Source: Elusimicrobiota bacterium (GTDB lineage: Bacteria; Elusimicrobiota; Elusimicrobia; UBA1565; UBA9628). From it: a stretch of 56,102 nt of DNA. Shown here piece by piece: positions 1 to 56,102 of this stretch. Position 1 is the stretch's first letter, and each line of letters starts with the position of its first letter. The notes below the pieces were generated by a model. The model saw nothing but the letters and a program-made list of their open reading frames with translations, did no database searches and had not been told where the DNA came from. A program made the translations under genes and the position numbers. The stretch lies in contig JAYTSX010000239.1 in NCBI GenBank assembly GCA_043745445.1, positions 1-56,102 on the forward strand, in the 5' to 3' direction.

Positions 1-200
1 GCTGTGGCGATGGCGCGGAAAGTCTGCCCCGGGGCATGCACGATCATTTCCGCTTTATGCGAGCGCTTCTCCACGAAAAGAAATGCCTGTCCCCAAACAA
101 TGTGATCGAAGTATTTCTGAGTCTTTCCCATTTTCTGCTGCACGTACTCGCGCAGAGCGGGCGTGATCTTGAGCTGCTTGGCCGTCAGTTGAATCTCCAT
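1..200 (-). CDS. hpf: ribosome hibernation promoting factor / RaiA family (5' part only; runs off the left edge)
   Basis: Not in the ORF track because there is no stop in the window. Reverse-complement from ATG at 200 reads MEIQLTAKQLKITPALREYVQQKMGKTQKYFDHIVWGQAFLFVEKRSHKAEMIVHAPGQTFRAIAT, matching the HPF/YfiA pattern (ITxALRExV..K..K...YFd.I, vEK..H). Confidence 0.8.
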   Translation of the reverse strand, partial: MEIQLTAKQLKITPALREYVQQKMGKTQKYFDHIVWGQAFLFVEKRSHKAEMIVHAPGQTFRAIAT

Positions 201-359
201 AGTTGCGAGATTCTAGCGCTTGGCCCTCGACCTGTCAACGAATGTGAGTCCGCAATGCGGCCGGATCAAGTTGACTCAAGAGAAGAGAAATTGATAGTAT
301 GAGCCTTCGTTCGGGGCGGTTTTCCCGGAGCGCGCGGCCGCATTGGCCGGATGTCCTAA

Positions 360-446
360 AAAAGATTGGTTGCGATATTAATAAACTCATAAATTATAAC
401 GATATATCCTGTGGATAACATAGTTATCCACATCTGTGAATAACCT
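360..446. promoter_or_regulatory. oriC-like element / dnaA autoregulatory region: AT-rich tract plus DnaA boxes
   Basis: Strongly AT-rich stretch at about 366-409 in an otherwise GC-rich window. It is followed by TGTGGATAA (410-418), TTATCCACA (424-432) and TGTGAATAA (435-443, 1 mismatch), directly abutting the dnaA GTG at 447. Confidence 0.6.
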
Positions 447-1796
447 GTGAAAATCGCCGAAGGGGTTGAGCTCTGGACCCAGACCGTGGAACGGCTGCGC
501 TCGGAAATCGGAGACGAAAATACCGAGCTCTGGCTAAAGCCCGTGGAAGCCCTTTCCTTGGAAGGAGGGGTCTTGATGCTCAAGGTCCCGAATAAGTTTT
601 TTTCTGACGGAATCAAGGAGCGTTACCAAAAGCGGCTGATCTCGCTGTTGCGTGATATCTCCGGATCCGAAATCGGCATCGACTTTCGCGTCGAACGCGA
701 TTTGACTCGCGTGCTTCCTCCCTCGGACCCGGTACCCGAGGCTTCCCCTCAATCTGACTTTCCCCTCTCAGAACTCAATCCCCGCTACACCTTCGACTCG
801 TTCGTCATCGGCGAATCAAATCGCCTCGCGCGCGCGACAGCGGAATCGATCTCGAAGAGCCCGGGCACGCAATACAACCCGTATGTGATCTACGGTGGCG
901 TCGGTCTCGGTAAAACCCATCTGATGCACGCCATCGGCAACTCGGTCCGCCGTTATCACCCGCGTGCACGCGTGCTGTACACGACCAGCGAACAGTTCGT
1001 CAATGATTTTATTGCCGCCGTACAGAACAACCAGATCGACGCGTTTCGTGCCCGCTTCCGCTCCCTTGACTGTCTTCTCATCGATGACATTCAGTTCCTG
1101 ATCGCCAAAGAGCGTTCCGAGCAGGAGTTCTTCCATACCTTCAACGCCCTCTTCGACTCCCGCAAGCAGATCGTTGTCAGTTCCGACCGGTCTCCCAAAG
1201 AAATGACGCCGCTCGAACAGCGTTTGATCTCCCGGCTCGAATGGGGCTTTGTCGCCGACATCAAGCCGCCGGACCTCGAGACACGCATCGCGATTCTGCG
1301 AAAAAAAGCCGCCCATGAGGGCTTTACCGCCCCTGACGACGTTATCCTCTTCATCGCCTCCTCGGTTAAGACCAATGTCCGGGCGTTGGAAGGTTGCCTC
1401 ATCCGCCTGAAGGCCTTCCAGGCCATGACCGGAGCCCCGTTGTCCGTCGATGACGCGCGCGACATCCTTAAGGACTCCATCACCGTGGATGACTCCTCTC
1501 CCGTAAGGGTTGAAACAATTCAGAGGGTTGTCTCTCTTAAATATTCCGTGGATGTAAAAGATCTCAAGGGCCACCAGCGCACGGTATCTATATCAATGCC
1601 GCGTCAGGTCGCAATGTACTTATCCTGCGTCATGACCGAACTCTCCTCGACCGATATCGGCAGGGCCTTTGGCGGGAAAGACCACTCCACGGTACTCCAT
1701 GCACGCAAGAAAATAGAAAAAAAGATCGAGGAAGATCCTTTTTTCCTGGAACTCATAAACAAACTGCAGTCAGACATCAAGGCAGCGGAGAGATGA
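447..1796 (+). CDS. dnaA: chromosomal replication initiator protein DnaA
   Basis: 449 aa. Walker A GGVGLGKTHLMHAIGN, box VII/sensor region and C-terminal DNA-binding helix motif (..GGKDHSTVLHARKKIE..). GTG start. Confidence 0.98.
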   Translation: MKIAEGVELWTQTVERLRSEIGDENTELWLKPVEALSLEGGVLMLKVPNKFFSDGIKERYQKRLISLLRDISGSEIGIDFRVERDLTRVLPPSDPVPEASPQSDFPLSELNPRYTFDSFVIGESNRLARATAESISKSPGTQYNPYVIYGGVGLGKTHLMHAIGNSVRRYHPRARVLYTTSEQFVNDFIAAVQNNQIDAFRARFRSLDCLLIDDIQFLIAKERSEQEFFHTFNALFDSRKQIVVSSDRSPKEMTPLEQRLISRLEWGFVADIKPPDLETRIAILRKKAAHEGFTAPDDVILFIASSVKTNVRALEGCLIRLKAFQAMTGAPLSVDDARDILKDSITVDDSSPVRVETIQRVVSLKYSVDVKDLKGHQRTVSISMPRQVAMYLSCVMTELSSTDIGRAFGGKDHSTVLHARKKIEKKIEEDPFFLELINKLQSDIKAAER

Positions 1797-1866
1797 TGAA
1801 TAAAACATTGTCATCCTGTGAACAACTTGTGTACGCCTGCCGGCAACTGGGGATGGCTCATCAAAC

Positions 1867-1903
1867 TGTGGATGGTGTGGATAACTCTCTATGGTTATCC
1901 ACA
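1867..1903. promoter_or_regulatory. second DnaA-box cluster in the dnaA-dnaN spacer
   Basis: TGTGGATGG (1867-1875, 2 mismatches), perfect TGTGGATAA (1876-1884) and perfect TTATCCACA (1895-1903). Confidence 0.6.
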
Positions 1904-1981
1904 ACGTCGATCTGTTTTTTCTCTGGGGGAAATCCCGTTATGCACCGTGTCCCCCGCTCGATGAAGGAGAGGATGATTTAA

Positions 1982-3100
1982 ATGAAAATAACCATCAGCA
2001 AGGAAGAGCTGGCACGGGGGGTCCAAACGATCCAATCCGCGCTATCAAGCCGAACCACCCTTCCAATCCTTTTGAATTTTCTTATCGAGACGGAAGATAA
2101 GAAAGTAAAGGTCATATCAACAGACCTTGAAATGGGCGTTAAGCACTATATTAAGGCGGAAATTGAAACGGACGGGTCCATTACCATTCCCGCCAAAAAG
2201 TTCGCTGACATCCTTCATAGCCTTCCCGAAGCTCAGGATATTGAGCTTACCGTGGATGCCGGAGGAAAAATTTCATTAAAGTGCGGACGATCCCGGTTTG
2301 GAATCGTCGGTTCTCCTAAGTCCGAGTATCCAGTTCTTCCTGAATTCAATAAAGCATCCTCTTTTGAGCTTCCGGCCGGAGTCGTTGCCGGAATGATCAA
2401 GAAGACAATATTTGCGGCTTCCTCCGATGAAACCCGTCACGTCCTTAATGGTGTGTTCTGGTCCGCAAAGAAGGGTGTCTTGGAGATGGTTTCAACGGAT
2501 GGTCGGCGCCTCGCGGTATGCGCTAAAAAAATAATTCCCAAAGACAAGGAATTTTCAGTCATTGTGCCCACGAAGGTTTTGTCTGAGTTGCTGAGGCTCG
2601 TGACTTTGCTTGAAATAGAAGAAAATGGCGACGAGAAGATTCTTGTCGCCGTTACGGAAAACCAGATCACTTTTCAGCTTAAGGATACGACGATTTTATC
2701 GCGTCTAGTGGGCGGGGCGTTTCCTAACTACGACCAGGTTATTCCGACCAAGAGAGAGGTTATATTCACGGCTGCGACCAAAGACTTGCTCGCAGTAACC
2801 AAACGGGCCTCCTTATGCGCCGTGGACCGGGGCGGATCGGTGAAGTATGCGCTTAAGAAAGGGGCGCTGCATGTGACCTCCTCCAGCCAAAATAATGAAT
2901 TTAACGAGGATCTTTCCGTTGAGTACGGAGGAGCTGATTTCTCGGTGGCATTTAATCCTCAATTCGTGGTGGATGCCTTAAAGCATGTCGATACGGATAA
3001 GGTGACCGTGGCGATGACGAGTCCCGTCAACCCGGCGCTGTTTGAGCCTGTCGGCGGAGACGGTGAGTATAAATTTGTCGTCATGCCGATGAGGTTGTAA
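1982..3100 (+). CDS. dnaN: DNA polymerase III beta sliding clamp
   Basis: 372 aa. Typical DnaN N-terminus (MKITISKEELARGVQTIQSALSSRTTLPILLNFLIE) and C-terminus (..FEP....YKFVVMPMRL). Conserved position after dnaA. Confidence 0.97.
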   Translation: MKITISKEELARGVQTIQSALSSRTTLPILLNFLIETEDKKVKVISTDLEMGVKHYIKAEIETDGSITIPAKKFADILHSLPEAQDIELTVDAGGKISLKCGRSRFGIVGSPKSEYPVLPEFNKASSFELPAGVVAGMIKKTIFAASSDETRHVLNGVFWSAKKGVLEMVSTDGRRLAVCAKKIIPKDKEFSVIVPTKVLSELLRLVTLLEIEENGDEKILVAVTENQITFQLKDTTILSRLVGGAFPNYDQVIPTKREVIFTAATKDLLAVTKRASLCAVDRGGSVKYALKKGALHVTSSSQNNEFNEDLSVEYGGADFSVAFNPQFVVDALKHVDTDKVTVAMTSPVNPALFEPVGGDGEYKFVVMPMRL

Positions 3101-3195
3101 TCACGGAAAAAGAGAAGCCCGGGCGCTGGTCGACATCAGGGGACCTGGTTAAGAGCTTTACGTACCGTGCAGGAACCGTCAACGATAAACTGACG

Positions 3196-3402
3196 TTGTT
3201 AAATGCCGTGTGGGACAAGGAATGCGGCGCCTATTCGAAGTATTGGGCGTTAGTGGCCGTTAAGAAAGGGACATTATTCGTTCGTCCGAAGAGCGCGGCA
3301 GCGGCCCAAGAGCTTCAGATGAGATCTGGAGTGCTGATTAAAGCTCTTAATAAGTATTTTAGCCGTCCGTGGATCGTTGCCGTCAAGACGACTTATCGTT
3401 AA
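3196..3402 (+). CDS. DUF721 / DciA-like small protein (start uncertain)
   Basis: 68 aa from TTG 3196. The W..ecG......a..v..kkGtLfV...saaaaqEL pattern is typical of DUF721, and the position between dnaN and gyrB is conserved. The frame is open back to 3073, and the upstream in-frame peptide (..SGDLVKSFTYRAGTVNDKLTLL) also looks DUF721-like but has no ATG/GTG/TTG. Confidence 0.6.
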   Translation: MLNAVWDKECGAYSKYWALVAVKKGTLFVRPKSAAAAQELQMRSGVLIKALNKYFSRPWIVAVKTTYR

Positions 3403-3441
3403 TTATATTTAGAGGCACGACCGTCGATGTTTCCGGTTTAA

Positions 3442-6009
<2,568 letters not shown>

Positions 6010-6015
6010 CGAATA

Positions 6016-6045
6016 GGTGTCAGGCTTACCGGTAAGCCTGACACC
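6016..6045. repeat. perfect 30-bp palindrome GGTGTCAGGCTTACC/GGTAAGCCTGACACC; short copy of the repeat at 44182-44273
   Basis: Read directly. Located 7 nt after the gyrB stop, with no T-tract. The core GGTGTCAGGCTTACCGG...CCGGTAAGCCTGACACCAAG is shared with the 44.2-kb locus. Confidence 0.85.
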
Positions 6046-6102
6046 AAGCGTCCAAGTTCGCTATCGTTTGAATTTAAACTTTTAAGTTAATCGGAGAAGA
6101 CC

Positions 6103-8616
6103 ATGAGCAAACCCGACAATCAGCCGGATATTACTCCCGAACCCATCGGTAATATTTTTCAGCGCGACCTTGGCGCCGAGATGCGCGGCTCATATCTTGA
6201 CTATTCAATGTCGGTGATCGTCGGGCGTGCTCTGCCCGATGTGCGCGACGGCCTCAAGCCCGTACATCGCCGCATTCTTTACGCGATGCATGATGAGGGC
6301 CTCGCTTCGAACAAGAAGTACTCGAAGTGCGCCGGCGTCGTCGGTGAAGTGCTCAAAAAGTATCATCCGCACGGCGATTCCGCCGTGTATGACGCGATGG
6401 TGCGCATGGTTCAGGAGTTCTCTCTGCTTCACCCTCTGATCGACGGGCAAGGAAACTTCGGGTCCGTCGACGGAGACCCCGCGGCGGCTTATCGTTATAC
6501 GGAGGCCCGCCTCGCCAAGATCGCCGAAGAGGTCATGGCCGACATCGATCAGGACACGGTTGATTTCACCGCCAATTTCGATGGTACGACGACCGAACCG
6601 AGCGTTATGCCCGCAAAAGTTCCGAACCTTCTCGTCAACGGTTCTTCCGGAATTGCGGTCGGCATGGCGACCAACATCCCTCCGCACAACCTCTCCGAGG
6701 TATGTGAGGCGGCGATAACCCTCATTAAGGATCCGAAGATCGAGAGCAAAGAGCTCATGAAGATCATCAAAGGCCCCGACTTCCCCACCGGCGGCATCGT
6801 GCGGGGCAAGGCGGGAATTAGGGACTACTTTGAGACCGGCCGCGGCTCTGTGCGTATCCAGTCGAAAACCAACATCGAAGATATTAAAGGCAACCGCCAG
6901 GCGATCATCATCGACGAGCTTCCCTACCAGGTCAACAAGGCGACCTTACTTGAAACCATCGCCGACCTCGTGCGCGACAAGAAGATTCCCGACATCTCCG
7001 ACATCCGCGATGAGTCCGACCGCACCGGCATGCGCGTGGTCATTGAAATCAAGCGCGACGGCAACGCGAATGTGGTCTTAAACCAGCTGCTGAAGCACAC
7101 GCAGATGGAAACGACCTTCGGCGTGATTCTTCTTTCTCTTGTCGACGGCCGCCCGAGAGTATTGGGCGTGCGCGACATGCTTGGTCACTTCATTCAGCAT
7201 CGCAAGGTCGTCGTCACGCGCCGCACGAAGTTCCAGCTGCGCAAGTGCCTGGATCGCGCCCACATCCTGGAAGGCCTGATCACCGCGATCAAGAATATCG
7301 ACCGCGTCATCAAGATCATTCGCGCCGCTAAAGACACGGACAGCGCCCGCGTCGAGTTGATGGAAGCCTTCGAGCTGTCGAAGGCTCAGACGAACGCCAT
7401 CCTCGAGATGCGCCTTGCCAGCCTGACGAAGCTGTCGGTCGGCGACCTTCAAGAGGAGTATGACGGCTTGGTCAAGAAAATCGCGGAGTATAAGGCGATC
7501 TTGGCGGACATCAAGAAGGTTTACGCGATTGTCATCGATGAGCTTGAGGGTGTCAAGAAAGCCTTCGGCAAGCCTCGCCAGACCCAGATCACGACTGAGG
7601 CGGCCGAGATGTCCCTCGAGGACCTGATCCAGAAGGAAAATGTCGTCATCTCCCTCTCGAACACGGGGTATGTTAAGCGTATTCCTGTCGCGACCTACGT
7701 CGCTCAAGGACGCGGCGGTAAGGGCATCACCGGCGCGGACGTTAAGGAAGAAGATTTCATCGAACACTTCTTCGTCACCGACACGCACGCCGCGCTGCTG
7801 TTCTTCACAAACCGAGGCCGCGTATTCGCGCTGAAGGCGTACGAGATTCCTGAGGGCAACCGCACCTCTCGCGGCAAGGCCGTGGTGAATCTTCTCGCCC
7901 TGACCGGCGAGGAAAAAGTGACTTCCGCGATCGCCATATCTTCATTCGAGGAAAAGAAAGGTCAGGAAACCTTCTTGGCGATGGCGACGCGCAACGGCAC
8001 TGTTAAAAAGACGCCGTTGTCTGACTTCGAGAACATCCGCAGAAGCGGAATTATCGCCATCACTCTGGATGAAGGCGATGTGCTTGTCGAGGTTCAGCAT
8101 ACCTCGGGCAAGGACGAACTGCTTGTCGCCACCAAGGACGGAATGGTCATTCGCTTCCCGGAAAGCGACATCCGCTCAATGGGTCGGGGAGCCGCCGGCG
8201 TGCGCGGCATCCGCGTGGACAAGGAAGACAAGGTCGTGGGCATGGAAGTCTTTCCTCCCAACACGAAGAAGACCTTGTTGACGGTGTGTGAGCACGGCCA
8301 CGGCAAGCGCACGGAACTTTCCGAGTACCGTGGTCAGCATCGCGGCGGCGGCGGCATCATTACGATTAAAACGACGGACCGCAACGGCTCCGTGATCGGC
8401 GTCAAGCTCGTGACCGACGACGACGATCTGATGGTGATGACTGAGCAGGGCAAGGCGATTCGCCTGCGCTGCAAAGACATTAAGACCATTTCGCGCAACA
8501 CTCAGGGCGTGCGCCTTGTGCGCCTTGATGAGGTTGATAAGGTGGCGCGCGTCGCTCCGATCGCGACGGAACCGCCTGTCAGCCCCGAACTCCCGATCGA
8601 CGGCGGCAAGAAGTGA
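6103..8616 (+). CDS. gyrA: DNA gyrase subunit A
   Basis: 837 aa. [30 protein letters not shown], active-site [12 protein letters not shown]-terminal beta-pinwheel repeats. Confidence 0.98.
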
Positions 8617-8626
8617 GGCAAGCGGA

Positions 8627-9148
8627 TTGAAGCGGGCTGTTCCCGCGCTGATCCTGACGCTCGCGACCCTTTGGGCCGCGAGCGTCAGGGCCGAGCTTTT
8701 GCTTGAGGCGGTTTCTTGGCAGCGTGCCCGTGTCTCCGGCGCGCGCGTGGTCGCTTGGGAGGACATCGGCCAGATCATCGACGGACCTCCGAAGCTCGAC
8801 GCCCGTTTGCGCGCGCGGCTGACGCTGAAGAACCGAGGGCCGGTCGCGGCCGAGGGCATCCTGCTGCGTTACAGCATGACGGGGCGCGTGGCGCCTATTG
8901 CCGGTGAGAAGCCTGAGACCGCTTGGGCGATTCCTTTCATGGTCGACGAGAAGCGTGTGCCGAAAGTCGGGCCGAATATGACGCAGGACGTTTTTCTGAC
9001 GACCTCTCCCGCCCTGGAACTTTATCTGGCTAAGCTCGCGCGCGCTGGATGGTGGGCGGACCGCATGAAGCTCCAGGTGAGGATCGAGCCGCATCCCGGC
9101 GAGGTCGCCGTGCGTTCGCTTGAGAGCGTGCTTGAGGTCTCCAAATGA
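8627..9148 (+). CDS. hypothetical secreted protein
   Basis: The track ORF 8516-9148 overlaps the gyrA 3' end. I trimmed it to the in-frame TTG 8627, giving MKRAVPALILTLATLWAASVRA (signal peptide). ATGA overlap with the serS start. No recognisable motif. Confidence 0.55.
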   Translation: MKRAVPALILTLATLWAASVRAELLLEAVSWQRARVSGARVVAWEDIGQIIDGPPKLDARLRARLTLKNRGPVAAEGILLRYSMTGRVAPIAGEKPETAWAIPFMVDEKRVPKVGPNMTQDVFLTTSPALELYLAKLARAGWWADRMKLQVRIEPHPGEVAVRSLESVLEVSK

Positions 9149-10446
9149 TTGATCTCGGCGGCGCGCGTAAAAACAACGCCGGCGTTCGCCAGGCGCTCTC
9201 ATCGCGCAATCCCAAGTTCGGCGTCGTCTTCGACGAACTTCTCAAGCTCGACGAAGGCCACCGCGCGCTCATGATCGAGGTCGAGGCGATGCGCGCGCAG
9301 CGAAATGCCGCCTCTCAGCAGATTGGCAAGGCCATGGCCGCCAAGGATGCGGCCACCGCCGATAAGCTCAAGGCCGAGGTGTCCGAGCTTAAGACGCGCA
9401 TGACCGAAAAAGAAGCCGCGCTGCTGGTCTCTGAGAAACTCATCCGGGATGCGGCGATGGTTATCCCTAACATTCCCCACTCTTCCGTTCCTGTCGGCAA
9501 GGACGAAACCGAAAACCCGGTCATCCGAACTTCCGGTCAACCGCGCCAATTTGATTTCAAAGCGCTGGATCATCAGACCGTCGCCGAAAAGCTCGGAGCG
9601 CTCGACATGAAGACGGGCGTTAAGCTCGCGGGTTCTCGCTTCGCTCTCTGGCAGGGGCCGGGGGCCAAGCTCCTACGCGCGCTCGGCAACTTCCTGCTTG
9701 ATCGCCATGAGAAGAGCGGCTATCTTGAGGTTCATCCCCCGTATCTCGCTCTGCCTGAAATCCTCGAGGGCACGAGCCAACTGCCTAAGTTCGAAGCGGA
9801 CATGTACAAGACCGTGAATGTCGAGGGCGATAAGACAAGCACTCTTTACCTGATTTCGACCTCCGAGATCGTTCTGACGAACATGGTCCGGGAGGAAATT
9901 CTTCCCGCTGAGAAACTCCCGATGAAACTGACGGCGTTGACCGCCTGCTTTCGTCAGGAGGCCGGCACCTACGGCAAGGACGTCCGCGGCGTCATTCGCA
10001 ATCATCAATTCGATAAAGTCGAACTGGTCTGGATCACGAAGCCGGAAGATTCGCTTGCCGCACTCGAGCAACTGACCATAGACGCGGCCGGGACCCTCGA
10101 GGCCTTGGAGCTTCCGTACCGGGTGATTCATCTGTGCACGGGCGACATGGGATTTGCCGCACAGAAGACCTACGATATCGAAGTCTGGATGCCGTCGGAG
10201 AACAAGTACCGCGAAATCTCATCTTGCTCCGACTGCTCCGACTTTCAGGCGCGACGCATGCAGGCTCGTTTCCGCCGCGACGCGAAAGCTCCGGCCGAGC
10301 TCGTCCATACCTTGAACGGCTCCGGCGTGGCCGTGGGGCGTCTGGCCGCTTCGATTCTCGAGAACAATCAACAGGCCGATGGCTCTGTTCTCATTCCGCG
10401 GGTGCTCGTCCCGTATTTTGGCGCCGAGCGGATCGCGGTCCCCTGA
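9145..10446 (+). CDS. serS: seryl-tRNA synthetase
   Basis: 433 aa. N-terminal coiled-coil arm; class II motifs (..FRQEAG..GKDVRGVIRNHQFDKVE.., GSGVAVGRLAASILENNQ). Confidence 0.95.
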   Translation: MIDLGGARKNNAGVRQALSSRNPKFGVVFDELLKLDEGHRALMIEVEAMRAQRNAASQQIGKAMAAKDAATADKLKAEVSELKTRMTEKEAALLVSEKLIRDAAMVIPNIPHSSVPVGKDETENPVIRTSGQPRQFDFKALDHQTVAEKLGALDMKTGVKLAGSRFALWQGPGAKLLRALGNFLLDRHEKSGYLEVHPPYLALPEILEGTSQLPKFEADMYKTVNVEGDKTSTLYLISTSEIVLTNMVREEILPAEKLPMKLTALTACFRQEAGTYGKDVRGVIRNHQFDKVELVWITKPEDSLAALEQLTIDAAGTLEALELPYRVIHLCTGDMGFAAQKTYDIEVWMPSENKYREISSCSDCSDFQARRMQARFRRDAKAPAELVHTLNGSGVAVGRLAASILENNQQADGSVLIPRVLVPYFGAERIAVP

Positions 10447-10448
10447 TT

Positions 10449-10862
10449 ATGACCAAGGGCATCCAAAAACTCGACGCCGTCGTGGCCAAGCTCCTGGGTC
10501 CGAAGGGCTGCCCTTGGGACCGCGAGCAGACGCACAAGAGCCTGATTCCCTTTCTGCGCGAGGAATCGCTTGAGCTCGCCGAGGCGCTCAAAGGTGGGCG
10601 TTGGCATGAGATCGAGGACGAGTTGGGCGACATCCTTTTCCATGTTCTCTTCCACGCGCGCCTGGGTAAAAAGCGCTTCAATTTCAATACGATCGCCGAT
10701 AGCCAAGCGCGCAAGCTCATGCGCCGGCACCCTCACGTGTTCGGGCGCACGCGGACTTTCAAGAATTCAAAGGAAGTCCTCGCTAATTGGAAGACGATCA
10801 AGGCCGGCGAACGCGCATTGCGCACGCAGGAAGTCGCCGCGCGCAATCGGAGGTCTCGCTAA
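10449..10862 (+). CDS. mazG: MazG-type nucleoside triphosphate pyrophosphohydrolase
   Basis: Internal ATG of track ORF 10134-10862, 2 nt after the serS stop. MTKGIQKLDAVVAKLLGPKGCPWDREQTHKSLIPFLREESLELAEAL....EDELGDILFHV..RHPHVF is the MazG EExxE/D signature. Confidence 0.85.
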   Translation: MTKGIQKLDAVVAKLLGPKGCPWDREQTHKSLIPFLREESLELAEALKGGRWHEIEDELGDILFHVLFHARLGKKRFNFNTIADSQARKLMRRHPHVFGRTRTFKNSKEVLANWKTIKAGERALRTQEVAARNRRSR

Positions 10863-11801
10863 ATGTTTTTCGAGGGGCCGGAAAAAAAGGTGGAGCTCGC
10901 GATGGTCGCGGGGCTCCCATCTCTGCGGGCCCGAGGCCATGATTATTGGAAGGGAATCGTCGCCAAGGCGAATGCCCAAGTTCTTTCCACGATTTCCAAT
11001 GAATCCATGGATGCGTATCTGCTGTCGGAGTCGAGCCTGTTCGTCACTGACACCTGGCTGACGATGATCACTTGCGGCCGCACGGATCTGGTCGCCGCCG
11101 TCATCGGGCTCGTCGACGATTTCGGCACGGACGCATTCCAATATCTCGTTTACGAGCGTAAAAACGCGCATCACCAGGAATACCAGCCTTCAAACTTCTT
11201 CGACGACTGTCGCCGCTTGACCGACCGCATGCCGGCGAAGTCATATCGTTTTGGAGACGGGGACGATCATCATGTTTTTCTTTTCCATCTCGATAAACCC
11301 TATGCGCCGGTTGCGGAGGATTTGACGCTGGAGATCCTGATGCATGGGATCGATCCGCAGGCGTCTCGCGTCTTCATGAGCGGCCCCGCCCGCAAAAAGG
11401 ATTTTATCAAGGAGAAATCCGGCGTCTGGTCTATTCTTCCGGGATTCCAGGTGGACGATTACCTTTTCGAGCCGATGGGCTACTCGCTCAACGCGATTCG
11501 CGGCTCCAAGTATTACACGATTCATGTGACGCCGCAGAAAATCGGTTCGTATGTGAGCTTTGAGACGAACGCGGTCGAAGGAGACGCGAACGAGACGGTC
11601 ACGCGCGTGCTTGAGCTCTTTAAGCCGCAATCCTGCGATGTAATTCTCTTCCAGCCGCAGACCTCGCGCCAAAAGATCCGCTGCTACTATCCGATCAAGC
11701 GGGCGGTTCGCCAAAATCTGTCCTGCGGCTATCGCGTGACCTTTGATCATCATTTCAAACCCGTCGAAGGGGCGGCCCCGGCCGTGGAGATCGTGCTGTG
11801 A
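10863..11801 (+). CDS. speD: S-adenosylmethionine decarboxylase proenzyme, eukaryote-type (class 2-like)
   Basis: 312 aa. FFEGPEKKVE, autoprocessing-site context AYLLSESSLFV, ITCGRT, TLEILM, FEPMGYSLN, YYTIHVTPQKIGSYVSFETN, FKP. These are collinear with the hallmark blocks of human/yeast AdoMetDC. Confidence 0.85.
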   Translation: MFFEGPEKKVELAMVAGLPSLRARGHDYWKGIVAKANAQVLSTISNESMDAYLLSESSLFVTDTWLTMITCGRTDLVAAVIGLVDDFGTDAFQYLVYERKNAHHQEYQPSNFFDDCRRLTDRMPAKSYRFGDGDDHHVFLFHLDKPYAPVAEDLTLEILMHGIDPQASRVFMSGPARKKDFIKEKSGVWSILPGFQVDDYLFEPMGYSLNAIRGSKYYTIHVTPQKIGSYVSFETNAVEGDANETVTRVLELFKPQSCDVILFQPQTSRQKIRCYYPIKRAVRQNLSCGYRVTFDHHFKPVEGAAPAVEIVL

Positions 11802-12646
11802 ACAAAAAGACCGTTTGGGTTGACGAGGTCTACCAGGGCATCGTTCGGACGAGCTTCAAGTTGAAGAAGCGGCTTTTTAAAGGCAAGAGTCCCTTCCAAA
11901 CCGTCGAGGTCGTGGAGACCGCCGGCCACGGGAAGCTTTTGCTGATCGACGGCATGACGATGGTGTCCGAACGCGATGAATTCGTCTACCATGAGATGAT
12001 CGCGCATCCTGCCTTGTTCCTGCACCCCAATCCTCGCCGCGTCCTCGTTATCGGCGGTGGTGATGGCGGCACCGTGCGCGAGGTCTTAAAGCACCGCTCC
12101 GTTGAGCGGTGTGTCCTTGTGGAAATCGATGGATTGGTGGTGGAGGCTTCGCGCAAGCACATCCCCCAAACCGCTGGCGCTCTTTGCGACACGCGCGCCC
12201 ATGTTCTCATCGACGACGGCGTGAAGTTCGTCGCGCAGACGAGCGAGACTTTCGACGTGGTGATTGTGGACTCGACCGAGCCGTTCGGACCGGCCGCCGA
12301 GTTGTTCGGCCCCACGTTTTACAAGAACGTAAAGAGAATCTTGACTGCGGACGGTGTCGTGGCGAGCCAGGCCGGCTCCCCCTTCTACGAAATCTCGACG
12401 ATCAAGAACCTATTCAAGATTACGACGAAGATCTTTCCCATCGTCGAGGTCTGTCTGTTCAACAATCTGACCTATCCGGGCGGTCTTTGGGCGTTTACCT
12501 TCGCCACGAAGGGGTTGCATCCGGTGAAAGATTTCCGTCCGGCGCGCGTGAAGGCTTCGAAAATCAAGCTGCGCTGGTATAACGCGGACATTCACGCCGC
12601 CTGTTTCGCGCTCCCGAACTTCCTGAGAGAAGCGATCGGCCGTTAG
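11798..12646 (+). CDS. speE: spermidine synthase (aminopropyltransferase)
   Basis: 282 aa. SPFQTVEVVET..GKLLLIDG, VIGGGDGGTVREV, VIVDSTEPFGPA. GTGA overlap with the AdoMetDC stop. Confidence 0.93.
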   Translation: MNKKTVWVDEVYQGIVRTSFKLKKRLFKGKSPFQTVEVVETAGHGKLLLIDGMTMVSERDEFVYHEMIAHPALFLHPNPRRVLVIGGGDGGTVREVLKHRSVERCVLVEIDGLVVEASRKHIPQTAGALCDTRAHVLIDDGVKFVAQTSETFDVVIVDSTEPFGPAAELFGPTFYKNVKRILTADGVVASQAGSPFYEISTIKNLFKITTKIFPIVEVCLFNNLTYPGGLWAFTFATKGLHPVKDFRPARVKASKIKLRWYNADIHAACFALPNFLREAIGR

Positions 12647-13158
12647 TTCGCGGGATCGGCGGTGAAGTATCCGCTCACGTTCGCGTACTGATTTATGAAG
12701 GCGAAGCCGGAGACGTACTGGCTGACGAACACCGTCCCGTTGAGCTGAACCGTGCCGGCGCGCTTGCCGTCGCGCGCGTACAAGGTCCCCCACCCGTTCA
12801 CCGACGCGGAACCGTTGACGAAGCCCGCGCCATTCTGGCAGGAGCCGTTCAGGAAGACATAGCCTGAGACGGGGACATAGCCGTGCGTGCCATCGGGCCC
12901 GTTGACGGACAGGTTTGCCGTCAGGTTCACCGAGCCGCTCATCCAGCCGGAGCCGTTCTGCGGCGCGCTGCACTGCATGAAGCCGGAGCCCGAGAGATAG
13001 CCCGTAGCCGAGACATACCCGGACGCGGACGCCACGGCGCGCGTCGCGGGAACTTCTCTCGCGATCGCGACCGGAACAGCCACAGCGGGAGCATCGGCGG
13101 GAAGCGGGGTTCCGATCTGGGAGGCGATGAGCGCGGCGGCGGCGAGGATATTGGTCAT
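12643..13158 (-). CDS. hypothetical secreted protein with short SG-aromatic repeats
   Basis: 171 aa. N-terminal hydrophobic signal, then reiterated (V/L)SG(Y/F/W) and NGS motifs (SGYVSATGYLSGSGFM..SGWMSGSV..VSGYVFLNGS..). No known family recognised. Confidence 0.5.
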   Translation of the reverse strand: MTNILAAAALIASQIGTPLPADAPAVAVPVAIAREVPATRAVASASGYVSATGYLSGSGFMQCSAPQNGSGWMSGSVNLTANLSVNGPDGTHGYVPVSGYVFLNGSCQNGAGFVNGSASVNGWGTLYARDGKRAGTVQLNGTVFVSQYVSGFAFINQYANVSGYFTADPAN

Positions 13159-13199
13159 GCGCCGATTCTACCCGAATGGCCCGGCACGAGTCCAGGTCT

Positions 13200-14054
13200 T
13201 TAGGGCCAGTTCGCAGGAATATTCAGTTTGGCGCGGAGGTCCTTCTCCATCGAGGTCATGCAGGTTTTGACCGATGCGGGCGCCAAGGCCGGGATCGTGA
13301 AGAACTCCCGCAGGCGCGTCCAGCCTTCCTGGGCGCGGCCCAGGGCCGCGTAGTCGTAGTACGTGGAGATCGCCAGGCCCAGGTATTCGCCGGCGTTTTT
13401 TTCAAGCTCGCCTTTAAGTCGGGCCATCGCCTTTTCCTTGCGGACGATCTCGGCCTTGAAGTACTCCGGGTGCTCCAAGGAGACATCCACGAAGCCGCCG
13501 ATTCGCGGCGCGTTTAAGGTGGTCCTGAAGGCGGAGCGAGAGATCGTGCCGAAGTCCTCGCAGCCCATCGAGAGGTAGCGGCCGAGCGGAAGCTCCCGCG
13601 CGGCTACGACCGCGCCGTCCTCGAAACGGTGGAAACGGCCCTCGGAGAACACCGCGACGCGTTCGATTTTAAAGCGCTTCCACCGTAGAATGTTGAGGTC
13701 GGTGGCGCCCAGAGAGGAGCGCGTCGCGCGATAGGCCAGGGCCATCGACCCGTCGTGGAACATGTCGGAAAATCGCCCGCCGGGCGAGGGGTCGAGTTCG
13801 AGACGCTCGACCGTTGACGGATGCGTGAAGCCCAGGTAGGCTCTGCCTTTGGCCACGACATAAACCTCGAGGCGGTCGCCGCCTCCGGCGGTCGGGGTAT
13901 AAATAACGGCGGATATGGACAGATCCCCTTTGGAGCCGGAGACGCGCTCCTTCACCGTGTAGCCTTTGGCGGCCCAGGCGGCGTCGGCGGAATCAAATGG
14001 ACTCGGCTCCGCCGCGGCGCAAGTCGCAAGGATGAGTGCCAGGACGAGCTTCAT
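13200..14054 (-). CDS. hypothetical secreted / possible lipoprotein
   Basis: Track ORF 13200-14327 trimmed to the internal ATG at 14054 (MKLVLALILATCAAAEP). This gives an ATGA overlap with the asd stop at 14051. No recognisable domain. Confidence 0.55.
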   Translation of the reverse strand: MKLVLALILATCAAAEPSPFDSADAAWAAKGYTVKERVSGSKGDLSISAVIYTPTAGGGDRLEVYVVAKGRAYLGFTHPSTVERLELDPSPGGRFSDMFHDGSMALAYRATRSSLGATDLNILRWKRFKIERVAVFSEGRFHRFEDGAVVAARELPLGRYLSMGCEDFGTISRSAFRTTLNAPRIGGFVDVSLEHPEYFKAEIVRKEKAMARLKGELEKNAGEYLGLAISTYYDYAALGRAQEGWTRLREFFTIPALAPASVKTCMTSMEKDLRAKLNIPANWP

Positions 14055-15103
14055 TTCCGGGGCTTGAGCCAGCCGCGGCGGCGTAGCTCTTCGGCGACCT
14101 GCACCGAGTTCAAGGCGGCACCCTTGAGGAGGTTGTCGGACACGACCCAGAGAGCCAATTCGTTGGGTGAAGCGCCGCGGCGCAGGCGGCCGGCATACAC
14201 CGGACCTTTGCCCCCCGTCGCGCGAGGGGTTGGGTAGTCGCCGTCGCGGGATAGCACGAGCCCAGGGGTTTTCGCGAGAAGCGCGCGGGCGCGGGCCAAA
14301 GTGATCGGACGCGCCAAGGTCAGCCATGCGGCCAGAGCGTGGCCGCGGATCGTGGGCACACGCACGGTGGTGGCGGAGACTTTCAGACGCGGCGCGGACC
14401 AGATTTTACGCAGCTCGGCGGCCACCTTGGTTTCTTCGGTGGAATAGCCGTCGGCGCCGAAACGGCCGACCTGGGGGATGACGTTATAGGCGATCGTGCG
14501 CGGGAGAATGGTGGAAGTTCCGGCGGAGAGGACCGGGGCGCGTCCGCTTAATTCCGGCCGGAGACCGGACAGCGCCGAGTATTGAGACAGCAGTTCGCCG
14601 AGTGCGGCCTTACCGGCGCCGGAGACGGCCTGGTAGGAGGCTAAGCGGACCTCACGCACTCCGATAGTGCGATGCAGAAGGGCGCCCGCGACGGCAAGTC
14701 CCGTCATCGTGCAATTCGGACCGGCGATCAAACGGCGGTCCTGCGTCAGCGCCGAGCTGTTCACCTCGGGAATGACCAACGGAACGGATTTATTTAATCG
14801 GTATGCCGCGCTGTCGTCGATCGTCCAGACGCCGAGTTTGGAAAGTGTGGGAGCAAGCTTCAGCGCGACCTCGTCTGAGCTAACGAGGAAAACGAGATCA
14901 CAGGAGCTCAGCGCGGCGAGTGTGACCCCCGGCGCGGAAAGCGGTCGGTTTCGAAAACGCACCGACGACGCGGTTCGTCCCGACGAGAACGGACGAAGCT
15001 CGCTGACGGGAAAACGACGGGACTCAAGGAGCGCGACGAGCTCTCGGCCGACCATGCCGGTGGCGCCGACGACGCCGACGACGAGCCCGTCAGCGCGGCG
15101 CAT
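14051..15103 (-). CDS. asd: aspartate-semialdehyde dehydrogenase
   Basis: 350 aa. VGVVGATGMVGRELV NAD(P) fold, active-site GPNCT, SYQAVSGAG. Confidence 0.93.
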   Translation of the reverse strand: MRRADGLVVGVVGATGMVGRELVALLESRRFPVSELRPFSSGRTASSVRFRNRPLSAPGVTLAALSSCDLVFLVSSDEVALKLAPTLSKLGVWTIDDSAAYRLNKSVPLVIPEVNSSALTQDRRLIAGPNCTMTGLAVAGALLHRTIGVREVRLASYQAVSGAGKAALGELLSQYSALSGLRPELSGRAPVLSAGTSTILPRTIAYNVIPQVGRFGADGYSTEETKVAAELRKIWSAPRLKVSATTVRVPTIRGHALAAWLTLARPITLARARALLAKTPGLVLSRDGDYPTPRATGGKGPVYAGRLRRGASPNELALWVVSDNLLKGAALNSVQVAEELRRRGWLKPRK

Positions 15104-16088
15104 ACGGAATCATAAACCCCTCGGAGATTCCAAGCGCTCCGGAGATGTCGCGCGCGACACCGCGCACGAAAGAGCCCGGCGCCGGGGATTTTTCGGGCGG
15201 CAGGGAGAACATGTAGGGAGGCTTACGCTGAAGGCGGGAAATGCGCTGCCACTCGAGCTGGTCGCGGGACGCCTCCACCCAGGCCTCGGAGACGTCTTCC
15301 CCGGCGGCGGAGAAGCGCACGATCACGCGCTTGCCCGCACGCGCGACGCTGAAATCGGCGACGGACACGGCGGGCTCGTCAGGTCCAGGAGGCACGAGTT
15401 TGATGGCGATCGCTGGTGCCAATGTGTTGAGCGGGGTTTCGAGGGAGGCCCCGCGCGCACGCGGCGGCACGCCTTGAATCGAGCGATTAAGCCACGCCCG
15501 GGTCTCCCCCCCCGGCTCGTCGAGATCAGTCGCGGCCAGGATCGGCGCGCTGGAGGCCTTTGTGAAATAATTCGTCGGAGACCACACGATCAGATAATTG
15601 GGTCCGGTGAAGCTGATCTGAGCCAGCGGTACTTCCGCCCAGAACCATTCTCCGGCCCCGACGCCATCGACACGCGCTTGCGGGTCAGCTTCGGCGGGAA
15701 TGTCCCGGGTTTCGGCGAGGAAAAAACTTTGCTCGGAGGTCCACGCGGGTGAAGGAGAAATGCCCGCATACACCTTCCCGGGAATCGTCTCGCGCAGCCA
15801 CGGCTTGTCCGGCACGGGCCGCGTTTTAGCGCGCCCGAGCTTCGCGCCAATGAAAGCGTGCGGGAAATCTCCGGCGGGCGCCGGCGGCAACTTCACGATC
15901 CATGCATTGTTAAATCCAACATACCAGTTCGCGTCGGGCCCTCCGTCCGCGAATCGGCCGTACTCATGCAGGCTTGGCGCCAACGTGACGATCGTGGGAA
16001 CGATCGAGCTCGTGGAAAAAGAGGTCGGCAGGCCGTCAGCCGCGGCCGCGCTCAGCGCTGCGATTAAAGTTAAATATGAAATTATCAT
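15090..16088 (-). CDS. hypothetical secreted protein
   Basis: 332 aa. N-terminal signal (MIISYLTLIAALSAAAADG). Start overlaps the parB stop by 1 nt (TAATG); the 3' end overlaps the asd start by 14 nt. No recognisable domain. Confidence 0.55.
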   Translation of the reverse strand: MIISYLTLIAALSAAAADGLPTSFSTSSIVPTIVTLAPSLHEYGRFADGGPDANWYVGFNNAWIVKLPPAPAGDFPHAFIGAKLGRAKTRPVPDKPWLRETIPGKVYAGISPSPAWTSEQSFFLAETRDIPAEADPQARVDGVGAGEWFWAEVPLAQISFTGPNYLIVWSPTNYFTKASSAPILAATDLDEPGGETRAWLNRSIQGVPPRARGASLETPLNTLAPAIAIKLVPPGPDEPAVSVADFSVARAGKRVIVRFSAAGEDVSEAWVEASRDQLEWQRISRLQRKPPYMFSLPPEKSPAPGSFVRGVARDISGALGISEGFMIPYAPR

Positions 16089-16993
16089 TATTTTCTAAGC
16101 ACTTTTAATATGCGGTCAAAATCTTCGAAAGAGAAAAATGAGATTTGGATGGAGCCCTTCGAAGGGATTTTTTTCGTGCGAATGACAACCTTGGTGCCGA
16201 GCACCTGTTGCAGAGATTCCTCGAGGGAGCGAAGATCCGCCGACTTGGCTTCCGGGCGCTTCTCCTTGACCGTTGAATCTGAGACAAGGGGACCAGCCTC
16301 CATTTCGCGCGCTAGGGCCTCGGTCTCGCGAACGGATAATTTGTTGGCGACCAATTTTTGAAAGACCGCATGGCGAAGATTGGGGTCCGTAATTGTCAGC
16401 AGCGCGCGGCCGTGACCTTCGCTGACCTGGCCATATTGGAGCGCCTTTTGAATCTCGTCAGACAGGTCCAACAAGCGCAAAGTATTAGAAATCGTCGCCT
16501 TGGATTTACCGACCTCTTCAGCGAGTTCGGTTTGGTTGATCCCGAACTCCTTCATAAGGCGCAGATAGCCGAGCGCGACTTCGATCGGATTAAGGTCCGC
16601 GCGCTGTAGATTTTCAATGAGGGTCAGGGCCATGCGGTGCTTTTCGTCACGAGGCTCGCGGACCACTACGTCGATCTCATGGAGCCCGGCCAGTTGGGTG
16701 GCGCGCCAACGGCGCTCGCCAGCGATCAGCTCATAAGAGCGGGTGGCCAGGTCGAAAGAGACGACGATGGGTTGGGCGAGGCCATGTTGTCTGATAGAGG
16801 TTGCGAGCTCGGTCAGGGCCTCCGGCTCGAAGTGACGCCGGGGTTGGAGATGGTTGGGCCGAATTTTCTCGACAGGGACCCTTAGTATCCCCCCTTCGAC
16901 CGTGGAAGTGGTGCCGGCGATCGCAGTGGGAATCGGTGCGGGGGAGGTCGGAATTAGGGCCGAAAGGCCGCGACCGAGTGCTTTGCGCATCAT
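16088..16993 (-). CDS. parB: chromosome partitioning protein ParB/Spo0J
   Basis: 301 aa. ParB box GLAQPIVV...YELIAGERRWRA, HTH (NQTELAEEVGKSKATISNTLRLL). Confidence 0.95.
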   Translation of the reverse strand: MMRKALGRGLSALIPTSPAPIPTAIAGTTSTVEGGILRVPVEKIRPNHLQPRRHFEPEALTELATSIRQHGLAQPIVVSFDLATRSYELIAGERRWRATQLAGLHEIDVVVREPRDEKHRMALTLIENLQRADLNPIEVALGYLRLMKEFGINQTELAEEVGKSKATISNTLRLLDLSDEIQKALQYGQVSEGHGRALLTITDPNLRHAVFQKLVANKLSVRETEALAREMEAGPLVSDSTVKEKRPEAKSADLRSLEESLQQVLGTKVVIRTKKIPSKGSIQISFFSFEDFDRILKVLRK

Positions 16994-17805
16994 GCTGGAT
17001 TCTCCGTGGTTTCATTGAGCGCTGGTGCGGGAGGCGTGGAGAGCCCTCGCCGGGACAAAAATTCCCGGGCGAAGGCCATATACGCTTCGGCGCCCTTCGA
17101 TTTGGCGTCATACTGAAAAATGCTTTGCCCGAACCCCGGCGCCTCTGCCAGGCGAATATTGCGGGGGATGATGGACTGGAACATCTTGGGACCAAAGAAC
17201 TTGGCCACCTCTTCTTTGACCTGGTTGGACAGGGTCATGCGAGAGTCAAACATCGTCAAGACCCCCCCCTCCGTCTCGAGCTTCGGGTTCAAAGCGCCTT
17301 TCACTCTATCCACAGCCCCTGTGAATTGGGCTAATCCTTCCATGGAGTAGTATTCTCCTTGGATCGGGATTATAATTTTATCGGCGGCATTGAGGGCGTT
17401 AACAGTCAAAAGTCCCAAGGACGGTGGGCAGTCGATGACCACAAAGGCGAAACGATTTTTGACCGCCGAAAGGGCCCCTTTTAGGCGGCTTTCACGCGCC
17501 AAGGCCGAAACAAGCTCGATTTCAGCCCCCGCCAGGTCGTTGTTTGCCCCCGCCGCCGACAACTTTGGAAGTAGAGACTGCTTGATGGTCTTTTCCAATG
17601 GGAGGAGGTCAACGAGAACATCGTAGATGTTTGGGTCAAATTCATGCTTGTTGAAGCCAACCCCGGAGGTCGCGTTGCCCTGGGGATCCATATCAATAAG
17701 AAGCGTTTCGTGGCCCAAAACGGCCAAAGCAGAGGCCAAATTGACAGCGGTGGTGGTTTTCCCCACCCCCCCCTTCTGGTTTGCGATCGCTATTATTTCA
17801 GCCAT
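16990..17805 (-). CDS. parA: chromosome partitioning ATPase ParA/Soj
   Basis: Track ORF extends to 17898 (TTG). I prefer the ATG at 17805 (MAEIIAIANQKGGVGKTTTAVNLA, deviant Walker A). The upstream extension just translates the two direct repeats. 4-nt overlap with parB. Confidence 0.9.
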   Translation of the reverse strand: MAEIIAIANQKGGVGKTTTAVNLASALAVLGHETLLIDMDPQGNATSGVGFNKHEFDPNIYDVLVDLLPLEKTIKQSLLPKLSAAGANNDLAGAEIELVSALARESRLKGALSAVKNRFAFVVIDCPPSLGLLTVNALNAADKIIIPIQGEYYSMEGLAQFTGAVDRVKGALNPKLETEGGVLTMFDSRMTLSNQVKEEVAKFFGPKMFQSIIPRNIRLAEAPGFGQSIFQYDAKSKGAEAYMAFAREFLSRRGLSTPPAPALNETTENPA

Positions 17806-17808
17806 ATC

Positions 17809-17862
17809 GTGTTTACTCGTGAAAACTCGTTTTTTGACCCAACAGTGTTTACTCGTGAAAAC
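17809..17862. repeat. two identical 18-bp direct repeats GTGTTTACTCGTGAAAAC (17809-17826, 17845-17862), parS-like
   Basis: Read directly; 36-bp periodicity. The first copy lies 3 nt upstream of the parA ATG. On the parA-sense strand it reads GTTTTCACGAGTAAACAC, which resembles the parS consensus TGTTTCACGTGAAACA with a 1-nt insertion and a substitution. Confidence 0.8.
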
Positions 17863-18025
17863 CTTATTAATACTAGCATGTGGCTGCAAAATTGTCAATA
17901 CTACACCATATTGCTGACTGGTATCTTTACAGACTGTTCAGTGCTTTTAAGTTGTGTTTGTTAACATGTTGTTTTAAGGAGGGGGAGGACTGGACAGCTT
18001 TGGGCATTTATCTTACACTCAGCCC

Positions 18026-19375
18026 ATGAACAATGCCTCGTCTCTGCTGGCCGCTATCAAGAAGGGCAAATTCCATACGGTGATCCTCGCGATGCCCGAT
18101 ATGCAGGGCCGATGGATCGGGAAGCGGTTCACCGCCCGGCACTTCGCGAAATCGGTGGTGAAGCACGGGACGCACGCCTGCGCCTATCTGCTCACGGTGG
18201 ACATGGAAATGGATCCGGTGCCCGGCTTTGCGCTGACGAGCTGGGACAAAGGCTACCAAGACTTTGCGCTCATGCCCGATTTCTCGACGTGGCGGGGCCT
18301 GGCCTGGCTGCCCGGGACCGCACTCGTCGTCGCCGATGTGATGGACGCCAAGCACGAGCATCCGATCAAGGTTTCGCCGCGGCAAATCCTGAAAGATCAG
18401 GTCGCGCGCGCGGCGACGAAAGGCTGGTCGCTTAAAATGGCGACCGAACTTGAGTTCTATCTGCTGCGGGAAACCTACGAGTCGGCGCAGAAGAAGAACT
18501 GGACCGGCCTCGAGCATTTCGGCACCTACATCGAGGACTATCACATACTCCAGGGCACTCGCGAGGAGCCGGTGGTGGGGGACATTCGCAATCTCATGGA
18601 AGCCTCCGGCGTGCCGATTGAGAACTCGAAGGGCGAGTGGGGCCCCGGGCAGCATGAGATCAATCTCGAATACTCCGATCCAGTCCAAATGGCCGACCTC
18701 CATACCGTGTACAAGCACGGCGCCAAGGAGATCGCCATGCAGAAAGGCGCCGCGCTGACCTTCATGGCGAAATACAGCGACAAGCTTGCGGGCTCTTCGT
18801 GTCACATCCACGCGAGTCTGTGGGATAAAGCCGGCCGGCGCTCGATGTTCTCGTCGGGAGGAAAGCCCACGAAGGAGTTTCGGTGGTTTCTGGGCGGCGC
18901 AATGTCTCTGGCGCGCGAGTTTTCACTCTTCTTTGCCCCCACAATTAACTCCTATAAAAGGTACCAGGCCGCGACCTTCGCGCCGACGCGCATCGCTTGG
19001 GCGCGCGACAACCGGACGTGCGGCTTTCGCGTAGTCGGGGAGGGGGACTCCCTGCGCATTGAAAACCGCATTCCCGGAGCCGACGCCAACCCGTATCTGG
19101 CGCTGGCCGCCACCATCGCCGCGGGCCTGTACGGCATCGAGAAAAAAATCGATCCGCCGGCGGAGCTGGCGGGGGACGCCTATAAAGCAAAGGTGTCGCC
19201 GGTGCCAAAAACCTTGCACGAAGCGATCGGACTTTTCGAGAAGTCCAACGCAGCCCGCGCCGCCTTCGGCGACGAGGTGTTCGAGCATTATCTTCACGCC
19301 GCCAAGGCCGAGCAGGCTGCCTCCGACCGGGCGGTCACGGACTGGGAGCGCGGCCGATACTTCGAGCGTGTGTGA
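18026..19375 (+). CDS. glutamine synthetase family protein (GlnA3/PuuA-like gamma-glutamyl-amine ligase type)
   Basis: 449 aa. GS catalytic blocks (ELEFYL, KGEWGPGQHEINL, GSSCHIHASLW, NSYKRY, R.ENRIPGADANPYLA). Lacks the adenylylation-loop context of classical GlnA. Confidence 0.85.
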   Translation: MNNASSLLAAIKKGKFHTVILAMPDMQGRWIGKRFTARHFAKSVVKHGTHACAYLLTVDMEMDPVPGFALTSWDKGYQDFALMPDFSTWRGLAWLPGTALVVADVMDAKHEHPIKVSPRQILKDQVARAATKGWSLKMATELEFYLLRETYESAQKKNWTGLEHFGTYIEDYHILQGTREEPVVGDIRNLMEASGVPIENSKGEWGPGQHEINLEYSDPVQMADLHTVYKHGAKEIAMQKGAALTFMAKYSDKLAGSSCHIHASLWDKAGRRSMFSSGGKPTKEFRWFLGGAMSLAREFSLFFAPTINSYKRYQAATFAPTRIAWARDNRTCGFRVVGEGDSLRIENRIPGADANPYLALAATIAAGLYGIEKKIDPPAELAGDAYKAKVSPVPKTLHEAIGLFEKSNAARAAFGDEVFEHYLHAAKAEQAASDRAVTDWERGRYFERV

Positions 19376-19446
19376 GACAAGTGAACTTTCGCGCAGGCCG
19401 TCCGTATGATAAGGAGGAATGCCGGGAAATCGGCCAAGGGGGAAGA

Positions 19447-19887
19447 ATGAACAAGATGAACTGGGCTTTGCTGGTTATGATTTTGATGGTGTCTGTTACC
19501 GCCCGTGCCGGCGATCCTGCGACCGATGACACGAGCGGCGACGGCGTGCAGAAGCAGGAAGGGGAGAAGCCCGGTCTAGAAAAGAAGGGTGAGCGGCTCG
19601 AGAAGCAGGGCGAGCGCAAGGAAAAGAAGGGCGAACGCATGGAAAATCAGGGTGAGCGGCGTGAAAAGCGCGGCGACAAACTTGACGAGCAGGGTGAGCG
19701 TATGCAGGAGCGCGGGGAGAAGCTCCAGGAAAAGGCCGATAAACTTGAGGGCGAAGGCAAGGAAAAGGCCGCGGATCGGGTAGAGAAAAAGGGCGAGCGC
19801 ATGGAAAAACAGGGCGAGCGCAGCGAGCGCCGGGGTGAGCGCCGCGAGAAACGCGGTGAGAACATGCAGCGCCGCGGCCGCCGCTAA
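19447..19887 (+). CDS. secreted, highly charged heptad-repeat protein
   Basis: Internal ATG of track ORF 19372-19887, preceded by GGGGGAAG. Signal peptide MNKMNWALLVMILMVSVTARAGD, then about 14 tandem heptads of type E-K-x-G-E-R-x. Confidence 0.7.
   Translation: MNKMNWALLVMILMVSVTARAGDPATDDTSGDGVQKQEGEKPGLEKKGERLEKQGERKEKKGERMENQGERREKRGDKLDEQGERMQERGEKLQEKADKLEGEGKEKAADRVEKKGERMEKQGERSERRGERREKRGENMQRRGRR
19579..19884 (+). repeat. degenerate 21-bp in-frame tandem repeat (coding heptads)
   Basis: GAGAAGCAGGGCGAGCGCAAG-like units reiterated; one 15-bp irregular unit (AADRV). Confidence 0.8.
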
Positions 19888-19912
19888 ATAGACGCACGAA
19901 TCACGAATGGGG

Positions 19913-19940
19913 GGCGCCTTTCCCGCAGGGGGAAGGCGCC
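19913..19940 (+). terminator. putative intrinsic terminator hairpin
   Basis: GGCGCCTT(tccc gca gggg)AAGGCGCC stem-loop 26 nt after the stop, followed by a pyrimidine/T-containing tail. Confidence 0.45.
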
Positions 19941-19967
19941 CTCTCCGTTCTTGCTACAATTCGAACG

Positions 19968-21086
19968 ATGAAAATCGCGCTCGAGATCACGGGAGCTCTT
20001 GCCGGGGGCGGCTCCCGCCGCCACACGGAAATGATCATCCGCGCGCTTGCCGCCGAGGACAAGAAGAACGAGTATGTCCTGTACGGTGCGTTTTGGAAGG
20101 ATTCTGAGCGCTTGAGGGCGCTCGATTTGCCCCGTCAGGCAAATTTTAAAATCGTAACGCTCCACGCTCCGCAGCGTCTGCTTTTGCCCGCCGAGGAGTA
20201 CCTCGGCCTACGCTGGCAGGAAAACCGGCTCCGAAGTCTGGGCGTGGACATGGTCCACGGCTTTTCCAACTGGCTTCCTAGGCTTGACCGGACGCCCTCG
20301 ACGATGACACTCGCCTATGCAACCGACGACCGGCACGCGGGCTGGGGCCGGTTTTATTTCAACACGCTTCTGCCGCGCTCGGCGCGCCAAGCGGACAAGG
20401 TGTTGGCGATCTCAGGCGTCGCGCGCGACGCGGCGATCAAGAACTGGGGTCTTGATGCGAAGAAAGTCGAGGTCGTTTATCTCGGCGCGCCGCTCGACGA
20501 GTTCAAACCGGACGATTCTCCGCGCGATCCCGCGGAGATCCCGTACTTTCTTTTCGTCGGCGTCACGCGCCCGCACAAAAATCCGAGGGTCCTCCTGGAG
20601 GCCTTCGTCTTATTCAAGAAGCTTCATCCCCAGGCGCCGCATCGCTTTGTCATTTGCGGCGCCCCGGGCGAGGAGCAGAATGCACTTGAGGACATCCTCA
20701 CCCGCGCGGGCTTAAGCGCCGCCGTGACCTTCGCGGGAAATGTCGCGCAGTCGAAGATCTACCCGTATTACAAGAACGCCCTGGCCTATGTGTCGGCGTC
20801 GATCCTTGAGGGTTTTCATCTTCCGCTTGCCGAGGCCATGGCCTGCGGCATCCCGACCGTAGTCGCGCGAGGAGGGGCCCAAACCGAGATCGTCGCGGGA
20901 GCGGGCCTTCATGTGGACGCGACCGCGGAGGATCTTGCCCGGGGCATGGCGACGGTGGCATTTGACTCGGAATTAAGGGCCCGCATGCGGGCCCAGGGGC
21001 TTGAGCGCTGCAAAGACTTCTCGTGGCAAGCGGCCGCCCGCAAGATGCTCGCGGCTTTCGAAGAAGTCTACGCCGCGAAGCGTTGA
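19968..21086 (+). CDS. glycosyltransferase family 4 (GT-B, RfaG-like)
   Basis: 372 aa. C-terminal E-x7-E region (..SILEGFHLPLAEAMACGIPTVV..) typical of GT4. Confidence 0.85.
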   Translation: MKIALEITGALAGGGSRRHTEMIIRALAAEDKKNEYVLYGAFWKDSERLRALDLPRQANFKIVTLHAPQRLLLPAEEYLGLRWQENRLRSLGVDMVHGFSNWLPRLDRTPSTMTLAYATDDRHAGWGRFYFNTLLPRSARQADKVLAISGVARDAAIKNWGLDAKKVEVVYLGAPLDEFKPDDSPRDPAEIPYFLFVGVTRPHKNPRVLLEAFVLFKKLHPQAPHRFVICGAPGEEQNALEDILTRAGLSAAVTFAGNVAQSKIYPYYKNALAYVSASILEGFHLPLAEAMACGIPTVVARGGAQTEIVAGAGLHVDATAEDLARGMATVAFDSELRARMRAQGLERCKDFSWQAAARKMLAAFEEVYAAKR

Positions 21087-21093
21087 GCGGGGC

Positions 21094-22209
21094 TTAAGGC
21101 TTCCAATCTTTGGGCTTGGGGGCCAAGCCGAACCAGTGGGCGATTGCGGCGGCGATTCTTTCCGATGCGCGTCCGTCCCCGTAAGGGTTTTTGGCGCGGC
21201 TCATTCGGCGGAAAAGAGCGGGATTCCTGAGTAGTTTGCCGGCCCAGAGTTTGAGTTTTTTTGGATCGAGGCCGACAAGGCGACCCGCGCCGCTCGAGAT
21301 GACCTCCGGCCGCTCGGTATTGCGGCGCACGACGAGAATGGGTTTCCGAAGGCAGACCGCCTCTTCTTGAAGGCCGCCGGAGTCCGTGATCAGGAAGGCG
21401 GCTCTGTTGAGCAGGCCCAAAAATTCAGGGTAGGGCTGAGGTTTCAGGAGATGGATTCGGGGATGGCGCAGCATGCGCTTCGCGGTCCCCAGGACGGCTG
21501 GATTGGGGTGCACCGGATAGACGAGCACCAGATTCTCGTGCTTGCGCACGAGATCAAGTAAGGCCGTGTAAATTTTATTGAGCGGCGCCCCGTGTATCTC
21601 TCGGCGGTGCAAGGTCACGAGGACCTCCTTCACGTTGGCGGCGCTCCGCGTCGGGCGAACACGGCCCTTAGCCCAACGCAGCGCGTCCACGACCGTATTG
21701 CCCGTCGTGAGAACCGTCCTGCCATGAAGACCTTCACGGCTGATATTTTTACGCGCCTGCGAAGTGGGGGGGAACACAAGCGAGGAGAGGAGGTCGATGA
21801 ATATCCGATTTTGCTCCTCGGGGAATGGATCATTTAAATTGAATGAGCGCAGGCCGGCCTCGACGTGGGCGACCGGGATGCCGCGTTCGCAGGCGCATAA
21901 CGCGGCCGCCGCGGCGGTCGTCGTGTCTCCCTGCACGACTACCATGTCCGGCTTTAATCGGGCGAGCAGCGGACCCAGGGTCGCGATGACCCGCTTGGCG
22001 ACGGCGTCGGGGGACTGCCCCGGGCGCATCAGGTCGAGGTCAAAATCGGGCTTGAGGGCAAAAAGGGTCAGGACCTGATCGAGGAGCTCCCGGTGCTGGG
22101 CCGTCGCGCACACAAAGGTTTTGAGCCCCTTGCGGCGGCGCAGGGCCGCCACGACGGGAGCGAGCTTGATGGCCTCGGGCCGGGTGCCCATGACCACGAG
22201 GATTTTCAT
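21094..22209 (-). CDS. wecB: UDP-N-acetylglucosamine 2-epimerase (non-hydrolysing type)
   Basis: Track ORF trimmed to the ATG at 22209 (MKILVVMGTRPEAIKLAPVV), giving a 4-nt overlap with the upstream gene stop. HVEAGLRS, DSGGLQEEA motifs. Confidence 0.9.
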   Translation of the reverse strand: MKILVVMGTRPEAIKLAPVVAALRRRKGLKTFVCATAQHRELLDQVLTLFALKPDFDLDLMRPGQSPDAVAKRVIATLGPLLARLKPDMVVVQGDTTTAAAAALCACERGIPVAHVEAGLRSFNLNDPFPEEQNRIFIDLLSSLVFPPTSQARKNISREGLHGRTVLTTGNTVVDALRWAKGRVRPTRSAANVKEVLVTLHRREIHGAPLNKIYTALLDLVRKHENLVLVYPVHPNPAVLGTAKRMLRHPRIHLLKPQPYPEFLGLLNRAAFLITDSGGLQEEAVCLRKPILVVRRNTERPEVISSGAGRLVGLDPKKLKLWAGKLLRNPALFRRMSRAKNPYGDGRASERIAAAIAHWFGLAPKPKDWKP

Positions 22210-23270
22210 TCGCGAGTTTTGCGCAGCCCGCGGCTGACGAAGGTCCAGGCGATGAGCTTGTACAGCAGGCGCATGCCGACGTTGGCGTCCCATTCGTCCT
22301 TGCCGTCCTGGGCGGGGGAAACCTCGTTGAGGTCAAAGCCGATAATTTTTCGTCCTGAGCGCGCGACGAGGCCGATCAGGTGCACGGCCTCCGCGAGCTC
22401 AAGACCGCCGGGGACGGGTGTCCCCGTGTGCGGACAGAGCTTGGGGTCCAGGCCGTCGATGTCGAAGGTGATCCAGACCTGCTGGGGCAGCGCGGCCACG
22501 ATCTCTTCGGCCGTCTTCGTCCACGGCTCGCCGGAAAAACGGCGCTTGGCGAGGTCTCGGTCGTAGAAGACCTTGGCGCGCGGGCCGAGAGCGCGGGTGA
22601 ACTCGTACTCCTGCTCGCAAAAATCACGAATACCGACCTGGACTATCCGGGAGATCTGAGGAATGTTCTCCATCGCGTTGTACATGATAGACGCGTGCGA
22701 CCATGTGAAGCCTTCATAGGCGACGCGCGTGTCGGAGTGAGCGTCGAAATGCAAAAGCCCGAAATCTCCGCATGTCTCAGCGGCGGCGCGAAAGGCGCCG
22801 TAGGGAACGCTGTGGTCCCCGCCGACGATTCCCACAATTTTTCCGGCGGTCATGAGGCCCAGGGCCTCGCGATAGACCCAATCATTCAGCTTTTTACCCA
22901 GCTCGTTCGTCGTTTTAAGCGCCTTCTGTAGATTCTTATTCCCTTCAATACGCCCGCCTTCCTTAATGACCTTCTGCGCGGCCGCCTTCGCGGTCTTGTT
23001 CCAGGCCCTCACTTCCTTCGACTCGGGGCGCATAAAGATTCCCGGCTCGTACGGCCGGTGAACCTCGCCGTCAAACAAGTCGACCTGAGCGCTGGCCTCA
23101 AGGATCGCGGCCGGACCCTTAGAGGTGCCGCCACCGTAAGAGGTCGTCGCCTCCCAGGGAACGGGGATGAGGACGAGCGCCGCGTCCTTTTCCTCATGGG
23201 GGAGGCCGAAAACTCCGGTGTCCTCCCCGGGCGCGGCGTTGGGATCGAAATCGAGGGTGTTTTTGATCAT
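22206..23270 (-). CDS. arginase-family ureohydrolase, agmatinase-like
   Basis: Start at ATG 23270 (MIKNTLDF..) gives an ATGA overlap with the FkbM stop. Mn-ligand motifs are intact: VGGDHSVPYG, HFDAHSDTR, TFDIDGLDP....TGTPVPGG. Confidence 0.85.
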   Translation of the reverse strand: MIKNTLDFDPNAAPGEDTGVFGLPHEEKDAALVLIPVPWEATTSYGGGTSKGPAAILEASAQVDLFDGEVHRPYEPGIFMRPESKEVRAWNKTAKAAAQKVIKEGGRIEGNKNLQKALKTTNELGKKLNDWVYREALGLMTAGKIVGIVGGDHSVPYGAFRAAAETCGDFGLLHFDAHSDTRVAYEGFTWSHASIMYNAMENIPQISRIVQVGIRDFCEQEYEFTRALGPRAKVFYDRDLAKRRFSGEPWTKTAEEIVAALPQQVWITFDIDGLDPKLCPHTGTPVPGGLELAEAVHLIGLVARSGRKIIGFDLNEVSPAQDGKDEWDANVGMRLLYKLIAWTFVSRGLRKTRE

Positions 23271-24100
23271 AATTTTGGCCAGGCGTAGGTCAGTCCGCGC
23301 CAATCGCGCCACTCGTAGCCGAATTGCGTGAGGATGGCGTCGACGCCTTCGGTATCGGGCACGGTGTCGCGTTCGATGGTGATGCGCGGGCGAAAGCGGC
23401 GAATCGTTTCGGCCGCGCCTTTCAATGCGGCGGGCACGACGCCCTCGATGTCGATCTTGAGCAGATCCAAACGCGTCAGGCCGCGCTCGCGGGCGACGGC
23501 GTCGACGGTTTTCATCGGGACGGACACGGAGAGGCCTGAGCCTCGGACCAGGGAGTGATTGATGCCGCGCTCGTGAACGAACAGCTCGACTGTTCCATCG
23601 CGGTCTCCGGCGGCGGCCTGAATGCAGTCAAGCTGGGACAAATTGTTGCGGCGAGCGTTGCCCTCGAGTCGCCGGAAATTATCCGGGTGCGGCTCGACGG
23701 CGATCACTTTTCCCGTCGGGCCGACCAAGGCCGCCGCGCGCGTGGCGAAAATGCCGAGGTTGGCGCCCAGATCTACGACCGTTTGGCCCAGACCGGGGCG
23801 AAAGCCGGTCTCACGCTCATAGTCGCCTTCCGCGACGATTGAATACAACGGGTCAAACGCGGTGTGCAGATCAAGATCGAGCGTGAGGCCGTCGGGAGTC
23901 TCGACCTCCACCGGAAGGTCGGACAGCCCCAGGCGCTTGAGCCAGGTGAGCGCGCGCAGGTGCCGATCGCCCCAGCGCATGAATATGAAAAAAAAGTAAT
24001 AGACGCTGAGATAGGCCAGGCGCCGACCGCGCCCTCCGCGCAAAGAGGCGTGGAAGCGGTAATTCGCGCGGATGTTCCGACACGCCTCGGCGAGGGCCAC
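23267..24100 (-). CDS. FkbM-family SAM-dependent methyltransferase
   Basis: VVDLGANLGIFA....KVIAVEPHPDNFRRL......LDLLKIDIEGVVPAALKGA.....RPRITIE. The GTG start at 24100 is uncertain; an ATG at 23980 is possible. Confidence 0.8.
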   Translation of the reverse strand: MALAEACRNIRANYRFHASLRGGRGRRLAYLSVYYFFFIFMRWGDRHLRALTWLKRLGLSDLPVEVETPDGLTLDLDLHTAFDPLYSIVAEGDYERETGFRPGLGQTVVDLGANLGIFATRAAALVGPTGKVIAVEPHPDNFRRLEGNARRNNLSQLDCIQAAAGDRDGTVELFVHERGINHSLVRGSGLSVSVPMKTVDAVARERGLTRLDLLKIDIEGVVPAALKGAAETIRRFRPRITIERDTVPDTEGVDAILTQFGYEWRDWRGLTYAWPKL

Positions 24101-24127
24101 AGCCGTGATCTTAGTAAATCCGACTCT

Positions 24128-24982
24128 TCAGAAAAAACCGTCGAGGAAGCTCTCGACGAGCAGCGGGAGATCCTCGGAGTAGCCGCCCTCGAGCGCCGCG
24201 AAGCGGGGAAGCTTCGTCTGCGCGAGCAAGGATCCGATGCGCTTGAAGGTCGCGCGGTCGAGCTTGAGCCCGGCGATTGGGTCTTCTTTGTAGGCGTCGA
24301 ACCCGGCGGAAACGGCGAGCAGGTCGGGCTTCGTGTCGAGCAAAAGCCCGAAAACAGGTTCGAAGCTCTCAAGCCAGCGATGTCCGTTGCTTCCCGCCTC
24401 AAGGGGTATGTTCCAGCAGTTGGCGCGGGTATCGAGGCCCGTTCCGGGGTAGAGAGGATACTGATGTAGGGACAGAAACATCGTATTTTCGCGGCCGAGG
24501 ACGAGCTCCTGGGTTCCGTCGCCGTGGTGCACGTCGAAATCGACGATGGCGACCTTTAGCCCGGGCTTGGTCTTTTGTAGCCGCGCCATGGCCAGAGCCA
24601 CATTATTTAAATAGCAGAAGCCGGCGACTTTGTCTTTGCCGGCGTGGTGGCCGGGGGGGCGCATCAGGGAGAAGGCGGGCTCGCCGGCGAGCGCGCAATC
24701 CGCGGCGGAGAGGGCGCCGGACACGCTGATGAGGCTGATGTCGGCGATGCTCGGATAGAACGGGGTGTCCTCGTCCTGGAAAGTCCCTAAGCGGATCGAG
24801 GCGAGGTGGTTCTCGCCGTGAAGGAGAAGAACATCGGTGTCGACGGCCTTGACCGTTGGCCGCTCCGGAGCATGGCCGGCGGCGCGGAGGCGCTCGAAGG
24901 TCTTCTTAACGCGAAACGGCGCCTCGTGGTGTCCCGAGGCGCCGTATTCGGCGGTCTTGAGGTCGGAAAAAACCCGACCCAT
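24128..24982 (-). CDS. histone deacetylase-family amidohydrolase (acetylpolyamine amidohydrolase / AcuC-like)
   Basis: 284 aa. MRPPGHHAG, VDFDVHHGDGTQ, SAGFDAYKEDP, LEGGY. The full Zn/catalytic motif set is present. Confidence 0.88.
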   Translation of the reverse strand: MGRVFSDLKTAEYGASGHHEAPFRVKKTFERLRAAGHAPERPTVKAVDTDVLLLHGENHLASIRLGTFQDEDTPFYPSIADISLISVSGALSAADCALAGEPAFSLMRPPGHHAGKDKVAGFCYLNNVALAMARLQKTKPGLKVAIVDFDVHHGDGTQELVLGRENTMFLSLHQYPLYPGTGLDTRANCWNIPLEAGSNGHRWLESFEPVFGLLLDTKPDLLAVSAGFDAYKEDPIAGLKLDRATFKRIGSLLAQTKLPRFAALEGGYSEDLPLLVESFLDGFF

Positions 24983-24989
24983 AAGATCT

Positions 24990-26048
24990 TTACCGGAGAG
25001 CGGCCGGAATCTTGGCTTTCTCGTCGTTGAGCAGCGCGTTGAAGCGGCGCTCGCGCCGCTTCTTCCAGTTGCCCTTGTGCCAGCCGTAGCCGGCCAGGAC
25101 CGGGAGCGCGATGGTGGCTTCAGAGAAGACCATCTGCTCGTCGGTGACCGCGACCTTGCCCCACGAGCACGCCTCGCGCAAAGTCGAGCCGGAGAGCGCG
25201 CCGTCGCGCTCGTCGGCTACGGTGATTTGCACCGCGTATTTGTGCATGATGGGATCGAGGCCGATCATTTCGGCGCCGACCGTCACGTCCTGAGCGAAGT
25301 TCTTGGGAACGCCGCCGCCGATCATGAGAAGACCGGTGTCGCCGCAGGCGAGCTTCACGCGAACCAGCTCGCGGAAGTCCTTGGCGGAATCGATCGAGGC
25401 GTGGCTCTCAGGGTTGTGCCACTGGTGGTGGAGGAACCCAAAGCCGGCCGAGCAGTCCGAGAAGGCCGGAATGAAGATCGGAACGCCCTTCTTGTACGCG
25501 GACAGCACGATCGAGTCCTTGACCTTGCACTTCTTCACGAGATACTTGCCCATCTCTTCGACGATCTCGCGCGAGGAGTAAGGCTTGGGCTTTAGGTTTC
25601 CGATGATGTCGGAGATGACGTTGTCGCAGGCGCCGAGCTCATCCTCGTCGATGAAGGTGTCGTAGATGCGGTCGATGCGCGCGCCCCGCAGGGCCATGTC
25701 GTCTTCCCACTTGGAGCCCTTGTAATGCTTGTAGCCGAGGGCTTCGAAGAAGTCCTGGTCGACGATGTTGGCGCCGGTGGAGACGATCGCGTCTACCATG
25801 TTGCTTTCGATCATCTGCCAGACGATCTTCTTCAGCCCGGCGGAGAACAAGGAACCGGCCAGGCAGAGAATCACCCCGCATTCCTTGTCGGCGAGCATCT
25901 TGTCGTAGATGTTGCTCGCGCGCGCGAGGTCGCGGGCGGAGAAGGACATCTTCGAGTAGGCTTCGACGAGAGGACGCATGTCGTGCTTGGTGATATCGAT
26001 GTGTTCGATCTCTTCCTTGAGCAGGTCCGACTTCTTGATATTCGCCAT
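24990..26048 (-). CDS. deoxyhypusine synthase-like protein (DHS / homospermidine-synthase-like)
   Basis: Track ORF trimmed to the ATG at 26048 (MANIKKSDLL..). DHS blocks: CLAGSLFSAGLK, VSTGANIVDQD, IGGGVPKNF, and the catalytic-lysine context EACSWGKV. Confidence 0.85.
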   Translation of the reverse strand: MANIKKSDLLKEEIEHIDITKHDMRPLVEAYSKMSFSARDLARASNIYDKMLADKECGVILCLAGSLFSAGLKKIVWQMIESNMVDAIVSTGANIVDQDFFEALGYKHYKGSKWEDDMALRGARIDRIYDTFIDEDELGACDNVISDIIGNLKPKPYSSREIVEEMGKYLVKKCKVKDSIVLSAYKKGVPIFIPAFSDCSAGFGFLHHQWHNPESHASIDSAKDFRELVRVKLACGDTGLLMIGGGVPKNFAQDVTVGAEMIGLDPIMHKYAVQITVADERDGALSGSTLREACSWGKVAVTDEQMVFSEATIALPVLAGYGWHKGNWKKRRERRFNALLNDEKAKIPAALR

Positions 26049-26115
26049 GTTGAGCTTGGGTAATCCTCCGTCGAGAATGTAGGGCGCGTTTATTTTATAA
26101 CATTGCTCGACGACG

Positions 26116-27210
26116 ATGAAGAAATACTTGTTCGGAAATACAATTTTATTTTTACTCCTGGTCCTCGCGGCCGTTCCCGCCGAGGCCAAGCGGCCGAAAA
26201 ATTTCCGGCTGATGTGGAAAAAACCCGTCGCCGCGCAGGCGCCGGAGGAATCCACCAGCACGGTTCAGGGTCCGCCGCTTGTGATGGCCGGCCGTTGGAC
26301 GCCGGAGGTGCGCTCGGCGCTTAATAAATTTCTCGCGGAGCGCGGCAAGGGCGCGCCCGGCTACGACGCGACCAAGCCCCCGGTCGCCGTCCTTCCTTGG
26401 AGCGACGCGCTTGTCGTGGGCGATCCCGCTGAGTTGGTTTTCCTTCGCCTTACGACTCGAGTCGACTTCCATTTCGACGACGACTGGTGGAACATTATTC
26501 CGGTCGCTCATGGGCGCCAGCCCGCGCGCGCGGCCTATAATCACTTTATCTCGCTGTCGAGCGCGGTGTGGCAGTCCCAGCCTGACTACCACCATTATCG
26601 AAAGGAGATTCTCGGAAGCTATCTCGGGCTCTGCCGTGAAGTCGGTCGACGCGAATGCCGCCAGTACCTGATGCGGCTGTGGGCCGGCTGGAAGGAGGGC
26701 GATGCCGTCGAGTACGCGCGGGAGGTCCTCATCGATGAGAAGTCCCGACCCTCGGGTGTCGAGGTTGTCCTCTCCGATGAGGGCGACAAGGCTCCGCTGC
26801 GCATTCGCCGCGGTCTGCGCTTAATCCCGGAGATGCGCGACCTCGCCCAGAAACTCCGGGCGGCCGGCATGGATGTCTGGATCGTCGACGACGTGCCTCA
26901 GCCGTCGCTCTCGGCCGCCGCGGCGGATTACGGCATCGACCCGAGCCGGGTCGTCGGCATTCGCGCAGGTCCCGATGGCGCGCGCTACTCCGCGTCGGTG
27001 CTCAGACCCGTGCCGACCCGCAGCGGCAAGGCGGAGATTATGAAGGCGTCGGTGGGACGGCCCCCCGATTTCGCCCTCGGCCGCGACGCCGCCGACGCCG
27101 ATTTGCTGTCTTACGGTGACGGCTTGCGCGTCATCCTGTCCGGAGACAAAGAACTCGAAGCGAAGGCCAAGGAAAAGGGCTGGCTGCTCCAACCATCCCT
27201 CGCCCATTAG
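26116..27210 (+). CDS. hypothetical secreted protein
   Basis: 364 aa. Clear signal peptide (MKKYLFGNTILFLLLVLAAVPAEA). Distant HAD-IB-like impression only (see rejected). Confidence 0.55.
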   Translation: MKKYLFGNTILFLLLVLAAVPAEAKRPKNFRLMWKKPVAAQAPEESTSTVQGPPLVMAGRWTPEVRSALNKFLAERGKGAPGYDATKPPVAVLPWSDALVVGDPAELVFLRLTTRVDFHFDDDWWNIIPVAHGRQPARAAYNHFISLSSAVWQSQPDYHHYRKEILGSYLGLCREVGRRECRQYLMRLWAGWKEGDAVEYAREVLIDEKSRPSGVEVVLSDEGDKAPLRIRRGLRLIPEMRDLAQKLRAAGMDVWIVDDVPQPSLSAAAADYGIDPSRVVGIRAGPDGARYSASVLRPVPTRSGKAEIMKASVGRPPDFALGRDAADADLLSYGDGLRVILSGDKELEAKAKEKGWLLQPSLAH

Positions 27211-27236
27211 AGGCCTGGCCCCTTTGTTGCCTTTTG

Positions 27237-27266
27237 TTGACAGGCCTGCGTCCGTTGCGCTACAGT
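27237..27266 (+). promoter_or_regulatory. sigma70-type promoter candidate for the hyp-SDR-ALDH operon
   Basis: TTGACA (27237-27242), 18-nt spacer, TACAGT (27261-27266). GGAG SD precedes the ATG at 27293. Confidence 0.5.
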
Positions 27267-27292
27267 GCCCATCTCGCCGAGCAGGAGACGCC

Positions 27293-27595
27293 ATGATTGA
27301 TAAAAATTCGCAAGAAGAGGTCGGGGACCTTTTTGTCACCGAAACTGCCCTCACCCTTAAGCTGATGCCCAGCCGCAAGAGCGGCACCGTCACGATCCGC
27401 TGGTTCGCGAAGGAAGGCGTCACCAATGTCCGTCTGGCGGCGAAGGACATCTCTACGCTTGTCGGGAAGCTGCGCGGCCGCGGGCGGGTCGTGCGCAACT
27501 TGACCGTGACGACCGACAAGGGGCTCGACACCGATCTCGGCAAGACGCGCCTGCGCGAAGCCGTGAAAAAAGCCGGCTTCCTCGTCATCTCATGA
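27293..27595 (+). CDS. hypothetical protein (100 aa)
   Basis: Internal ATG of track ORF 27116-27595, downstream of the promoter-like element. ATGA overlap with the SDR start. No motif recognised. Confidence 0.5.
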   Translation: MIDKNSQEEVGDLFVTETALTLKLMPSRKSGTVTIRWFAKEGVTNVRLAAKDISTLVGKLRGRGRVVRNLTVTTDKGLDTDLGKTRLREAVKKAGFLVIS

Positions 27596-28368
27596 GCGGC
27601 GGGCGCCTCACCGGGAAGGTCGCGCTGATTACCGGCGCCGGATCGGGAATGGGCGCCGAGGCGACGATTCGCTTCGCGCGCGAAGGTGCCAGCGTCGTTG
27701 CGTGCGACATGAATCTGGAAGCCACCCAACGCGTCGTGCAGACGGCACAGGCCGCCGGCGGCAAGGCGATCGCGGTCGCCATGAACGTCGCAAAGGAAGC
27801 CGAGGTGAAGGCCGGTATCGCCACGGCGATCAAGGCGTTCGGCAAATTGGACATTTTGTACAACAATGCGGGTATTTTTCCCAACGACGATAACTCCGTG
27901 ACGAATACGGAAGAAAAAGTCTGGGACACGGTGTTGGCCGTCAATGTCAAAGGCGTTTATCTTGTCTGCAAGCACGGTATTCCGGAGCTGCTCGCCAACG
28001 GCGGCGGTTCGATCATAAATGTGGCGAGCTTTGTGGCCCTGGTCGGTTGCACCGTTCCCCAGGACGCGTACACCGCTTCCAAAGGCGCCGTTCTCGCGCT
28101 CTCGAAGTCGCTGGCCGTTCAGTACGGACCCAAAGGCATTCGCACGAATGCCATCTGCCCAGGTCCGATTGAAACGCCCCTTCTCACGGCGTGGCTTTTT
28201 AAAGAACCCGCTGAGAAAGCCAAACGACTTAATCGTATTCCCATGGGCCGCTTCGGAAAATCCGAGGACATCGTGAACATGGCGTTATATCTGGCGAGCG
28301 ACGAATCGCGTTGGACAAACGGCGCGGCCATGGTCGTCGACGGCGGCATTACGTCCAACTATTTCTAG
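27592..28368 (+). CDS. short-chain dehydrogenase/reductase (classical SDR)
   Basis: GKVALITGAGSGMGAE (TGxxxGxG), NNAG, catalytic YTASKGAV. Confidence 0.92.
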   Translation: MSGGRLTGKVALITGAGSGMGAEATIRFAREGASVVACDMNLEATQRVVQTAQAAGGKAIAVAMNVAKEAEVKAGIATAIKAFGKLDILYNNAGIFPNDDNSVTNTEEKVWDTVLAVNVKGVYLVCKHGIPELLANGGGSIINVASFVALVGCTVPQDAYTASKGAVLALSKSLAVQYGPKGIRTNAICPGPIETPLLTAWLFKEPAEKAKRLNRIPMGRFGKSEDIVNMALYLASDESRWTNGAAMVVDGGITSNYF

Positions 28369-28369
28369 C

Positions 28370-29806
28370 ATGTTGAACAAGTTGTGGATCGACGGTAAAT
28401 TCGTCGCCGCTCGATCGGGCCGGACATTTGCCGTCGTCAACCCGGCCGACGGGTCCCTCTTGGCGCGCGTCGCGGAAGGGGGGGCGGAGGACATAAACGA
28501 CGCGGTCGAAGCCGCGGTCAAGGCCTCCATCGGTCCATGGTCGAAGATGCATGCCCGCGAGCGCGGCAAGATTCTGCTCAAGATCGCCGGACTTATCCGT
28601 CAGAACCTTGATTCTTTGGCTTTGCTCGAGTGCCGCAATGCCGGCAAGCCGCTCGGCGACGCGAAGGACGAGATGGGATTGGCCGCCGATACCTTCGAGT
28701 ACTACGGCGGCGCGGCCAACAAGCATTTCGGCGAAACGATCCCGGTTGCGGGCGCGGGTCTTGATTACACTTTGCGCGAGCCCGTCGGCGTCTGCGGCCT
28801 CATCGTGCCGTGGAACTTCCCACTGGTGATCGCGGCCTGGAAGCTGGGCCCTGCGCTCGCTTGCGGTAATACCGTGGTGTTGAAGCCGTCCCCCGAGACC
28901 CCGTTGACCGCGCTCGCGCTCGCGAAGCTCGCCGCCGAGGCGGGGCTTCCCGCCGGTGTGCTCAATGTGGTCCCCGGGCCGGGCCCCGGCTGCGGCGACG
29001 CGCTCGTCGCCCATCCGCTCGTGCGCAAGATTTCATTTACCGGCTCGACGGCGACCGGCACGGGCATCATGAGGGCGGCGGCCGACGGCATTAAGCGCGT
29101 CTCGCTCGAATTGGGCGGGAAATCCCCCAACATTATCTTTGATGATGCGGATCTCGAACTGTGCGTTGAGAAAACCGTTTGGTCCGTGTTCTACAACGCG
29201 GGCCAGGATTGCTGCGCGCGTTCACGCGTGCTGGTTCACCGCAAGATTCACGATAAGTTCGTCGAGAAACTCGTCGCGCGGACGAGAAAATTCATCGTCG
29301 GCCATCCCGAGAAAAAAGGAACCCAGATCGGACCGATTATTTCCCGGCGGCAGTACGACAAAATTGAGGGATACATCGCCTCCGGCAAGGCGGAAGGCGC
29401 GAAGCTTTTGTGCGGCGGTGTCCGCCCTAAGGGCGTGCCGCCGAAGGGCCATTACCTCACACCGGCCGTATTCGCCGGCACCGACGACAATATGAAAATC
29501 GTCCGCGAAGAAATCTTCGGCCCGGTTCTCGCGGTGATTCCGTTTAAAGACGAGGCCGAGGCGATCAAACTTGCCAACGATTCAGCCTACGGGTTGTCGG
29601 CGAGCCTGTGGACGCGCGATGTCGGCCGTGTTTTGCGCGTGACGCGCGCCGTGCAAAGCGGCGTGATCTCGGTGAACACGAGCTCGAGCGTCCATCTCGA
29701 GGCTCCATTCGGCGGTTATAAGGGCTCCGGGCTCGGCCGCGAGCTCGGCCTGAAGGCGCTCGACCTCTACTCCGAAGTCAAGAACGTCTTTATCTCGAAC
29801 GTTTAG
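28370..29806 (+). CDS. NAD(P)-dependent aldehyde dehydrogenase
   Basis: 478 aa. VPWNFPL, FTGSTATG, ELGGKSP, catalytic-Cys context GQDCCA, EEIFGPV. Confidence 0.93.
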   Translation: MLNKLWIDGKFVAARSGRTFAVVNPADGSLLARVAEGGAEDINDAVEAAVKASIGPWSKMHARERGKILLKIAGLIRQNLDSLALLECRNAGKPLGDAKDEMGLAADTFEYYGGAANKHFGETIPVAGAGLDYTLREPVGVCGLIVPWNFPLVIAAWKLGPALACGNTVVLKPSPETPLTALALAKLAAEAGLPAGVLNVVPGPGPGCGDALVAHPLVRKISFTGSTATGTGIMRAAADGIKRVSLELGGKSPNIIFDDADLELCVEKTVWSVFYNAGQDCCARSRVLVHRKIHDKFVEKLVARTRKFIVGHPEKKGTQIGPIISRRQYDKIEGYIASGKAEGAKLLCGGVRPKGVPPKGHYLTPAVFAGTDDNMKIVREEIFGPVLAVIPFKDEAEAIKLANDSAYGLSASLWTRDVGRVLRVTRAVQSGVISVNTSSSVHLEAPFGGYKGSGLGRELGLKALDLYSEVKNVFISNV

Positions 29807-29833
29807 CCCGAACTCGCACTGGTGTGAGTTCCT

Positions 29834-30415
29834 TTAGCTGCGGCGCAGCGTCCAGAAAGTCGGGCGCACGGGTGAGCTGACTTCCATCAAGAATTTAAAA
29901 CCTCGCGCCTCGTACCAGAAACGATTTGACTCCAAAAAAGTTTCGAGGTAAAGCGAGTGCCCGGCTTTTTTGGTCGCGTCGTTGATCAGCGCCGCACCCA
30001 CGCCGCGTCCCTGTGTCGCGGGATGCACCGCGAGGAGGTGCAGATAATCGGAGTCCTTGGTGCGGCGTTCTTTGATCGTGTGGATCAAGGATAGAGCGCG
30101 AAGTAGCGCGGCCGGCTCAATGAGAAACCAAGCCAAGTCAGGAAGATGCCTGATCCAATCCGGTATCCCAGGATTTTCGATTCCTGCCGGGATGACGGCG
30201 GAGAGTCCGACCAGGGCATCACCTTCGAAGGCGCCCGACACGCGTCCTCCCGCTAGCGCGTCGTTGCGGAGCATCGCCTCGAAGAGAGCCGGAAGCCGCC
30301 TACGGCGGAGCGCGTCGTTGGGGAATATGTGCGCGAAGCCCGGATCCTCGCGAAAGGCGGCGGCCGCCAGCGCGGCCGCCTCGGGGAACTCGTTCTCGGC
30401 CAACGGGCGGATCAA
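29834..30415 (-). CDS. GNAT-family N-acetyltransferase
   Basis: 193 aa. AcCoA motif LAVHPATQGRGVGAALI. Confidence 0.8.
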   Translation of the reverse strand: MIRPLAENEFPEAAALAAAAFREDPGFAHIFPNDALRRRRLPALFEAMLRNDALAGGRVSGAFEGDALVGLSAVIPAGIENPGIPDWIRHLPDLAWFLIEPAALLRALSLIHTIKERRTKDSDYLHLLAVHPATQGRGVGAALINDATKKAGHSLYLETFLESNRFWYEARGFKFLMEVSSPVRPTFWTLRRS

Positions 30416-31203
30416 GGCCAGCGGTAAAGTGCTGCGGCGTTGTCGCTCGTGCGGCGGGCGACCTCATCGAGCGGGACCCCGTGGACCTCGGCGAGCGTCG
30501 CCGCGATCTCGGGAATGGCCGCGGGTTCGTTGCGCTTGCCGCGGGAGCTTTGGGGGGGTAGATACGGGGAATCGGTTTCGAGCACGACCGCCCCTAAGCC
30601 GGCGCGGCGGAAGCCCTCACGCAGGGCGGCGTTCTTCTTATAGGTGAGAGGACCGTCGGCGCCGAGGGCGAAACCGAGTATTGAGCATGCCTCCGCCTCT
30701 TCAGGTGTGCCGGTGAAGCAGTGGATGACGCCCCAGAACCGGCCTGGCGCGGGCTTAGCCGGGAAGAGTTCTTTCAGCATCGGCACGAGATCGGCGTACG
30801 CGTCGCGGCAGTGGATGATGAGGGGTACATCCCAGTCCCGGCCGGCGGCCGCAATCGCGGCGAAGGCGCGTCGCTGGATGTCGTGCGGCACTTCGGCTTT
30901 CGCGTAGTCGAGGCCGATTTCACCGATGGCCACGGCCTCCGGGGCGGCGTCGAGCGCGGCGCGAAGCTTGGAGAGGAAGGCATCGTCGTACTTATCCGCG
31001 TAGTAGGGATGCAGTCCCAAGGTACAGCGCACATTGGCCGGCCGCGCGCGCGCGATGGCGACGGCGCGCGCCCACTCATCGGGGTGATCGGCGATCTCGA
31101 CGATGCGTGAAACGCCGGCCGCGGCCGCGCGTTCAAAGACGGAATCCCGGTCCGCGTCGAACTGGGGATCGCCCAGGTGGGCATGAGTATCGACGAAGAT
31201 CAT
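30412..31203 (-). CDS. tatD: TatD-family metal-dependent hydrolase/DNase
   Basis: 263 aa. FVDTHAHL, EIGLDY, IIHCRDA, ETDSPYL. Confidence 0.92.
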   Translation of the reverse strand: MIFVDTHAHLGDPQFDADRDSVFERAAAAGVSRIVEIADHPDEWARAVAIARARPANVRCTLGLHPYYADKYDDAFLSKLRAALDAAPEAVAIGEIGLDYAKAEVPHDIQRRAFAAIAAAGRDWDVPLIIHCRDAYADLVPMLKELFPAKPAPGRFWGVIHCFTGTPEEAEACSILGFALGADGPLTYKKNAALREGFRRAGLGAVVLETDSPYLPPQSSRGKRNEPAAIPEIAATLAEVHGVPLDEVARRTSDNAAALYRWP

Positions 31204-32651
31204 CGCGCGGGGAAACGCGCCAGCAGCGACACGGCCTCAGGGTCCCGTTCGGTCGCGAGATAGCTTGAGCGGATCTTGGAGGCCTCCGGCATCTTGGCGA
31301 AGTAGTGATCAAGGACCATCACCTTGGCGAAGGCGCGTACGGCGGGATTGGGGTCGCGCAGCGCGGTCGTCAGCGCCGGAAGCGCGTTCTTGCCCTCGAG
31401 GTCGGCGTAAAGATTAAGAGCGCGGATGCGAACCAGGGGCTTGTCGCTGCCGAGCCACGCATCTCGACGCGCGCGGACCGCCTCCAGTTCCTTCTTTCCG
31501 ATCTCGAACAGGGCGAAGTCGGCGTTGCGCCTTACGATCTCGGTGTCGTCGTCAAGGAGCTCGCCCAGCCGGTCGATCCAGCGCGGATCCTTGAATGAGG
31601 CCGCGCGCAGACAGGCCTCGGCGCGAATAGAGGCGTCCTCAAGAGCAAAGCGCGCCCCGAGCCCCTCGACCGGCGCGTGCTGAAGCAGCGACTCGCGCCG
31701 CGAATCGAGGGTTTCGCGGATGCGGCGTTCGACGGGCTCGTCCCCGTCGGCGAAGTCCGGATTCTGACGGTAGAGCGCGAGGTAATACGGCAGGGCGCTT
31801 TCGGCGTCGGCGCGGCGCTTGTCGTAAATTTGAGCCAGCTTCGAGGCGCTGTACAGGTCGTCGGGATTGCGATCCCACGACGCGGCGAGCCAACGCATTG
31901 CCCCGTCCATATCCTTCTGCTGGAGGGCCAGCGCGCCCATGATTTGCGCCGCCCCCGCTTGGTTGGGATTCTTGGCGAGCGCTTCGGAAGCGACGGCGTG
32001 AGCAAGGGCGAAGTCGCCGCGCGCGAATAACGCCATGCCCAGAGCCGCGAGCTTTCCGGGATGGTTAAGGTCGCCTTGGTGCAACTCTTCGAGAGCGGTG
32101 CGCGCGAGATGGGCGGATTCACCGCCCTGCACGGCCTCGTCGCCCGCGGCAAGGCGTGAGAGTGTGTCGAGCGACTGGCGGCCTTCGGGCGTGTCGGGAT
32201 GCTCGCGCGCGATTTCCGTGTGGACCGGGATGGTCAAGGCCGCGTCTCGTAGGCCGTTGAGACGGGCGCGCATTTCGGCGGCGGGGCCGCCTGCGCCGAG
32301 AATGACCTCGGCGTGGGCGCGCCTGAACGCGTCATCGCTGAATAGTTGGCGCGCGGCGTACAAAACGTAAAAAGAGTCGACCGGGTGTCCGGCCTTCCAA
32401 AGCGCGTCAGACAGACGCATGTGAGAGCGTGCATCGAGCAGGTGAGCGCGGAACTCCTTGCGCGAAAGATTCAAGCGCTCCTCGGCCTCGGCGCGTGAGG
32501 GCGCGGCGCTGCCGGCGGGGGCTCCCGCGCGCGAAGGCGCCTTGAACCAGCTCATCATGATGAGCGAGTAGGCGGCAAACGCGACCGCGATCATCAACAA
32601 CGCGATCACGATGAGCGTGTTTGTCCGGCGCGAGTCTTTCATCTGTTTCAT
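31200..32651 (-). CDS. membrane-anchored TPR + HEAT(PBS-lyase-like)-repeat protein
   Basis: 483 aa. N-terminal TM (TLIVIALLMIAVAFAAYSLIMM), TPR-like helical repeats, C-terminal HEAT-like repeats (..LRDPNPAVRAFA..). Confidence 0.7.
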   Translation of the reverse strand: MKQMKDSRRTNTLIVIALLMIAVAFAAYSLIMMSWFKAPSRAGAPAGSAAPSRAEAEERLNLSRKEFRAHLLDARSHMRLSDALWKAGHPVDSFYVLYAARQLFSDDAFRRAHAEVILGAGGPAAEMRARLNGLRDAALTIPVHTEIAREHPDTPEGRQSLDTLSRLAAGDEAVQGGESAHLARTALEELHQGDLNHPGKLAALGMALFARGDFALAHAVASEALAKNPNQAGAAQIMGALALQQKDMDGAMRWLAASWDRNPDDLYSASKLAQIYDKRRADAESALPYYLALYRQNPDFADGDEPVERRIRETLDSRRESLLQHAPVEGLGARFALEDASIRAEACLRAASFKDPRWIDRLGELLDDDTEIVRRNADFALFEIGKKELEAVRARRDAWLGSDKPLVRIRALNLYADLEGKNALPALTTALRDPNPAVRAFAKVMVLDHYFAKMPEASKIRSSYLATERDPEAVSLLARFPAR

Positions 32652-32654
32652 TAT

Positions 32655-32694
32655 AGGAAAAAGAGCCCGCCCCCCGATGTTTCGGGGGGCGGGT
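32655..32694 (-). terminator. intrinsic terminator for the small basic-protein gene
   Basis: On the minus strand: ACCCGCCCCCCGA-AACA-TCGGGGGGCGGGC followed by TCTTTTTCC. Confidence 0.7.
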
Positions 32695-32713
32695 GTACGG
32701 GTCCGGTTCGGAC

Positions 32714-33001
32714 CTATTTAGAGAAGAACTTCCAGCTTCGCTCCGAGTCGCCGTCGCGGCGCTCGAGCATGTGCTCCTCAACCTGAGTCCATGGGTCGGC
32801 ATCCTCGATCGGGGCTGTCATGCGCTGCCAAGCTTTTTCACTGTCTTCAAAGCGCTTGACCAAAGTTTCGAGATGCGAGACCTCATCGGCGGTCATCGCT
32901 TCGGCGGGCGCGGCCTTCAGAACGAGGCGACGCACGGGGGCTTTCTTGCTCTTGCTGGGGGCCGCCTTCTTGGCGGAGAGGCGTTTCACCTGCTTTTTCA
33001 T
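32714..33001 (-). CDS. small hypothetical protein with Lys/Ala-rich N-terminal tail
   Basis: Track ORF trimmed to the ATG at 33001. Reads MKKQVKRLSAKKAAPSKSKKAPVRRLVLKAAP, then an acidic C-terminal half. GGAGG-containing SD (AGGAGGATAC) upstream. Confidence 0.6.
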   Translation of the reverse strand: MKKQVKRLSAKKAAPSKSKKAPVRRLVLKAAPAEAMTADEVSHLETLVKRFEDSEKAWQRMTAPIEDADPWTQVEEHMLERRDGDSERSWKFFSK

Positions 33002-33168
33002 GAGTATCCTCCTAGGCCGAGCCGCTGCAGTAGGCTCGGAATATGAGTGTAACGGGACATCTCGTTTTTTGCAAGGGGGGTGGGAGTCAAAAAAATAACA
33101 TGAAGTATGCATAAACTCGCCATTGACCGCCCCGGGTCATCTTTCTTAACCTAACGAGCCAGAGGCAC

Positions 33169-35856
33169 ATGACCGCAATCACAGAGGCCCTTTCGCAGGA
33201 CCAGCCTACACGCGAGCTCCTGGAATTTTTCCTTCCTTTGCACCGCGCCTTCGAGCCCCGCCGAAAAATTCTGCTCGATGCGCGCCGCCGCTCCCTCGAA
33301 CAGGCGCACGCGGGGGACATGCCCGGCTACCGGCCCGAATCAGAAGCGACCGCCGGGGCCTGGCGTCTGGCCGTTCCCCAATGGGCGAGGGATCAGCGCA
33401 ACCAGATCACGGGCCCCGCCGACAATCCAAAGCTGCTCGTTGCGATGTGCAACACGAAGGATCCCGGCTGCATGCCTGATGGCGAGGATTCCATTACAAC
33501 GGATTGGGATCGAGTCCGGGCTGCTCATCGCAACACCGTCGCGGCGATTCAGGGGACCTTGTCCTTCACGGACGCGGCCGGCAAGACCACAGCGATCAAG
33601 CCGAGCAAGCAGGTCATGTTTTACCGACCACGCGGCCTTCATCTCGATGAGACGCATGCGCTCCCGGATGAAACGGTGTCCGGCTCGTTGTTCGACCTCG
33701 CCGCGCTCTTTTACGGGACGGCGGATCAGCGCCGTCAGGCGGTGAAGACCCCCGAGCTCCAGGCGAAGCTTTGTTTCTATATTCCCAAAACCGAATCTTT
33801 CGAGGAGGCTGCCTGGTTCTCCGATGTGATCGCGGCCATGGAAGCGGCGATCGGCATACCCGTGGGCACGACAAAAATCATGTTCCTGATTGAGTCTTTG
33901 CCCGCGGCGTATCAGATCGAGGAAATCCTTTTCACGGCCAAGCGGCATGTGATCGGTCTCAACCTGGGACGATGGGACTACATGGCGAGCCTGCTTCACT
34001 TTAAGCTCGCCGATCCGAAATGGATTCTTCCGGACCGCAATACGATTCCTCACGACATCCCTTTTTTTCAGAACTTGCGAAAACGATTGGTGGACGCGTG
34101 CCACCGGCGCGGCGCGCTCGCCATCGGCGGCATGAGCGCGCTGTTTCCTGATCGCACCGACGCGGCGATCAACACGCGCGCATTGGAAAGGCTCACCGCC
34201 GACAAGAAGAACGAGGCCTCCTTCGGCTTTGACGGCGCCTGGACGGGCCATCCCGATCAGCACGAGGGCGCGATGTCGCAATTCCCGGCTCCGAACCAGC
34301 TCGGCGTCATGCATGCGGACGCAAAACAGCCCGACCTGACTCCTTCGCCTGCCGGTGCCGGCGCGGTGACCGTCGCCGGCACGCGCGACGCGATCCGCAC
34401 CTGCATCGAATATCGCTTTGGCGTGCTGTCCGGCCTCGGCGCGCGCATGATCAAGGGCTACGACAAGACCGGCGCGTTGATCGGCAACTTCATGGAGGAC
34501 CTGGCGACCGACCGCATCTATCGCCTGATGATCGCCCAGCGCGTGCGTCACGGCGTGAAGACGGCTGAAGGCGTCGTTATCACCGCCGCGCTCGTTGAGA
34601 GTTGGTTCAATGAGGAGCTCAATAAGATTTTGGCCGCGAATCCGGAATCCGCCACGGCGGATAAATACAAACGAGCCAGCGAATGGAGCCAGCAGATGAT
34701 TAAGCAAGCCGTCGCCCCCATGCCCGAGGGCATAAAGACCTGGAAGTACCCTCAAGCTGAATTCGCGAAGATGTATGCCCCGCATGAGAAGGTGCATCCT
34801 TCCGACAAGTTGCGCGCCCTGCTTCTGGAGAAATTCGCCAACCGCGTCAAGAACCCGTCGAAGTCCTTTCTGCACACGGCCGGCGCGTATGACGCGATGA
34901 CGGCGTCCCTGCTGACCGACCTCGGCTTTGAGGCGATCTATGCCAGCGGTTGGCAGCTGGCCGTCGCCCATAATATGTACCCCGACATCGGCATCTACCC
35001 CTCGCATCAGATGGTGGAGCTCGCGCGCGAGCTCATGCGCGGCATCGAGGGCACCCGCGACCGTCACTTCTACGACGACGGCGGTCAGATTCTCAACACG
35101 CCCCCGATCTTCGCCGACATTGAGGCGGGATTCGGCGGTCCGACCCAGACGTTCACGCTCACCCGCGAGTTGATCAGAGCCGGAGTGGGCGGCGTCCACT
35201 TGGAAGACCAGGATCCGGCGGAGCGGACCTGCGGCCACATCGTCGCGCATCACGGCGTGAAGCGCGAGAAGGTCCTCGTGCCGACGAACAAGTGGATCGA
35301 GAAGCTCATCGCGGTGAAAGCCGCCGCCCAGGCGTCGGAGACCAACCTCGTCGTCATCGCGCGCACGGACGCCGTCGACGGCGCGGTGCCCGGCGGCCGA
35401 ACCGGAAGCGTTCAGCACGCGATCGACCGCGCGCTCGAGGCCGCCTCGCTCGGCGTCGATGTGATCTGGCCCGAGTTCAACAACACGGACCTCGAGGGAC
35501 CGCAGGAGTTCGCCGAGGGCGTGCACAAGTACTACCCGAACCAGATGCTCGGCTTCAACCTCTCGCCCTCTCTCCATTGGGGCAAAGCCAAGCAGGAAGG
35601 CAAGCTGATCACCAACGAGATGCTAGGCAAGATGGGCTTCACGCTCCAGTTCTCGACCTTGCTCGCCTTCCGCACGATCGGGATGGCGCTTGAGAACTCA
35701 CTGAAGGGCTTCCACACGCGCGGCATCGATGCACTGGCGGACCTGCAGCTCTCCGAGATCGGTCACCCCAACGGTGAGCCGCGATCCCGCATGCACCAGA
35801 AGTTCGCGGGCACCAACCGCTGGCTCACACTCGAGAAGGTCAGCAAGGGCGTCTAA
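33169..35856 (+). CDS. bifunctional malate synthase (N-terminal, aa 1 to about 515) / isocitrate lyase (C-terminal, aa about 560-895) fusion protein
   Basis: 895 aa, uninterrupted. MS-A signature KRHVIGLNLGRWDYM (nt 33940-33984), FGFDGAWTGHP, MEDLATDRIYR. ICL blocks YASGWQ, MYPD.GIYP, ADIEAGFGG, GVHLEDQ, TCGH, ARTDA, LSPSLHW. Confidence 0.9.
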   Translation: MTAITEALSQDQPTRELLEFFLPLHRAFEPRRKILLDARRRSLEQAHAGDMPGYRPESEATAGAWRLAVPQWARDQRNQITGPADNPKLLVAMCNTKDPGCMPDGEDSITTDWDRVRAAHRNTVAAIQGTLSFTDAAGKTTAIKPSKQVMFYRPRGLHLDETHALPDETVSGSLFDLAALFYGTADQRRQAVKTPELQAKLCFYIPKTESFEEAAWFSDVIAAMEAAIGIPVGTTKIMFLIESLPAAYQIEEILFTAKRHVIGLNLGRWDYMASLLHFKLADPKWILPDRNTIPHDIPFFQNLRKRLVDACHRRGALAIGGMSALFPDRTDAAINTRALERLTADKKNEASFGFDGAWTGHPDQHEGAMSQFPAPNQLGVMHADAKQPDLTPSPAGAGAVTVAGTRDAIRTCIEYRFGVLSGLGARMIKGYDKTGALIGNFMEDLATDRIYRLMIAQRVRHGVKTAEGVVITAALVESWFNEELNKILAANPESATADKYKRASEWSQQMIKQAVAPMPEGIKTWKYPQAEFAKMYAPHEKVHPSDKLRALLLEKFANRVKNPSKSFLHTAGAYDAMTASLLTDLGFEAIYASGWQLAVAHNMYPDIGIYPSHQMVELARELMRGIEGTRDRHFYDDGGQILNTPPIFADIEAGFGGPTQTFTLTRELIRAGVGGVHLEDQDPAERTCGHIVAHHGVKREKVLVPTNKWIEKLIAVKAAAQASETNLVVIARTDAVDGAVPGGRTGSVQHAIDRALEAASLGVDVIWPEFNNTDLEGPQEFAEGVHKYYPNQMLGFNLSPSLHWGKAKQEGKLITNEMLGKMGFTLQFSTLLAFRTIGMALENSLKGFHTRGIDALADLQLSEIGHPNGEPRSRMHQKFAGTNRWLTLEKVSKGV

Positions 35857-35881
35857 GCCTCACGCGGGCTCAAAAAAAGAC

Positions 35882-35915
35882 CGGCCGCCGGGGAAACCCG
35901 GCGGCCGCTTCTTTG
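35882..35915. terminator. bidirectional intrinsic terminator between convergent genes
   Basis: CGGCCGCCGGG-gaaa-CCCGGCGGCCG stem-loop, flanked by an A-tract (CAAAAAAAGA) upstream and CTTCTTTGG downstream. Confidence 0.7.
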
Positions 35916-35927
35916 GGGTCAGACCCC

Positions 35928-36689
35928 TTAGTTTTCGGTGTGGGCGTCGCGCAGGCTGAGCACGATATCGCGCCAGATGTCGTCTTCCTGGCCACCGGAG
36001 AAGAAGTACATCTGGTCCTGGCCGAGGACGAAGGTCTCTGCGCGCGGGAAAGGGGCAAGGACCGTGACTGCGACGCCGGGCAGGCTGGCGATCTGCATGT
36101 TCTTCATCGCGAATTTTTCACCCACGCCCTTGTACTTGCCCGCGGCCATGCGCGAGAGACTCGCGATCCCGGTCGGGTTATTCGGGAACTGGGTCGGGAG
36201 CACCTCGAGCTTGACGATGCCGAGCTGCCCGAAGAGACCCTCGTTGGCGAAATTCGTCGGATCGGTCCCCTTCTTGCAGAAATAGATGATTTGGTGCTGT
36301 TTGCTCGAGTCGGTAAAATCTGAAATGCCGACATAATCCTTGGGCAGGCGCACGATCCAGCCCGCGTGACCGATAAAGGCGGACTCGCCGGAGGGGTTCT
36401 CGGTGTTACCCTCGGTCGAGCTGAGCTTTGGCTTTTGCGATAGAGAGTAAAAGCCGATCAGGAGAATGATCGCCACCCCGACGAAAAGGAACGCGACCGC
36501 GGCCATGCTCGTTTTCATCTTCGGCTTCGCCGAAGTCCGCACCGTCGTCGGTGTGCGCAGGGCCGCCGCCAGCGAATCGGTGAAGTCCGCCTCAGAGACG
36601 CCCTCTTCGGTCAGCTGTTTTCGCAGGGTTTCTACAGGAAAGCTCGAGAGGTGATCCCGAAGATACTGGGCGACATCGGGGCGCAGCAT
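35928..36689 (-). CDS. hypothetical single-pass membrane protein
   Basis: Track ORF trimmed to the ATG at 36689, 1 nt after the rfbA stop. Reads MLRPDVAQYLRDHL.., with one TM (MAAVAFLFVGVAIILLIGFYSL). Confidence 0.55.
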   Translation of the reverse strand: MLRPDVAQYLRDHLSSFPVETLRKQLTEEGVSEADFTDSLAAALRTPTTVRTSAKPKMKTSMAAVAFLFVGVAIILLIGFYSLSQKPKLSSTEGNTENPSGESAFIGHAGWIVRLPKDYVGISDFTDSSKQHQIIYFCKKGTDPTNFANEGLFGQLGIVKLEVLPTQFPNNPTGIASLSRMAAGKYKGVGEKFAMKNMQIASLPGVAVTVLAPFPRAETFVLGQDQMYFFSGGQEDDIWRDIVLSLRDAHTEN

Positions 36690-36690
36690 C

Positions 36691-37578
36691 TCAGCCCCGC
36701 CCTTCGGCGACGCGCAGCAGGTAGCGGCCGTATTCGTTTTTTCGCATCGGCTCGGCGAGCGCGCGCAATTGTTTGGCGTTGATGTAGCCGAGGTTGAAGG
36801 CGATCTCCTCGAGGCAGGAGACCTGCAGGGCCTGGCGTTCCTCGATGACCTGGATGAAGGTCGAGGCTTGAAGGAGAGCTTCGTGCGTGCCGGTATCGAG
36901 CCAGGCAATGCCGCGGCCCATCTTCTGCACATGCAATTTATTTTTCTTGAGATAAGCCTTATTGACATCGGTGATCTCGAGCTCGCCGCGAGGGGAGGGC
37001 TTCAGGTTCGCGGCGATGTCGAGCACCGAGTTGTCGTAAAAGTAGAGGCCCGTGACGGCGTAGTTGGACTTGGGTTTAGAAGGCTTTTCAGCCAGGCTCA
37101 CGGCACGGCCCTTCGCGTCGAACTCAACTACTCCATAGCGCTCGGGGTCCTTGACGTGGTAGGCGAAGACGGTGGCGCCGGACTTCTGCGCCGCGGCGGC
37201 GTGGAGATGCTCGGGCAGGCCGTGGCCGTAAAAAATGTTGTCACCGAGAACGAGGGCGACGCGGTCGCTGCCGACGAAATCGGCGCCGATGATGAAGGCC
37301 TGGGCGAGGCCTTCGGGATTGGGTTGGATCGCATAGGAAATGTTGAGCCCCGCCCAGGAGCCGTCACCGAGCAGTCGGACGAAGGATGGCCGGTCTTCGG
37401 GGGTCGTGATGATGAGGATGTCGCGTATGCCGGCGAGCATGAGCGTCGAGAGGGGGTAGTAGATCATCGGCTTGTCGTAGACGGGGACAAGTTGCTTGCT
37501 GACCGCGCGGGTCACGGGATAAAGCCGGCTTCCCGAGCCGCCGGCGAGCACGATGCCCTTTAAGCGCTGACTAGCCAT
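36691..37578 (-). CDS. rfbA: glucose-1-phosphate thymidylyltransferase
   Basis: 295 aa. [50 protein letters not shown] is the canonical RmlA N-terminus. Confidence 0.95.
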
Positions 37579-37598
37579 TCGAAGTATCTCCTAAATGA

Positions 37599-37672
37599 TG
37601 CGCCCGGTCGGACTTGAACCGACGACCAATCCGTTATGAGCGGACCGCTCTAACCAACTGAGCTACGGGCGC
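37599..37672 (-). tRNA. tRNA with CAT anticodon (elongator Met, or Ile2 if lysidinylated)
   Basis: The reverse complement GCGCCCGTAGCTCAGTTGGTTAGAGCGGTCCGCTCATAACGGATTGGTCGTCGGTTCAAGTCCGACCGGGCGCA folds as a 7/4/5/5 cloverleaf with anticodon loop CTCATAA. No encoded CCA. Not initiator-like, since the 1:72 pair is G:C. Confidence 0.9.
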
Positions 37673-37684
37673 GTATTTGTGATT

Positions 37685-38944
37685 TTAGCCTTTTCGGCGC
37701 ATAAACAGAGCGCCCCCGGCGATCGCGGCGAGCGCCAAAGCGCCGACCCCTATAAGCGGGTTTGAGCTCCCATCGTTGGCACCGGCGGTTCCTGGAAGCG
37801 CGATGGCCGTTGCGCTCTTCCATAAGCGTCTCACGGAAGCCACAGCTTGCGATACCGGGGTCCGCTCGGCGGGCGCACCTTCACGGGTGGCGCTCTTGAT
37901 GGCGTCCTCATCTCCGACGCCGCCGTCGCTGAGGGCGCGCGCCGCTTCCATTGCCTTCGCGCGCGCGATGTCGGAGCGCGCGGCTCCCGGGCTCGGCATG
38001 CCGCCGCGTTCCGCCGAGCCATCGAGTTCCTTCTGGAGGGCGTCCCACATGTTGTCGAGGTCCTCAGGTGCCACGAAATCGCCCTTTTTGTAGGAGGCTT
38101 TCTCGACATTCTTGTTGCAGTCCCCCGAGAGCTTGGAGCAGGAGGCGGTATGGACGAAGTCGCGGTCTTCCTCGGTCGTGCCGACATCTTTGTACACCGG
38201 ATCGTCCTTCTTTTCTTTGTAGCCGCGCTTGAGGTCGGCGTAATGTTCGGGGCTTACGCTCGAGAAAAAATCAGGCCGACGGCCGAGGGCCGCGGGCATC
38301 GAGGCGATTTCTTTTTGAAGGCGAGCATAGTCTGCCGGCGTCGCGGGCTTGCCATCAAGGCGCAAGACACTCTTTCCATCGGGCCCGAGCTTGAGCCCTG
38401 CCGCTGCGAAGGCCGGGGCGTAGCCGGAGTTGGCCGCCAAGGCGAAATCGGACGGGGACTTGGGGCGACCTGGATCACCCGAGGCCCCGGCGTTGAAGTC
38501 GGAGGGCTTGTCCGCCGCGTGGCCGGTTCCGGCCGGTGGGGACGCGCCTGGCGCCGCCGGCGACCCTCCGGATGAGGACCCTCCGCTCCCGCCGTCGGCC
38601 GCGCCCGCGCTTCCACCCGGCATGCCGCCCCCGGCGTCGGCGGACGGCAAAGAACTTTTCAACGCGGCGGCCGCGGTGGCGGCTTTCTTTGACGCCGCAC
38701 CGCCTCGGGCGGCGGACTCGGCCGCCTCGGCGGCGTCGAGCTCCGCGTCCGTCATGGACTTTCCCGCGCTTCCACGCCGGGCCCGGCGTGCCGCTCGACG
38801 CGCGGTGCGCCGCTCTTTACCGCTGACGGTCCCGTCTCCGTCCGTGTCGCGGTCATCAGGCTTGGACGATACGGCGGCAGGCGCATCCTCCGCCCTCGCC
38901 GCGGGCGGCCCCGTTAGAAACAGGGCCGTGAGCAAGGTCAACAT
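37685..38944 (-). CDS. secreted Ala/Gly/Pro-rich protein with an EF-hand-like loop and a C-terminal motif-TM-basic sorting-type tail
   Basis: Track ORF trimmed to the ATG at 38944 (MLTLLTALFLTGPPAARAED). DTDGDGTVSGKE fits the 12-residue EF-hand loop. The C-terminus reads LPGTAGANDGSSNPLIGVGALALAAIAGGALFMRRKG. Confidence 0.6.
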   Translation of the reverse strand: MLTLLTALFLTGPPAARAEDAPAAVSSKPDDRDTDGDGTVSGKERRTARRAARRARRGSAGKSMTDAELDAAEAAESAARGGAASKKAATAAAALKSSLPSADAGGGMPGGSAGAADGGSGGSSSGGSPAAPGASPPAGTGHAADKPSDFNAGASGDPGRPKSPSDFALAANSGYAPAFAAAGLKLGPDGKSVLRLDGKPATPADYARLQKEIASMPAALGRRPDFFSSVSPEHYADLKRGYKEKKDDPVYKDVGTTEEDRDFVHTASCSKLSGDCNKNVEKASYKKGDFVAPEDLDNMWDALQKELDGSAERGGMPSPGAARSDIARAKAMEAARALSDGGVGDEDAIKSATREGAPAERTPVSQAVASVRRLWKSATAIALPGTAGANDGSSNPLIGVGALALAAIAGGALFMRRKG

Positions 38945-38951
38945 GCCGCTC

Positions 38952-40001
38952 CTAGAACTTCGGGCAACGGAGCGAACGGTTCGCCCGGCGTCGCTCCTTG
39001 TTGCCGAAGGGCCAGCCGATGTGAATGCGCGGCAGGCGGATGCGCGGCAGCGTGATTTCGCGGCGCTCCCGGTATTCGACGGAGGCCGTGACCACGTGGG
39101 CCTCGCCCGGTATGTCTTTGCCCGGTTTGTCGTCCCTGACCTCGAAGACCGCGTCGAAGGTGAGCTGGACGAACTTGTTCGGGTCGTAGAATGCGGCGAT
39201 CTTGGAGCTATCGCCCGCGACGGCAGCGGCCTTGATTGCGGGCGGGGCCTCGCATGTGCCGGGAGGGTGAAACTTAGGATCGTCGCCGGCGGGTGTGGGA
39301 AACGGGCTCGACGCGCCGGAGGTTCCATTCTTGTTCTCGCCGTAGTAATCGAGCGTGACCTGCTCATCCTCATTGAGGACCAGGCCTTTCGTTTTGAGAT
39401 AGTCGAGCGCGAAGCGGGCGGCGGCCTCGGCGCGCAGTTTGGACAACTCGAGATGGGTCAGCTTCGCGGCCTTGCCGGTGTTGCGTAAAGTGCTGGCCGA
39501 GGACTCCACATGCATCGACACGAGACGGCCGTCGCCCTTTTTGACGACTTCCGCGACCTTGTCGATATTCTGCTTAAGAGTCTGGGCCTCGGCCGAGCCC
39601 TCGAGCACGGTCCACTCGTTGTCGGCGAACAGCCGGCCAAAAGGGGGCGTGTCGATGCTTTTGACGTCGAGCCGGCTGGTGCCCGGGACGGTCACCGCCT
39701 CCTTATCCTGCTCGGCCACGACGATATTGCTGCGGGCCTTTTTCTTAAGGTCTTCGAGCTTCGAGCCCTTCAAGGTGCGGATATCGGCGTCGATCGCCTT
39801 GCGGCGGTGGCCATGAATCTCGGCAGCGATAAAAAGCACGACCGCCTGCTTCTCATCCTCCGGTAACGATTTAAAATCCTTGTCATCGGCGGCGAGCTTT
39901 TCCGCCTTCTTGACGTCTTTCTTGTTGTAGTCCTGCGCGTGAAGCGGCAAAACGGCAGCGGCGGCAATCAATGCGGCGGCGAGGAGGGGTCGAGTGTTCA
40001 T
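38952..40001 (-). CDS. hypothetical secreted protein
   Basis: Track ORF trimmed to the ATG at 40001 (MNTRPLLAAALIAAAAVLPLHAQ). No recognisable domain. Confidence 0.55.
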   Translation of the reverse strand: MNTRPLLAAALIAAAAVLPLHAQDYNKKDVKKAEKLAADDKDFKSLPEDEKQAVVLFIAAEIHGHRRKAIDADIRTLKGSKLEDLKKKARSNIVVAEQDKEAVTVPGTSRLDVKSIDTPPFGRLFADNEWTVLEGSAEAQTLKQNIDKVAEVVKKGDGRLVSMHVESSASTLRNTGKAAKLTHLELSKLRAEAAARFALDYLKTKGLVLNEDEQVTLDYYGENKNGTSGASSPFPTPAGDDPKFHPPGTCEAPPAIKAAAVAGDSSKIAAFYDPNKFVQLTFDAVFEVRDDKPGKDIPGEAHVVTASVEYRERREITLPRIRLPRIHIGWPFGNKERRRANRSLRCPKF

Positions 40002-40115
40002 GGAACGGAGTATGAGCCTGAAAACCCCTAGCGTCAAGCCCCGCAATGCTTCTGACACCTGGACGGCCTTGACGGGTTGGCGGCGTGCCGTTAAGCTTAG
40101 GGTTCAGGAGAAAAA

Positions 40116-41285
40116 TTGTCCAAACTTGATCAAGCTGGCGACGCGATGAACTGGATGTTCCCGACTCTCCCTTATACTATCCGGATTTCCTACAAGGGAC
40201 AGAGCCGAACGGTTGGGACCGGGCCGGAGAAGGTCGAGATGGCCTGTAAGACCGAGGCATCGGTCGCCGCGCTCGCGAGCCAGGATTTATCCGAGTTTCT
40301 CGATCACTACGCGTTGGGAGACGCCGATCTCAATGGCGACATGTATTCTTTCGTCGGTGCGCGCAACTTTGTTCGTCAGGACCAACTCTGGCGCATCAAG
40401 CTTAAGTATCAACTGCGCTACCTCACGACCGCACTTTTTCCCTCGGGGATTCGTCGCAAATTACGGGCGGTGAGTTCGCACTATGATCTACCCAACGAAT
40501 TCATCCTCTCCTACCTCGACAAGCGCACGAAGGCATACTCGTGCGCGATGTGGAAGGATCCGCTTAAAATCGGGAACCTCGACGACGAGGCGCTCGGCGA
40601 TGCGCAGCACAACAAGTTCGACCAGGCGCTGACCGCCCTGCAGGTCCAGCCCGGCGACAAGTTCATCGACATCGGCACGGGCTATGGCTACGCGCCGTGG
40701 CTCGCCGAGACGAAGTACGGCTGCAAGAATACCCTCGGGATTACTCTGTCGCAAAATCAGATCGACGACGGATTCTCGAAAAACCTCAAGCTGCTCCATT
40801 ACCTTGAAGTGCCGGCCGATGGGAGTTTCGATAAGCTTCACACCTGCGGCATGATCAGCCATCTTGATCGTTCTGAGATCGAGCGCTATTACCGGCACTG
40901 CTTCGGAATGCTCAAGAGCGGCGGCAAGGCCTGGTTCCATGCGATTATCCCGCCGGCCAACGACGCGGGGCTCACCAACTACACGACGATCTCCGGCACC
41001 TTCTCGCAGAAATACGTCTTTCCTGATCACTTCCAGTTCCCGATTCACGTGCACCTGAAGATCATCGAGAAGCTGGGCTTCCGGGTAAAGAACATCAACT
41101 TCCGATATGGGCATTACGCGAAGACATTGCGGCATTGGTATAAGCTGTACGTTGATAATCTGCCGCAGACCCGGCACATGATTACGCCGACGATCGAACG
41201 CGCCTGGCATCTTTACTTGACCTACGCCTCGATGGTGGACGGTCCGAACTCAGTGCTGAAGCAGATTCTTTGCGAGAAGCCCTGA
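40116..41285 (+). CDS. cyclopropane-fatty-acyl-phospholipid synthase family (CMAS) methyltransferase
   Basis: 389 aa. HYDLPNEF...YLD....YSCA, SAM motif FIDIGTGYG, C-terminal W..YL..... pattern. TTG start 8 nt after AGGAG. Confidence 0.85.
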   Translation: MSKLDQAGDAMNWMFPTLPYTIRISYKGQSRTVGTGPEKVEMACKTEASVAALASQDLSEFLDHYALGDADLNGDMYSFVGARNFVRQDQLWRIKLKYQLRYLTTALFPSGIRRKLRAVSSHYDLPNEFILSYLDKRTKAYSCAMWKDPLKIGNLDDEALGDAQHNKFDQALTALQVQPGDKFIDIGTGYGYAPWLAETKYGCKNTLGITLSQNQIDDGFSKNLKLLHYLEVPADGSFDKLHTCGMISHLDRSEIERYYRHCFGMLKSGGKAWFHAIIPPANDAGLTNYTTISGTFSQKYVFPDHFQFPIHVHLKIIEKLGFRVKNINFRYGHYAKTLRHWYKLYVDNLPQTRHMITPTIERAWHLYLTYASMVDGPNSVLKQILCEKP

Positions 41286-41286
41286 G

Positions 41287-42129
41287 ATGCATCCGATTTT
41301 GTGCCGCTGGGCGGACGGCACGACGCTTGCGACCTACTCCGTGCTCACCGCGCTCGGCTACCTGACCGGCATCGTCTGGCTTCGGACCCAGGTCAAGAAT
41401 ATGCAGGGCACGCCGGCGCTTTTCTATTCGCTCGTGGCGAGCTTGCTGGTTGCAGCTTTGTCGGGGGGCAAGCTGGGCTTCTTTCTTGTCGAGTGGCGCG
41501 AGTTCTCCGCGGATCCCGGCCCAATGTTGCGCGAATGGAATACGGGCTGGGTGTTCTGGTCGGGCTTTTTGCTCGCGTGCCTCGCGGGTTATTTTTATCA
41601 GCTCTGGTACAACAAGACGCACCGGCCGCGGGCCTATTTGCCTGTCGCGGATTATTTCGGTACGGCGCTCGCGATGGGCCATGTGATCGGACGGATCGGC
41701 TGCTGGACCGAGGGCTGCTGCCATGGTCGCTCGTCGGGCTTGCCCTGGGGCTCGGTGTTCATGGACCCCGCGTCGAGCGTGCCGAAGCATCTGCTTGGGG
41801 TGCTGTTGTATCCGACTCAGCTCTACGAGGCTTTCGGCGAGGCCGTCGCGGCCACAGTCCTGATTGGCTGGATTTTGCCGGGCATACGCGCCGGAAGGTT
41901 TCGCTACGGCACGGCGTTTCTCGGTTACATCCTTTACTATTCGATTCTGCGGTTCTTAATTGAGTGTATGCGCGGGGATGATCGCGGCGTCTTTCTCTGG
42001 TCGGCGCTGTCGCCGTCGCAATGGGTTTCGCTTGCGGCGGGCCTGGGGGCTGGATGGGCGATTAAGGTTCGCGGCGTCGTCGAGGCGAACCCCAAGACGC
42101 GGACGATCTTCGCCGACGGAAAACCCTAG
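41287..42129 (+). CDS. lgt: prolipoprotein diacylglyceryl transferase
   Basis: 280 aa. GRIGCW..GCCHG, YPTQLYEA, RGDDRG, multi-TM. Confidence 0.92.
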   Translation: MHPILCRWADGTTLATYSVLTALGYLTGIVWLRTQVKNMQGTPALFYSLVASLLVAALSGGKLGFFLVEWREFSADPGPMLREWNTGWVFWSGFLLACLAGYFYQLWYNKTHRPRAYLPVADYFGTALAMGHVIGRIGCWTEGCCHGRSSGLPWGSVFMDPASSVPKHLLGVLLYPTQLYEAFGEAVAATVLIGWILPGIRAGRFRYGTAFLGYILYYSILRFLIECMRGDDRGVFLWSALSPSQWVSLAAGLGAGWAIKVRGVVEANPKTRTIFADGKP

Positions 42130-44162
42130 CTTTTGCCGGGCTTCAGGCCGATGCTTTCGAGGAACGCGTCCTCGTTGGGCTCGCGGCCGAGGAACGCTTT
42201 CAGCGATTCCATCTCGTCTCGCGAAGAGCCGCGTTCAAGGATCTCGGTCCGGTAGCGGCGCCCAAGCACGGGATTTAAAACGCCGTCCGCTTTAAAGCGC
42301 GAGAACATGTCCTCGGCGTACACCTTGGACCAGAGGTAGCCGTAGTAGCCGGCATCATAGCCCATCAAGTGCCCGAAGCTCGCCTCGGGATGCGTGCCCG
42401 GTGTCGTCGGGATCATCGAAATATCCGCGGCGAGACGCGTATAAGCTGCGGTCGTATCGGAAGGCGGCGTGCCGTGGTAGAGTTGGTCGACCGACCCGAA
42501 CAGAAGCTGGCGCAGGTTGACGAGTCCTGAGTTCACATTCTTGGCGGCGAGCATTTTGCCGAGAAGTTCGTTGGGCAGCTTTTGGGAGTGGTCCAGGTAG
42601 TGGCCCGACAGCGCCTGCAGGACTTCGCCGTCCCAGACCCAGTTCTCGAGCATCTGCGACGGAGCCTCGACGAAATCCCGCGCGGTGGCTGAGCCCGCGA
42701 AACGGCCGAAGCGCGCCTTGGTCAGAGTCTGATGCATGATGTGGCCGAATTCGTGGAAGAAAGTTTCGACCTCATCGTGCGTCAGAAGAGATGGCCGGTC
42801 TTTTGTCGACTTGTTAAAGTTGGCGACCATAGAAGACACCGGCTTTTGATAGCGTCCATCCGGAAGCAAGCGGCCCGTGATCATGGAGAACGCGGCGGCG
42901 TGCTTGTACTTGCCTTCGCGCGGGAACAGATCAAGGTAGAAGTATGCGATCGGTTCGCCGCCCGCGGCGTCGGTGATCTCAAAGAGCTTTACATCGGGGT
43001 GCCAGGTCGCGCCGTTCTCGATGCGGCGGAATTTTAGGCCCAGGAGCTTCTGGTAGACGGCGAGCATTTGATCGGTCACGTAATCGGCGGGGAAGTATTC
43101 CTTGATCTTCTGGTTGTCCACGGCGTACTTAGCCTTCTTGAGCTGGTTGTCGTAGTAGCGCCAGTCCCAGGCGTTGAAGCGGCCGTCGGAGGCCTTGCCC
43201 TCGAAGACGAACTTGAGCGATTTGAGAACCTCAAGCTCGTCGGCGCCCAGGATCTGCAGCTTTTTACGCAGGCGGCTGATGAAAGCGGCGACCGTTTTCG
43301 GGTCCTTCGCCATGCGGTCCTCGAGCACGAAATGCGCGTGCGTCGGGTAGCCGAGGAGCTTGGCGGCCTTGCGGCGTAGCGTGAGAACGTCTTTCAGCAC
43401 GGAGAGGTTGAGTCGCGCGGCGCGATCGTTGAACTTGCCCTCCATGACGCGGCGGGCGGCCGGATTGGAGGAGTTCTCCATGAACGGGAAGTAGTCGGGG
43501 TAGTCGAGACCGACCTTATATTTCCCGTCGATCTTCTCGAGCCTGGCCACGAAGTCTTCGGGCAGGCCGTCGAGCTCGGACTTGTCGAACGCGGCGAAAT
43601 CCTTATACTCGTTTATGTTTTTGCCGAAGGTGGCCTCGAGCTCGACGAGCTTCTTGCGCAGGCCGGTGACCTCCTGACGCTTCTCTTTCGTCAGCTCGAG
43701 ACCGGAACGCTTGAAGTCGAGGAGCTCTTTGTCGACCAGGCGTTTTGATTCGCCGGTGAGCGCCTCGCCTTTGGACGCATACTCCTTCAGCGCCCGGTAG
43801 AGATCTTCGCGCGAATACATATCCACGGAAAACTGGCCGAGCAAGGTCTCGCACTCATTGCCGGCGTCGCGCACGGAGGACGAAATCGAGACATACTTGA
43901 GGAAGGTGTCGGATGCGGTGTTGTCCGAGAGATCTGAGCCGATCTGGTCGAGCGCCGCGGGCGTGTTGTCAAAGGTTCGGTTGCTTGCGGGCATGCGGGC
44001 GACGGTCTCAAGCGCGGACTCGGCGCGTTTCTTCGCCGCGCGGCAGTCCTCCATCAGCTCCGACGCCGTCGGCTCATACCGGAGCGTCGACGCGGGAATG
44101 AACGGAGTCGACGCCGCGGAGGCGACCGACGACAGAACGAGCAGGAAGAGAGCGTGTTTCAT
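42126..44162 (-). CDS. secreted M3-family zinc oligopeptidase (thimet oligopeptidase / Dcp-like)
   Basis: 678 aa. Signal peptide, HEFGH zinc motif with a downstream E (FVEAPSQ). Confidence 0.9.
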   Translation of the reverse strand: MKHALFLLVLSSVASAASTPFIPASTLRYEPTASELMEDCRAAKKRAESALETVARMPASNRTFDNTPAALDQIGSDLSDNTASDTFLKYVSISSSVRDAGNECETLLGQFSVDMYSREDLYRALKEYASKGEALTGESKRLVDKELLDFKRSGLELTKEKRQEVTGLRKKLVELEATFGKNINEYKDFAAFDKSELDGLPEDFVARLEKIDGKYKVGLDYPDYFPFMENSSNPAARRVMEGKFNDRAARLNLSVLKDVLTLRRKAAKLLGYPTHAHFVLEDRMAKDPKTVAAFISRLRKKLQILGADELEVLKSLKFVFEGKASDGRFNAWDWRYYDNQLKKAKYAVDNQKIKEYFPADYVTDQMLAVYQKLLGLKFRRIENGATWHPDVKLFEITDAAGGEPIAYFYLDLFPREGKYKHAAAFSMITGRLLPDGRYQKPVSSMVANFNKSTKDRPSLLTHDEVETFFHEFGHIMHQTLTKARFGRFAGSATARDFVEAPSQMLENWVWDGEVLQALSGHYLDHSQKLPNELLGKMLAAKNVNSGLVNLRQLLFGSVDQLYHGTPPSDTTAAYTRLAADISMIPTTPGTHPEASFGHLMGYDAGYYGYLWSKVYAEDMFSRFKADGVLNPVLGRRYRTEILERGSSRDEMESLKAFLGREPNEDAFLESIGLKPGKS

Positions 44163-44181
44163 GGGTTGATGATACTAAAGC

Positions 44182-44273
44182 GCGGAACTTGGTGTCAGGC
44201 TTACCGGTTACAGTATTGGATGAGGCCGCGAATAAAAAATACTGTAACCGGTAAGCCTGACACCAAGTTCCGC
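44182..44273. repeat. 92-bp element: perfect 36-bp inverted repeat with a 20-nt loop; long copy of the 6016-6045 palindrome
   Basis: GCGGAACTTGGTGTCAGGCTTACCGGTTACAGTATT (44182-44217) is exactly complementary to AATACTGTAACCGGTAAGCCTGACACCAAGTTCCGC (44238-44273). Confidence 0.9.
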
Positions 44274-44278
44274 AGTTC

Positions 44279-45094
44279 TTATTCGCGGATGAGGAGTTCG
44301 CCGGCGGAGGTGCGGGTCAGGGTGAGGATGAGGCCGCCCAGGTCTACGGCGGCGCTGGTGTTGAGAGGAAGCTTGGCTTCCGCCAGCGGCCAGGCCTTTG
44401 ACGAGAGGCCGTCTTCCTTGGTGAAGAGGAAGCTGTGGGTGTTGGCGAAGCCGGAGCCGTCGGGAAGAACATCGGCGTCGTAGGAGAGCCACAGCTCGAC
44501 GCCCTTGGCCTTGAAGACGAAGGCTTTCGCGCGGATCGCGTCGAGGAGCGCACCGGTTTTCATCTCATGCGACGGGCCGCTTGCTCCCTGGACGGGGGCC
44601 ATCTTCAGCGTGCTGCCGCGAACGGGGCTGAAGATGTTGATGATGACCTTGAAGTTGTACACGGTCGAGGCGTCGATGCGCGCATCGATACCGGGGCCGC
44701 GCAGCCGGTTCATATCGCCTACGGGAGCCAGACTGGTTCCCTTTGAGTCGGTGAAGGCGAAGTACTTTCCCGAGAAGGCCGCGTCGGAAACGATGCCCAG
44801 GTCGAGCGTCCGCGCGCCGAACTGCCTGGTCGCGATGTGCCGATTGGCCGACAGTAGAGTGGGAAGGGAAACATTGCCGACGATCGGGCCGAGGGTGCGC
44901 GAAGGGTGGATCGGCAAGGGGTTCAGCGGCTGTTGAAGGGTCGGTTCCTGAGTTTGCAGGAGGTCTGGATGAACGGCCTGAGGCAGGGCCTGGATGAGGG
45001 CGGCATCGGCTGAGAAACGCAGGGCCTCGACGGACTGCGCCGCCGCCGCGGACGCCAGGAACGCCGTCGTCGTGATCGCGAGGATTATTTTCAT
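44279..45094 (-). CDS. hypothetical secreted protein
   Basis: 271 aa. Signal peptide MKIILAITTTAFLASAAAAQ. ATGA overlap with the upstream M14 peptidase gene. Confidence 0.55.
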   Translation of the reverse strand: MKIILAITTTAFLASAAAAQSVEALRFSADAALIQALPQAVHPDLLQTQEPTLQQPLNPLPIHPSRTLGPIVGNVSLPTLLSANRHIATRQFGARTLDLGIVSDAAFSGKYFAFTDSKGTSLAPVGDMNRLRGPGIDARIDASTVYNFKVIINIFSPVRGSTLKMAPVQGASGPSHEMKTGALLDAIRAKAFVFKAKGVELWLSYDADVLPDGSGFANTHSFLFTKEDGLSSKAWPLAEAKLPLNTSAAVDLGGLILTLTRTSAGELLIRE

Positions 45095-46419
45095 TTGGTC
45101 GCTTCTCCTTGGGACTTAGACGACGGGGCCGCGGCGAAGACGCCCGTGCCGGAGGAGGCCCGCAGAGGGTCATCGGACAGATCGATGAGGTACAGCGCAG
45201 GGCGGATGTTGGCCTGGAAAACCCGCGACACGACGCCCGCGCCCGGGTAGAAGCCGCCATCCCACATCGATTTCGGCGTCAGCTCGAAGGTGAACGCGAA
45301 AATGCCCTTCTCGCCCCAGGCCCAGTCGCAGGTATCGCCGGTGGCGATGTAGAGATCGCTCGACTGCTCCGGCGTGTAGCCCGTCATCTTCGCCATCTCG
45401 CCGGCCATGGTCTTAAACGCCGTCAGCGCCTTCGCGTCGGGGATCTGCGCGTCAGAGCCGCCCCACGGATAGAGGATCAGCTCGGAAAAGGTGTGGTAGG
45501 ACAGGAGGACCTTAAGGTTCGGCCGGGCCGTGACGAAGTCGCGCACGGCCTTGCTCTCCGGCTCGGAGAACGCGGCGGGCCCTCGGTAGGTGTCGTCACC
45601 CGGGTTCGGCGAGGCCCCGCCGCCGCCCCATCCCCAGGCGTAGTTGCGATTGAGGTCCACGCCGGTCGAGCCGTCGGCATTCTTGGCCATGTTCTTGCGG
45701 TGCATGTGGTACTTGCCGCCCTCGATGTCGTACTCGACGCCGTCGGGGTTGACCATCGGGATGAAGTAGATGTCGCGTGACTCGAGCAGGCGGGCGATGT
45801 CAGCGTCGGCGCGGTTGTCGACGAGGTGCTTGGCGATCAGGAGGGGGACCTCAGTCGAGAGATGCTCGCGCGCGTGGTGGGTGCCCATGAAAACGATGCC
45901 GGGTTTGGTGCTCGGCTTAGATCCCTTGGCGCCCTTGGTCAGGCGCAGGGCCCACAGGTCTTTGCCGAGTGTGGATTTGCCGATGGAGAAAATCGAGACC
46001 AGGTCCGGCGCGCGCGCGGCGATCGAGCGCAGGTCCGCTTCAAGTTCCTTATAGTTATGGTAGATCGCGTCCTTCTCGGGGAAGTCGAGGCTGCCAAAGC
46101 GCTGGCGCAAGGAGACCGTCGAGCGGATTTTAAGGCCCGCCTCTTTGGCGCGCGCGAGTGCTGCGGGCGTGGCGAAACCGGCGGCCGTGTCGGGATTGAC
46201 CTCCTCGATGCTGATGCCGAGGTTGACCGCGGCCTGGCGTTCGGCCTTGCTGGGCGCCTCGATGACGACCCAGACCCTTGAATCGAGTTCGCTGATGGCG
46301 GCGGCGGGAGCTTTGACCGTGACGATCGAGGGCGTCTTACCGGGTTTACCGTCGAAGACATCCGGGAGGGCGAAGGCATTCGCGGCGAACAACACCAGGG
46401 CAACGGCGGTCATTTTCAT
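45091..46419 (-). CDS. secreted M14-family zinc carboxypeptidase
   Basis: 442 aa. HHAREH (HxxE), NRNY, SYHTFS, FTFEL. Confidence 0.9.
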   Translation of the reverse strand: MKMTAVALVLFAANAFALPDVFDGKPGKTPSIVTVKAPAAAISELDSRVWVVIEAPSKAERQAAVNLGISIEEVNPDTAAGFATPAALARAKEAGLKIRSTVSLRQRFGSLDFPEKDAIYHNYKELEADLRSIAARAPDLVSIFSIGKSTLGKDLWALRLTKGAKGSKPSTKPGIVFMGTHHAREHLSTEVPLLIAKHLVDNRADADIARLLESRDIYFIPMVNPDGVEYDIEGGKYHMHRKNMAKNADGSTGVDLNRNYAWGWGGGGASPNPGDDTYRGPAAFSEPESKAVRDFVTARPNLKVLLSYHTFSELILYPWGGSDAQIPDAKALTAFKTMAGEMAKMTGYTPEQSSDLYIATGDTCDWAWGEKGIFAFTFELTPKSMWDGGFYPGAGVVSRVFQANIRPALYLIDLSDDPLRASSGTGVFAAAPSSKSQGEATK

Positions 46420-46447
46420 CGGGGCCTCTCAACGCGGGACAGCCTCA

Positions 46448-46477
46448 ATTATAGGCGCGTCCCGGAGAGGGAGTCAA
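46448..46477 (-). promoter_or_regulatory. sigma70-type promoter candidate for the M14 peptidase operon
   Basis: On the minus strand: TTGACT (46477-46472), 18-nt spacer, TATAAT (46453-46448). GAGAGG SD before the ATG at 46419. Confidence 0.55.
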
Positions 46478-46496
46478 GCAAAAAAGGACTAAAGAC

Positions 46497-47339
46497 CTAC
46501 TTTGTTTTAGGCCCTTCGGCCCGGCGCTTTTTGTCCCAGCGGATGCCCCGCTCATCCTTGGGCACCGAGACGAGCAGGAAGGGCGCGGTGGCGCCATCCG
46601 CGACAGCCTCATCGGGCCCGGGGCCCTCCTCAAACCAGCGCAGAAGGTAGCGCTCCTTCTCCGCGGCAATGCCGATCAGCCGCGCGCGGTAGCCGGAAGT
46701 CGGGCGCGGCCCGACGAACACCGCCGCGATGCGGTTTTTGGAGAAATCAATCGTGGGCGGCGTCTCGCGCGACAGTCGGCCCCAGAGCTCGGTCCAGGCG
46801 GCGGCGTCCGACACCACGAGCTCTCCGGTTTCGACGGCCCCCCCGTAGGCCCCGCTCCAGACTCCGGGGCCGTCCTCAACGGCGCCGAGCATGCCGCCGG
46901 ACTCGCGTCCCGGTATAATGGCGGCCGTCTGGCCAGGCAGGGCGACGCTCTTGTCGCGCGCGCCGTCGATGCCGCGGCGCATGCGTGTGAATTCATTGCC
47001 CATCTCGCGCAGCTGAGCCATGCGCTCTTTCTTCTCGACCTCGGACAGCGGCGGCGGTGCGCCGCGATTTTCTTGACCGCGGTCTCCCTCCTCGATGTGC
47101 TTGCTGATCTGCTGGATGCCCAACTCTAAGGTTTCGCGGCTCAGGTTGGCGGCCTGCATCTCGTTGGTGTAGCCGGTCGTGGCTCGGTCGAGCGGGGTCA
47201 CGACCAGGTTCACGGAAGGTTCGGGCGCGGCGAGTTCAGGCGTTTCCGGCGGCGCCTCAACGGGCGCGCGTTTGCAGGCGGCGCCAAGTAGAAGCGCCGC
47301 GGCCAACGCGAGACGGTTACTTTGTCTTGGGGCTGCCAA
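46497..47339 (-). CDS. putative lipoprotein with PrcB_C-like C-terminal domain
   Basis: 280 aa. Lipobox-like signal (LALAAALLLGAAC). The C-terminal ..AAWTELW....PPTIDFSKNRIAAVFVGPRPTSGYRARL....ERYLLRW.....PFLLVSVP resembles the PrcB C-terminal domain pattern. The TTG start overlaps the coaD 3' end, so the start is uncertain. Confidence 0.5.
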   Translation of the reverse strand: MAAPRQSNRLALAAALLLGAACKRAPVEAPPETPELAAPEPSVNLVVTPLDRATTGYTNEMQAANLSRETLELGIQQISKHIEEGDRGQENRGAPPPLSEVEKKERMAQLREMGNEFTRMRRGIDGARDKSVALPGQTAAIIPGRESGGMLGAVEDGPGVWSGAYGGAVETGELVVSDAAAWTELWGRLSRETPPTIDFSKNRIAAVFVGPRPTSGYRARLIGIAAEKERYLLRWFEEGPGPDEAVADGATAPFLLVSVPKDERGIRWDKKRRAEGPKTK

Positions 47340-47811
47340 ATTTCAGCTTAAGCCGGCGGGCGACGAAGGGCGGAACGAACTGGTCGGTGCCGGCGCCCAG
47401 TCGCGCGATCTCGCGGACCATGGAGGAGGCCAGGTAGGTGTATTGATCATCCGGCATCAGGAAAACGGTCTCGACATCCTTATTGAGGCGGCGGTTGAAG
47501 GAGGCAAGTTGGAATTCGTAGTCCATGTCGGAGACCACGCGCAGGCCGCGGATGAGGACCTTGGCCTTCTTCTTGCGCATGTAGTCCACGAGCAGGCCGG
47601 AGATGGTATCGCAGTCCACATTGGGCAGGCTGCGGATGGACTCCTCGACCATCTCGATGCGCTCGGACACGGAGAAGACATTCTTCTTCGAGGCGTTGTT
47701 CGACACGGCGACGATGACCTGGTCGAAGATCTTGGAGGCGCGCTGGATGATGTCGAGATGGCCCTTCGTGAGGGGGTCGAAACTGCCGGGGTAGACCGCG
47801 ATTCGGCTCAT
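47317..47811 (-). CDS. coaD: phosphopantetheine adenylyltransferase
   Basis: Trimmed to the ATG at 47811. Reads MSRIAVYPGSFDPLTKGHLDIIQRA...VIVAV..N..K...FS..ER. Confidence 0.93.
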   Translation of the reverse strand: MSRIAVYPGSFDPLTKGHLDIIQRASKIFDQVIVAVSNNASKKNVFSVSERIEMVEESIRSLPNVDCDTISGLLVDYMRKKKAKVLIRGLRVVSDMDYEFQLASFNRRLNKDVETVFLMPDDQYTYLASSMVREIARLGAGTDQFVPPFVARRLKLKFGSPKTK

Positions 47812-47922
47812 AACCGCAGTATAACGGCGCGTGACCTGCCTGTCAACGAGCGCGCTGACTCGCACCGGCGCGAGTTGCGGGTCCCCCTGGCGCGAGTTTA
47901 AAAGGGGGGCTACACTCCGGGT

Positions 47923-50900
47923 ATGGCCCCGAATCCCCTCCGGGGAGCCCTCGCCTTCCTCTTAGTTGCCATCCTGGCGCTGCCCGCGCGCCCGGTGGAA
48001 GTTTCCGTACCCGGCGAAGCGGGCAAGTCGGGCACGGGGCAGGGCCAGGTCGGCACAGTCGGCGGGTTGACGCCCGGTGTCAGCGGCGGCGTCTCCGTCG
48101 TGCCGAGCCTTGGTCTCGGGCTTGCTCCCGCGCTTGGGCCCAATGTCGCGCCGGCGCCGATCGCCCAGCCAGCCGCTGCAAATCCGGCCATCAGCCCCAT
48201 CGATGTCGGGCATCTTAACTTCGGCGAGCGCGTCAAAAAAACGCTCGCACCGCATGGGGAGGAAATCTGGCAGCCGTCCGAGACCCCCGCAAAGCCGGCC
48301 CCCGCCAAGCCCGCCGCGCAGAAAAAGTTGTTCGGCAAGCCGTCGCCGCCCGCGATCGACGCGCCCTCGTACTCCGCCGCGTCGGCCGGAGAGATCGACG
48401 CCCAATTAGTCGGCGCGGCGAAAGCCGCGATCAAGTCGGGCGTGGCGCCCTCGGACGCCAGGCTCAAGAAGTTGTACGACGGTTCCGACGATTGGAACGG
48501 AACTGAAGAGACCGGCGTTTTTCCAGCCGTAGATCCGTCCGCGGCGCACCCGACGGGGCTGACGCCGGCGAGCAAAACGGCCGCGGTTTCGGGATTTAAG
48601 ATTACGCCGCCGTCTCCAAAGGGCGGGTCAGCGAAGAACTGGATCAAGAGCGTTTTTGGCTCGGCGACGGGAGCGGCGTCGGAGGCCATGATTTCGCTCG
48701 GGTCGGTGTTCTCCAAACCGAAAGCCGAAATTCCTGAAGCCGCCACGCTCAAAGTGATCGAGCCCAAGACCGTGCCCTGGGTCAAGCCCGAGCGCGGCGA
48801 CACGCTGCTTGTCCGTTCGGGACGCGGGACGAGCTACGAGGCGCTCGGCTATCGCGTGCTGTACGCGCCTCCCGTCTCGCCGGATTTGGCCGTGAGGAAG
48901 GCGAGTGATGAGGGCGTGAGCGTGCGCCTCGCGCGTGGGCGGGACGCGGCCGAAACAGCGACCTTGCGCGCGCGCTTTGCGATCTTCAACGGCCTGATCG
49001 AATCAAATTTCGCCGCGCTCGAACTGATCGCGCAAAGTTCGTCGAAGATGACGGTGAAAACCGCGCGGGCCGTTCAGGGCCATGTCCTGGCTATGGCCGA
49101 GGCCTATGCGGGTCTCGGTGAGGGTGACGGCGTGCGCGAGGCGGACGCGCTCGGCGTGAAGCTCGAAGTCCAGCGCCTGGGCGTGAAGATCGAAGCCGCG
49201 GTCCGCGGCCTCTCCGACTCCGATCTTCTGCCACCGGCGGCTGTCGAGCTCGTGATGCCGATCGACAAGCGCTCGCTGCACAAGTATCTCAACTATCTTC
49301 ACCAGCAGGCGCTTGAGGCCGTCGGCAAGTCCAACACCTCCTCACCCGCGAACTTGACCGTGCGCATGGGTTCGTGGACCAATGAAAAAGCCGTCTCGCT
49401 CGTGGACCTCTCCGAGCATCCGCTCGTCAAGGGCACGCGCGTCGTCTCGCCGGGGTTCAAGGCTTTGCTTGAGGCGTTTTCGCGCTCCAAGGATACACCG
49501 AAAGGTTCGCTCATCATGCAGGACCATCAGTTTTGGGGCCACTTTCAACTCGGCCATCACTCCGCCGAGATTTACGCCAGCTTCCTGCAGCCTGACGAGG
49601 GCGGCATGATTCGCGTGCGCTACCAGGAGTGGGGCTCCGGGTACGACAACCAGACTCGCCTCTATTACGTCGGGCGTCTTCTTCACAAGGCGGGCTTTCA
49701 TGTCGATCAGAAAAACGGATTTTTGACGGCCGTGATCGATAAGGACCACGCCTCGCAGACCGTGGACCAGATGACCGACACCTTCGCGCTCGTCGTGCAG
49801 GCACTGCACGCGACGGTGGGGGTGGACTTCGCTTTGCCGCTGCTCGTCAAAGGGGCAAAGTCGAGCGAGGAGGTGGGCCGGCGCATCGACGATTGGGTCG
49901 ACACGGTGATCGGCGAGGGCACCTTGCCTTTTTATGTCCATGACGATCATGACGCGATGGTCGCAGGCTGGCAGAAATACCGGGCCGAGCAGAGGCCGCG
50001 CGCGATCCTGCGCGCGGCGCTCGATAAGAATCTCGACGACTTGGGCCTGCCGGCAATTCCCGCGGACGAGAGGCTCGGCCAACGCACGATCGACCGCTTC
50101 GTCAACCAGCCGATCGAGGCCGCCATCGCGCGCGGGCAACTCCTCCTCGCGTCCGATGGTCGTGTCGCCCGTAACCCGATCTATGATCCTTTCGCGGCCT
50201 TGGCCAAAGCCTTCGCCGGCGGGGCGGTCGCCGGTGCGCGCCTGGCGGAGGTTGTTTCTTCGCTCGATCCCGCGCTGTTTCAATACGAGACGATCGGCAC
50301 GCTCGGCGCGTTGACAGTGGAGCGCGCCCAACGCCGGCTCGATCCCAACGGCTGGGTGACGATCTACGCTCTGCGCGATCCGAAGTCAGGACAGATCGGT
50401 CTGGCTCGCGCGGAGTTGCTCACGCTCGAGCCGGGAGTCAAGGGGCTCACGCTTTCGCCGGCCGCGCTGTTCTCGATCTTGGCGGCCCAGGGCCATCCCA
50501 TCGCCTCATTTGAACCCTCGGAAGTTCCCCCCGGCGCCGCCCATTTTCAGACGCTGCTGCGCGCCACGCCGCCCGCGCGTGCTGCCTTCGGCCGCAGCTT
50601 CTCAGGCATGGCCGCGAGCCCGGGCCACGGGCGCACCTTGCTCGCGCGGATCACCTACGACAAGGCCAAGGCGGCGGGGGGCGGCTCTATCTTCGTCGCG
50701 GCCTACACCACGCCCGACGACCTCGACGCGATCCGCGCTTCGAAAGCGGTGATCACGACCTCGGGAGGACTGCTCAGCCACGCCGCGATCACGACGCGCG
50801 AGATGGGAATTCCCGCCGCGATTCTGCCCGGCGTCGATTGGACGGGCGGCGCCGCGTCCTTAACCACCTTCGACTTGAGCGCGCCGATCCGCGCCGGGCC

Positions 50901-53205
50901 GCTGACCGCGCGCCTCGCCAAGCCCGCGGCGCCGGTCGCGCTGCTTGAAGGCGAGGTGGTGCGTCTTGACCCCGCGACGGGCGTCGTCGAAATATTCCCG
51001 CCGGGAGCCAGCGCCGCCCTCCTCGACGCGGCGGGCGCGCTCGAACGCTTTGACGCCACAGGAGATGCCGGGAACATGGCGCAATGGCTGAAGCTGCGGC
51101 TCGATACACAGGCCCTTCAGCCCGAACAGAAAACGATCCTCGTGCGCGAGACGCTGACGGGCCTTTTCTCCCGCGCTCTGAACGATGCCCGCGCCGTCCC
51201 CGCGCTGGCGCGCGCGCTCTCCGTCATCCCCGGCCGGCAGTACAAGATCGGCCTCATCGCCCAGGACGCGCTCGATACGCGTTTTACCGCCGAGCTTGAG
51301 GACGCTGTCGCTGATCTTAAGTCGCGCCGTGGCCTCGTCGACGAGTCACTAGCAACGGAGTCCGTCGAGCGCCTGTGGCGTGAGGCGGAAACTCGCGCCC
51401 GCGGACTGCGCGCGATCGGCGTGGAGCTGGCGCGCCCCAAGCTCGAGCTCGCCACCTATGAAATTTCGCTCGCGGGCTTGAAGGCCGACGCGAAGGAGCG
51501 TCATGAGAAGCTGTTGGCCGAGGAGATGGCCGAACTGCAGACCCACGCCCGGGTGTTTCCCGCCGCGACGGTCGAGGCTCTGCCACGCATTAAGTCGGCT
51601 ATCGCCAAGGCTCGTCGCCGGGGCATGAATGCGGACATGATTGGCCAGTGGGAGGAGCAGGCTCAGCGTCTTGAGCGGCTTCACCGCGTGACCATGGAAG
51701 CGCGCGCTCCGACCGTTCTCCCGTTGGCTTCAATTATGGATGTGGACGTGCCGTGGGTCGGCGGCAAGGCGGCAAAGCTCGGGGAGATCGCGGCCGTCGT
51801 GCGCGCGGCCGGCGGCGAGGTCACACCGGGCTTTGCGCTCACTATCCACGCCTACCGGCGCTTTCTCAAGGAAACCGGAATTGCCGAGCGCCTGGAGGCG
51901 CTCGGAGCCGATGCACGCCTGACGCCCGAGCAGCGCTCGGAGCGCGCGCGACGCCTGATTCTCGACGCGAAGCTGAGCCCAAAAACGGGCGTGGGCCAGG
52001 AAATTCTCGCGGGTCTCGCCGCCCAGGGTCTGGATAAAACCCCGCTGGCCGTGCGCTCCTCGGCCGTGGACGAAGACGGCGCTGAGGCCGCCTTCGCAGG
52101 CGCGGGCGACACTCACCTTTATGTGGACCCGTCGGAATTACTTGAGCACGTCAAAGATGTTTGGGCTTCGCTCTGGAACCCGCGCGCGCTTCTCTACCGC
52201 GAGACGCGCGGGCTGTCCACCGCAAACCTGGCCCAGGCCGTCGTGATCCAGGCGATGGTCGCCTCCGAGGTCTCCGGCGTCGCGTTCACCCAGGATCCGG
52301 TCTCCGGCAGCTCGGGGCGTGTGATCGTCAACGGCGCGTTCGGCCTTGGCGAGGGCATCGTGTCCGGACGCGTGGCGCCCGATCAGTATGTTCTCGCCAA
52401 GACGTCCGGGCTTGAGATTCTTCCACCCATGATTTCTGATAAGAAGCTCGCCATTGTGCGCGGTAAGAACGGCAAGGGCACGATCGAGCACAAGATGCCT
52501 CCCGAGTGGCGCCGCCGCCGCTCGATGTCTCCGGCGAAGCTCAAGCTTCTTTCGGATGTCTCGGTGGCTCTCGAGCGGCACTTCGGCTACGCGCTCGACA
52601 TCGAGTTCGGTTTTGTCGGCGACAAGCTTTATATTCTGCAGTCGCGCTCGGTCACGAGCAACGGCGCCGAGGCGCAAGCGCCGGTGCCGGCGATCCCGCA
52701 GGGCTCGGCGATGAAGCCGGCGGCCGCGCCCAAGCCCAAGCGCCTTATGTTCGTCTGCACCGGCAACACCTGCCGCTCGCCGATGGCGGCGCATTTGGCG
52801 CGGGAGAAGCTCTCTCGCCGCGGCCGGCCCGATATCGAGGTGGTCTCGCGCGGTTTACGGGTTCGGGTCGAAGGCCAGGACATGAACTCGAAGGCCGTGT
52901 CGGCGCTCGAGGCCCAGGGCGTGGACGCCGAGGGCCATCGCGCGACTTCGCTCACCGGTCCCGAGATCGCGGGAACGAATCTTATTCTCACGATGACCGA
53001 GGAGCAGGCGAAGGAGGTGCTCTGGCGCTACCCTGAGGCCAAGGGGAAGGTGTTCTCGCTCGCCGAGTACGCCAAGCGCGGCGGCGATGTCGCCGATCCT
53101 TACGGCGGTGACGACGCCGCGTACCAGGCGGCGGCCACCGTCATCGGCGACGCGCTCGACGCCTTCGTGGAGCGAATTCCTGCCGGCGCGACCGCGAGGC
53201 CTTAG
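47923..53205 (+). CDS. 1760-aa multidomain protein: N-terminal hydrophobic anchor/signal, P/A/G-rich region, about 600 aa unknown, PEP-utilizer swivel phosphohistidine domain, helical linker, PPDK_N-type ATP-grasp domain, LMW phosphotyrosine phosphatase
   Basis: Uninterrupted ORF. Swivel domain aa about 893-1027 (GGLLSHAAITTREMGIPAAI). PPDK_N aa about 1266-1578 (VGGKAAKLGE, LAVRSSAVDEDG, VWASLWNPRALLYR, SGVAFTQDP, GLGEGIVSG, LYILQSR). LMW-PTP aa about 1607-1752 (LMFVCTGNTCRSPMA, DPYGG). Confidence 0.85.
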   Translation: MAPNPLRGALAFLLVAILALPARPVEVSVPGEAGKSGTGQGQVGTVGGLTPGVSGGVSVVPSLGLGLAPALGPNVAPAPIAQPAAANPAISPIDVGHLNFGERVKKTLAPHGEEIWQPSETPAKPAPAKPAAQKKLFGKPSPPAIDAPSYSAASAGEIDAQLVGAAKAAIKSGVAPSDARLKKLYDGSDDWNGTEETGVFPAVDPSAAHPTGLTPASKTAAVSGFKITPPSPKGGSAKNWIKSVFGSATGAASEAMISLGSVFSKPKAEIPEAATLKVIEPKTVPWVKPERGDTLLVRSGRGTSYEALGYRVLYAPPVSPDLAVRKASDEGVSVRLARGRDAAETATLRARFAIFNGLIESNFAALELIAQSSSKMTVKTARAVQGHVLAMAEAYAGLGEGDGVREADALGVKLEVQRLGVKIEAAVRGLSDSDLLPPAAVELVMPIDKRSLHKYLNYLHQQALEAVGKSNTSSPANLTVRMGSWTNEKAVSLVDLSEHPLVKGTRVVSPGFKALLEAFSRSKDTPKGSLIMQDHQFWGHFQLGHHSAEIYASFLQPDEGGMIRVRYQEWGSGYDNQTRLYYVGRLLHKAGFHVDQKNGFLTAVIDKDHASQTVDQMTDTFALVVQALHATVGVDFALPLLVKGAKSSEEVGRRIDDWVDTVIGEGTLPFYVHDDHDAMVAGWQKYRAEQRPRAILRAALDKNLDDLGLPAIPADERLGQRTIDRFVNQPIEAAIARGQLLLASDGRVARNPIYDPFAALAKAFAGGAVAGARLAEVVSSLDPALFQYETIGTLGALTVERAQRRLDPNGWVTIYALRDPKSGQIGLARAELLTLEPGVKGLTLSPAALFSILAAQGHPIASFEPSEVPPGAAHFQTLLRATPPARAAFGRSFSGMAASPGHGRTLLARITYDKAKAAGGGSIFVAAYTTPDDLDAIRASKAVITTSGGLLSHAAITTREMGIPAAILPGVDWTGGAASLTTFDLSAPIRAGPLTARLAKPAAPVALLEGEVVRLDPATGVVEIFPPGASAALLDAAGALERFDATGDAGNMAQWLKLRLDTQALQPEQKTILVRETLTGLFSRALNDARAVPALARALSVIPGRQYKIGLIAQDALDTRFTAELEDAVADLKSRRGLVDESLATESVERLWREAETRARGLRAIGVELARPKLELATYEISLAGLKADAKERHEKLLAEEMAELQTHARVFPAATVEALPRIKSAIAKARRRGMNADMIGQWEEQAQRLERLHRVTMEARAPTVLPLASIMDVDVPWVGGKAAKLGEIAAVVRAAGGEVTPGFALTIHAYRRFLKETGIAERLEALGADARLTPEQRSERARRLILDAKLSPKTGVGQEILAGLAAQGLDKTPLAVRSSAVDEDGAEAAFAGAGDTHLYVDPSELLEHVKDVWASLWNPRALLYRETRGLSTANLAQAVVIQAMVASEVSGVAFTQDPVSGSSGRVIVNGAFGLGEGIVSGRVAPDQYVLAKTSGLEILPPMISDKKLAIVRGKNGKGTIEHKMPPEWRRRRSMSPAKLKLLSDVSVALERHFGYALDIEFGFVGDKLYILQSRSVTSNGAEAQAPVPAIPQGSAMKPAAAPKPKRLMFVCTGNTCRSPMAAHLAREKLSRRGRPDIEVVSRGLRVRVEGQDMNSKAVSALEAQGVDAEGHRATSLTGPEIAGTNLILTMTEEQAKEVLWRYPEAKGKVFSLAEYAKRGGDVADPYGGDDAAYQAAATVIGDALDAFVERIPAGATARP

Positions 53206-53218
53206 TCAGCGCACTGTT

Positions 53219-53250
53219 GATAATCACTCGTTCCGGAACCAGTGATTATC
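53219..53250. terminator. near-perfect 32-bp palindrome between convergent genes (putative bidirectional terminator)
   Basis: GATAATCACTCGTTCC/GGAACCAGTGATTATC, 15 of 16 positions complementary. Confidence 0.5.
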
Positions 53251-53251
53251 G

Positions 53252-54307
53252 TTAGTCGCGGGCGCGGCGAAGCGCCGCGACGGCTTTCTCAATGCGAGCG
53301 AGGCAGACGCCCGGATCGGGGCGGCCTTCTTTTGGAGAGAAGCGCGGATCGTTCATGGCGCCCGCGACGACGGCTTCAAGAGCCGGGATCGCCTCGACGC
53401 GCTTGAAGACGACAAGCGCCTCGGCGGCTTCGGCCAGGATCTCGGCGTCGGGGTGCCTTGACAGGCGCGACAAGGCTGGGCCGGTTTCGGGGCCAAGGGT
53501 GGTGGCGATGTGGATAAGAGGAATCATCGTTTCCCAGCGCGCGCTTTCGGAACGCAAGGCTTCGGTCACCACGGGCAGGGCCTGAGGCGCGAGCCAAATC
53601 GCGATCTCCGTGCGGCGCGCGTCGAGGGCCATGACGGCGGCGGCGCGGGCGGCGCCGAGCGGCGGGAAGTAGGACACTAAGGCGAGAATCGCATTGGCGG
53701 AGTCCACGCCGCGCGAACGGCCGAGGACCGCGAGCGCCGCTTTTTCGAGCACGAGGTCCATGTCTTTAGGCCGCGGGCCGAAGGAGCGCGCCAGACGCGT
53801 CAGGGCTGCGGGATCCGTGCAGCCGAGCCGCGACAGCGAAAGCATCACATCGGTGACGACTTCGCGGGGCAGGTCCTCCTGCGCGAGCGCCGCGCACAGG
53901 ACCCGGCTGACCGAGGCGTCGGGCGCACCAAGTCCGGGCAGACTTTGCGCCGCGAGAGAGCGCACGATCGGGGCTTGCTCACGATTGAGGAGAATGTCCT
54001 CGAGCGGCGGGAACGCGGCGGGGTCACGGATGAGCCCCAGGAACGAGACGGCGAGCAGGCGGACCTTTATGGGGCGCTTGAGCTCCTGAGCGGCGGCGCC
54101 TAAAGCAGGAGCGGCTTTCCAGCCGAGCGGCTCCAGTTCCTTAGACAGGTTCTCCGCCGTAAGATCGGAGTCGCGTATCTCGCGGGCGTCCTTGCCCTTT
54201 TCCGAGACGACGAGCTTCTCGGCGCGCGCCATGACGCGCGCAACGACGGCTTGGGGGTTTTGGGCAGAGGCGGGAGCGGCGAGCGCCAAGAACAGCGCGA
54301 GCCTCAT
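53252..54307 (-). CDS. secreted HEAT-like repeat protein
   Basis: 351 aa. Signal peptide MRLALFLALAAPASAQ. Reiterated helical repeats with ..LGxxxDPxAxPxL.. spacing. 4-nt overlap with the metH stop. Confidence 0.6.
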   Translation of the reverse strand: MRLALFLALAAPASAQNPQAVVARVMARAEKLVVSEKGKDAREIRDSDLTAENLSKELEPLGWKAAPALGAAAQELKRPIKVRLLAVSFLGLIRDPAAFPPLEDILLNREQAPIVRSLAAQSLPGLGAPDASVSRVLCAALAQEDLPREVVTDVMLSLSRLGCTDPAALTRLARSFGPRPKDMDLVLEKAALAVLGRSRGVDSANAILALVSYFPPLGAARAAAVMALDARRTEIAIWLAPQALPVVTEALRSESARWETMIPLIHIATTLGPETGPALSRLSRHPDAEILAEAAEALVVFKRVEAIPALEAVVAGAMNDPRFSPKEGRPDPGVCLARIEKAVAALRRARD

Positions 54308-56102
54308 GAGGCCGCGGCGGCTTCGTTCTGGCCCACGGAGAAATAGCGGGCCTTGGGGTGGTGGAAGACGAGGGCGCTGACCGTCGCCTCAGGCTCCATC
54401 ATGAAACCTTCGGTGAGCTGAACGCCGCAATTTTTCTCGGGGTCGAGGAGCTTGAAGAGGATTGTCTGGTCTTCGAGGTTCGGGCAGGCCGGATAGCCGA
54501 AGCTGACGCGAATGCCGCGATATTTTCCCTGGAATTTCTCGCGGATGCTCTGGCCGGCGGGATCTCCGATGCCCCACATCTTGCGGATGCGGTCGTGCAG
54601 GAGTTCCGCGAAGCCCTCGGCCGCCTCGATGGCGATGGACTGCAAAGCATGCGACTTGAGGTATTCACCCTCGTCGCGGTACTTGTCGGAGAGCTCGCGG
54701 ATGCCGGCGCCGCAAGTCACGACGAACATCGCCGCATAGTCGCGCCCCGTGCCCGCGGGCTTCACGAAGTCGGCCAGGCACAAGCGCTCGCCGGCGGGCT
54801 GGCGCGGGAAGGTGAAGCCATCTAAGGGCGCGGTCGCCGAAGGCGACTCGTACAGGCTCATGCGGTCGCCCGCGGCGTCCACGGCGAAGAACTTAAAGAC
54901 GGCCTTAGGCTTGATGAGTCCCTTGGCGAGGATCTCGTCTTGGAGGGCGAGCACGCGCTTGTGCAGTTCGACGGCCTTCGGGTTCTTGTCCTTGAGGTGC
55001 TGCTCAAGATTGCCGCGTAGGCCGAGATGCTTTCCGTAAAGCATGATCGGATTGATGTATTTAAAGATCTCGTCCACCGGGAAGTCAGTCAGCGCGTGAA
55101 GTTTCAGATCGGGAGGCACCGGCGGGGTGTCATGGACGATCTCTAGGCGGGGAGCCGCGGGACCTTCCGGCATCGCGGCCGTCGGCGCGATCGTCTCAGT
55201 TCGCAGGTACTCTTGAATTTCCTTGTTCTTCGCAAGGAGGGCGTCTTTCTTCTCGCCGAAATAATCGTTGGCGAGGGAGAGCCCGGTCATGGCGTCCTTG
55301 GCATAGAACACTGGCCCGTCGTACGAGGGAGCGATACGCTTCGCCGCGAACCGAGGCGAGAGCGCCGCACCGCCGACGAGGATCGGCAGGCGGATGCCCG
55401 CGGCCGTCAGGTCGTCGGCGGTGACGACCATCATCTGCGCCGATTTGACCAACAGCCCCGATAGGCCGATCGCGTCGGGGTTGTGACTCTTGATGGCTTC
55501 AAGCAGCTGCTCAGGCGCGACCTTGATGCCGAGGTCGACGACTTTATAGCCGTTGTTCTTGAGAATAATGTGCACGAGGTTCTTGCCGATATCGTGCACG
55601 TCGCCTTTGACGGTGGCGAGCAGGATCGTCGCGCGGGTGGCGCTGTCGGCCAAGGTCATGTGCGGTTCGAGATGCGCCACGGCGGCCTTCATCACCTCGG
55701 CGGACTGGAGGACTTCGGCGACGATCATCGTGTTCGCGCCGAATAGGCGGCCGACCTCATCCATGCCGGCCATCAACGGGCCGTTGATGATCTCAAGCGG
55801 CTTGAGGGTTTTGAGGAACTCGTCGAGATCGATCTTCAGGCCTTCCTGGGAGCCTTCCACGACATTTTTGGCGACGCGCTCGGCGATGGGCAGCTTAAGC
55901 CGTTCTGACGGACTTTTCTCGACGGTCTTGACCAGGCGGAAGTGTTCTGAGAATGCCGCGACGGCGTCAAAGCCCGCGGAATGTTTGGGATCGCCCGGGC
56001 CGGTCCAGGAGAGAAGATCCCAGCACAGCTTGATCTCGGCGTCGGGAATCTGGGAGTAGCGGGCGAGCTTTTCGGCGTTGACGATGGCCATGTCGAGGCC
56101 CG
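54304..56102 (-). CDS. metH: cobalamin-dependent methionine synthase (3' portion: end of pterin domain, B12 cap, B12-binding and AdoMet-activation domains); 5' end beyond the right edge
   Basis: GLDMAIVNA (frame stays open to the window edge), DxHxxG motif GDVHDIGKN, SGLL, activation domain ..RVSFGYPACP... Confidence 0.93.
   Translation of the reverse strand, partial: GLDMAIVNAEKLARYSQIPDAEIKLCWDLLSWTGPGDPKHSAGFDAVAAFSEHFRLVKTVEKSPSERLKLPIAERVAKNVVEGSQEGLKIDLDEFLKTLKPLEIINGPLMAGMDEVGRLFGANTMIVAEVLQSAEVMKAAVAHLEPHMTLADSATRATILLATVKGDVHDIGKNLVHIILKNNGYKVVDLGIKVAPEQLLEAIKSHNPDAIGLSGLLVKSAQMMVVTADDLTAAGIRLPILVGGAALSPRFAAKRIAPSYDGPVFYAKDAMTGLSLANDYFGEKKDALLAKNKEIQEYLRTETIAPTAAMPEGPAAPRLEIVHDTPPVPPDLKLHALTDFPVDEIFKYINPIMLYGKHLGLRGNLEQHLKDKNPKAVELHKRVLALQDEILAKGLIKPKAVFKFFAVDAAGDRMSLYESPSATAPLDGFTFPRQPAGERLCLADFVKPAGTGRDYAAMFVVTCGAGIRELSDKYRDEGEYLKSHALQSIAIEAAEGFAELLHDRIRKMWGIGDPAGQSIREKFQGKYRGIRVSFGYPACPNLEDQTILFKLLDPEKNCGVQLTEGFMMEPEATVSALVFHHPKARYFSVGQNEAAAAS

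Follow-up and report, generated by a model that had tools for sequence, protein, structure and literature searches.

The closest described counterpart of the operon analysed here is a route to homospermidine that uses SpeY/CdmS and a diagmatine ureohydrolase (DUH). This pathway was published in 2024 for Thermus thermophilus (Kobayashi 2024, PMC10981699) and in 2026 for Caldilinea aerophila, Winogradskyella algicola, and others (Li 2026, PMC13625781), and in the published systems SpeY and the ureohydrolase alone suffice for homospermidine. Two differences between CdmS and deoxyhypusine synthase (DHS) were reported, both at Asp positions of the latter (PMC10981699). According to PMC13625781, every bacterial SpeY tested made N1,N9-bis(guanidino)homospermidine (G44G) and eukaryotic DHS did not. 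The same paper describes speY+duh and speY+dih modules, including a variant of the Rhizorhabdus wittichii type in which SpeY is combined with a diagmatine iminohydrolase (DIH) and a carbamoyl-amidohydrolase, and neither 'deacetylase' nor 'methyltransferase' occurs in its main text. No paper joining 'Elusimicrobia' and 'homospermidine' was found in a literature search. Among Zn deacetylases, the gatekeeper residue is Glu in HDAC10 and Leu or Met in protein deacetylases (PMC5454378).

The window, which is the whole stretch of 56,102 nucleotides analysed (contig JAYTSX010000239.1 of an uncultured Elusimicrobiota bacterium), carries five minus-strand open reading frames between 21094 and 26048, with a convergent gene at their 3' end and an acetyltransferase gene upstream:

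24990-26048, minus strand: SpeY, DHS-like, 352 aa
24128-24982, minus strand: HDAC-like protein, a compact class-IIb-like Zn deacetylase (HDAC/arginase-deacetylase fold), 284 aa
23267-24100, minus strand: FkbM-family SAM-dependent methyltransferase, 277 aa, GTG start
22206-23270, minus strand: arginase-fold Mn ureohydrolase of the 'ArgA' type, 354 aa
21094-22209, minus strand: WecB, non-hydrolysing UDP-GlcNAc 2-epimerase, 371 aa
19968-21086, plus strand: GT4 glycosyltransferase convergent on WecB (PF00534, 99.6 bits; PF13439 match)
29834-30415, minus strand: small GNAT acetyltransferase about 4 kb upstream of SpeY (weak GNAT Pfam matches)

Read on the minus strand, the SpeY and HDAC-like genes are joined by TAA, 7 nt, and ATG, and the HDAC-like and FkbM genes by TGA, 27 nt, and GTG, while the FkbM-ureohydrolase and ureohydrolase-WecB junctions are ATGA overlaps of 4 nt each. 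The stop codons of the GT4 and WecB genes lie 7 nt apart. Coordinates, junctions, and the converging GT4 gene all agreed with the original prediction. Seven of eight homologues align with FkbM from residue 1, in support of its GTG start, and the longer upstream frames of the open reading frames are in-frame extensions that offer no better starts. Judged from spacing, the operon genes are probably co-transcribed. Comparison with profile HMMs upheld all five family assignments above curated cut-offs, and the catalytic motifs that had been named in the DHS-like, HDAC-like, and arginase-fold proteins were all present.

The DHS-like protein matched PF01916 with 310 bits, above the curated cut-off, and the NCBIfam equivalog NF002699 with 561.6 bits (cut-off 500), a search that was repeated on the whole genome; all four DHS equivalog models scored far under their cut-offs (e.g. 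303.6 versus 434). When NF002699 was run against 14 control genomes, it scored above the cut-off in two and gave any match in six, one of which was Thermus thermophilus. The SWGK motif is kept, with Lys298. In the alignment Phe203 and Leu285 stand opposite Asp243 and Asp316 of human DHS, which are the two positions reported to distinguish CdmS, and Glu292 and Lys298 are retained; all four residues were invariant in 15 relatives. The protein thus falls, on sequence grounds, firmly within the SpeY equivalog and is predicted to be a SpeY/CdmS that couples two agmatine molecules, and the earlier view that it is not a hypusine enzyme was borne out. It has in common with eukaryotic and archaeal deoxyhypusine synthases the fold, the NAD-dependent chemistry, and the catalytic Lys in its SWGK context, but its predicted substrate is agmatine rather than spermidine and eIF5A.

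The arginase-fold protein (PF00491, 183 bits, above the curated cut-off) contains the Mn-ligand motifs GGDHS (150), DAHSD (176), DIDGLDP (270), and NEVSP (315), and is the presumed G44G (diagmatine) ureohydrolase partner of SpeY. No other PF00491 gene is present in the genome (93% complete), which also encodes the arginine decarboxylase SpeA on contig C264 (NF003763, 842 bits) and, 12 kb from SpeY, an AdoMetDC-like gene and SpeE. The ureohydrolase represents a divergent subfamily and shares only about 30% identity with the canonical enzyme found in some sister lineages. Two features of this protein, whose substrate is putative, count against the core reading: it scores under the TIGR01230 agmatinase cut-off (164.3 versus 174.3 bits), and it is longer than the characterised diagmatinases (354 versus 301-313 aa). 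The locus resembles the SpeY/CdmS and DUH systems in its NCBIfam equivalog, Phe/Leu signature, and catalytic Lys, in the arginase-fold ureohydrolase within the cluster, and in the biosynthetic ADC within the genome; it differs in its phylum, Elusimicrobiota, and in the HDAC-like, FkbM, and WecB genes interleaved in the operon. It differs from the DIH variant in having the ureohydrolase route, and no PF04371 gene was found in the window.

We consider it probable that the operon is composite, with an agmatine-route homospermidine core and variable passenger genes. Family assignments, signature residues, and the gene order with its spread among relatives were observed, while the enzyme activities, co-transcription, and the role of the extra genes as passengers are inferred. 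SpeA would convert arginine to agmatine, and SpeY, with NAD and Lys298, would transfer the 4-guanidinobutyl group of one agmatine to the primary amine of a second to give G44G, from which the Mn ureohydrolase would release both guanidino groups as urea, leaving sym-homospermidine. Since the sole arginase-fold gene occurs in a genome with AdoMetDC-like and SpeE genes, the ureohydrolase probably also serves a spermidine branch, where one possible substrate is N1-aminopropylagmatine, which is used in Thermus. The unusual polyamine that had been proposed survives in part: a guanidino intermediate and an agmatinase-like enzyme working with the DHS-like one are both retained, but this chemistry had already been published (PMC10981699; PMC13625781). 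The operon core corresponds to the known SpeY/CdmS and ureohydrolase route, with no new polyamine chemistry.

Conservation was assessed across 49 related Elusimicrobiota loci, each with at least 2.5 kb downstream of SpeY. A guanidino-hydrolysing module was present within 7 kb of SpeY in 45 of the 49, as ArgA in 31, as a canonical agmatinase-type ArgB in 7, and as AIH plus NCPAH in 7, and these modules match the speY+duh or speY+dih modules of PMC13625781. In all 31 of its loci ArgA lay downstream of SpeY at no more than 7 kb, mainly immediately adjacent. Four sister loci (L023, L024, L027, and L028) have NCPAH-like and AIH-like genes after SpeY in place of the ureohydrolase, as in the DIH variant, and in three of these the HDAC-like gene still follows SpeY. 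The HDAC-like gene was beside SpeY in 22 loci and absent from 27, WecB was found in 9 and FkbM in 2, and the complete five-gene order, which the original prediction had expected to be conserved in relatives, occurred in 2 loci alone (L005 and L009). In L013, L014, L021, and L025 the junction between the HDAC-like gene and ArgA holds unrelated reverse-strand genes. Among the extra genes, only the HDAC-like gene has a real, though non-universal, linkage to SpeY.

The HDAC-like protein (PF00850, 197 bits, above the curated cut-off) retains His112/His113, Asp150/His152/Asp229, and Tyr268, none of which varies among 12 relatives. Its predicted model (pLDDT 87) was closest to 5zmp (TM 0.90, 34% identity) and to 5ji5, a Burkholderia HDAC-superfamily protein, followed by HDAC6 catalytic domain 2 (CD2) and acetylpolyamine amidohydrolase (APAH), and 5zmp itself scored 188 bits against the family profile. 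The structure 5zmp, titled a lysine deacylase, is one that we take to be cyanobacterial CddA; a literature search on '5ZMP' found no paper. We think it most likely that the protein deacetylates lysines and amines broadly, in the manner of 5zmp or HDAC6 CD2. It shares a hydrophobic gatekeeper with HDAC6 CD2, and its linkage to SpeY, seen within one bacterial family, sets it apart from these nearest proteins. The gene would encode an intact Zn deacetylase, in this family probably co-transcribed directly after SpeY. It is dispensable for the homospermidine route because it is missing from those 27 loci and from 119 of the 130 SpeY-positive genomes in a phylum sample of 301 genomes, 31 of which were HDAC-like-positive.

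A more specific role for this protein is possible, though we rate it as rather unlikely: it could act on polyamines specifically, as a new type of deacetylase distinct from both APAH and HDAC10 and as a functional part of the homospermidine operon, recycling N-acetylated homospermidine, agmatine, or putrescine. In the genus of the window it would join the nearby GNAT in controlling the polyamine pool by acetylation and deacetylation. In 18 loci a tight 3-43 nt separates the gene from SpeY, and the linkage persists across three hydrolase module types (SpeY-HDAC-ArgA in 15 loci, SpeY-ArgB-HDAC in 4, and SpeY-HDAC-NCPAH-AIH in 3), which is unexpected for a pure passenger, so that a polyamine-related role is still plausible. 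In the family of the window the gene either adjoins SpeY, as in 11 of the 11 genomes that have it, or is missing, and all five checked genomes without it in the cluster carried elsewhere just paralogues of about 30% identity. APAH structures are about as near in fold as HDAC6 CD2, and APAH (Mycoplana ramosa, PDB 3q9b; TM 0.84) and HDAC10 share with the protein the fold and the complete Zn and catalytic set, the window adding a polyamine-related neighbourhood; APAH is, however, much longer (341 versus 284 aa), and the gatekeeper is an invariant Ile236 where HDAC10 has Glu. The title of the nearest solved structure also points away from polyamines, as do homologues of 41-56% identity in 20 of the 31 HDAC-like-positive genomes, which have no SpeY. 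From these, 13 loci were retrieved; the neighbours were housekeeping genes in the 10 scanned, and 8 of the 13 showed RuvCAB-(rSAM)-HDAC-QueH-SpoIID or MsrAB-NT5C-nitroreductase-HDAC-DapA rows. No polyamine context was seen around homologues of about 40% identity in other phyla. The GNAT, possibly the acetylating counterpart judging by context, was found in 6 of the 301 phylum-sample genomes, all of the window's genus and all HDAC-like-positive; in the genus sample it occurred in 6/8 HDAC-like-positive versus 0/4 negative genomes, and in other genomes checked in 3/5 versus 0/5, but this link rests on only two to four independent contrasts.

It is very unlikely that all five genes form one pathway, leading to a polyamine with methyl or other modifications, or to a glycan or protein that bears an aminobutyl, guanidinobutyl, or homospermidine group, as had been suggested. 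The single strand, the close junctions, and the recurrence of the order in L005 and L009 favour such a pathway, as does the presence of WecB and GT4 in every locus with FkbM (3/3, including the window). Against it stand the sharing of this order by only 2/49 relatives and the sufficiency of SpeY and a ureohydrolase in published systems. In L001 and L025, very close relatives with SpeY 97-98% identical, the FkbM position is empty or occupied by an unrelated reverse-strand HATPase/DUF4325 gene, respectively. FkbM (TIGR01444, 106 bits; PF05050, 70.6 bits; both above curated cut-offs) has homologues of 50-57% identity outside the cluster with no polyamine neighbours, the closest lying in an LPS/glycan-type cluster with GT9, PMT_2, Wzx, and GT2. 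WecB (TIGR00236, 416 bits; cut-off 210) lies directly after ArgA, with -1 to +2 nt between them, in its 9 loci, all in or beside the closest clade, a GT4 homologue is present in 7 of these, and most SpeY clusters have neither. The idea of a single pathway that unites the SpeY-ureohydrolase pair with the methyltransferase, epimerase, and deacetylase was not sustained.

Under the composite reading, FkbM, WecB, and the convergent GT4 would be genes for envelope glycans that entered the operon at differing positions and are expressed by read-through. GT4 is probably part of one glycan module with WecB rather than a polyamine gene. FkbM appears to be a lineage-specific insert; its GC and GC3 equal those of neighbouring genes, and it is no recent foreign insert, since its divergence (78-81%) is in step with theirs. 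This shared divergence, the ATGA overlaps of FkbM and WecB with the ureohydrolase gene, and the ArgA-WecB overlap kept in 9 loci count against passenger status.

Lastly, it is highly improbable that the DHS-like gene encodes a true deoxyhypusine synthase or a homospermidine synthase using spermidine or putrescine, with a translation factor as its target or with spermidine consumed instead of agmatine, for although the PF01916 match, fold, and catalytic Lys are those of DHS and the AdoMetDC-like and SpeE genes could provide spermidine, the DHS equivalog scores, the Phe and Leu replacements, and the G44G made by all bacterial SpeY tested (PMC13625781) oppose it.

The five minus-strand open reading frames of the original prediction, the 7-nt, 27-nt, ATGA and ATGA junctions between them (in gene order, with the strand read directly) and the convergent GT4 gene were all recovered. 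They lie in a window of 56,102 nt and 53-68% GC that has dnaA, dnaN, gyrB and gyrA at its start, and whose closest public relatives, among the best 80 of 567 confirmed SpeY loci, are MAGs labelled Elusimicrobiota. The predicted family of each of the five proteins was borne out by Pfam and NCBIfam scores exceeding the cut-offs, and the catalytic motifs listed for the SpeY, HDAC-like and arginase-fold proteins were present. The locus is read here as an already described pathway in a phylum new to it, accompanied by passenger genes.

Genes of the five-gene row and the convergent gene
24990-26048, minus strand, DHS-like (SpeY), 352 aa
24128-24982, minus strand, HDAC-like, 284 aa
23267-24100, minus strand, FkbM, 277 aa, GTG start
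22206-23270, minus strand, arginase-fold ureohydrolase (ArgA), 354 aa
21094-22209, minus strand, WecB, 371 aa
19968-21086, plus strand, GT4, convergent with the five-gene row

The DHS-like protein was assigned with the NCBIfam SpeY equivalog NF002699, on which it scored 561.6 bits (cut-off 500; 561.4 bits in the whole-genome search); all deoxyhypusine-synthase models stayed under their cut-offs in both the protein and the whole-genome search, the best at 303.6 bits versus 434. The Thermus homologue CdmS converts two agmatines to diamidino-homospermidine, from which a ureohydrolase then yields homospermidine (Kobayashi et al. 2024, PMC10981699). Its catalytic Lys is K299 and its guanidino-binding Glu is E293, and two differences from the human DHS binding site are described, Phe204 and Leu286 replacing Asp243 and Asp316 (PMC10981699). 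In the window protein, Lys298 and Glu292 align with K329 and E323 of human DHS, Phe203 and Leu285 occupy the positions of Asp243 and Asp316, and all four residues are invariant in 15 relatives. The window SpeY has the same Phe/Leu pair, Glu and Lys as Thermus CdmS, and is predicted from its sequence to make N1,N9-bis(guanidino)homospermidine (diagmatine, G44G) from two agmatines. The same agmatine chemistry is described for SpeY homologues of diverse phyla, with partner enzymes named diagmatine ureohydrolase (DUH) and diagmatine iminohydrolase (DIH) (Li et al. 2026, PMC13625781).

The window's genome, of 93% completeness, has a gene for a SpeA arginine decarboxylase (842 bits); neither a pyruvoyl ADC nor an agmatine deiminase was found in it, and ArgA is its sole PF00491 (arginase-fold) gene. 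Located two genes downstream of SpeY in the window and directly adjoining it in many relatives, ArgA scored 183 bits on PF00491 and carries all of the Mn motifs GGDHS, DAHSD, DIDGLDP and NEVSP. Its two-stretch match to the agmatinase equivalog TIGR01230 reached 164.3 bits (cut-off 174.3), so that it is not a member, and despite the complete Mn motifs it is classed as a long, divergent arginase-fold type; the homologue search returned only generic names ("agmatinase/arginase family"). In the proposed route, SpeA would convert arginine to agmatine, SpeY would by homology couple two agmatines through a Lys298 imine to G44G and ammonia (mechanism as described in PMC10981699), and the Mn ureohydrolase ArgA would convert G44G to homospermidine and two urea. 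Every testable defining feature of the SpeY/DUH system was found, and the operon core is read as a member of it. A DUH is delimited kinetically as acting on G44G and being inactive on agmatine (PMC13625781, Table 4); strict G44G specificity of ArgA is uncertain because it is the only PF00491 gene of the genome. The window also holds, at 10863-12646 (plus strand), an AdoMetDC-like gene of the eukaryote type (PF01536, 160.7 bits, under the TIGR00535 cut-off of 233) with an abutting SpeE aminopropyltransferase gene. Because the genome was found without a second ureohydrolase or agmatine deiminase, spermidine may be made via N1-aminopropylagmatine with ArgA shared between the two routes, and by analogy with the Thermus enzyme ArgA probably also serves spermidine synthesis. 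The recently described agmatine-dependent homospermidine pathway is now placed in free-living members of Elusimicrobiota, an uncultured phylum, for which no polyamine literature was found, including under Elusimicrobia with homospermidine.

Conservation was assessed in the best 80 of the 567 confirmed SpeY loci, in which homologues of the window genes were placed by tblastn. The comparison set comprised related loci L001-L061 (SpeY at least 68% identical), 49 of which extend at least 2.5 kb past SpeY in the downstream direction, and genes were counted within 7 kb downstream of SpeY.

Genes found within 7 kb downstream of SpeY (n = 49 loci)
ArgA, window-type ureohydrolase: 31 of 49
ArgB, canonical agmatinase type, about 30% identical to ArgA and passing TIGR01230 at 191 bits: 7 of 49
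NCPAH-like and AIH-like pair: 7 of 49
No hydrolase module found: 4 of 49
HDAC-like gene: 22 of 49
WecB after ArgA: 9 of 49
FkbM: 2 of 49 (L005 and L009)

The earlier reading of all five genes as a single pathway did not survive this comparison, the full order being shared by only 2 of the 49 loci and the HDAC-like, WecB and FkbM genes occurring in 22, 9 and 2. The HDAC-like gene itself was found in the arrangements SpeY-HDAC-ArgA (15 loci), SpeY-ArgB-HDAC (4) and SpeY-HDAC-NCPAH-AIH (3). On a quick SpeY tree with SH-aLRT support only, at least 8 changes in its presence and 11 or more in hydrolase type were required. The canonical agmatinase type is used in L033, L044, L048, L049 and L054-L058, and the NCPAH-like and AIH-like pair takes the place of the ureohydrolase, directly after SpeY or SpeY-HDAC, in L023 (1178-4980), L024 (7001-10873), L027 (7001-10863) and L028 (7001-10048). 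Because sister loci swap hydrolases, three G44G-processing modules alternate at one locus in one family, the step after SpeY being interchangeable between the long ureohydrolase, the canonical agmatinase type, and a deiminase with an amidohydrolase. This agrees with the idea of modular transfer put forward by Li et al. (2026, PMC13625781), whose two module types, speY+duh and speY+dih+amidohydrolase, interchange here at one Elusimicrobiota locus. Tight or overlapping junctions are no proof of a common pathway: of the five genes coupled here, two or three are probably variable passengers.

Among these passengers, FkbM scored 106.2 bits on TIGR01444 (cut-off 37.7) and 70.6 bits on PF05050 (cut-off 22.7). 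WecB, at 416 bits on TIGR00236 (cut-off 210.15) and only 74.6 bits on the NeuC model, is a clear predicted non-hydrolysing UDP-GlcNAc 2-epimerase. It begins -1 to +2 nt after ArgA in its nine loci, each of which belongs to the closest clade or adjoins it; GT4 is present in seven of the nine, and FkbM is restricted to loci that carry both WecB and GT4. FkbM homologues of other Elusimicrobiota (50-57% identity) are sited away from SpeY, the best of them (L168) among GT9, two PMT_2, Wzx-like flippase and GT2 genes and the rest in mixed contexts. This distribution and the roles of the families suggest that FkbM, WecB and GT4 are envelope-glycan genes riding on the transcription of the operon. FkbM as a foreign insert was rejected, its GC and GC3 matching those of its neighbours; this composition, and a divergence in line with the flanking genes (78-81% in L005 and L009), therefore mark it as an old insert that has often been lost. 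Its site, the junction between the HDAC-like gene and ArgA, is an insertion hot spot with contents that vary between relatives, reduced to 18 nt in L001 and occupied elsewhere as follows.

Genes at the HDAC-ArgA junction of related loci
L025, 8917-9960, reverse strand, HATPase_c+DUF4325 gene
L014, 8918-10174, reverse strand, HATPase_c+DUF4325 gene
L013, 8920-10308, caspase-domain gene
L021, 8928-10253, 5'-3' exonuclease/Bles03 fusion

The promoter and terminator scan gave 8 terminator-like sites versus 6.2 +/- 2.7 in shuffles, which is no excess. Immediately ahead of FkbM, an 8-bp hairpin followed by TTTTTT (24159-24138, minus strand) overlaps the final codons of the HDAC-like gene; this hairpin was rejected as an operon break because it is made of codons for a conserved C-terminal peptide.

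The HDAC-like protein scored 197 bits on PF00850, and its residues H112, H113, D150, H152, D229 and Y268 are invariant in an alignment with 12 relatives; with the His-His pair, Zn ligands and Tyr complete, the gene is predicted to encode an intact deacetylase-fold enzyme. Its sequence neighbours are HDAC6 domains and PDB entries 5zmp ("lysine deacylase") and 5ji5, with APAHs somewhat lower. An AlphaFold model (pLDDT 87) was placed nearest to 5zmp (TM 0.90) and 5ji5, followed by HDAC6 CD2 and APAH at a TM of about 0.84; no paper was found in the literature under "5ZMP". Bacterial APAHs are about 340 aa long with a dimer-formed tunnel, and their Glu117 touches N4 of the substrate. The HDAC-like protein is 57 aa shorter than a bacterial APAH, with an overall similarity of about 162 bits and a modelled TM of 0.84. 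The gatekeeper after the GDP motif is described as Glu in HDAC10 (E274 in zebrafish), Lys in HDAC6 CD1 and Leu or Met in other HDACs (PMC5454378). When aligned with GDPK of HDAC6 CD1 and GDPL of CD2, the HDAC-like protein has Ile236 at this position, invariant among its relatives, and unlike the HDAC10 polyamine deacetylase it lacks the Glu gatekeeper.

The distribution of this gene was determined in a phylum sample of 301 genomes, with thresholds of E <= 1e-40 for the HDAC-like protein and E <= 1e-60 for SpeY, which were found in 31 and 130 genomes, respectively. In the window's family all 11 HDAC-like genes (the window's counted) directly adjoin SpeY by coordinates, and 14 genomes of the family have SpeY without the HDAC-like gene; five more genomes without it in the cluster have only 28-31%-identical paralogues elsewhere. 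SpeY was absent from the other 20 HDAC-like-positive genomes of the sample, which belong to other families (41-56% identity). Thirteen of these SpeY-less loci were fetched and the neighbours scanned in 10, revealing the row RuvC-RuvA-RuvB-(radical SAM)-HDAC-QueH-SpoIID in L180 and L182-L186 (HDAC-like gene at about 4000-5200 in each) and MsrAB-NT5C-nitroreductase-HDAC-DapA in L178 and L179. A wider HDAC-like search (best 80 of 600 stretches) retrieved mostly proteins from other phyla with about 40% identity, and no polyamine neighbours were found beside those of Verrucomicrobiota, Omnitrophota and archaea. The HDAC-like protein is read as a predicted deacetylase distributed across the phylum, which a single family keeps behind SpeY and which the pathway can do without. 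In two Bathyarchaeia loci, L138 (562-6819) and L156 (6001-10399), an HDAC-like gene of about 40% identity is no more than 3-5 kb away from deoxyhypusine-synthase genes (two DHS-like tblastn matches in L138 and a PF01916 gene of 279 bits in L156), a proximity that may be coincidence.

One further gene may vary with the HDAC-like gene.

29834-30415, minus strand, GNAT acetyltransferase, 193 aa, between the ALDH and TatD genes, upstream of SpeY

GNAT occurs in six genomes of the phylum sample, all of the window's genus and all HDAC-like-positive; within the genus this amounts to 6 of 8 HDAC-positive versus 0 of 4 HDAC-negative genomes. It was not found in five HDAC-negative genomes, and lies elsewhere in the genome in three of the five HDAC-positive genomes that do not have it in the locus. 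The raw Fisher test gave p = 0.003, uncorrected for kinship. On the SpeY tree the co-variation comprises two contrasts on supported branches and four in all, and because there are only two to four independent contrasts the link is a hint and no result. With scores of only about 36 bits, a puromycin N-acetyltransferase and an HPA2-like protein are the nearest solved relatives of GNAT, which possibly serves as the acetylating partner of the HDAC-like deacetylase. A fuller reading is that the HDAC-like protein is an unrecognised bacterial polyamine deacetylase recruited to the SpeY operon and paired with GNAT in the window's genus, both adjusting the free pool of homospermidine (or agmatine) through reversible N-acetylation, with FkbM and WecB/GT4 as unrelated glycan genes; we consider it tentative and rather improbable. 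No account of this arrangement was found among the titles listed for acetylpolyamine amidohydrolase together with homospermidine. The SpeY-linked deacetylase is the one remaining lead of the locus; activity on acetyl-polyamines would make it a new type of bacterial polyamine deacetylase.

Beyond the comparison set, no hydrolase partners were found by relaxed tblastn beside the distant SpeY loci L062-L080. Four SpeY-type genes encoding proteins 67% identical to that of the window lie on archaeal contigs labelled Nitrososphaerota or Nitrosotalea.

SpeY-type genes on archaeal contigs
L064, 7001-8023
L067, 854-1876
L068, 1077-2102
L070, 6331-7350

The L064 protein, from a 1.9-Mb chromosome record, carries the Phe/Leu signature in the SpeY alignment, in which both residues are invariant. 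These genes bear on the question posed in PMC13625781 of agmatine-dependent DHS homologues in archaea; no partner hydrolase was detected within 7 kb of them. The SpeY matches of L075 (7001-8059) and of another Elusimicrobiota family, f5 (genomes G190, G230, G238, G096, G220 and G216), each have one in-frame stop (TAA, TGA or TAG) inside the aligned span, for which a shorter C-terminus, pseudogenisation and a sequencing error are candidate causes. Finally, a conserved gene set flanks the SpeY cluster in many relatives (window 18026-19887 and 26116-29806, both plus strand). It consists of a GS-like gene below the cut-offs of all GS and gamma-glutamylputrescine synthetase models, an unknown gene of 171 aa, a secreted protein of 364 aa that has a faint HAD-like match, an SDR, and an aldehyde dehydrogenase similar to betaine/aminobutyraldehyde dehydrogenases, and may represent polyamine-catabolic genes or mere conserved synteny.

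Follow-up and report, generated by a model that had tools for sequence, protein, structure and literature searches.

Fusion of the two enzymes of the glyoxylate shunt, malate synthase (MS) plus isocitrate lyase (ICL), is known from eukaryotes and from other bacteria. In the bifunctional glyoxylate-cycle enzyme of Euglena gracilis, MS precedes ICL, an arrangement also described for Acanthamoeba, three chrysophytes and a prokinetoplastid (PMC8219788; Nakazawa 2005 as cited there). An ICL/MS fusion from Anaeromyxobacter dehalogenans/Anaeromyxobacter sp. Fw109-5 (fig|404589.10.peg.3099) was described in 2006 and appeared in a further listing in 2016; it is classed with fusions that join enzymes sharing an unstable or reactive intermediate, here glyoxylate (PMC1630690; PMC4921024). 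Nematodes (C. elegans ICL-1; Strongyloides P0126 and P0270) likewise carry both enzymes in one chain, but in the reversed order, with ICL at residues 18–430 and MS at 443–962. In the E. coli aceB-aceA(-aceK) operon and in the gene pairs of Acidobacteriota and Chloroflexota, the enzymes and the gene order are those described below, but there are two polypeptides.

Here, we analyzed a 56,102-nucleotide stretch of DNA from an Elusimicrobiota bacterium (the window), for which the original prediction had proposed an 895-residue open reading frame at 33169–35856 encoding MS followed by ICL, with no stop or frameshift between them. The frame was found exactly there, starting with ATG and running uninterrupted through both complete domain sets in the proposed order. 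The features of the locus are as follows:

33161–33165, + strand: Shine-Dalgarno-like AGAGG, 3 nt before the ATG, found by sequence inspection.
33169–35856, + strand: whole fused gene, 895 codons plus stop, supported by domain matches, about 47 orthologue clusters and four metagenomes without indels.
33169–34704, + strand: malate synthase A half, aa 1–512 (MS_N, TIM barrel and C-terminal lid), from alignment with AceB, invariant residues and the AF2 model.
34459–34488, + strand: clade-specific 10-residue insertion YDKTGALIGN, aa 431–440, from alignment of fused, split and other MS sequences.
34705–34737, + strand: fusion linker QAVAPMPEGIK, aa 513–523 (Q513–K523), from comparison of the junction with split loci L003, L005, L006 and L013.
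34738–35853, + strand: isocitrate lyase-type half, aa 524–895, from its motifs as compared with those of E. coli AceA and canonical ICLs, and from AF2 and Foldseek; key residues S593, G594, W595, D606, D650, E652, E679, C688, H690, R732, N797, S799, S801 and T830.
35215–35271, + strand: atypical catalytic loop PAERTCGHIVAHHGVKREK, aa 683–701, from motif comparison; modeled with low confidence.
35882–35907, either strand: bidirectional intrinsic-terminator-like hairpin with 11 G-C pairs, separating the fused gene from the gene downstream, which is convergent with it.

Orthologues P0002–P0005 align with the window protein from residue 1, in agreement with the assigned start. The hairpin is G+C-rich, has T-tracts on both strands and lies just 3' of the stop codon of the fused gene, as expected from the earlier claim of a dedicated terminator. 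No aceK- or iclR-like gene was found among the neighboring genes checked, again as claimed and unlike the E. coli aceB-aceA(-aceK) operon. The gene appears to be monocistronic, with its own terminator.

An uninterrupted frame of this kind could also arise from a missing base or a chimeric contig, in which case there would truly be two genes. However, Elusimicrobiota metagenome bins in NCBI, ENA, JGI and Logan assemblies yielded the same full-length fusion in about 47 independent clusters, which were formed at 90% identity and are 73–92% identical to the window protein, and the frame is unbroken in six GTDB species representatives. In four sediment metagenomes, each assembled on its own, the per-run contigs agree with the window over the junction, with neither gaps nor indels. 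Furthermore, the stop codon, spacer and ICL start of the ancestor are absent outright rather than shifted out of frame, and dN/dS is 0.05–0.16 over the MS half, junction and ICL half (0.06–0.08 at the junction, where the linker is conserved among fused orthologues), indicating purifying selection. The original prediction had held that orthologues with a stop or frameshift between the halves would speak against it. Two related assemblies are interrupted, L014 with one frameshift and L002 (CP096137.1) with two single-base frameshifts, one of them in a C-run in the linker; the clusters and species representatives listed above are intact. The L002 protein is 76–93% identical across all three frames, so that we rejected it as a true split orthologue, and its interruptions look like sequencing error or very recent decay. 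An apparent joint in two runs that “skips 1000” (34387 to 35388) turned out to be a 21-letter match of an unrelated contig. No junction-spanning transcript was found, and one aquifer metatranscriptome has short contigs about 90% alike on each half. We conclude that the fused gene is real, is under purifying selection and is not an assembly artefact; the artefact explanation, now extremely improbable, is effectively refuted.

The N-terminal half has the architecture of malate synthase A. All three Pfam domains score above their gathering cut-offs: MS_N at aa 14–57 (24.5 bits, cut-off 23.5), MS_TIM-barrel at aa 150–382 (200.7 bits, cut-off 26.4) and MS_C at aa 401–512 (41.9 bits, cut-off 23.1). 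Among PDB sequences it matches 3cuz, the malate synthase A of E. coli (E 1.8e-78, query 14–489), and the identity to E. coli AceB is 36% over residues 14–490. With TIGR01344 the half scores 346.9 bits, under the NCBIfam equivalog cut-off of 594.5, and from these scores it is classified as a divergent, putative malate synthase A subfamily. The motifs named in the original prediction, KRHVIGLNLGRWDYM (aa 258–272) and MEDLATDRIYR (aa 442–452), are both present. Residues R153, E242, D270 and D444 align with E. coli R166, E250, D278 and D447, and none of the four varies across 16 fused and 12 split relatives. We take D447 to be the catalytic base of the E. coli enzyme, R166 the arginine that stabilizes the enolate, and E250 and D278 the Mg2+ ligands. 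The MS active site is intact, and malate synthase activity is predicted. Just before the catalytic-Asp block is the YDKTGALIGN insertion, which occurs in all fused and split Elusimicrobiota-type MS sequences; E. coli AceB lacks it, as do the remaining MS sequences and fusions aligned. In the AF2 model of the full-length protein, the MS half has a pLDDT of about 90.

The ICL half matches Pfam ICL/PEP_mutase (PF00463) at aa 569–893 (138.1 bits, cut-off 26), and its PDB sequence matches include many isocitrate lyases (E about 1e-45, query 524–885). Modeled separately, it reached a pLDDT of 90.7, and the best 50 Foldseek matches of this model in the PDB were all isocitrate lyases (TM 0.72–0.78). 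Every ICL motif previously named was located: YASGWQ (591–596), MYPD (603–606), ADIEAGFGG (649–657), GVHLEDQ (675–681), TCGH (687–690), ARTDA (731–735) and SPSLHW (799–804). YASGWQ, MYPD, ADIEAGFGG, HLEDQ, ARTDA, NLSPSLHW and QFSTLLA are conserved in all 16 fused sequences, so that the Mg2+- and substrate-binding and discriminating motifs (SGW, YPD, DxE, EDQ, RTD, NxSPS and QFxT) are all represented.

This half nevertheless differs from canonical ICLs. It is compact (372 aa) and lacks the segment that follows ARTDA. In the catalytic loop, RT replaces the canonical KK before the catalytic Cys688, and seven residues are inserted after CGH. The loop reads R686-T687-C688-G689-H690-I691, with the catalytic Cys and His kept and the two lysines lost. 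The PROSITE-type active-site pattern of ICLs is K-[KR]-C-G-H-[LMQR], which the window sequence does not match, and the loop is the sole internal low-confidence segment in the ICL-half model. Because the RTCGH loop is common to split and stand-alone relatives, it predates the fusion. The scores with TIGR01346 (176.5–181 bits) and NF011645 (195–198 bits) are below the equivalog cut-offs of 275.9 and 562; for comparison, a canonical ICL from a neighboring phylum (L018) scores 763 bits.

With both halves under their curated equivalog thresholds, we considered a non-classical pathway, in which the ICL-like half cleaves a different 2-hydroxy-acid and the MS-like half condenses the resulting oxo-acid. 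The altered loop with its insertion would fit such a change in substrate, as would the missing post-ARTDA segment, which is also lacking in a “Chloroflexi-type” group of short ICL-like proteins. That group adjoins MS, forms the sister clade in the ICL tree and has clearly non-ICL motifs. On the other hand, SGW, the R of ARTDA, NxSxS and the T of QFxT, which contact glyoxylate and succinate in solved ICLs, are all kept. Also retained are the Trp (SGW) and the Phe and Thr (QFxT) positions that we take to separate ICL from methylisocitrate lyase by excluding the methyl group of its substrate, and ICL profiles score about twice as high as methylisocitrate lyase (PrpB) profiles. The best fold matches are all to ICLs, the MS active site is unchanged, and malate synthase needs glyoxylate, which would be supplied only via ICL-type cleavage. 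In the split relatives, this ICL type is closely linked to MS, which further supports glyoxylate as the shared intermediate. We therefore regard a different substrate as quite improbable. The ICL half is more readily placed in a compact ICL subfamily, for which isocitrate cleavage is predicted. The loss of catalytic residues from either half would have counted against the original prediction; all catalytic and ligand-binding residues checked in the alignments are kept, and both active sites are intact.

The origin of the fusion could be traced from its closest non-fused relatives. Their MS and ICL proteins are 65–69% and 71–75% identical to the fused halves, and their genes are adjacent, in the same order, and 2–57 nt apart or separated by one in-frame stop. 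These sister Elusimicrobiota pairs share both the compact ICL type and the MS insertion with the fused protein; in them, MS still ends in ...RGEF and ICL has a start of its own. In the fused gene, the linker stands in place of the ancestral MS C-terminus and its stop codon, the spacer between the genes and about 20 codons from the N-terminus of ICL. From aa 524 onward (TWKYPQAEFAKMYAP...), the sequence aligns with the ICL's own N-terminal segment in split relatives, so the novel linker is only about 11 residues (nt 34705–34737); the figure of about 40 residues given earlier was an overestimate.

Separate phylogenies of the two halves were calculated by neighbor-joining with bootstrap, and both trees included the nematode and three other bacterial fusions. 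In the MS tree the fused sequences are monophyletic (68% bootstrap), and in the ICL tree they form a clade (75%); this support for monophyly is moderate only. The fused clade sits within an Elusimicrobiota-type clade with 100% support, whose remaining members are split adjacent pairs. Since the nearest non-fused relatives are adjacent pairs in the same order, the fusion arose within Elusimicrobiota, and the trees place its one origin among split relatives. A stand-alone ICL paralogue can occur alongside the fused gene in its carriers, and derivatives of the fused gene that lost one half exist, from which it follows that the fused state is not obligatory.

The nematode and other bacterial fusions branch away from the Elusimicrobiota clade in both trees. 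The nematode proteins are 31–32% identical to the window protein in each half and have a canonical ICL with KKCGH. The three other fusions, from uncultured bacteria (P0125, 986 aa; P0135, 1062 aa; P0145, 996 aa), share the MS-to-ICL order of the window protein and lie on compact prokaryote-type contigs of low G+C (33–47%), but they are only 33–37% identical to it and have ICL halves of canonical full length with KKCGH or KRCGH. Their separate branching makes them additional independent fusions. Other long fusion proteins in the search set were P0159, P0184, P0211, P0224, P0225, P0247, P0261 and P0266. An exhaustive search of 1.84 billion representatives returned no fused protein outside the Elusimicrobiota clade with more than 37% identity. 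About 35 loci from Acidobacteriota, Eisenbacteria, Chloroflexota and Planctomycetota, in which single in-frame tblastn HSPs covered both halves, had an in-frame stop between MS and ICL when checked from stop to stop, and are ordinary split operons.

Common descent with the described fusions was not found; for Euglena, Acanthamoeba and Anaeromyxobacter the comparison was indirect, through the 37% identity ceiling and the split nearest relatives. The Euglena-type proteins resemble the window protein in having an N-terminal MS and a C-terminal ICL in one polypeptide, and the two-step chemistry is presumably the same; they are, however, eukaryotic and mitochondrial, whereas the Elusimicrobiota ICL half is of the compact type with the RTCGH loop. 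With no outside fusion above 37% identity and split bacterial genes as the nearest relatives, the origin is independent of the Euglena type. The Anaeromyxobacter protein, compared through its published description, is a bacterial fusion of the same two enzymes, but from the phylum Myxococcota. Of the two origins originally offered, an independent fusion event is therefore upheld by the split pairs of the same phylum, and relevance to the eukaryotic fusions is not.

Taken together, the data point, with good confidence, to a bifunctional glyoxylate-shunt enzyme that was fused once within Elusimicrobiota from an adjacent gene pair, and we infer that both enzyme activities exist in the fused protein. 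The C-terminal ICL-type domain would cleave isocitrate to succinate and glyoxylate, and the N-terminal malate synthase A domain would condense the glyoxylate with acetyl-CoA to malate. The ancestor was probably an aceB-like gene next to an aceA-like gene in a clade of sediment and groundwater Elusimicrobiota, where a small deletion would have taken out the stop codon of MS together with the short spacer and the ~20 codons at the start of ICL, so that the 11-residue linker was left. The benefit may lie in fixed 1:1 co-expression and in the proximity of the active sites, which may keep reactive glyoxylate from escaping. Judging from canonical ICLs, the assembly could be a tetramer with an ICL core and four MS lobes on it, in which the C-terminal tail of ICL stays free.

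A more specific proposal is that the fusion channels glyoxylate, or that acetyl-CoA bound to MS allosterically activates ICL, with the clade-specific insertions near both active sites taking part. The linker is short, conserved and under purifying selection, and the insertions adjoin the MS catalytic Asp and sit inside the ICL catalytic loop. There is precedent in the structures of M. tuberculosis ICL2 with acetyl-CoA (PDB 6edz and 6ee1), which are among the Foldseek matches. In the Euglena MS-ICL enzyme, ICL is reportedly activated by acetyl-CoA. However, both insertions are also present in the split relatives, and therefore predate the fusion and cannot be adaptations to it. The persistence of half-lost derivatives and stand-alone ICL paralogues also argues against coupling, and the full-length AF2 model, in which the ICL half and linker have low confidence (low pLDDT), contains no confident domain–domain interface. 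We consider the proposal rather unlikely. In a variant of it, which we hold to be unlikely, the Elusimicrobiota-type pair would be a distinct, co-evolved form of the glyoxylate shunt, in which the separate enzymes already interact physically and fusion made permanent an existing complex, one that channels glyoxylate or ties ICL activity to the binding of acetyl-CoA. The features invoked for it are the compact RTCGH ICL, the 7-residue insertion, the lack of the post-ARTDA segment and the 10-residue MS insertion by the catalytic Asp.

The novelty implied at the outset was overstated, given the published Anaeromyxobacter fusion, the three further bacterial MS-ICL fusions found here, and members of the fused family already in NCBI under generic names. 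Literature searches on Elusimicrobia with the glyoxylate shunt, and on EgGCE, returned nothing relevant within their coverage, which did not extend to one paper on Elusimicrobia, glyoxylate and isocitrate lyase. The gene is a further independent instance of a fusion already known in eukaryotes and in other bacteria, and leaves the understanding of the glyoxylate pathway and of the eukaryotic fusions unchanged. It does add a well-documented, independently derived bacterial case to the recurrent fusion of these enzymes. Unusually, public data still contain the evolutionary series, from adjacent genes through a single in-frame stop to the fused gene and its half-lost derivatives, which offers a clean natural system for studying the benefit of fusion, be it stoichiometry, the channeling of reactive glyoxylate, or regulation. 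Attention is also drawn to a compact ICL subfamily with an altered catalytic loop, which automated annotation calls only “isocitrate lyase/PEP mutase family protein”, so that the glyoxylate shunt may be under-called in the genomes of Elusimicrobiota, Gemmatimonadota and some Acidobacteriota.

The gene at window positions 33169..35856 (+) forms one ORF of 895 codons from its ATG, and all nine motifs quoted in the original prediction were found at the expected positions. The features of the gene and its protein are as follows; the four domains scored above the Pfam gathering thresholds.

AGAGG, 3 nt 5' of the fused-gene ATG, + strand, from sequence reading
aa 14–57, MS_N
aa 150–382, malate synthase TIM barrel
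aa 401–512, MS_C
aa 569–893, ICL/PEP-mutase family
window 35882–35907, hairpin of 11 bp G+C with T-tracts on both strands, between the fused gene and the convergent downstream ORF

A PDB sequence search matched the malate synthase (MS) part to E. coli malate synthase A (3cuz, E 1.8e-78, query 14–489) and the isocitrate lyase (ICL) part to many isocitrate lyases (E ≈ 1e-45, query 524–885). The hairpin lies directly past the fused gene, in agreement with the proposal that the gene has its own terminator, and no aceK or iclR was found near it in the window annotation, also as predicted. The neighbors are a small divergent ORF, a TPR/HEAT protein, TatD, an aldehyde dehydrogenase, an RfbA-type nucleotidyltransferase and tRNA-Met. 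For the 346-aa ORF 3' of the fusion (35928–36968, −), Pfam gave no match, and its listed span runs 278 nt into the RfbA-like gene (36691–37578, −); its real start is therefore probably an internal Met.

The window is an origin-proximal chromosomal segment with dnaA, dnaN, gyrB, gyrA, serS and parAB. Since dnaA, dnaN, gyrB and gyrA are located at its start (447–8616, +; parA/parB at 16088–17898), the distance between the fused gene and the probable origin of replication is ≈33 kb. Elsewhere, a 1760-aa ORF (47923–53205, +) contains a PEP-utilising mobile domain (aa 921–966), a PPDK_N nucleotide-binding domain (1278–1588) and a C-terminal low-molecular-weight phosphotyrosine phosphatase domain (1609–1748), while its ≈900 N-terminal residues had no Pfam match. 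Polyamine-related genes occur in two groups ≈10 kb apart (10863–12646, +; 22206–26261, −). In one, a SAM decarboxylase matching Pfam PF01536, the eukaryote-type family, adjoins spermidine synthase; the other encodes arginase-family, histone-deacetylase-like and deoxyhypusine-synthase-like proteins.

We considered the possibility that the joining of the two halves was an assembly artefact. The same fusion, which the original prediction proposed to seek in related genomes, was present in ≈47 clusters of full-length proteins (875–922 aa, 73–92% identity) among 5.8 billion proteins searched, originating from NCBI, ENA, JGI and Logan assemblies, with every named member labelled Elusimicrobia or Elusimicrobiota. 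An explicit stop-to-stop check of six loci from GTDB species representatives (L007–L012) gave one uninterrupted ORF over both halves in each. Per-run Logan assemblies from four sediment metagenomes reproduced nt 33100–35681, and their contigs supported the junction across 34479–35046 with no gaps or differences, at a word depth of 8–12. Nei–Gojobori dN/dS ratios of the window gene against L007–L012 were 0.09–0.16 for the MS half, 0.05–0.16 for the ICL half and, in comparisons with unsaturated dS, 0.06–0.08 for a 46-codon stretch at the junction. The recurrent clusters, intact ORFs, gap-free contigs and low dN/dS together rule out an artefact. The window gene is a genuine fusion under selection, and the initial observation that no stop or frameshift separates the halves was correct and robust.

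Interrupted orthologues were also present. In CP096137.1, a complete 3.8-Mb Elusimicrobiota genome, the locus (5965–8626 of L002) shares its gene order with the window (TatD, TPR/HEAT, small ORF, MS..ICL, RfbA, M3 peptidase) and has two single-base frameshifts, one within a C-run of the linker; it was called as a 556-aa MS and a 245-aa ICL fragment. A second locus, L014, has one frameshift. Translated identity across frames is 76–93% in both, and we read the interruptions as sequencing error or very recent decay. Because this identity extends over three frames in CP096137.1, its break probably reflects a homopolymer error of long-read sequencing or else a pseudogene of very recent origin.

A genome scan gave one in-frame tblastn HSP over query residues ≈13–894 at ≈35 loci in Acidobacteriota, Eisenbacteria, Chloroflexota and Planctomycetota. 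At all of them an in-frame stop codon separates the two genes, so that they are ordinary split operons (MS 46–51% identical, canonical ICL 29–35% identical).

On alignment, both halves keep their catalytic residues, as predicted, and none of those compared was lost. R153, E242, D270 and D444 of the MS half align with E. coli R166, E250, D278 and D447, the catalytic and Mg-ligand residues of that enzyme, and are invariant in 28 of 28 sequences of the Elusimicrobiota-type (the subfamily of the window protein). A 10-residue insertion (aa 431–440) ahead of the MS catalytic-Asp block occurs in split and fused members. In the ICL half, SGW, YPD, DxE, EDQ, RTD, NxSPS and QFxT, together with Cys688 and His690, occur without variation across the fused sequences. 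Compared to canonical ICL, this half has RT for KK ahead of the catalytic Cys and 7 extra residues after CGH, and lacks a segment of ≈20 residues after ARTDA. These departures are common to split and stand-alone relatives, and are therefore older than the fusion.

Both halves scored below the NCBIfam equivalog thresholds (malate synthase A: TIGR01344, 346.9 bits, cut-off 594.5; isocitrate lyase: TIGR01346, 176.5–181 bits, cut-off 275.9, and NF011645, 195–198 bits, cut-off 562), which explains the generic database names of the fused proteins. Trp, Phe and Thr positions separate ICL from methylisocitrate lyase, and on the ICL half the methylisocitrate lyase models reached about half the score of the ICL models. 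An AlphaFold2 model of this half from a 67-sequence alignment had a pLDDT of 90.7 and a pTM of 0.89, with only the loop insertion uncertain, and its best 50 Foldseek matches in the PDB were all isocitrate lyases (TM 0.72–0.78). The full-length model was confident for the MS half only and uninformative on domain packing. The glyoxylate channelling originally proposed is a hypothesis.

A "Chloroflexi-type" short ICL-like ORF lies directly 3' of MS in L033, L037, L048, L049, L055 and L074, from Chloroflexota, Dehalococcoidia and Planctomycetota bins. Its motifs (YFSGYS, GTTDMD, VDMDGGYGN, KRCGH, NYSSSFKW) are unlike those of ICL, and the group is sister to Elusimicrobiota-type ICL with 100% bootstrap.

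The nearest non-fused relatives carry MS and ICL as adjacent, co-directional genes (65–69% and 71–75% identical, respectively), separated by 57 nt in L003 and L004, 36 nt in L005, 2 nt in L006 (= L017) and a single in-frame stop in L013. In split relatives, MS ends in ...MI(H/R)RGEF-stop, and ICL starts ≈20 residues ahead of the conserved TW(T/S)YPAEE.AKLYAP. In fused proteins, ...EWSQQMIK is connected to TWKYPQAEFAKMYAP through QAVAPMPEGIK. The fusion event thus deleted the end of MS (its last few codons and the stop), the spacer and the start of ICL. What truly links the halves is only ≈11 residues long (nt 34705–34737); the remainder of the 40 residues first assigned to it is the ICL's own N-terminal segment, as judged from the split relatives.

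Separate neighbor-joining trees (200 bootstraps) of MS (62 taxa) and ICL (43 taxa), a check also suggested originally, both placed the fused sequences within a 100% Elusimicrobiota-type clade. In the MS tree, the 16 sampled fused sequences were monophyletic (bootstrap 68%), the remaining clade members being split; in the ICL tree, they formed a 75% clade with three ICL-only copies. The split relatives share the 100% clade and other fusions branch elsewhere, bearing out the proposed independent event: on this phylogenetic evidence, the window gene is an independently derived bacterial MS-ICL fusion.

The nematode fusion (Strongyloides), which has the order ICL-MS, and three MS-ICL fusions (P0125, P0135 and P0145) branch outside the Elusimicrobiota-type clade. 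The contigs of these three are compact and prokaryote-type (33–47% G+C), with adjoining genes for sigma-70, ThrRS, ABC permease and PEPCK; by their separate branching and contig type, they are further independent bacterial fusions. When 1.84 billion representatives clustered at 50% identity were scanned exhaustively with HMMER, the Elusimicrobiota fusion was reduced to a single representative, P0022, and every other two-half protein was at 37% identity or below. On one low-GC contig (L090), fused P0145 (996 aa, 5001–7991) is followed 2.3 kb 3', at 10305–12991, by a separate MS gene with a separate ICL gene directly after it. Beside fused P0135 lie, at L087 1–4950, a 2767-aa MaoC/AMP-binding/acyl-CoA dehydrogenase protein and a 1340-aa methylmalonyl-CoA mutase with a B12-binding domain, two very large multidomain neighbors that suggest a genome prone to metabolic-gene fusion.

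Fusions of the two enzymes have been described with the order ICL-MS in nematodes (PMC1630690) and with the order MS-ICL in Euglena, Acanthamoeba, some chrysophytes and a prokinetoplastid (PMC1630690, PMC8219788). One bacterium, Anaeromyxobacter, also has a fusion of both enzymes (PMC1630690), listed again among fusions around glyoxylate (PMC4921024); the original prediction thus implied more novelty than there is. Nor has the window gene a detectable bearing on the origin of the eukaryotic fusions, as had been raised. It is a new, independently derived example of an already known kind of fusion and not the first bacterial case. In the literature searched, with one paper containing all three key terms left aside, nothing relevant was found on the glyoxylate shunt in Elusimicrobiota.

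The fusion also has natural derivatives. L016 (5941–7206) is a syntenic locus minus the MS part, in which a recognisable trace of the C-terminal end of MS and of the linker precedes ICL. P0066 (L092 3001–4572) is an MS-only protein with the fusion-type C-terminus ...ASRWSQDLIQELCVK; this C-terminus, and a downstream Zn-ribbon gene common to P0066 and fused P0048, suggest that its ICL half was lost. In P0056 (L015 3142–4665), MS residues ≈129–464 are deleted internally. Several fusion carriers have, in addition, a paralogous ICL that stands alone and is of the compact type seen in the fusion (77–80% identity), far from the fusion locus and with no adjoining MS gene: L024 6013–7137, in the same bin as fused L010; L030 4067–5185; and P0315 (L091 5001–6167), at 1.01 Mb of CP096137.1. 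The compact ICL subfamily used by the window gene is also found stand-alone in Elusimicrobiota, Polarisedimenticolia and Gemmatimonadota. The system is most useful for its surviving evolutionary series of split, fused and re-split genes and for the divergent catalytic loop of its ICL, and simple biochemistry could test either directly.
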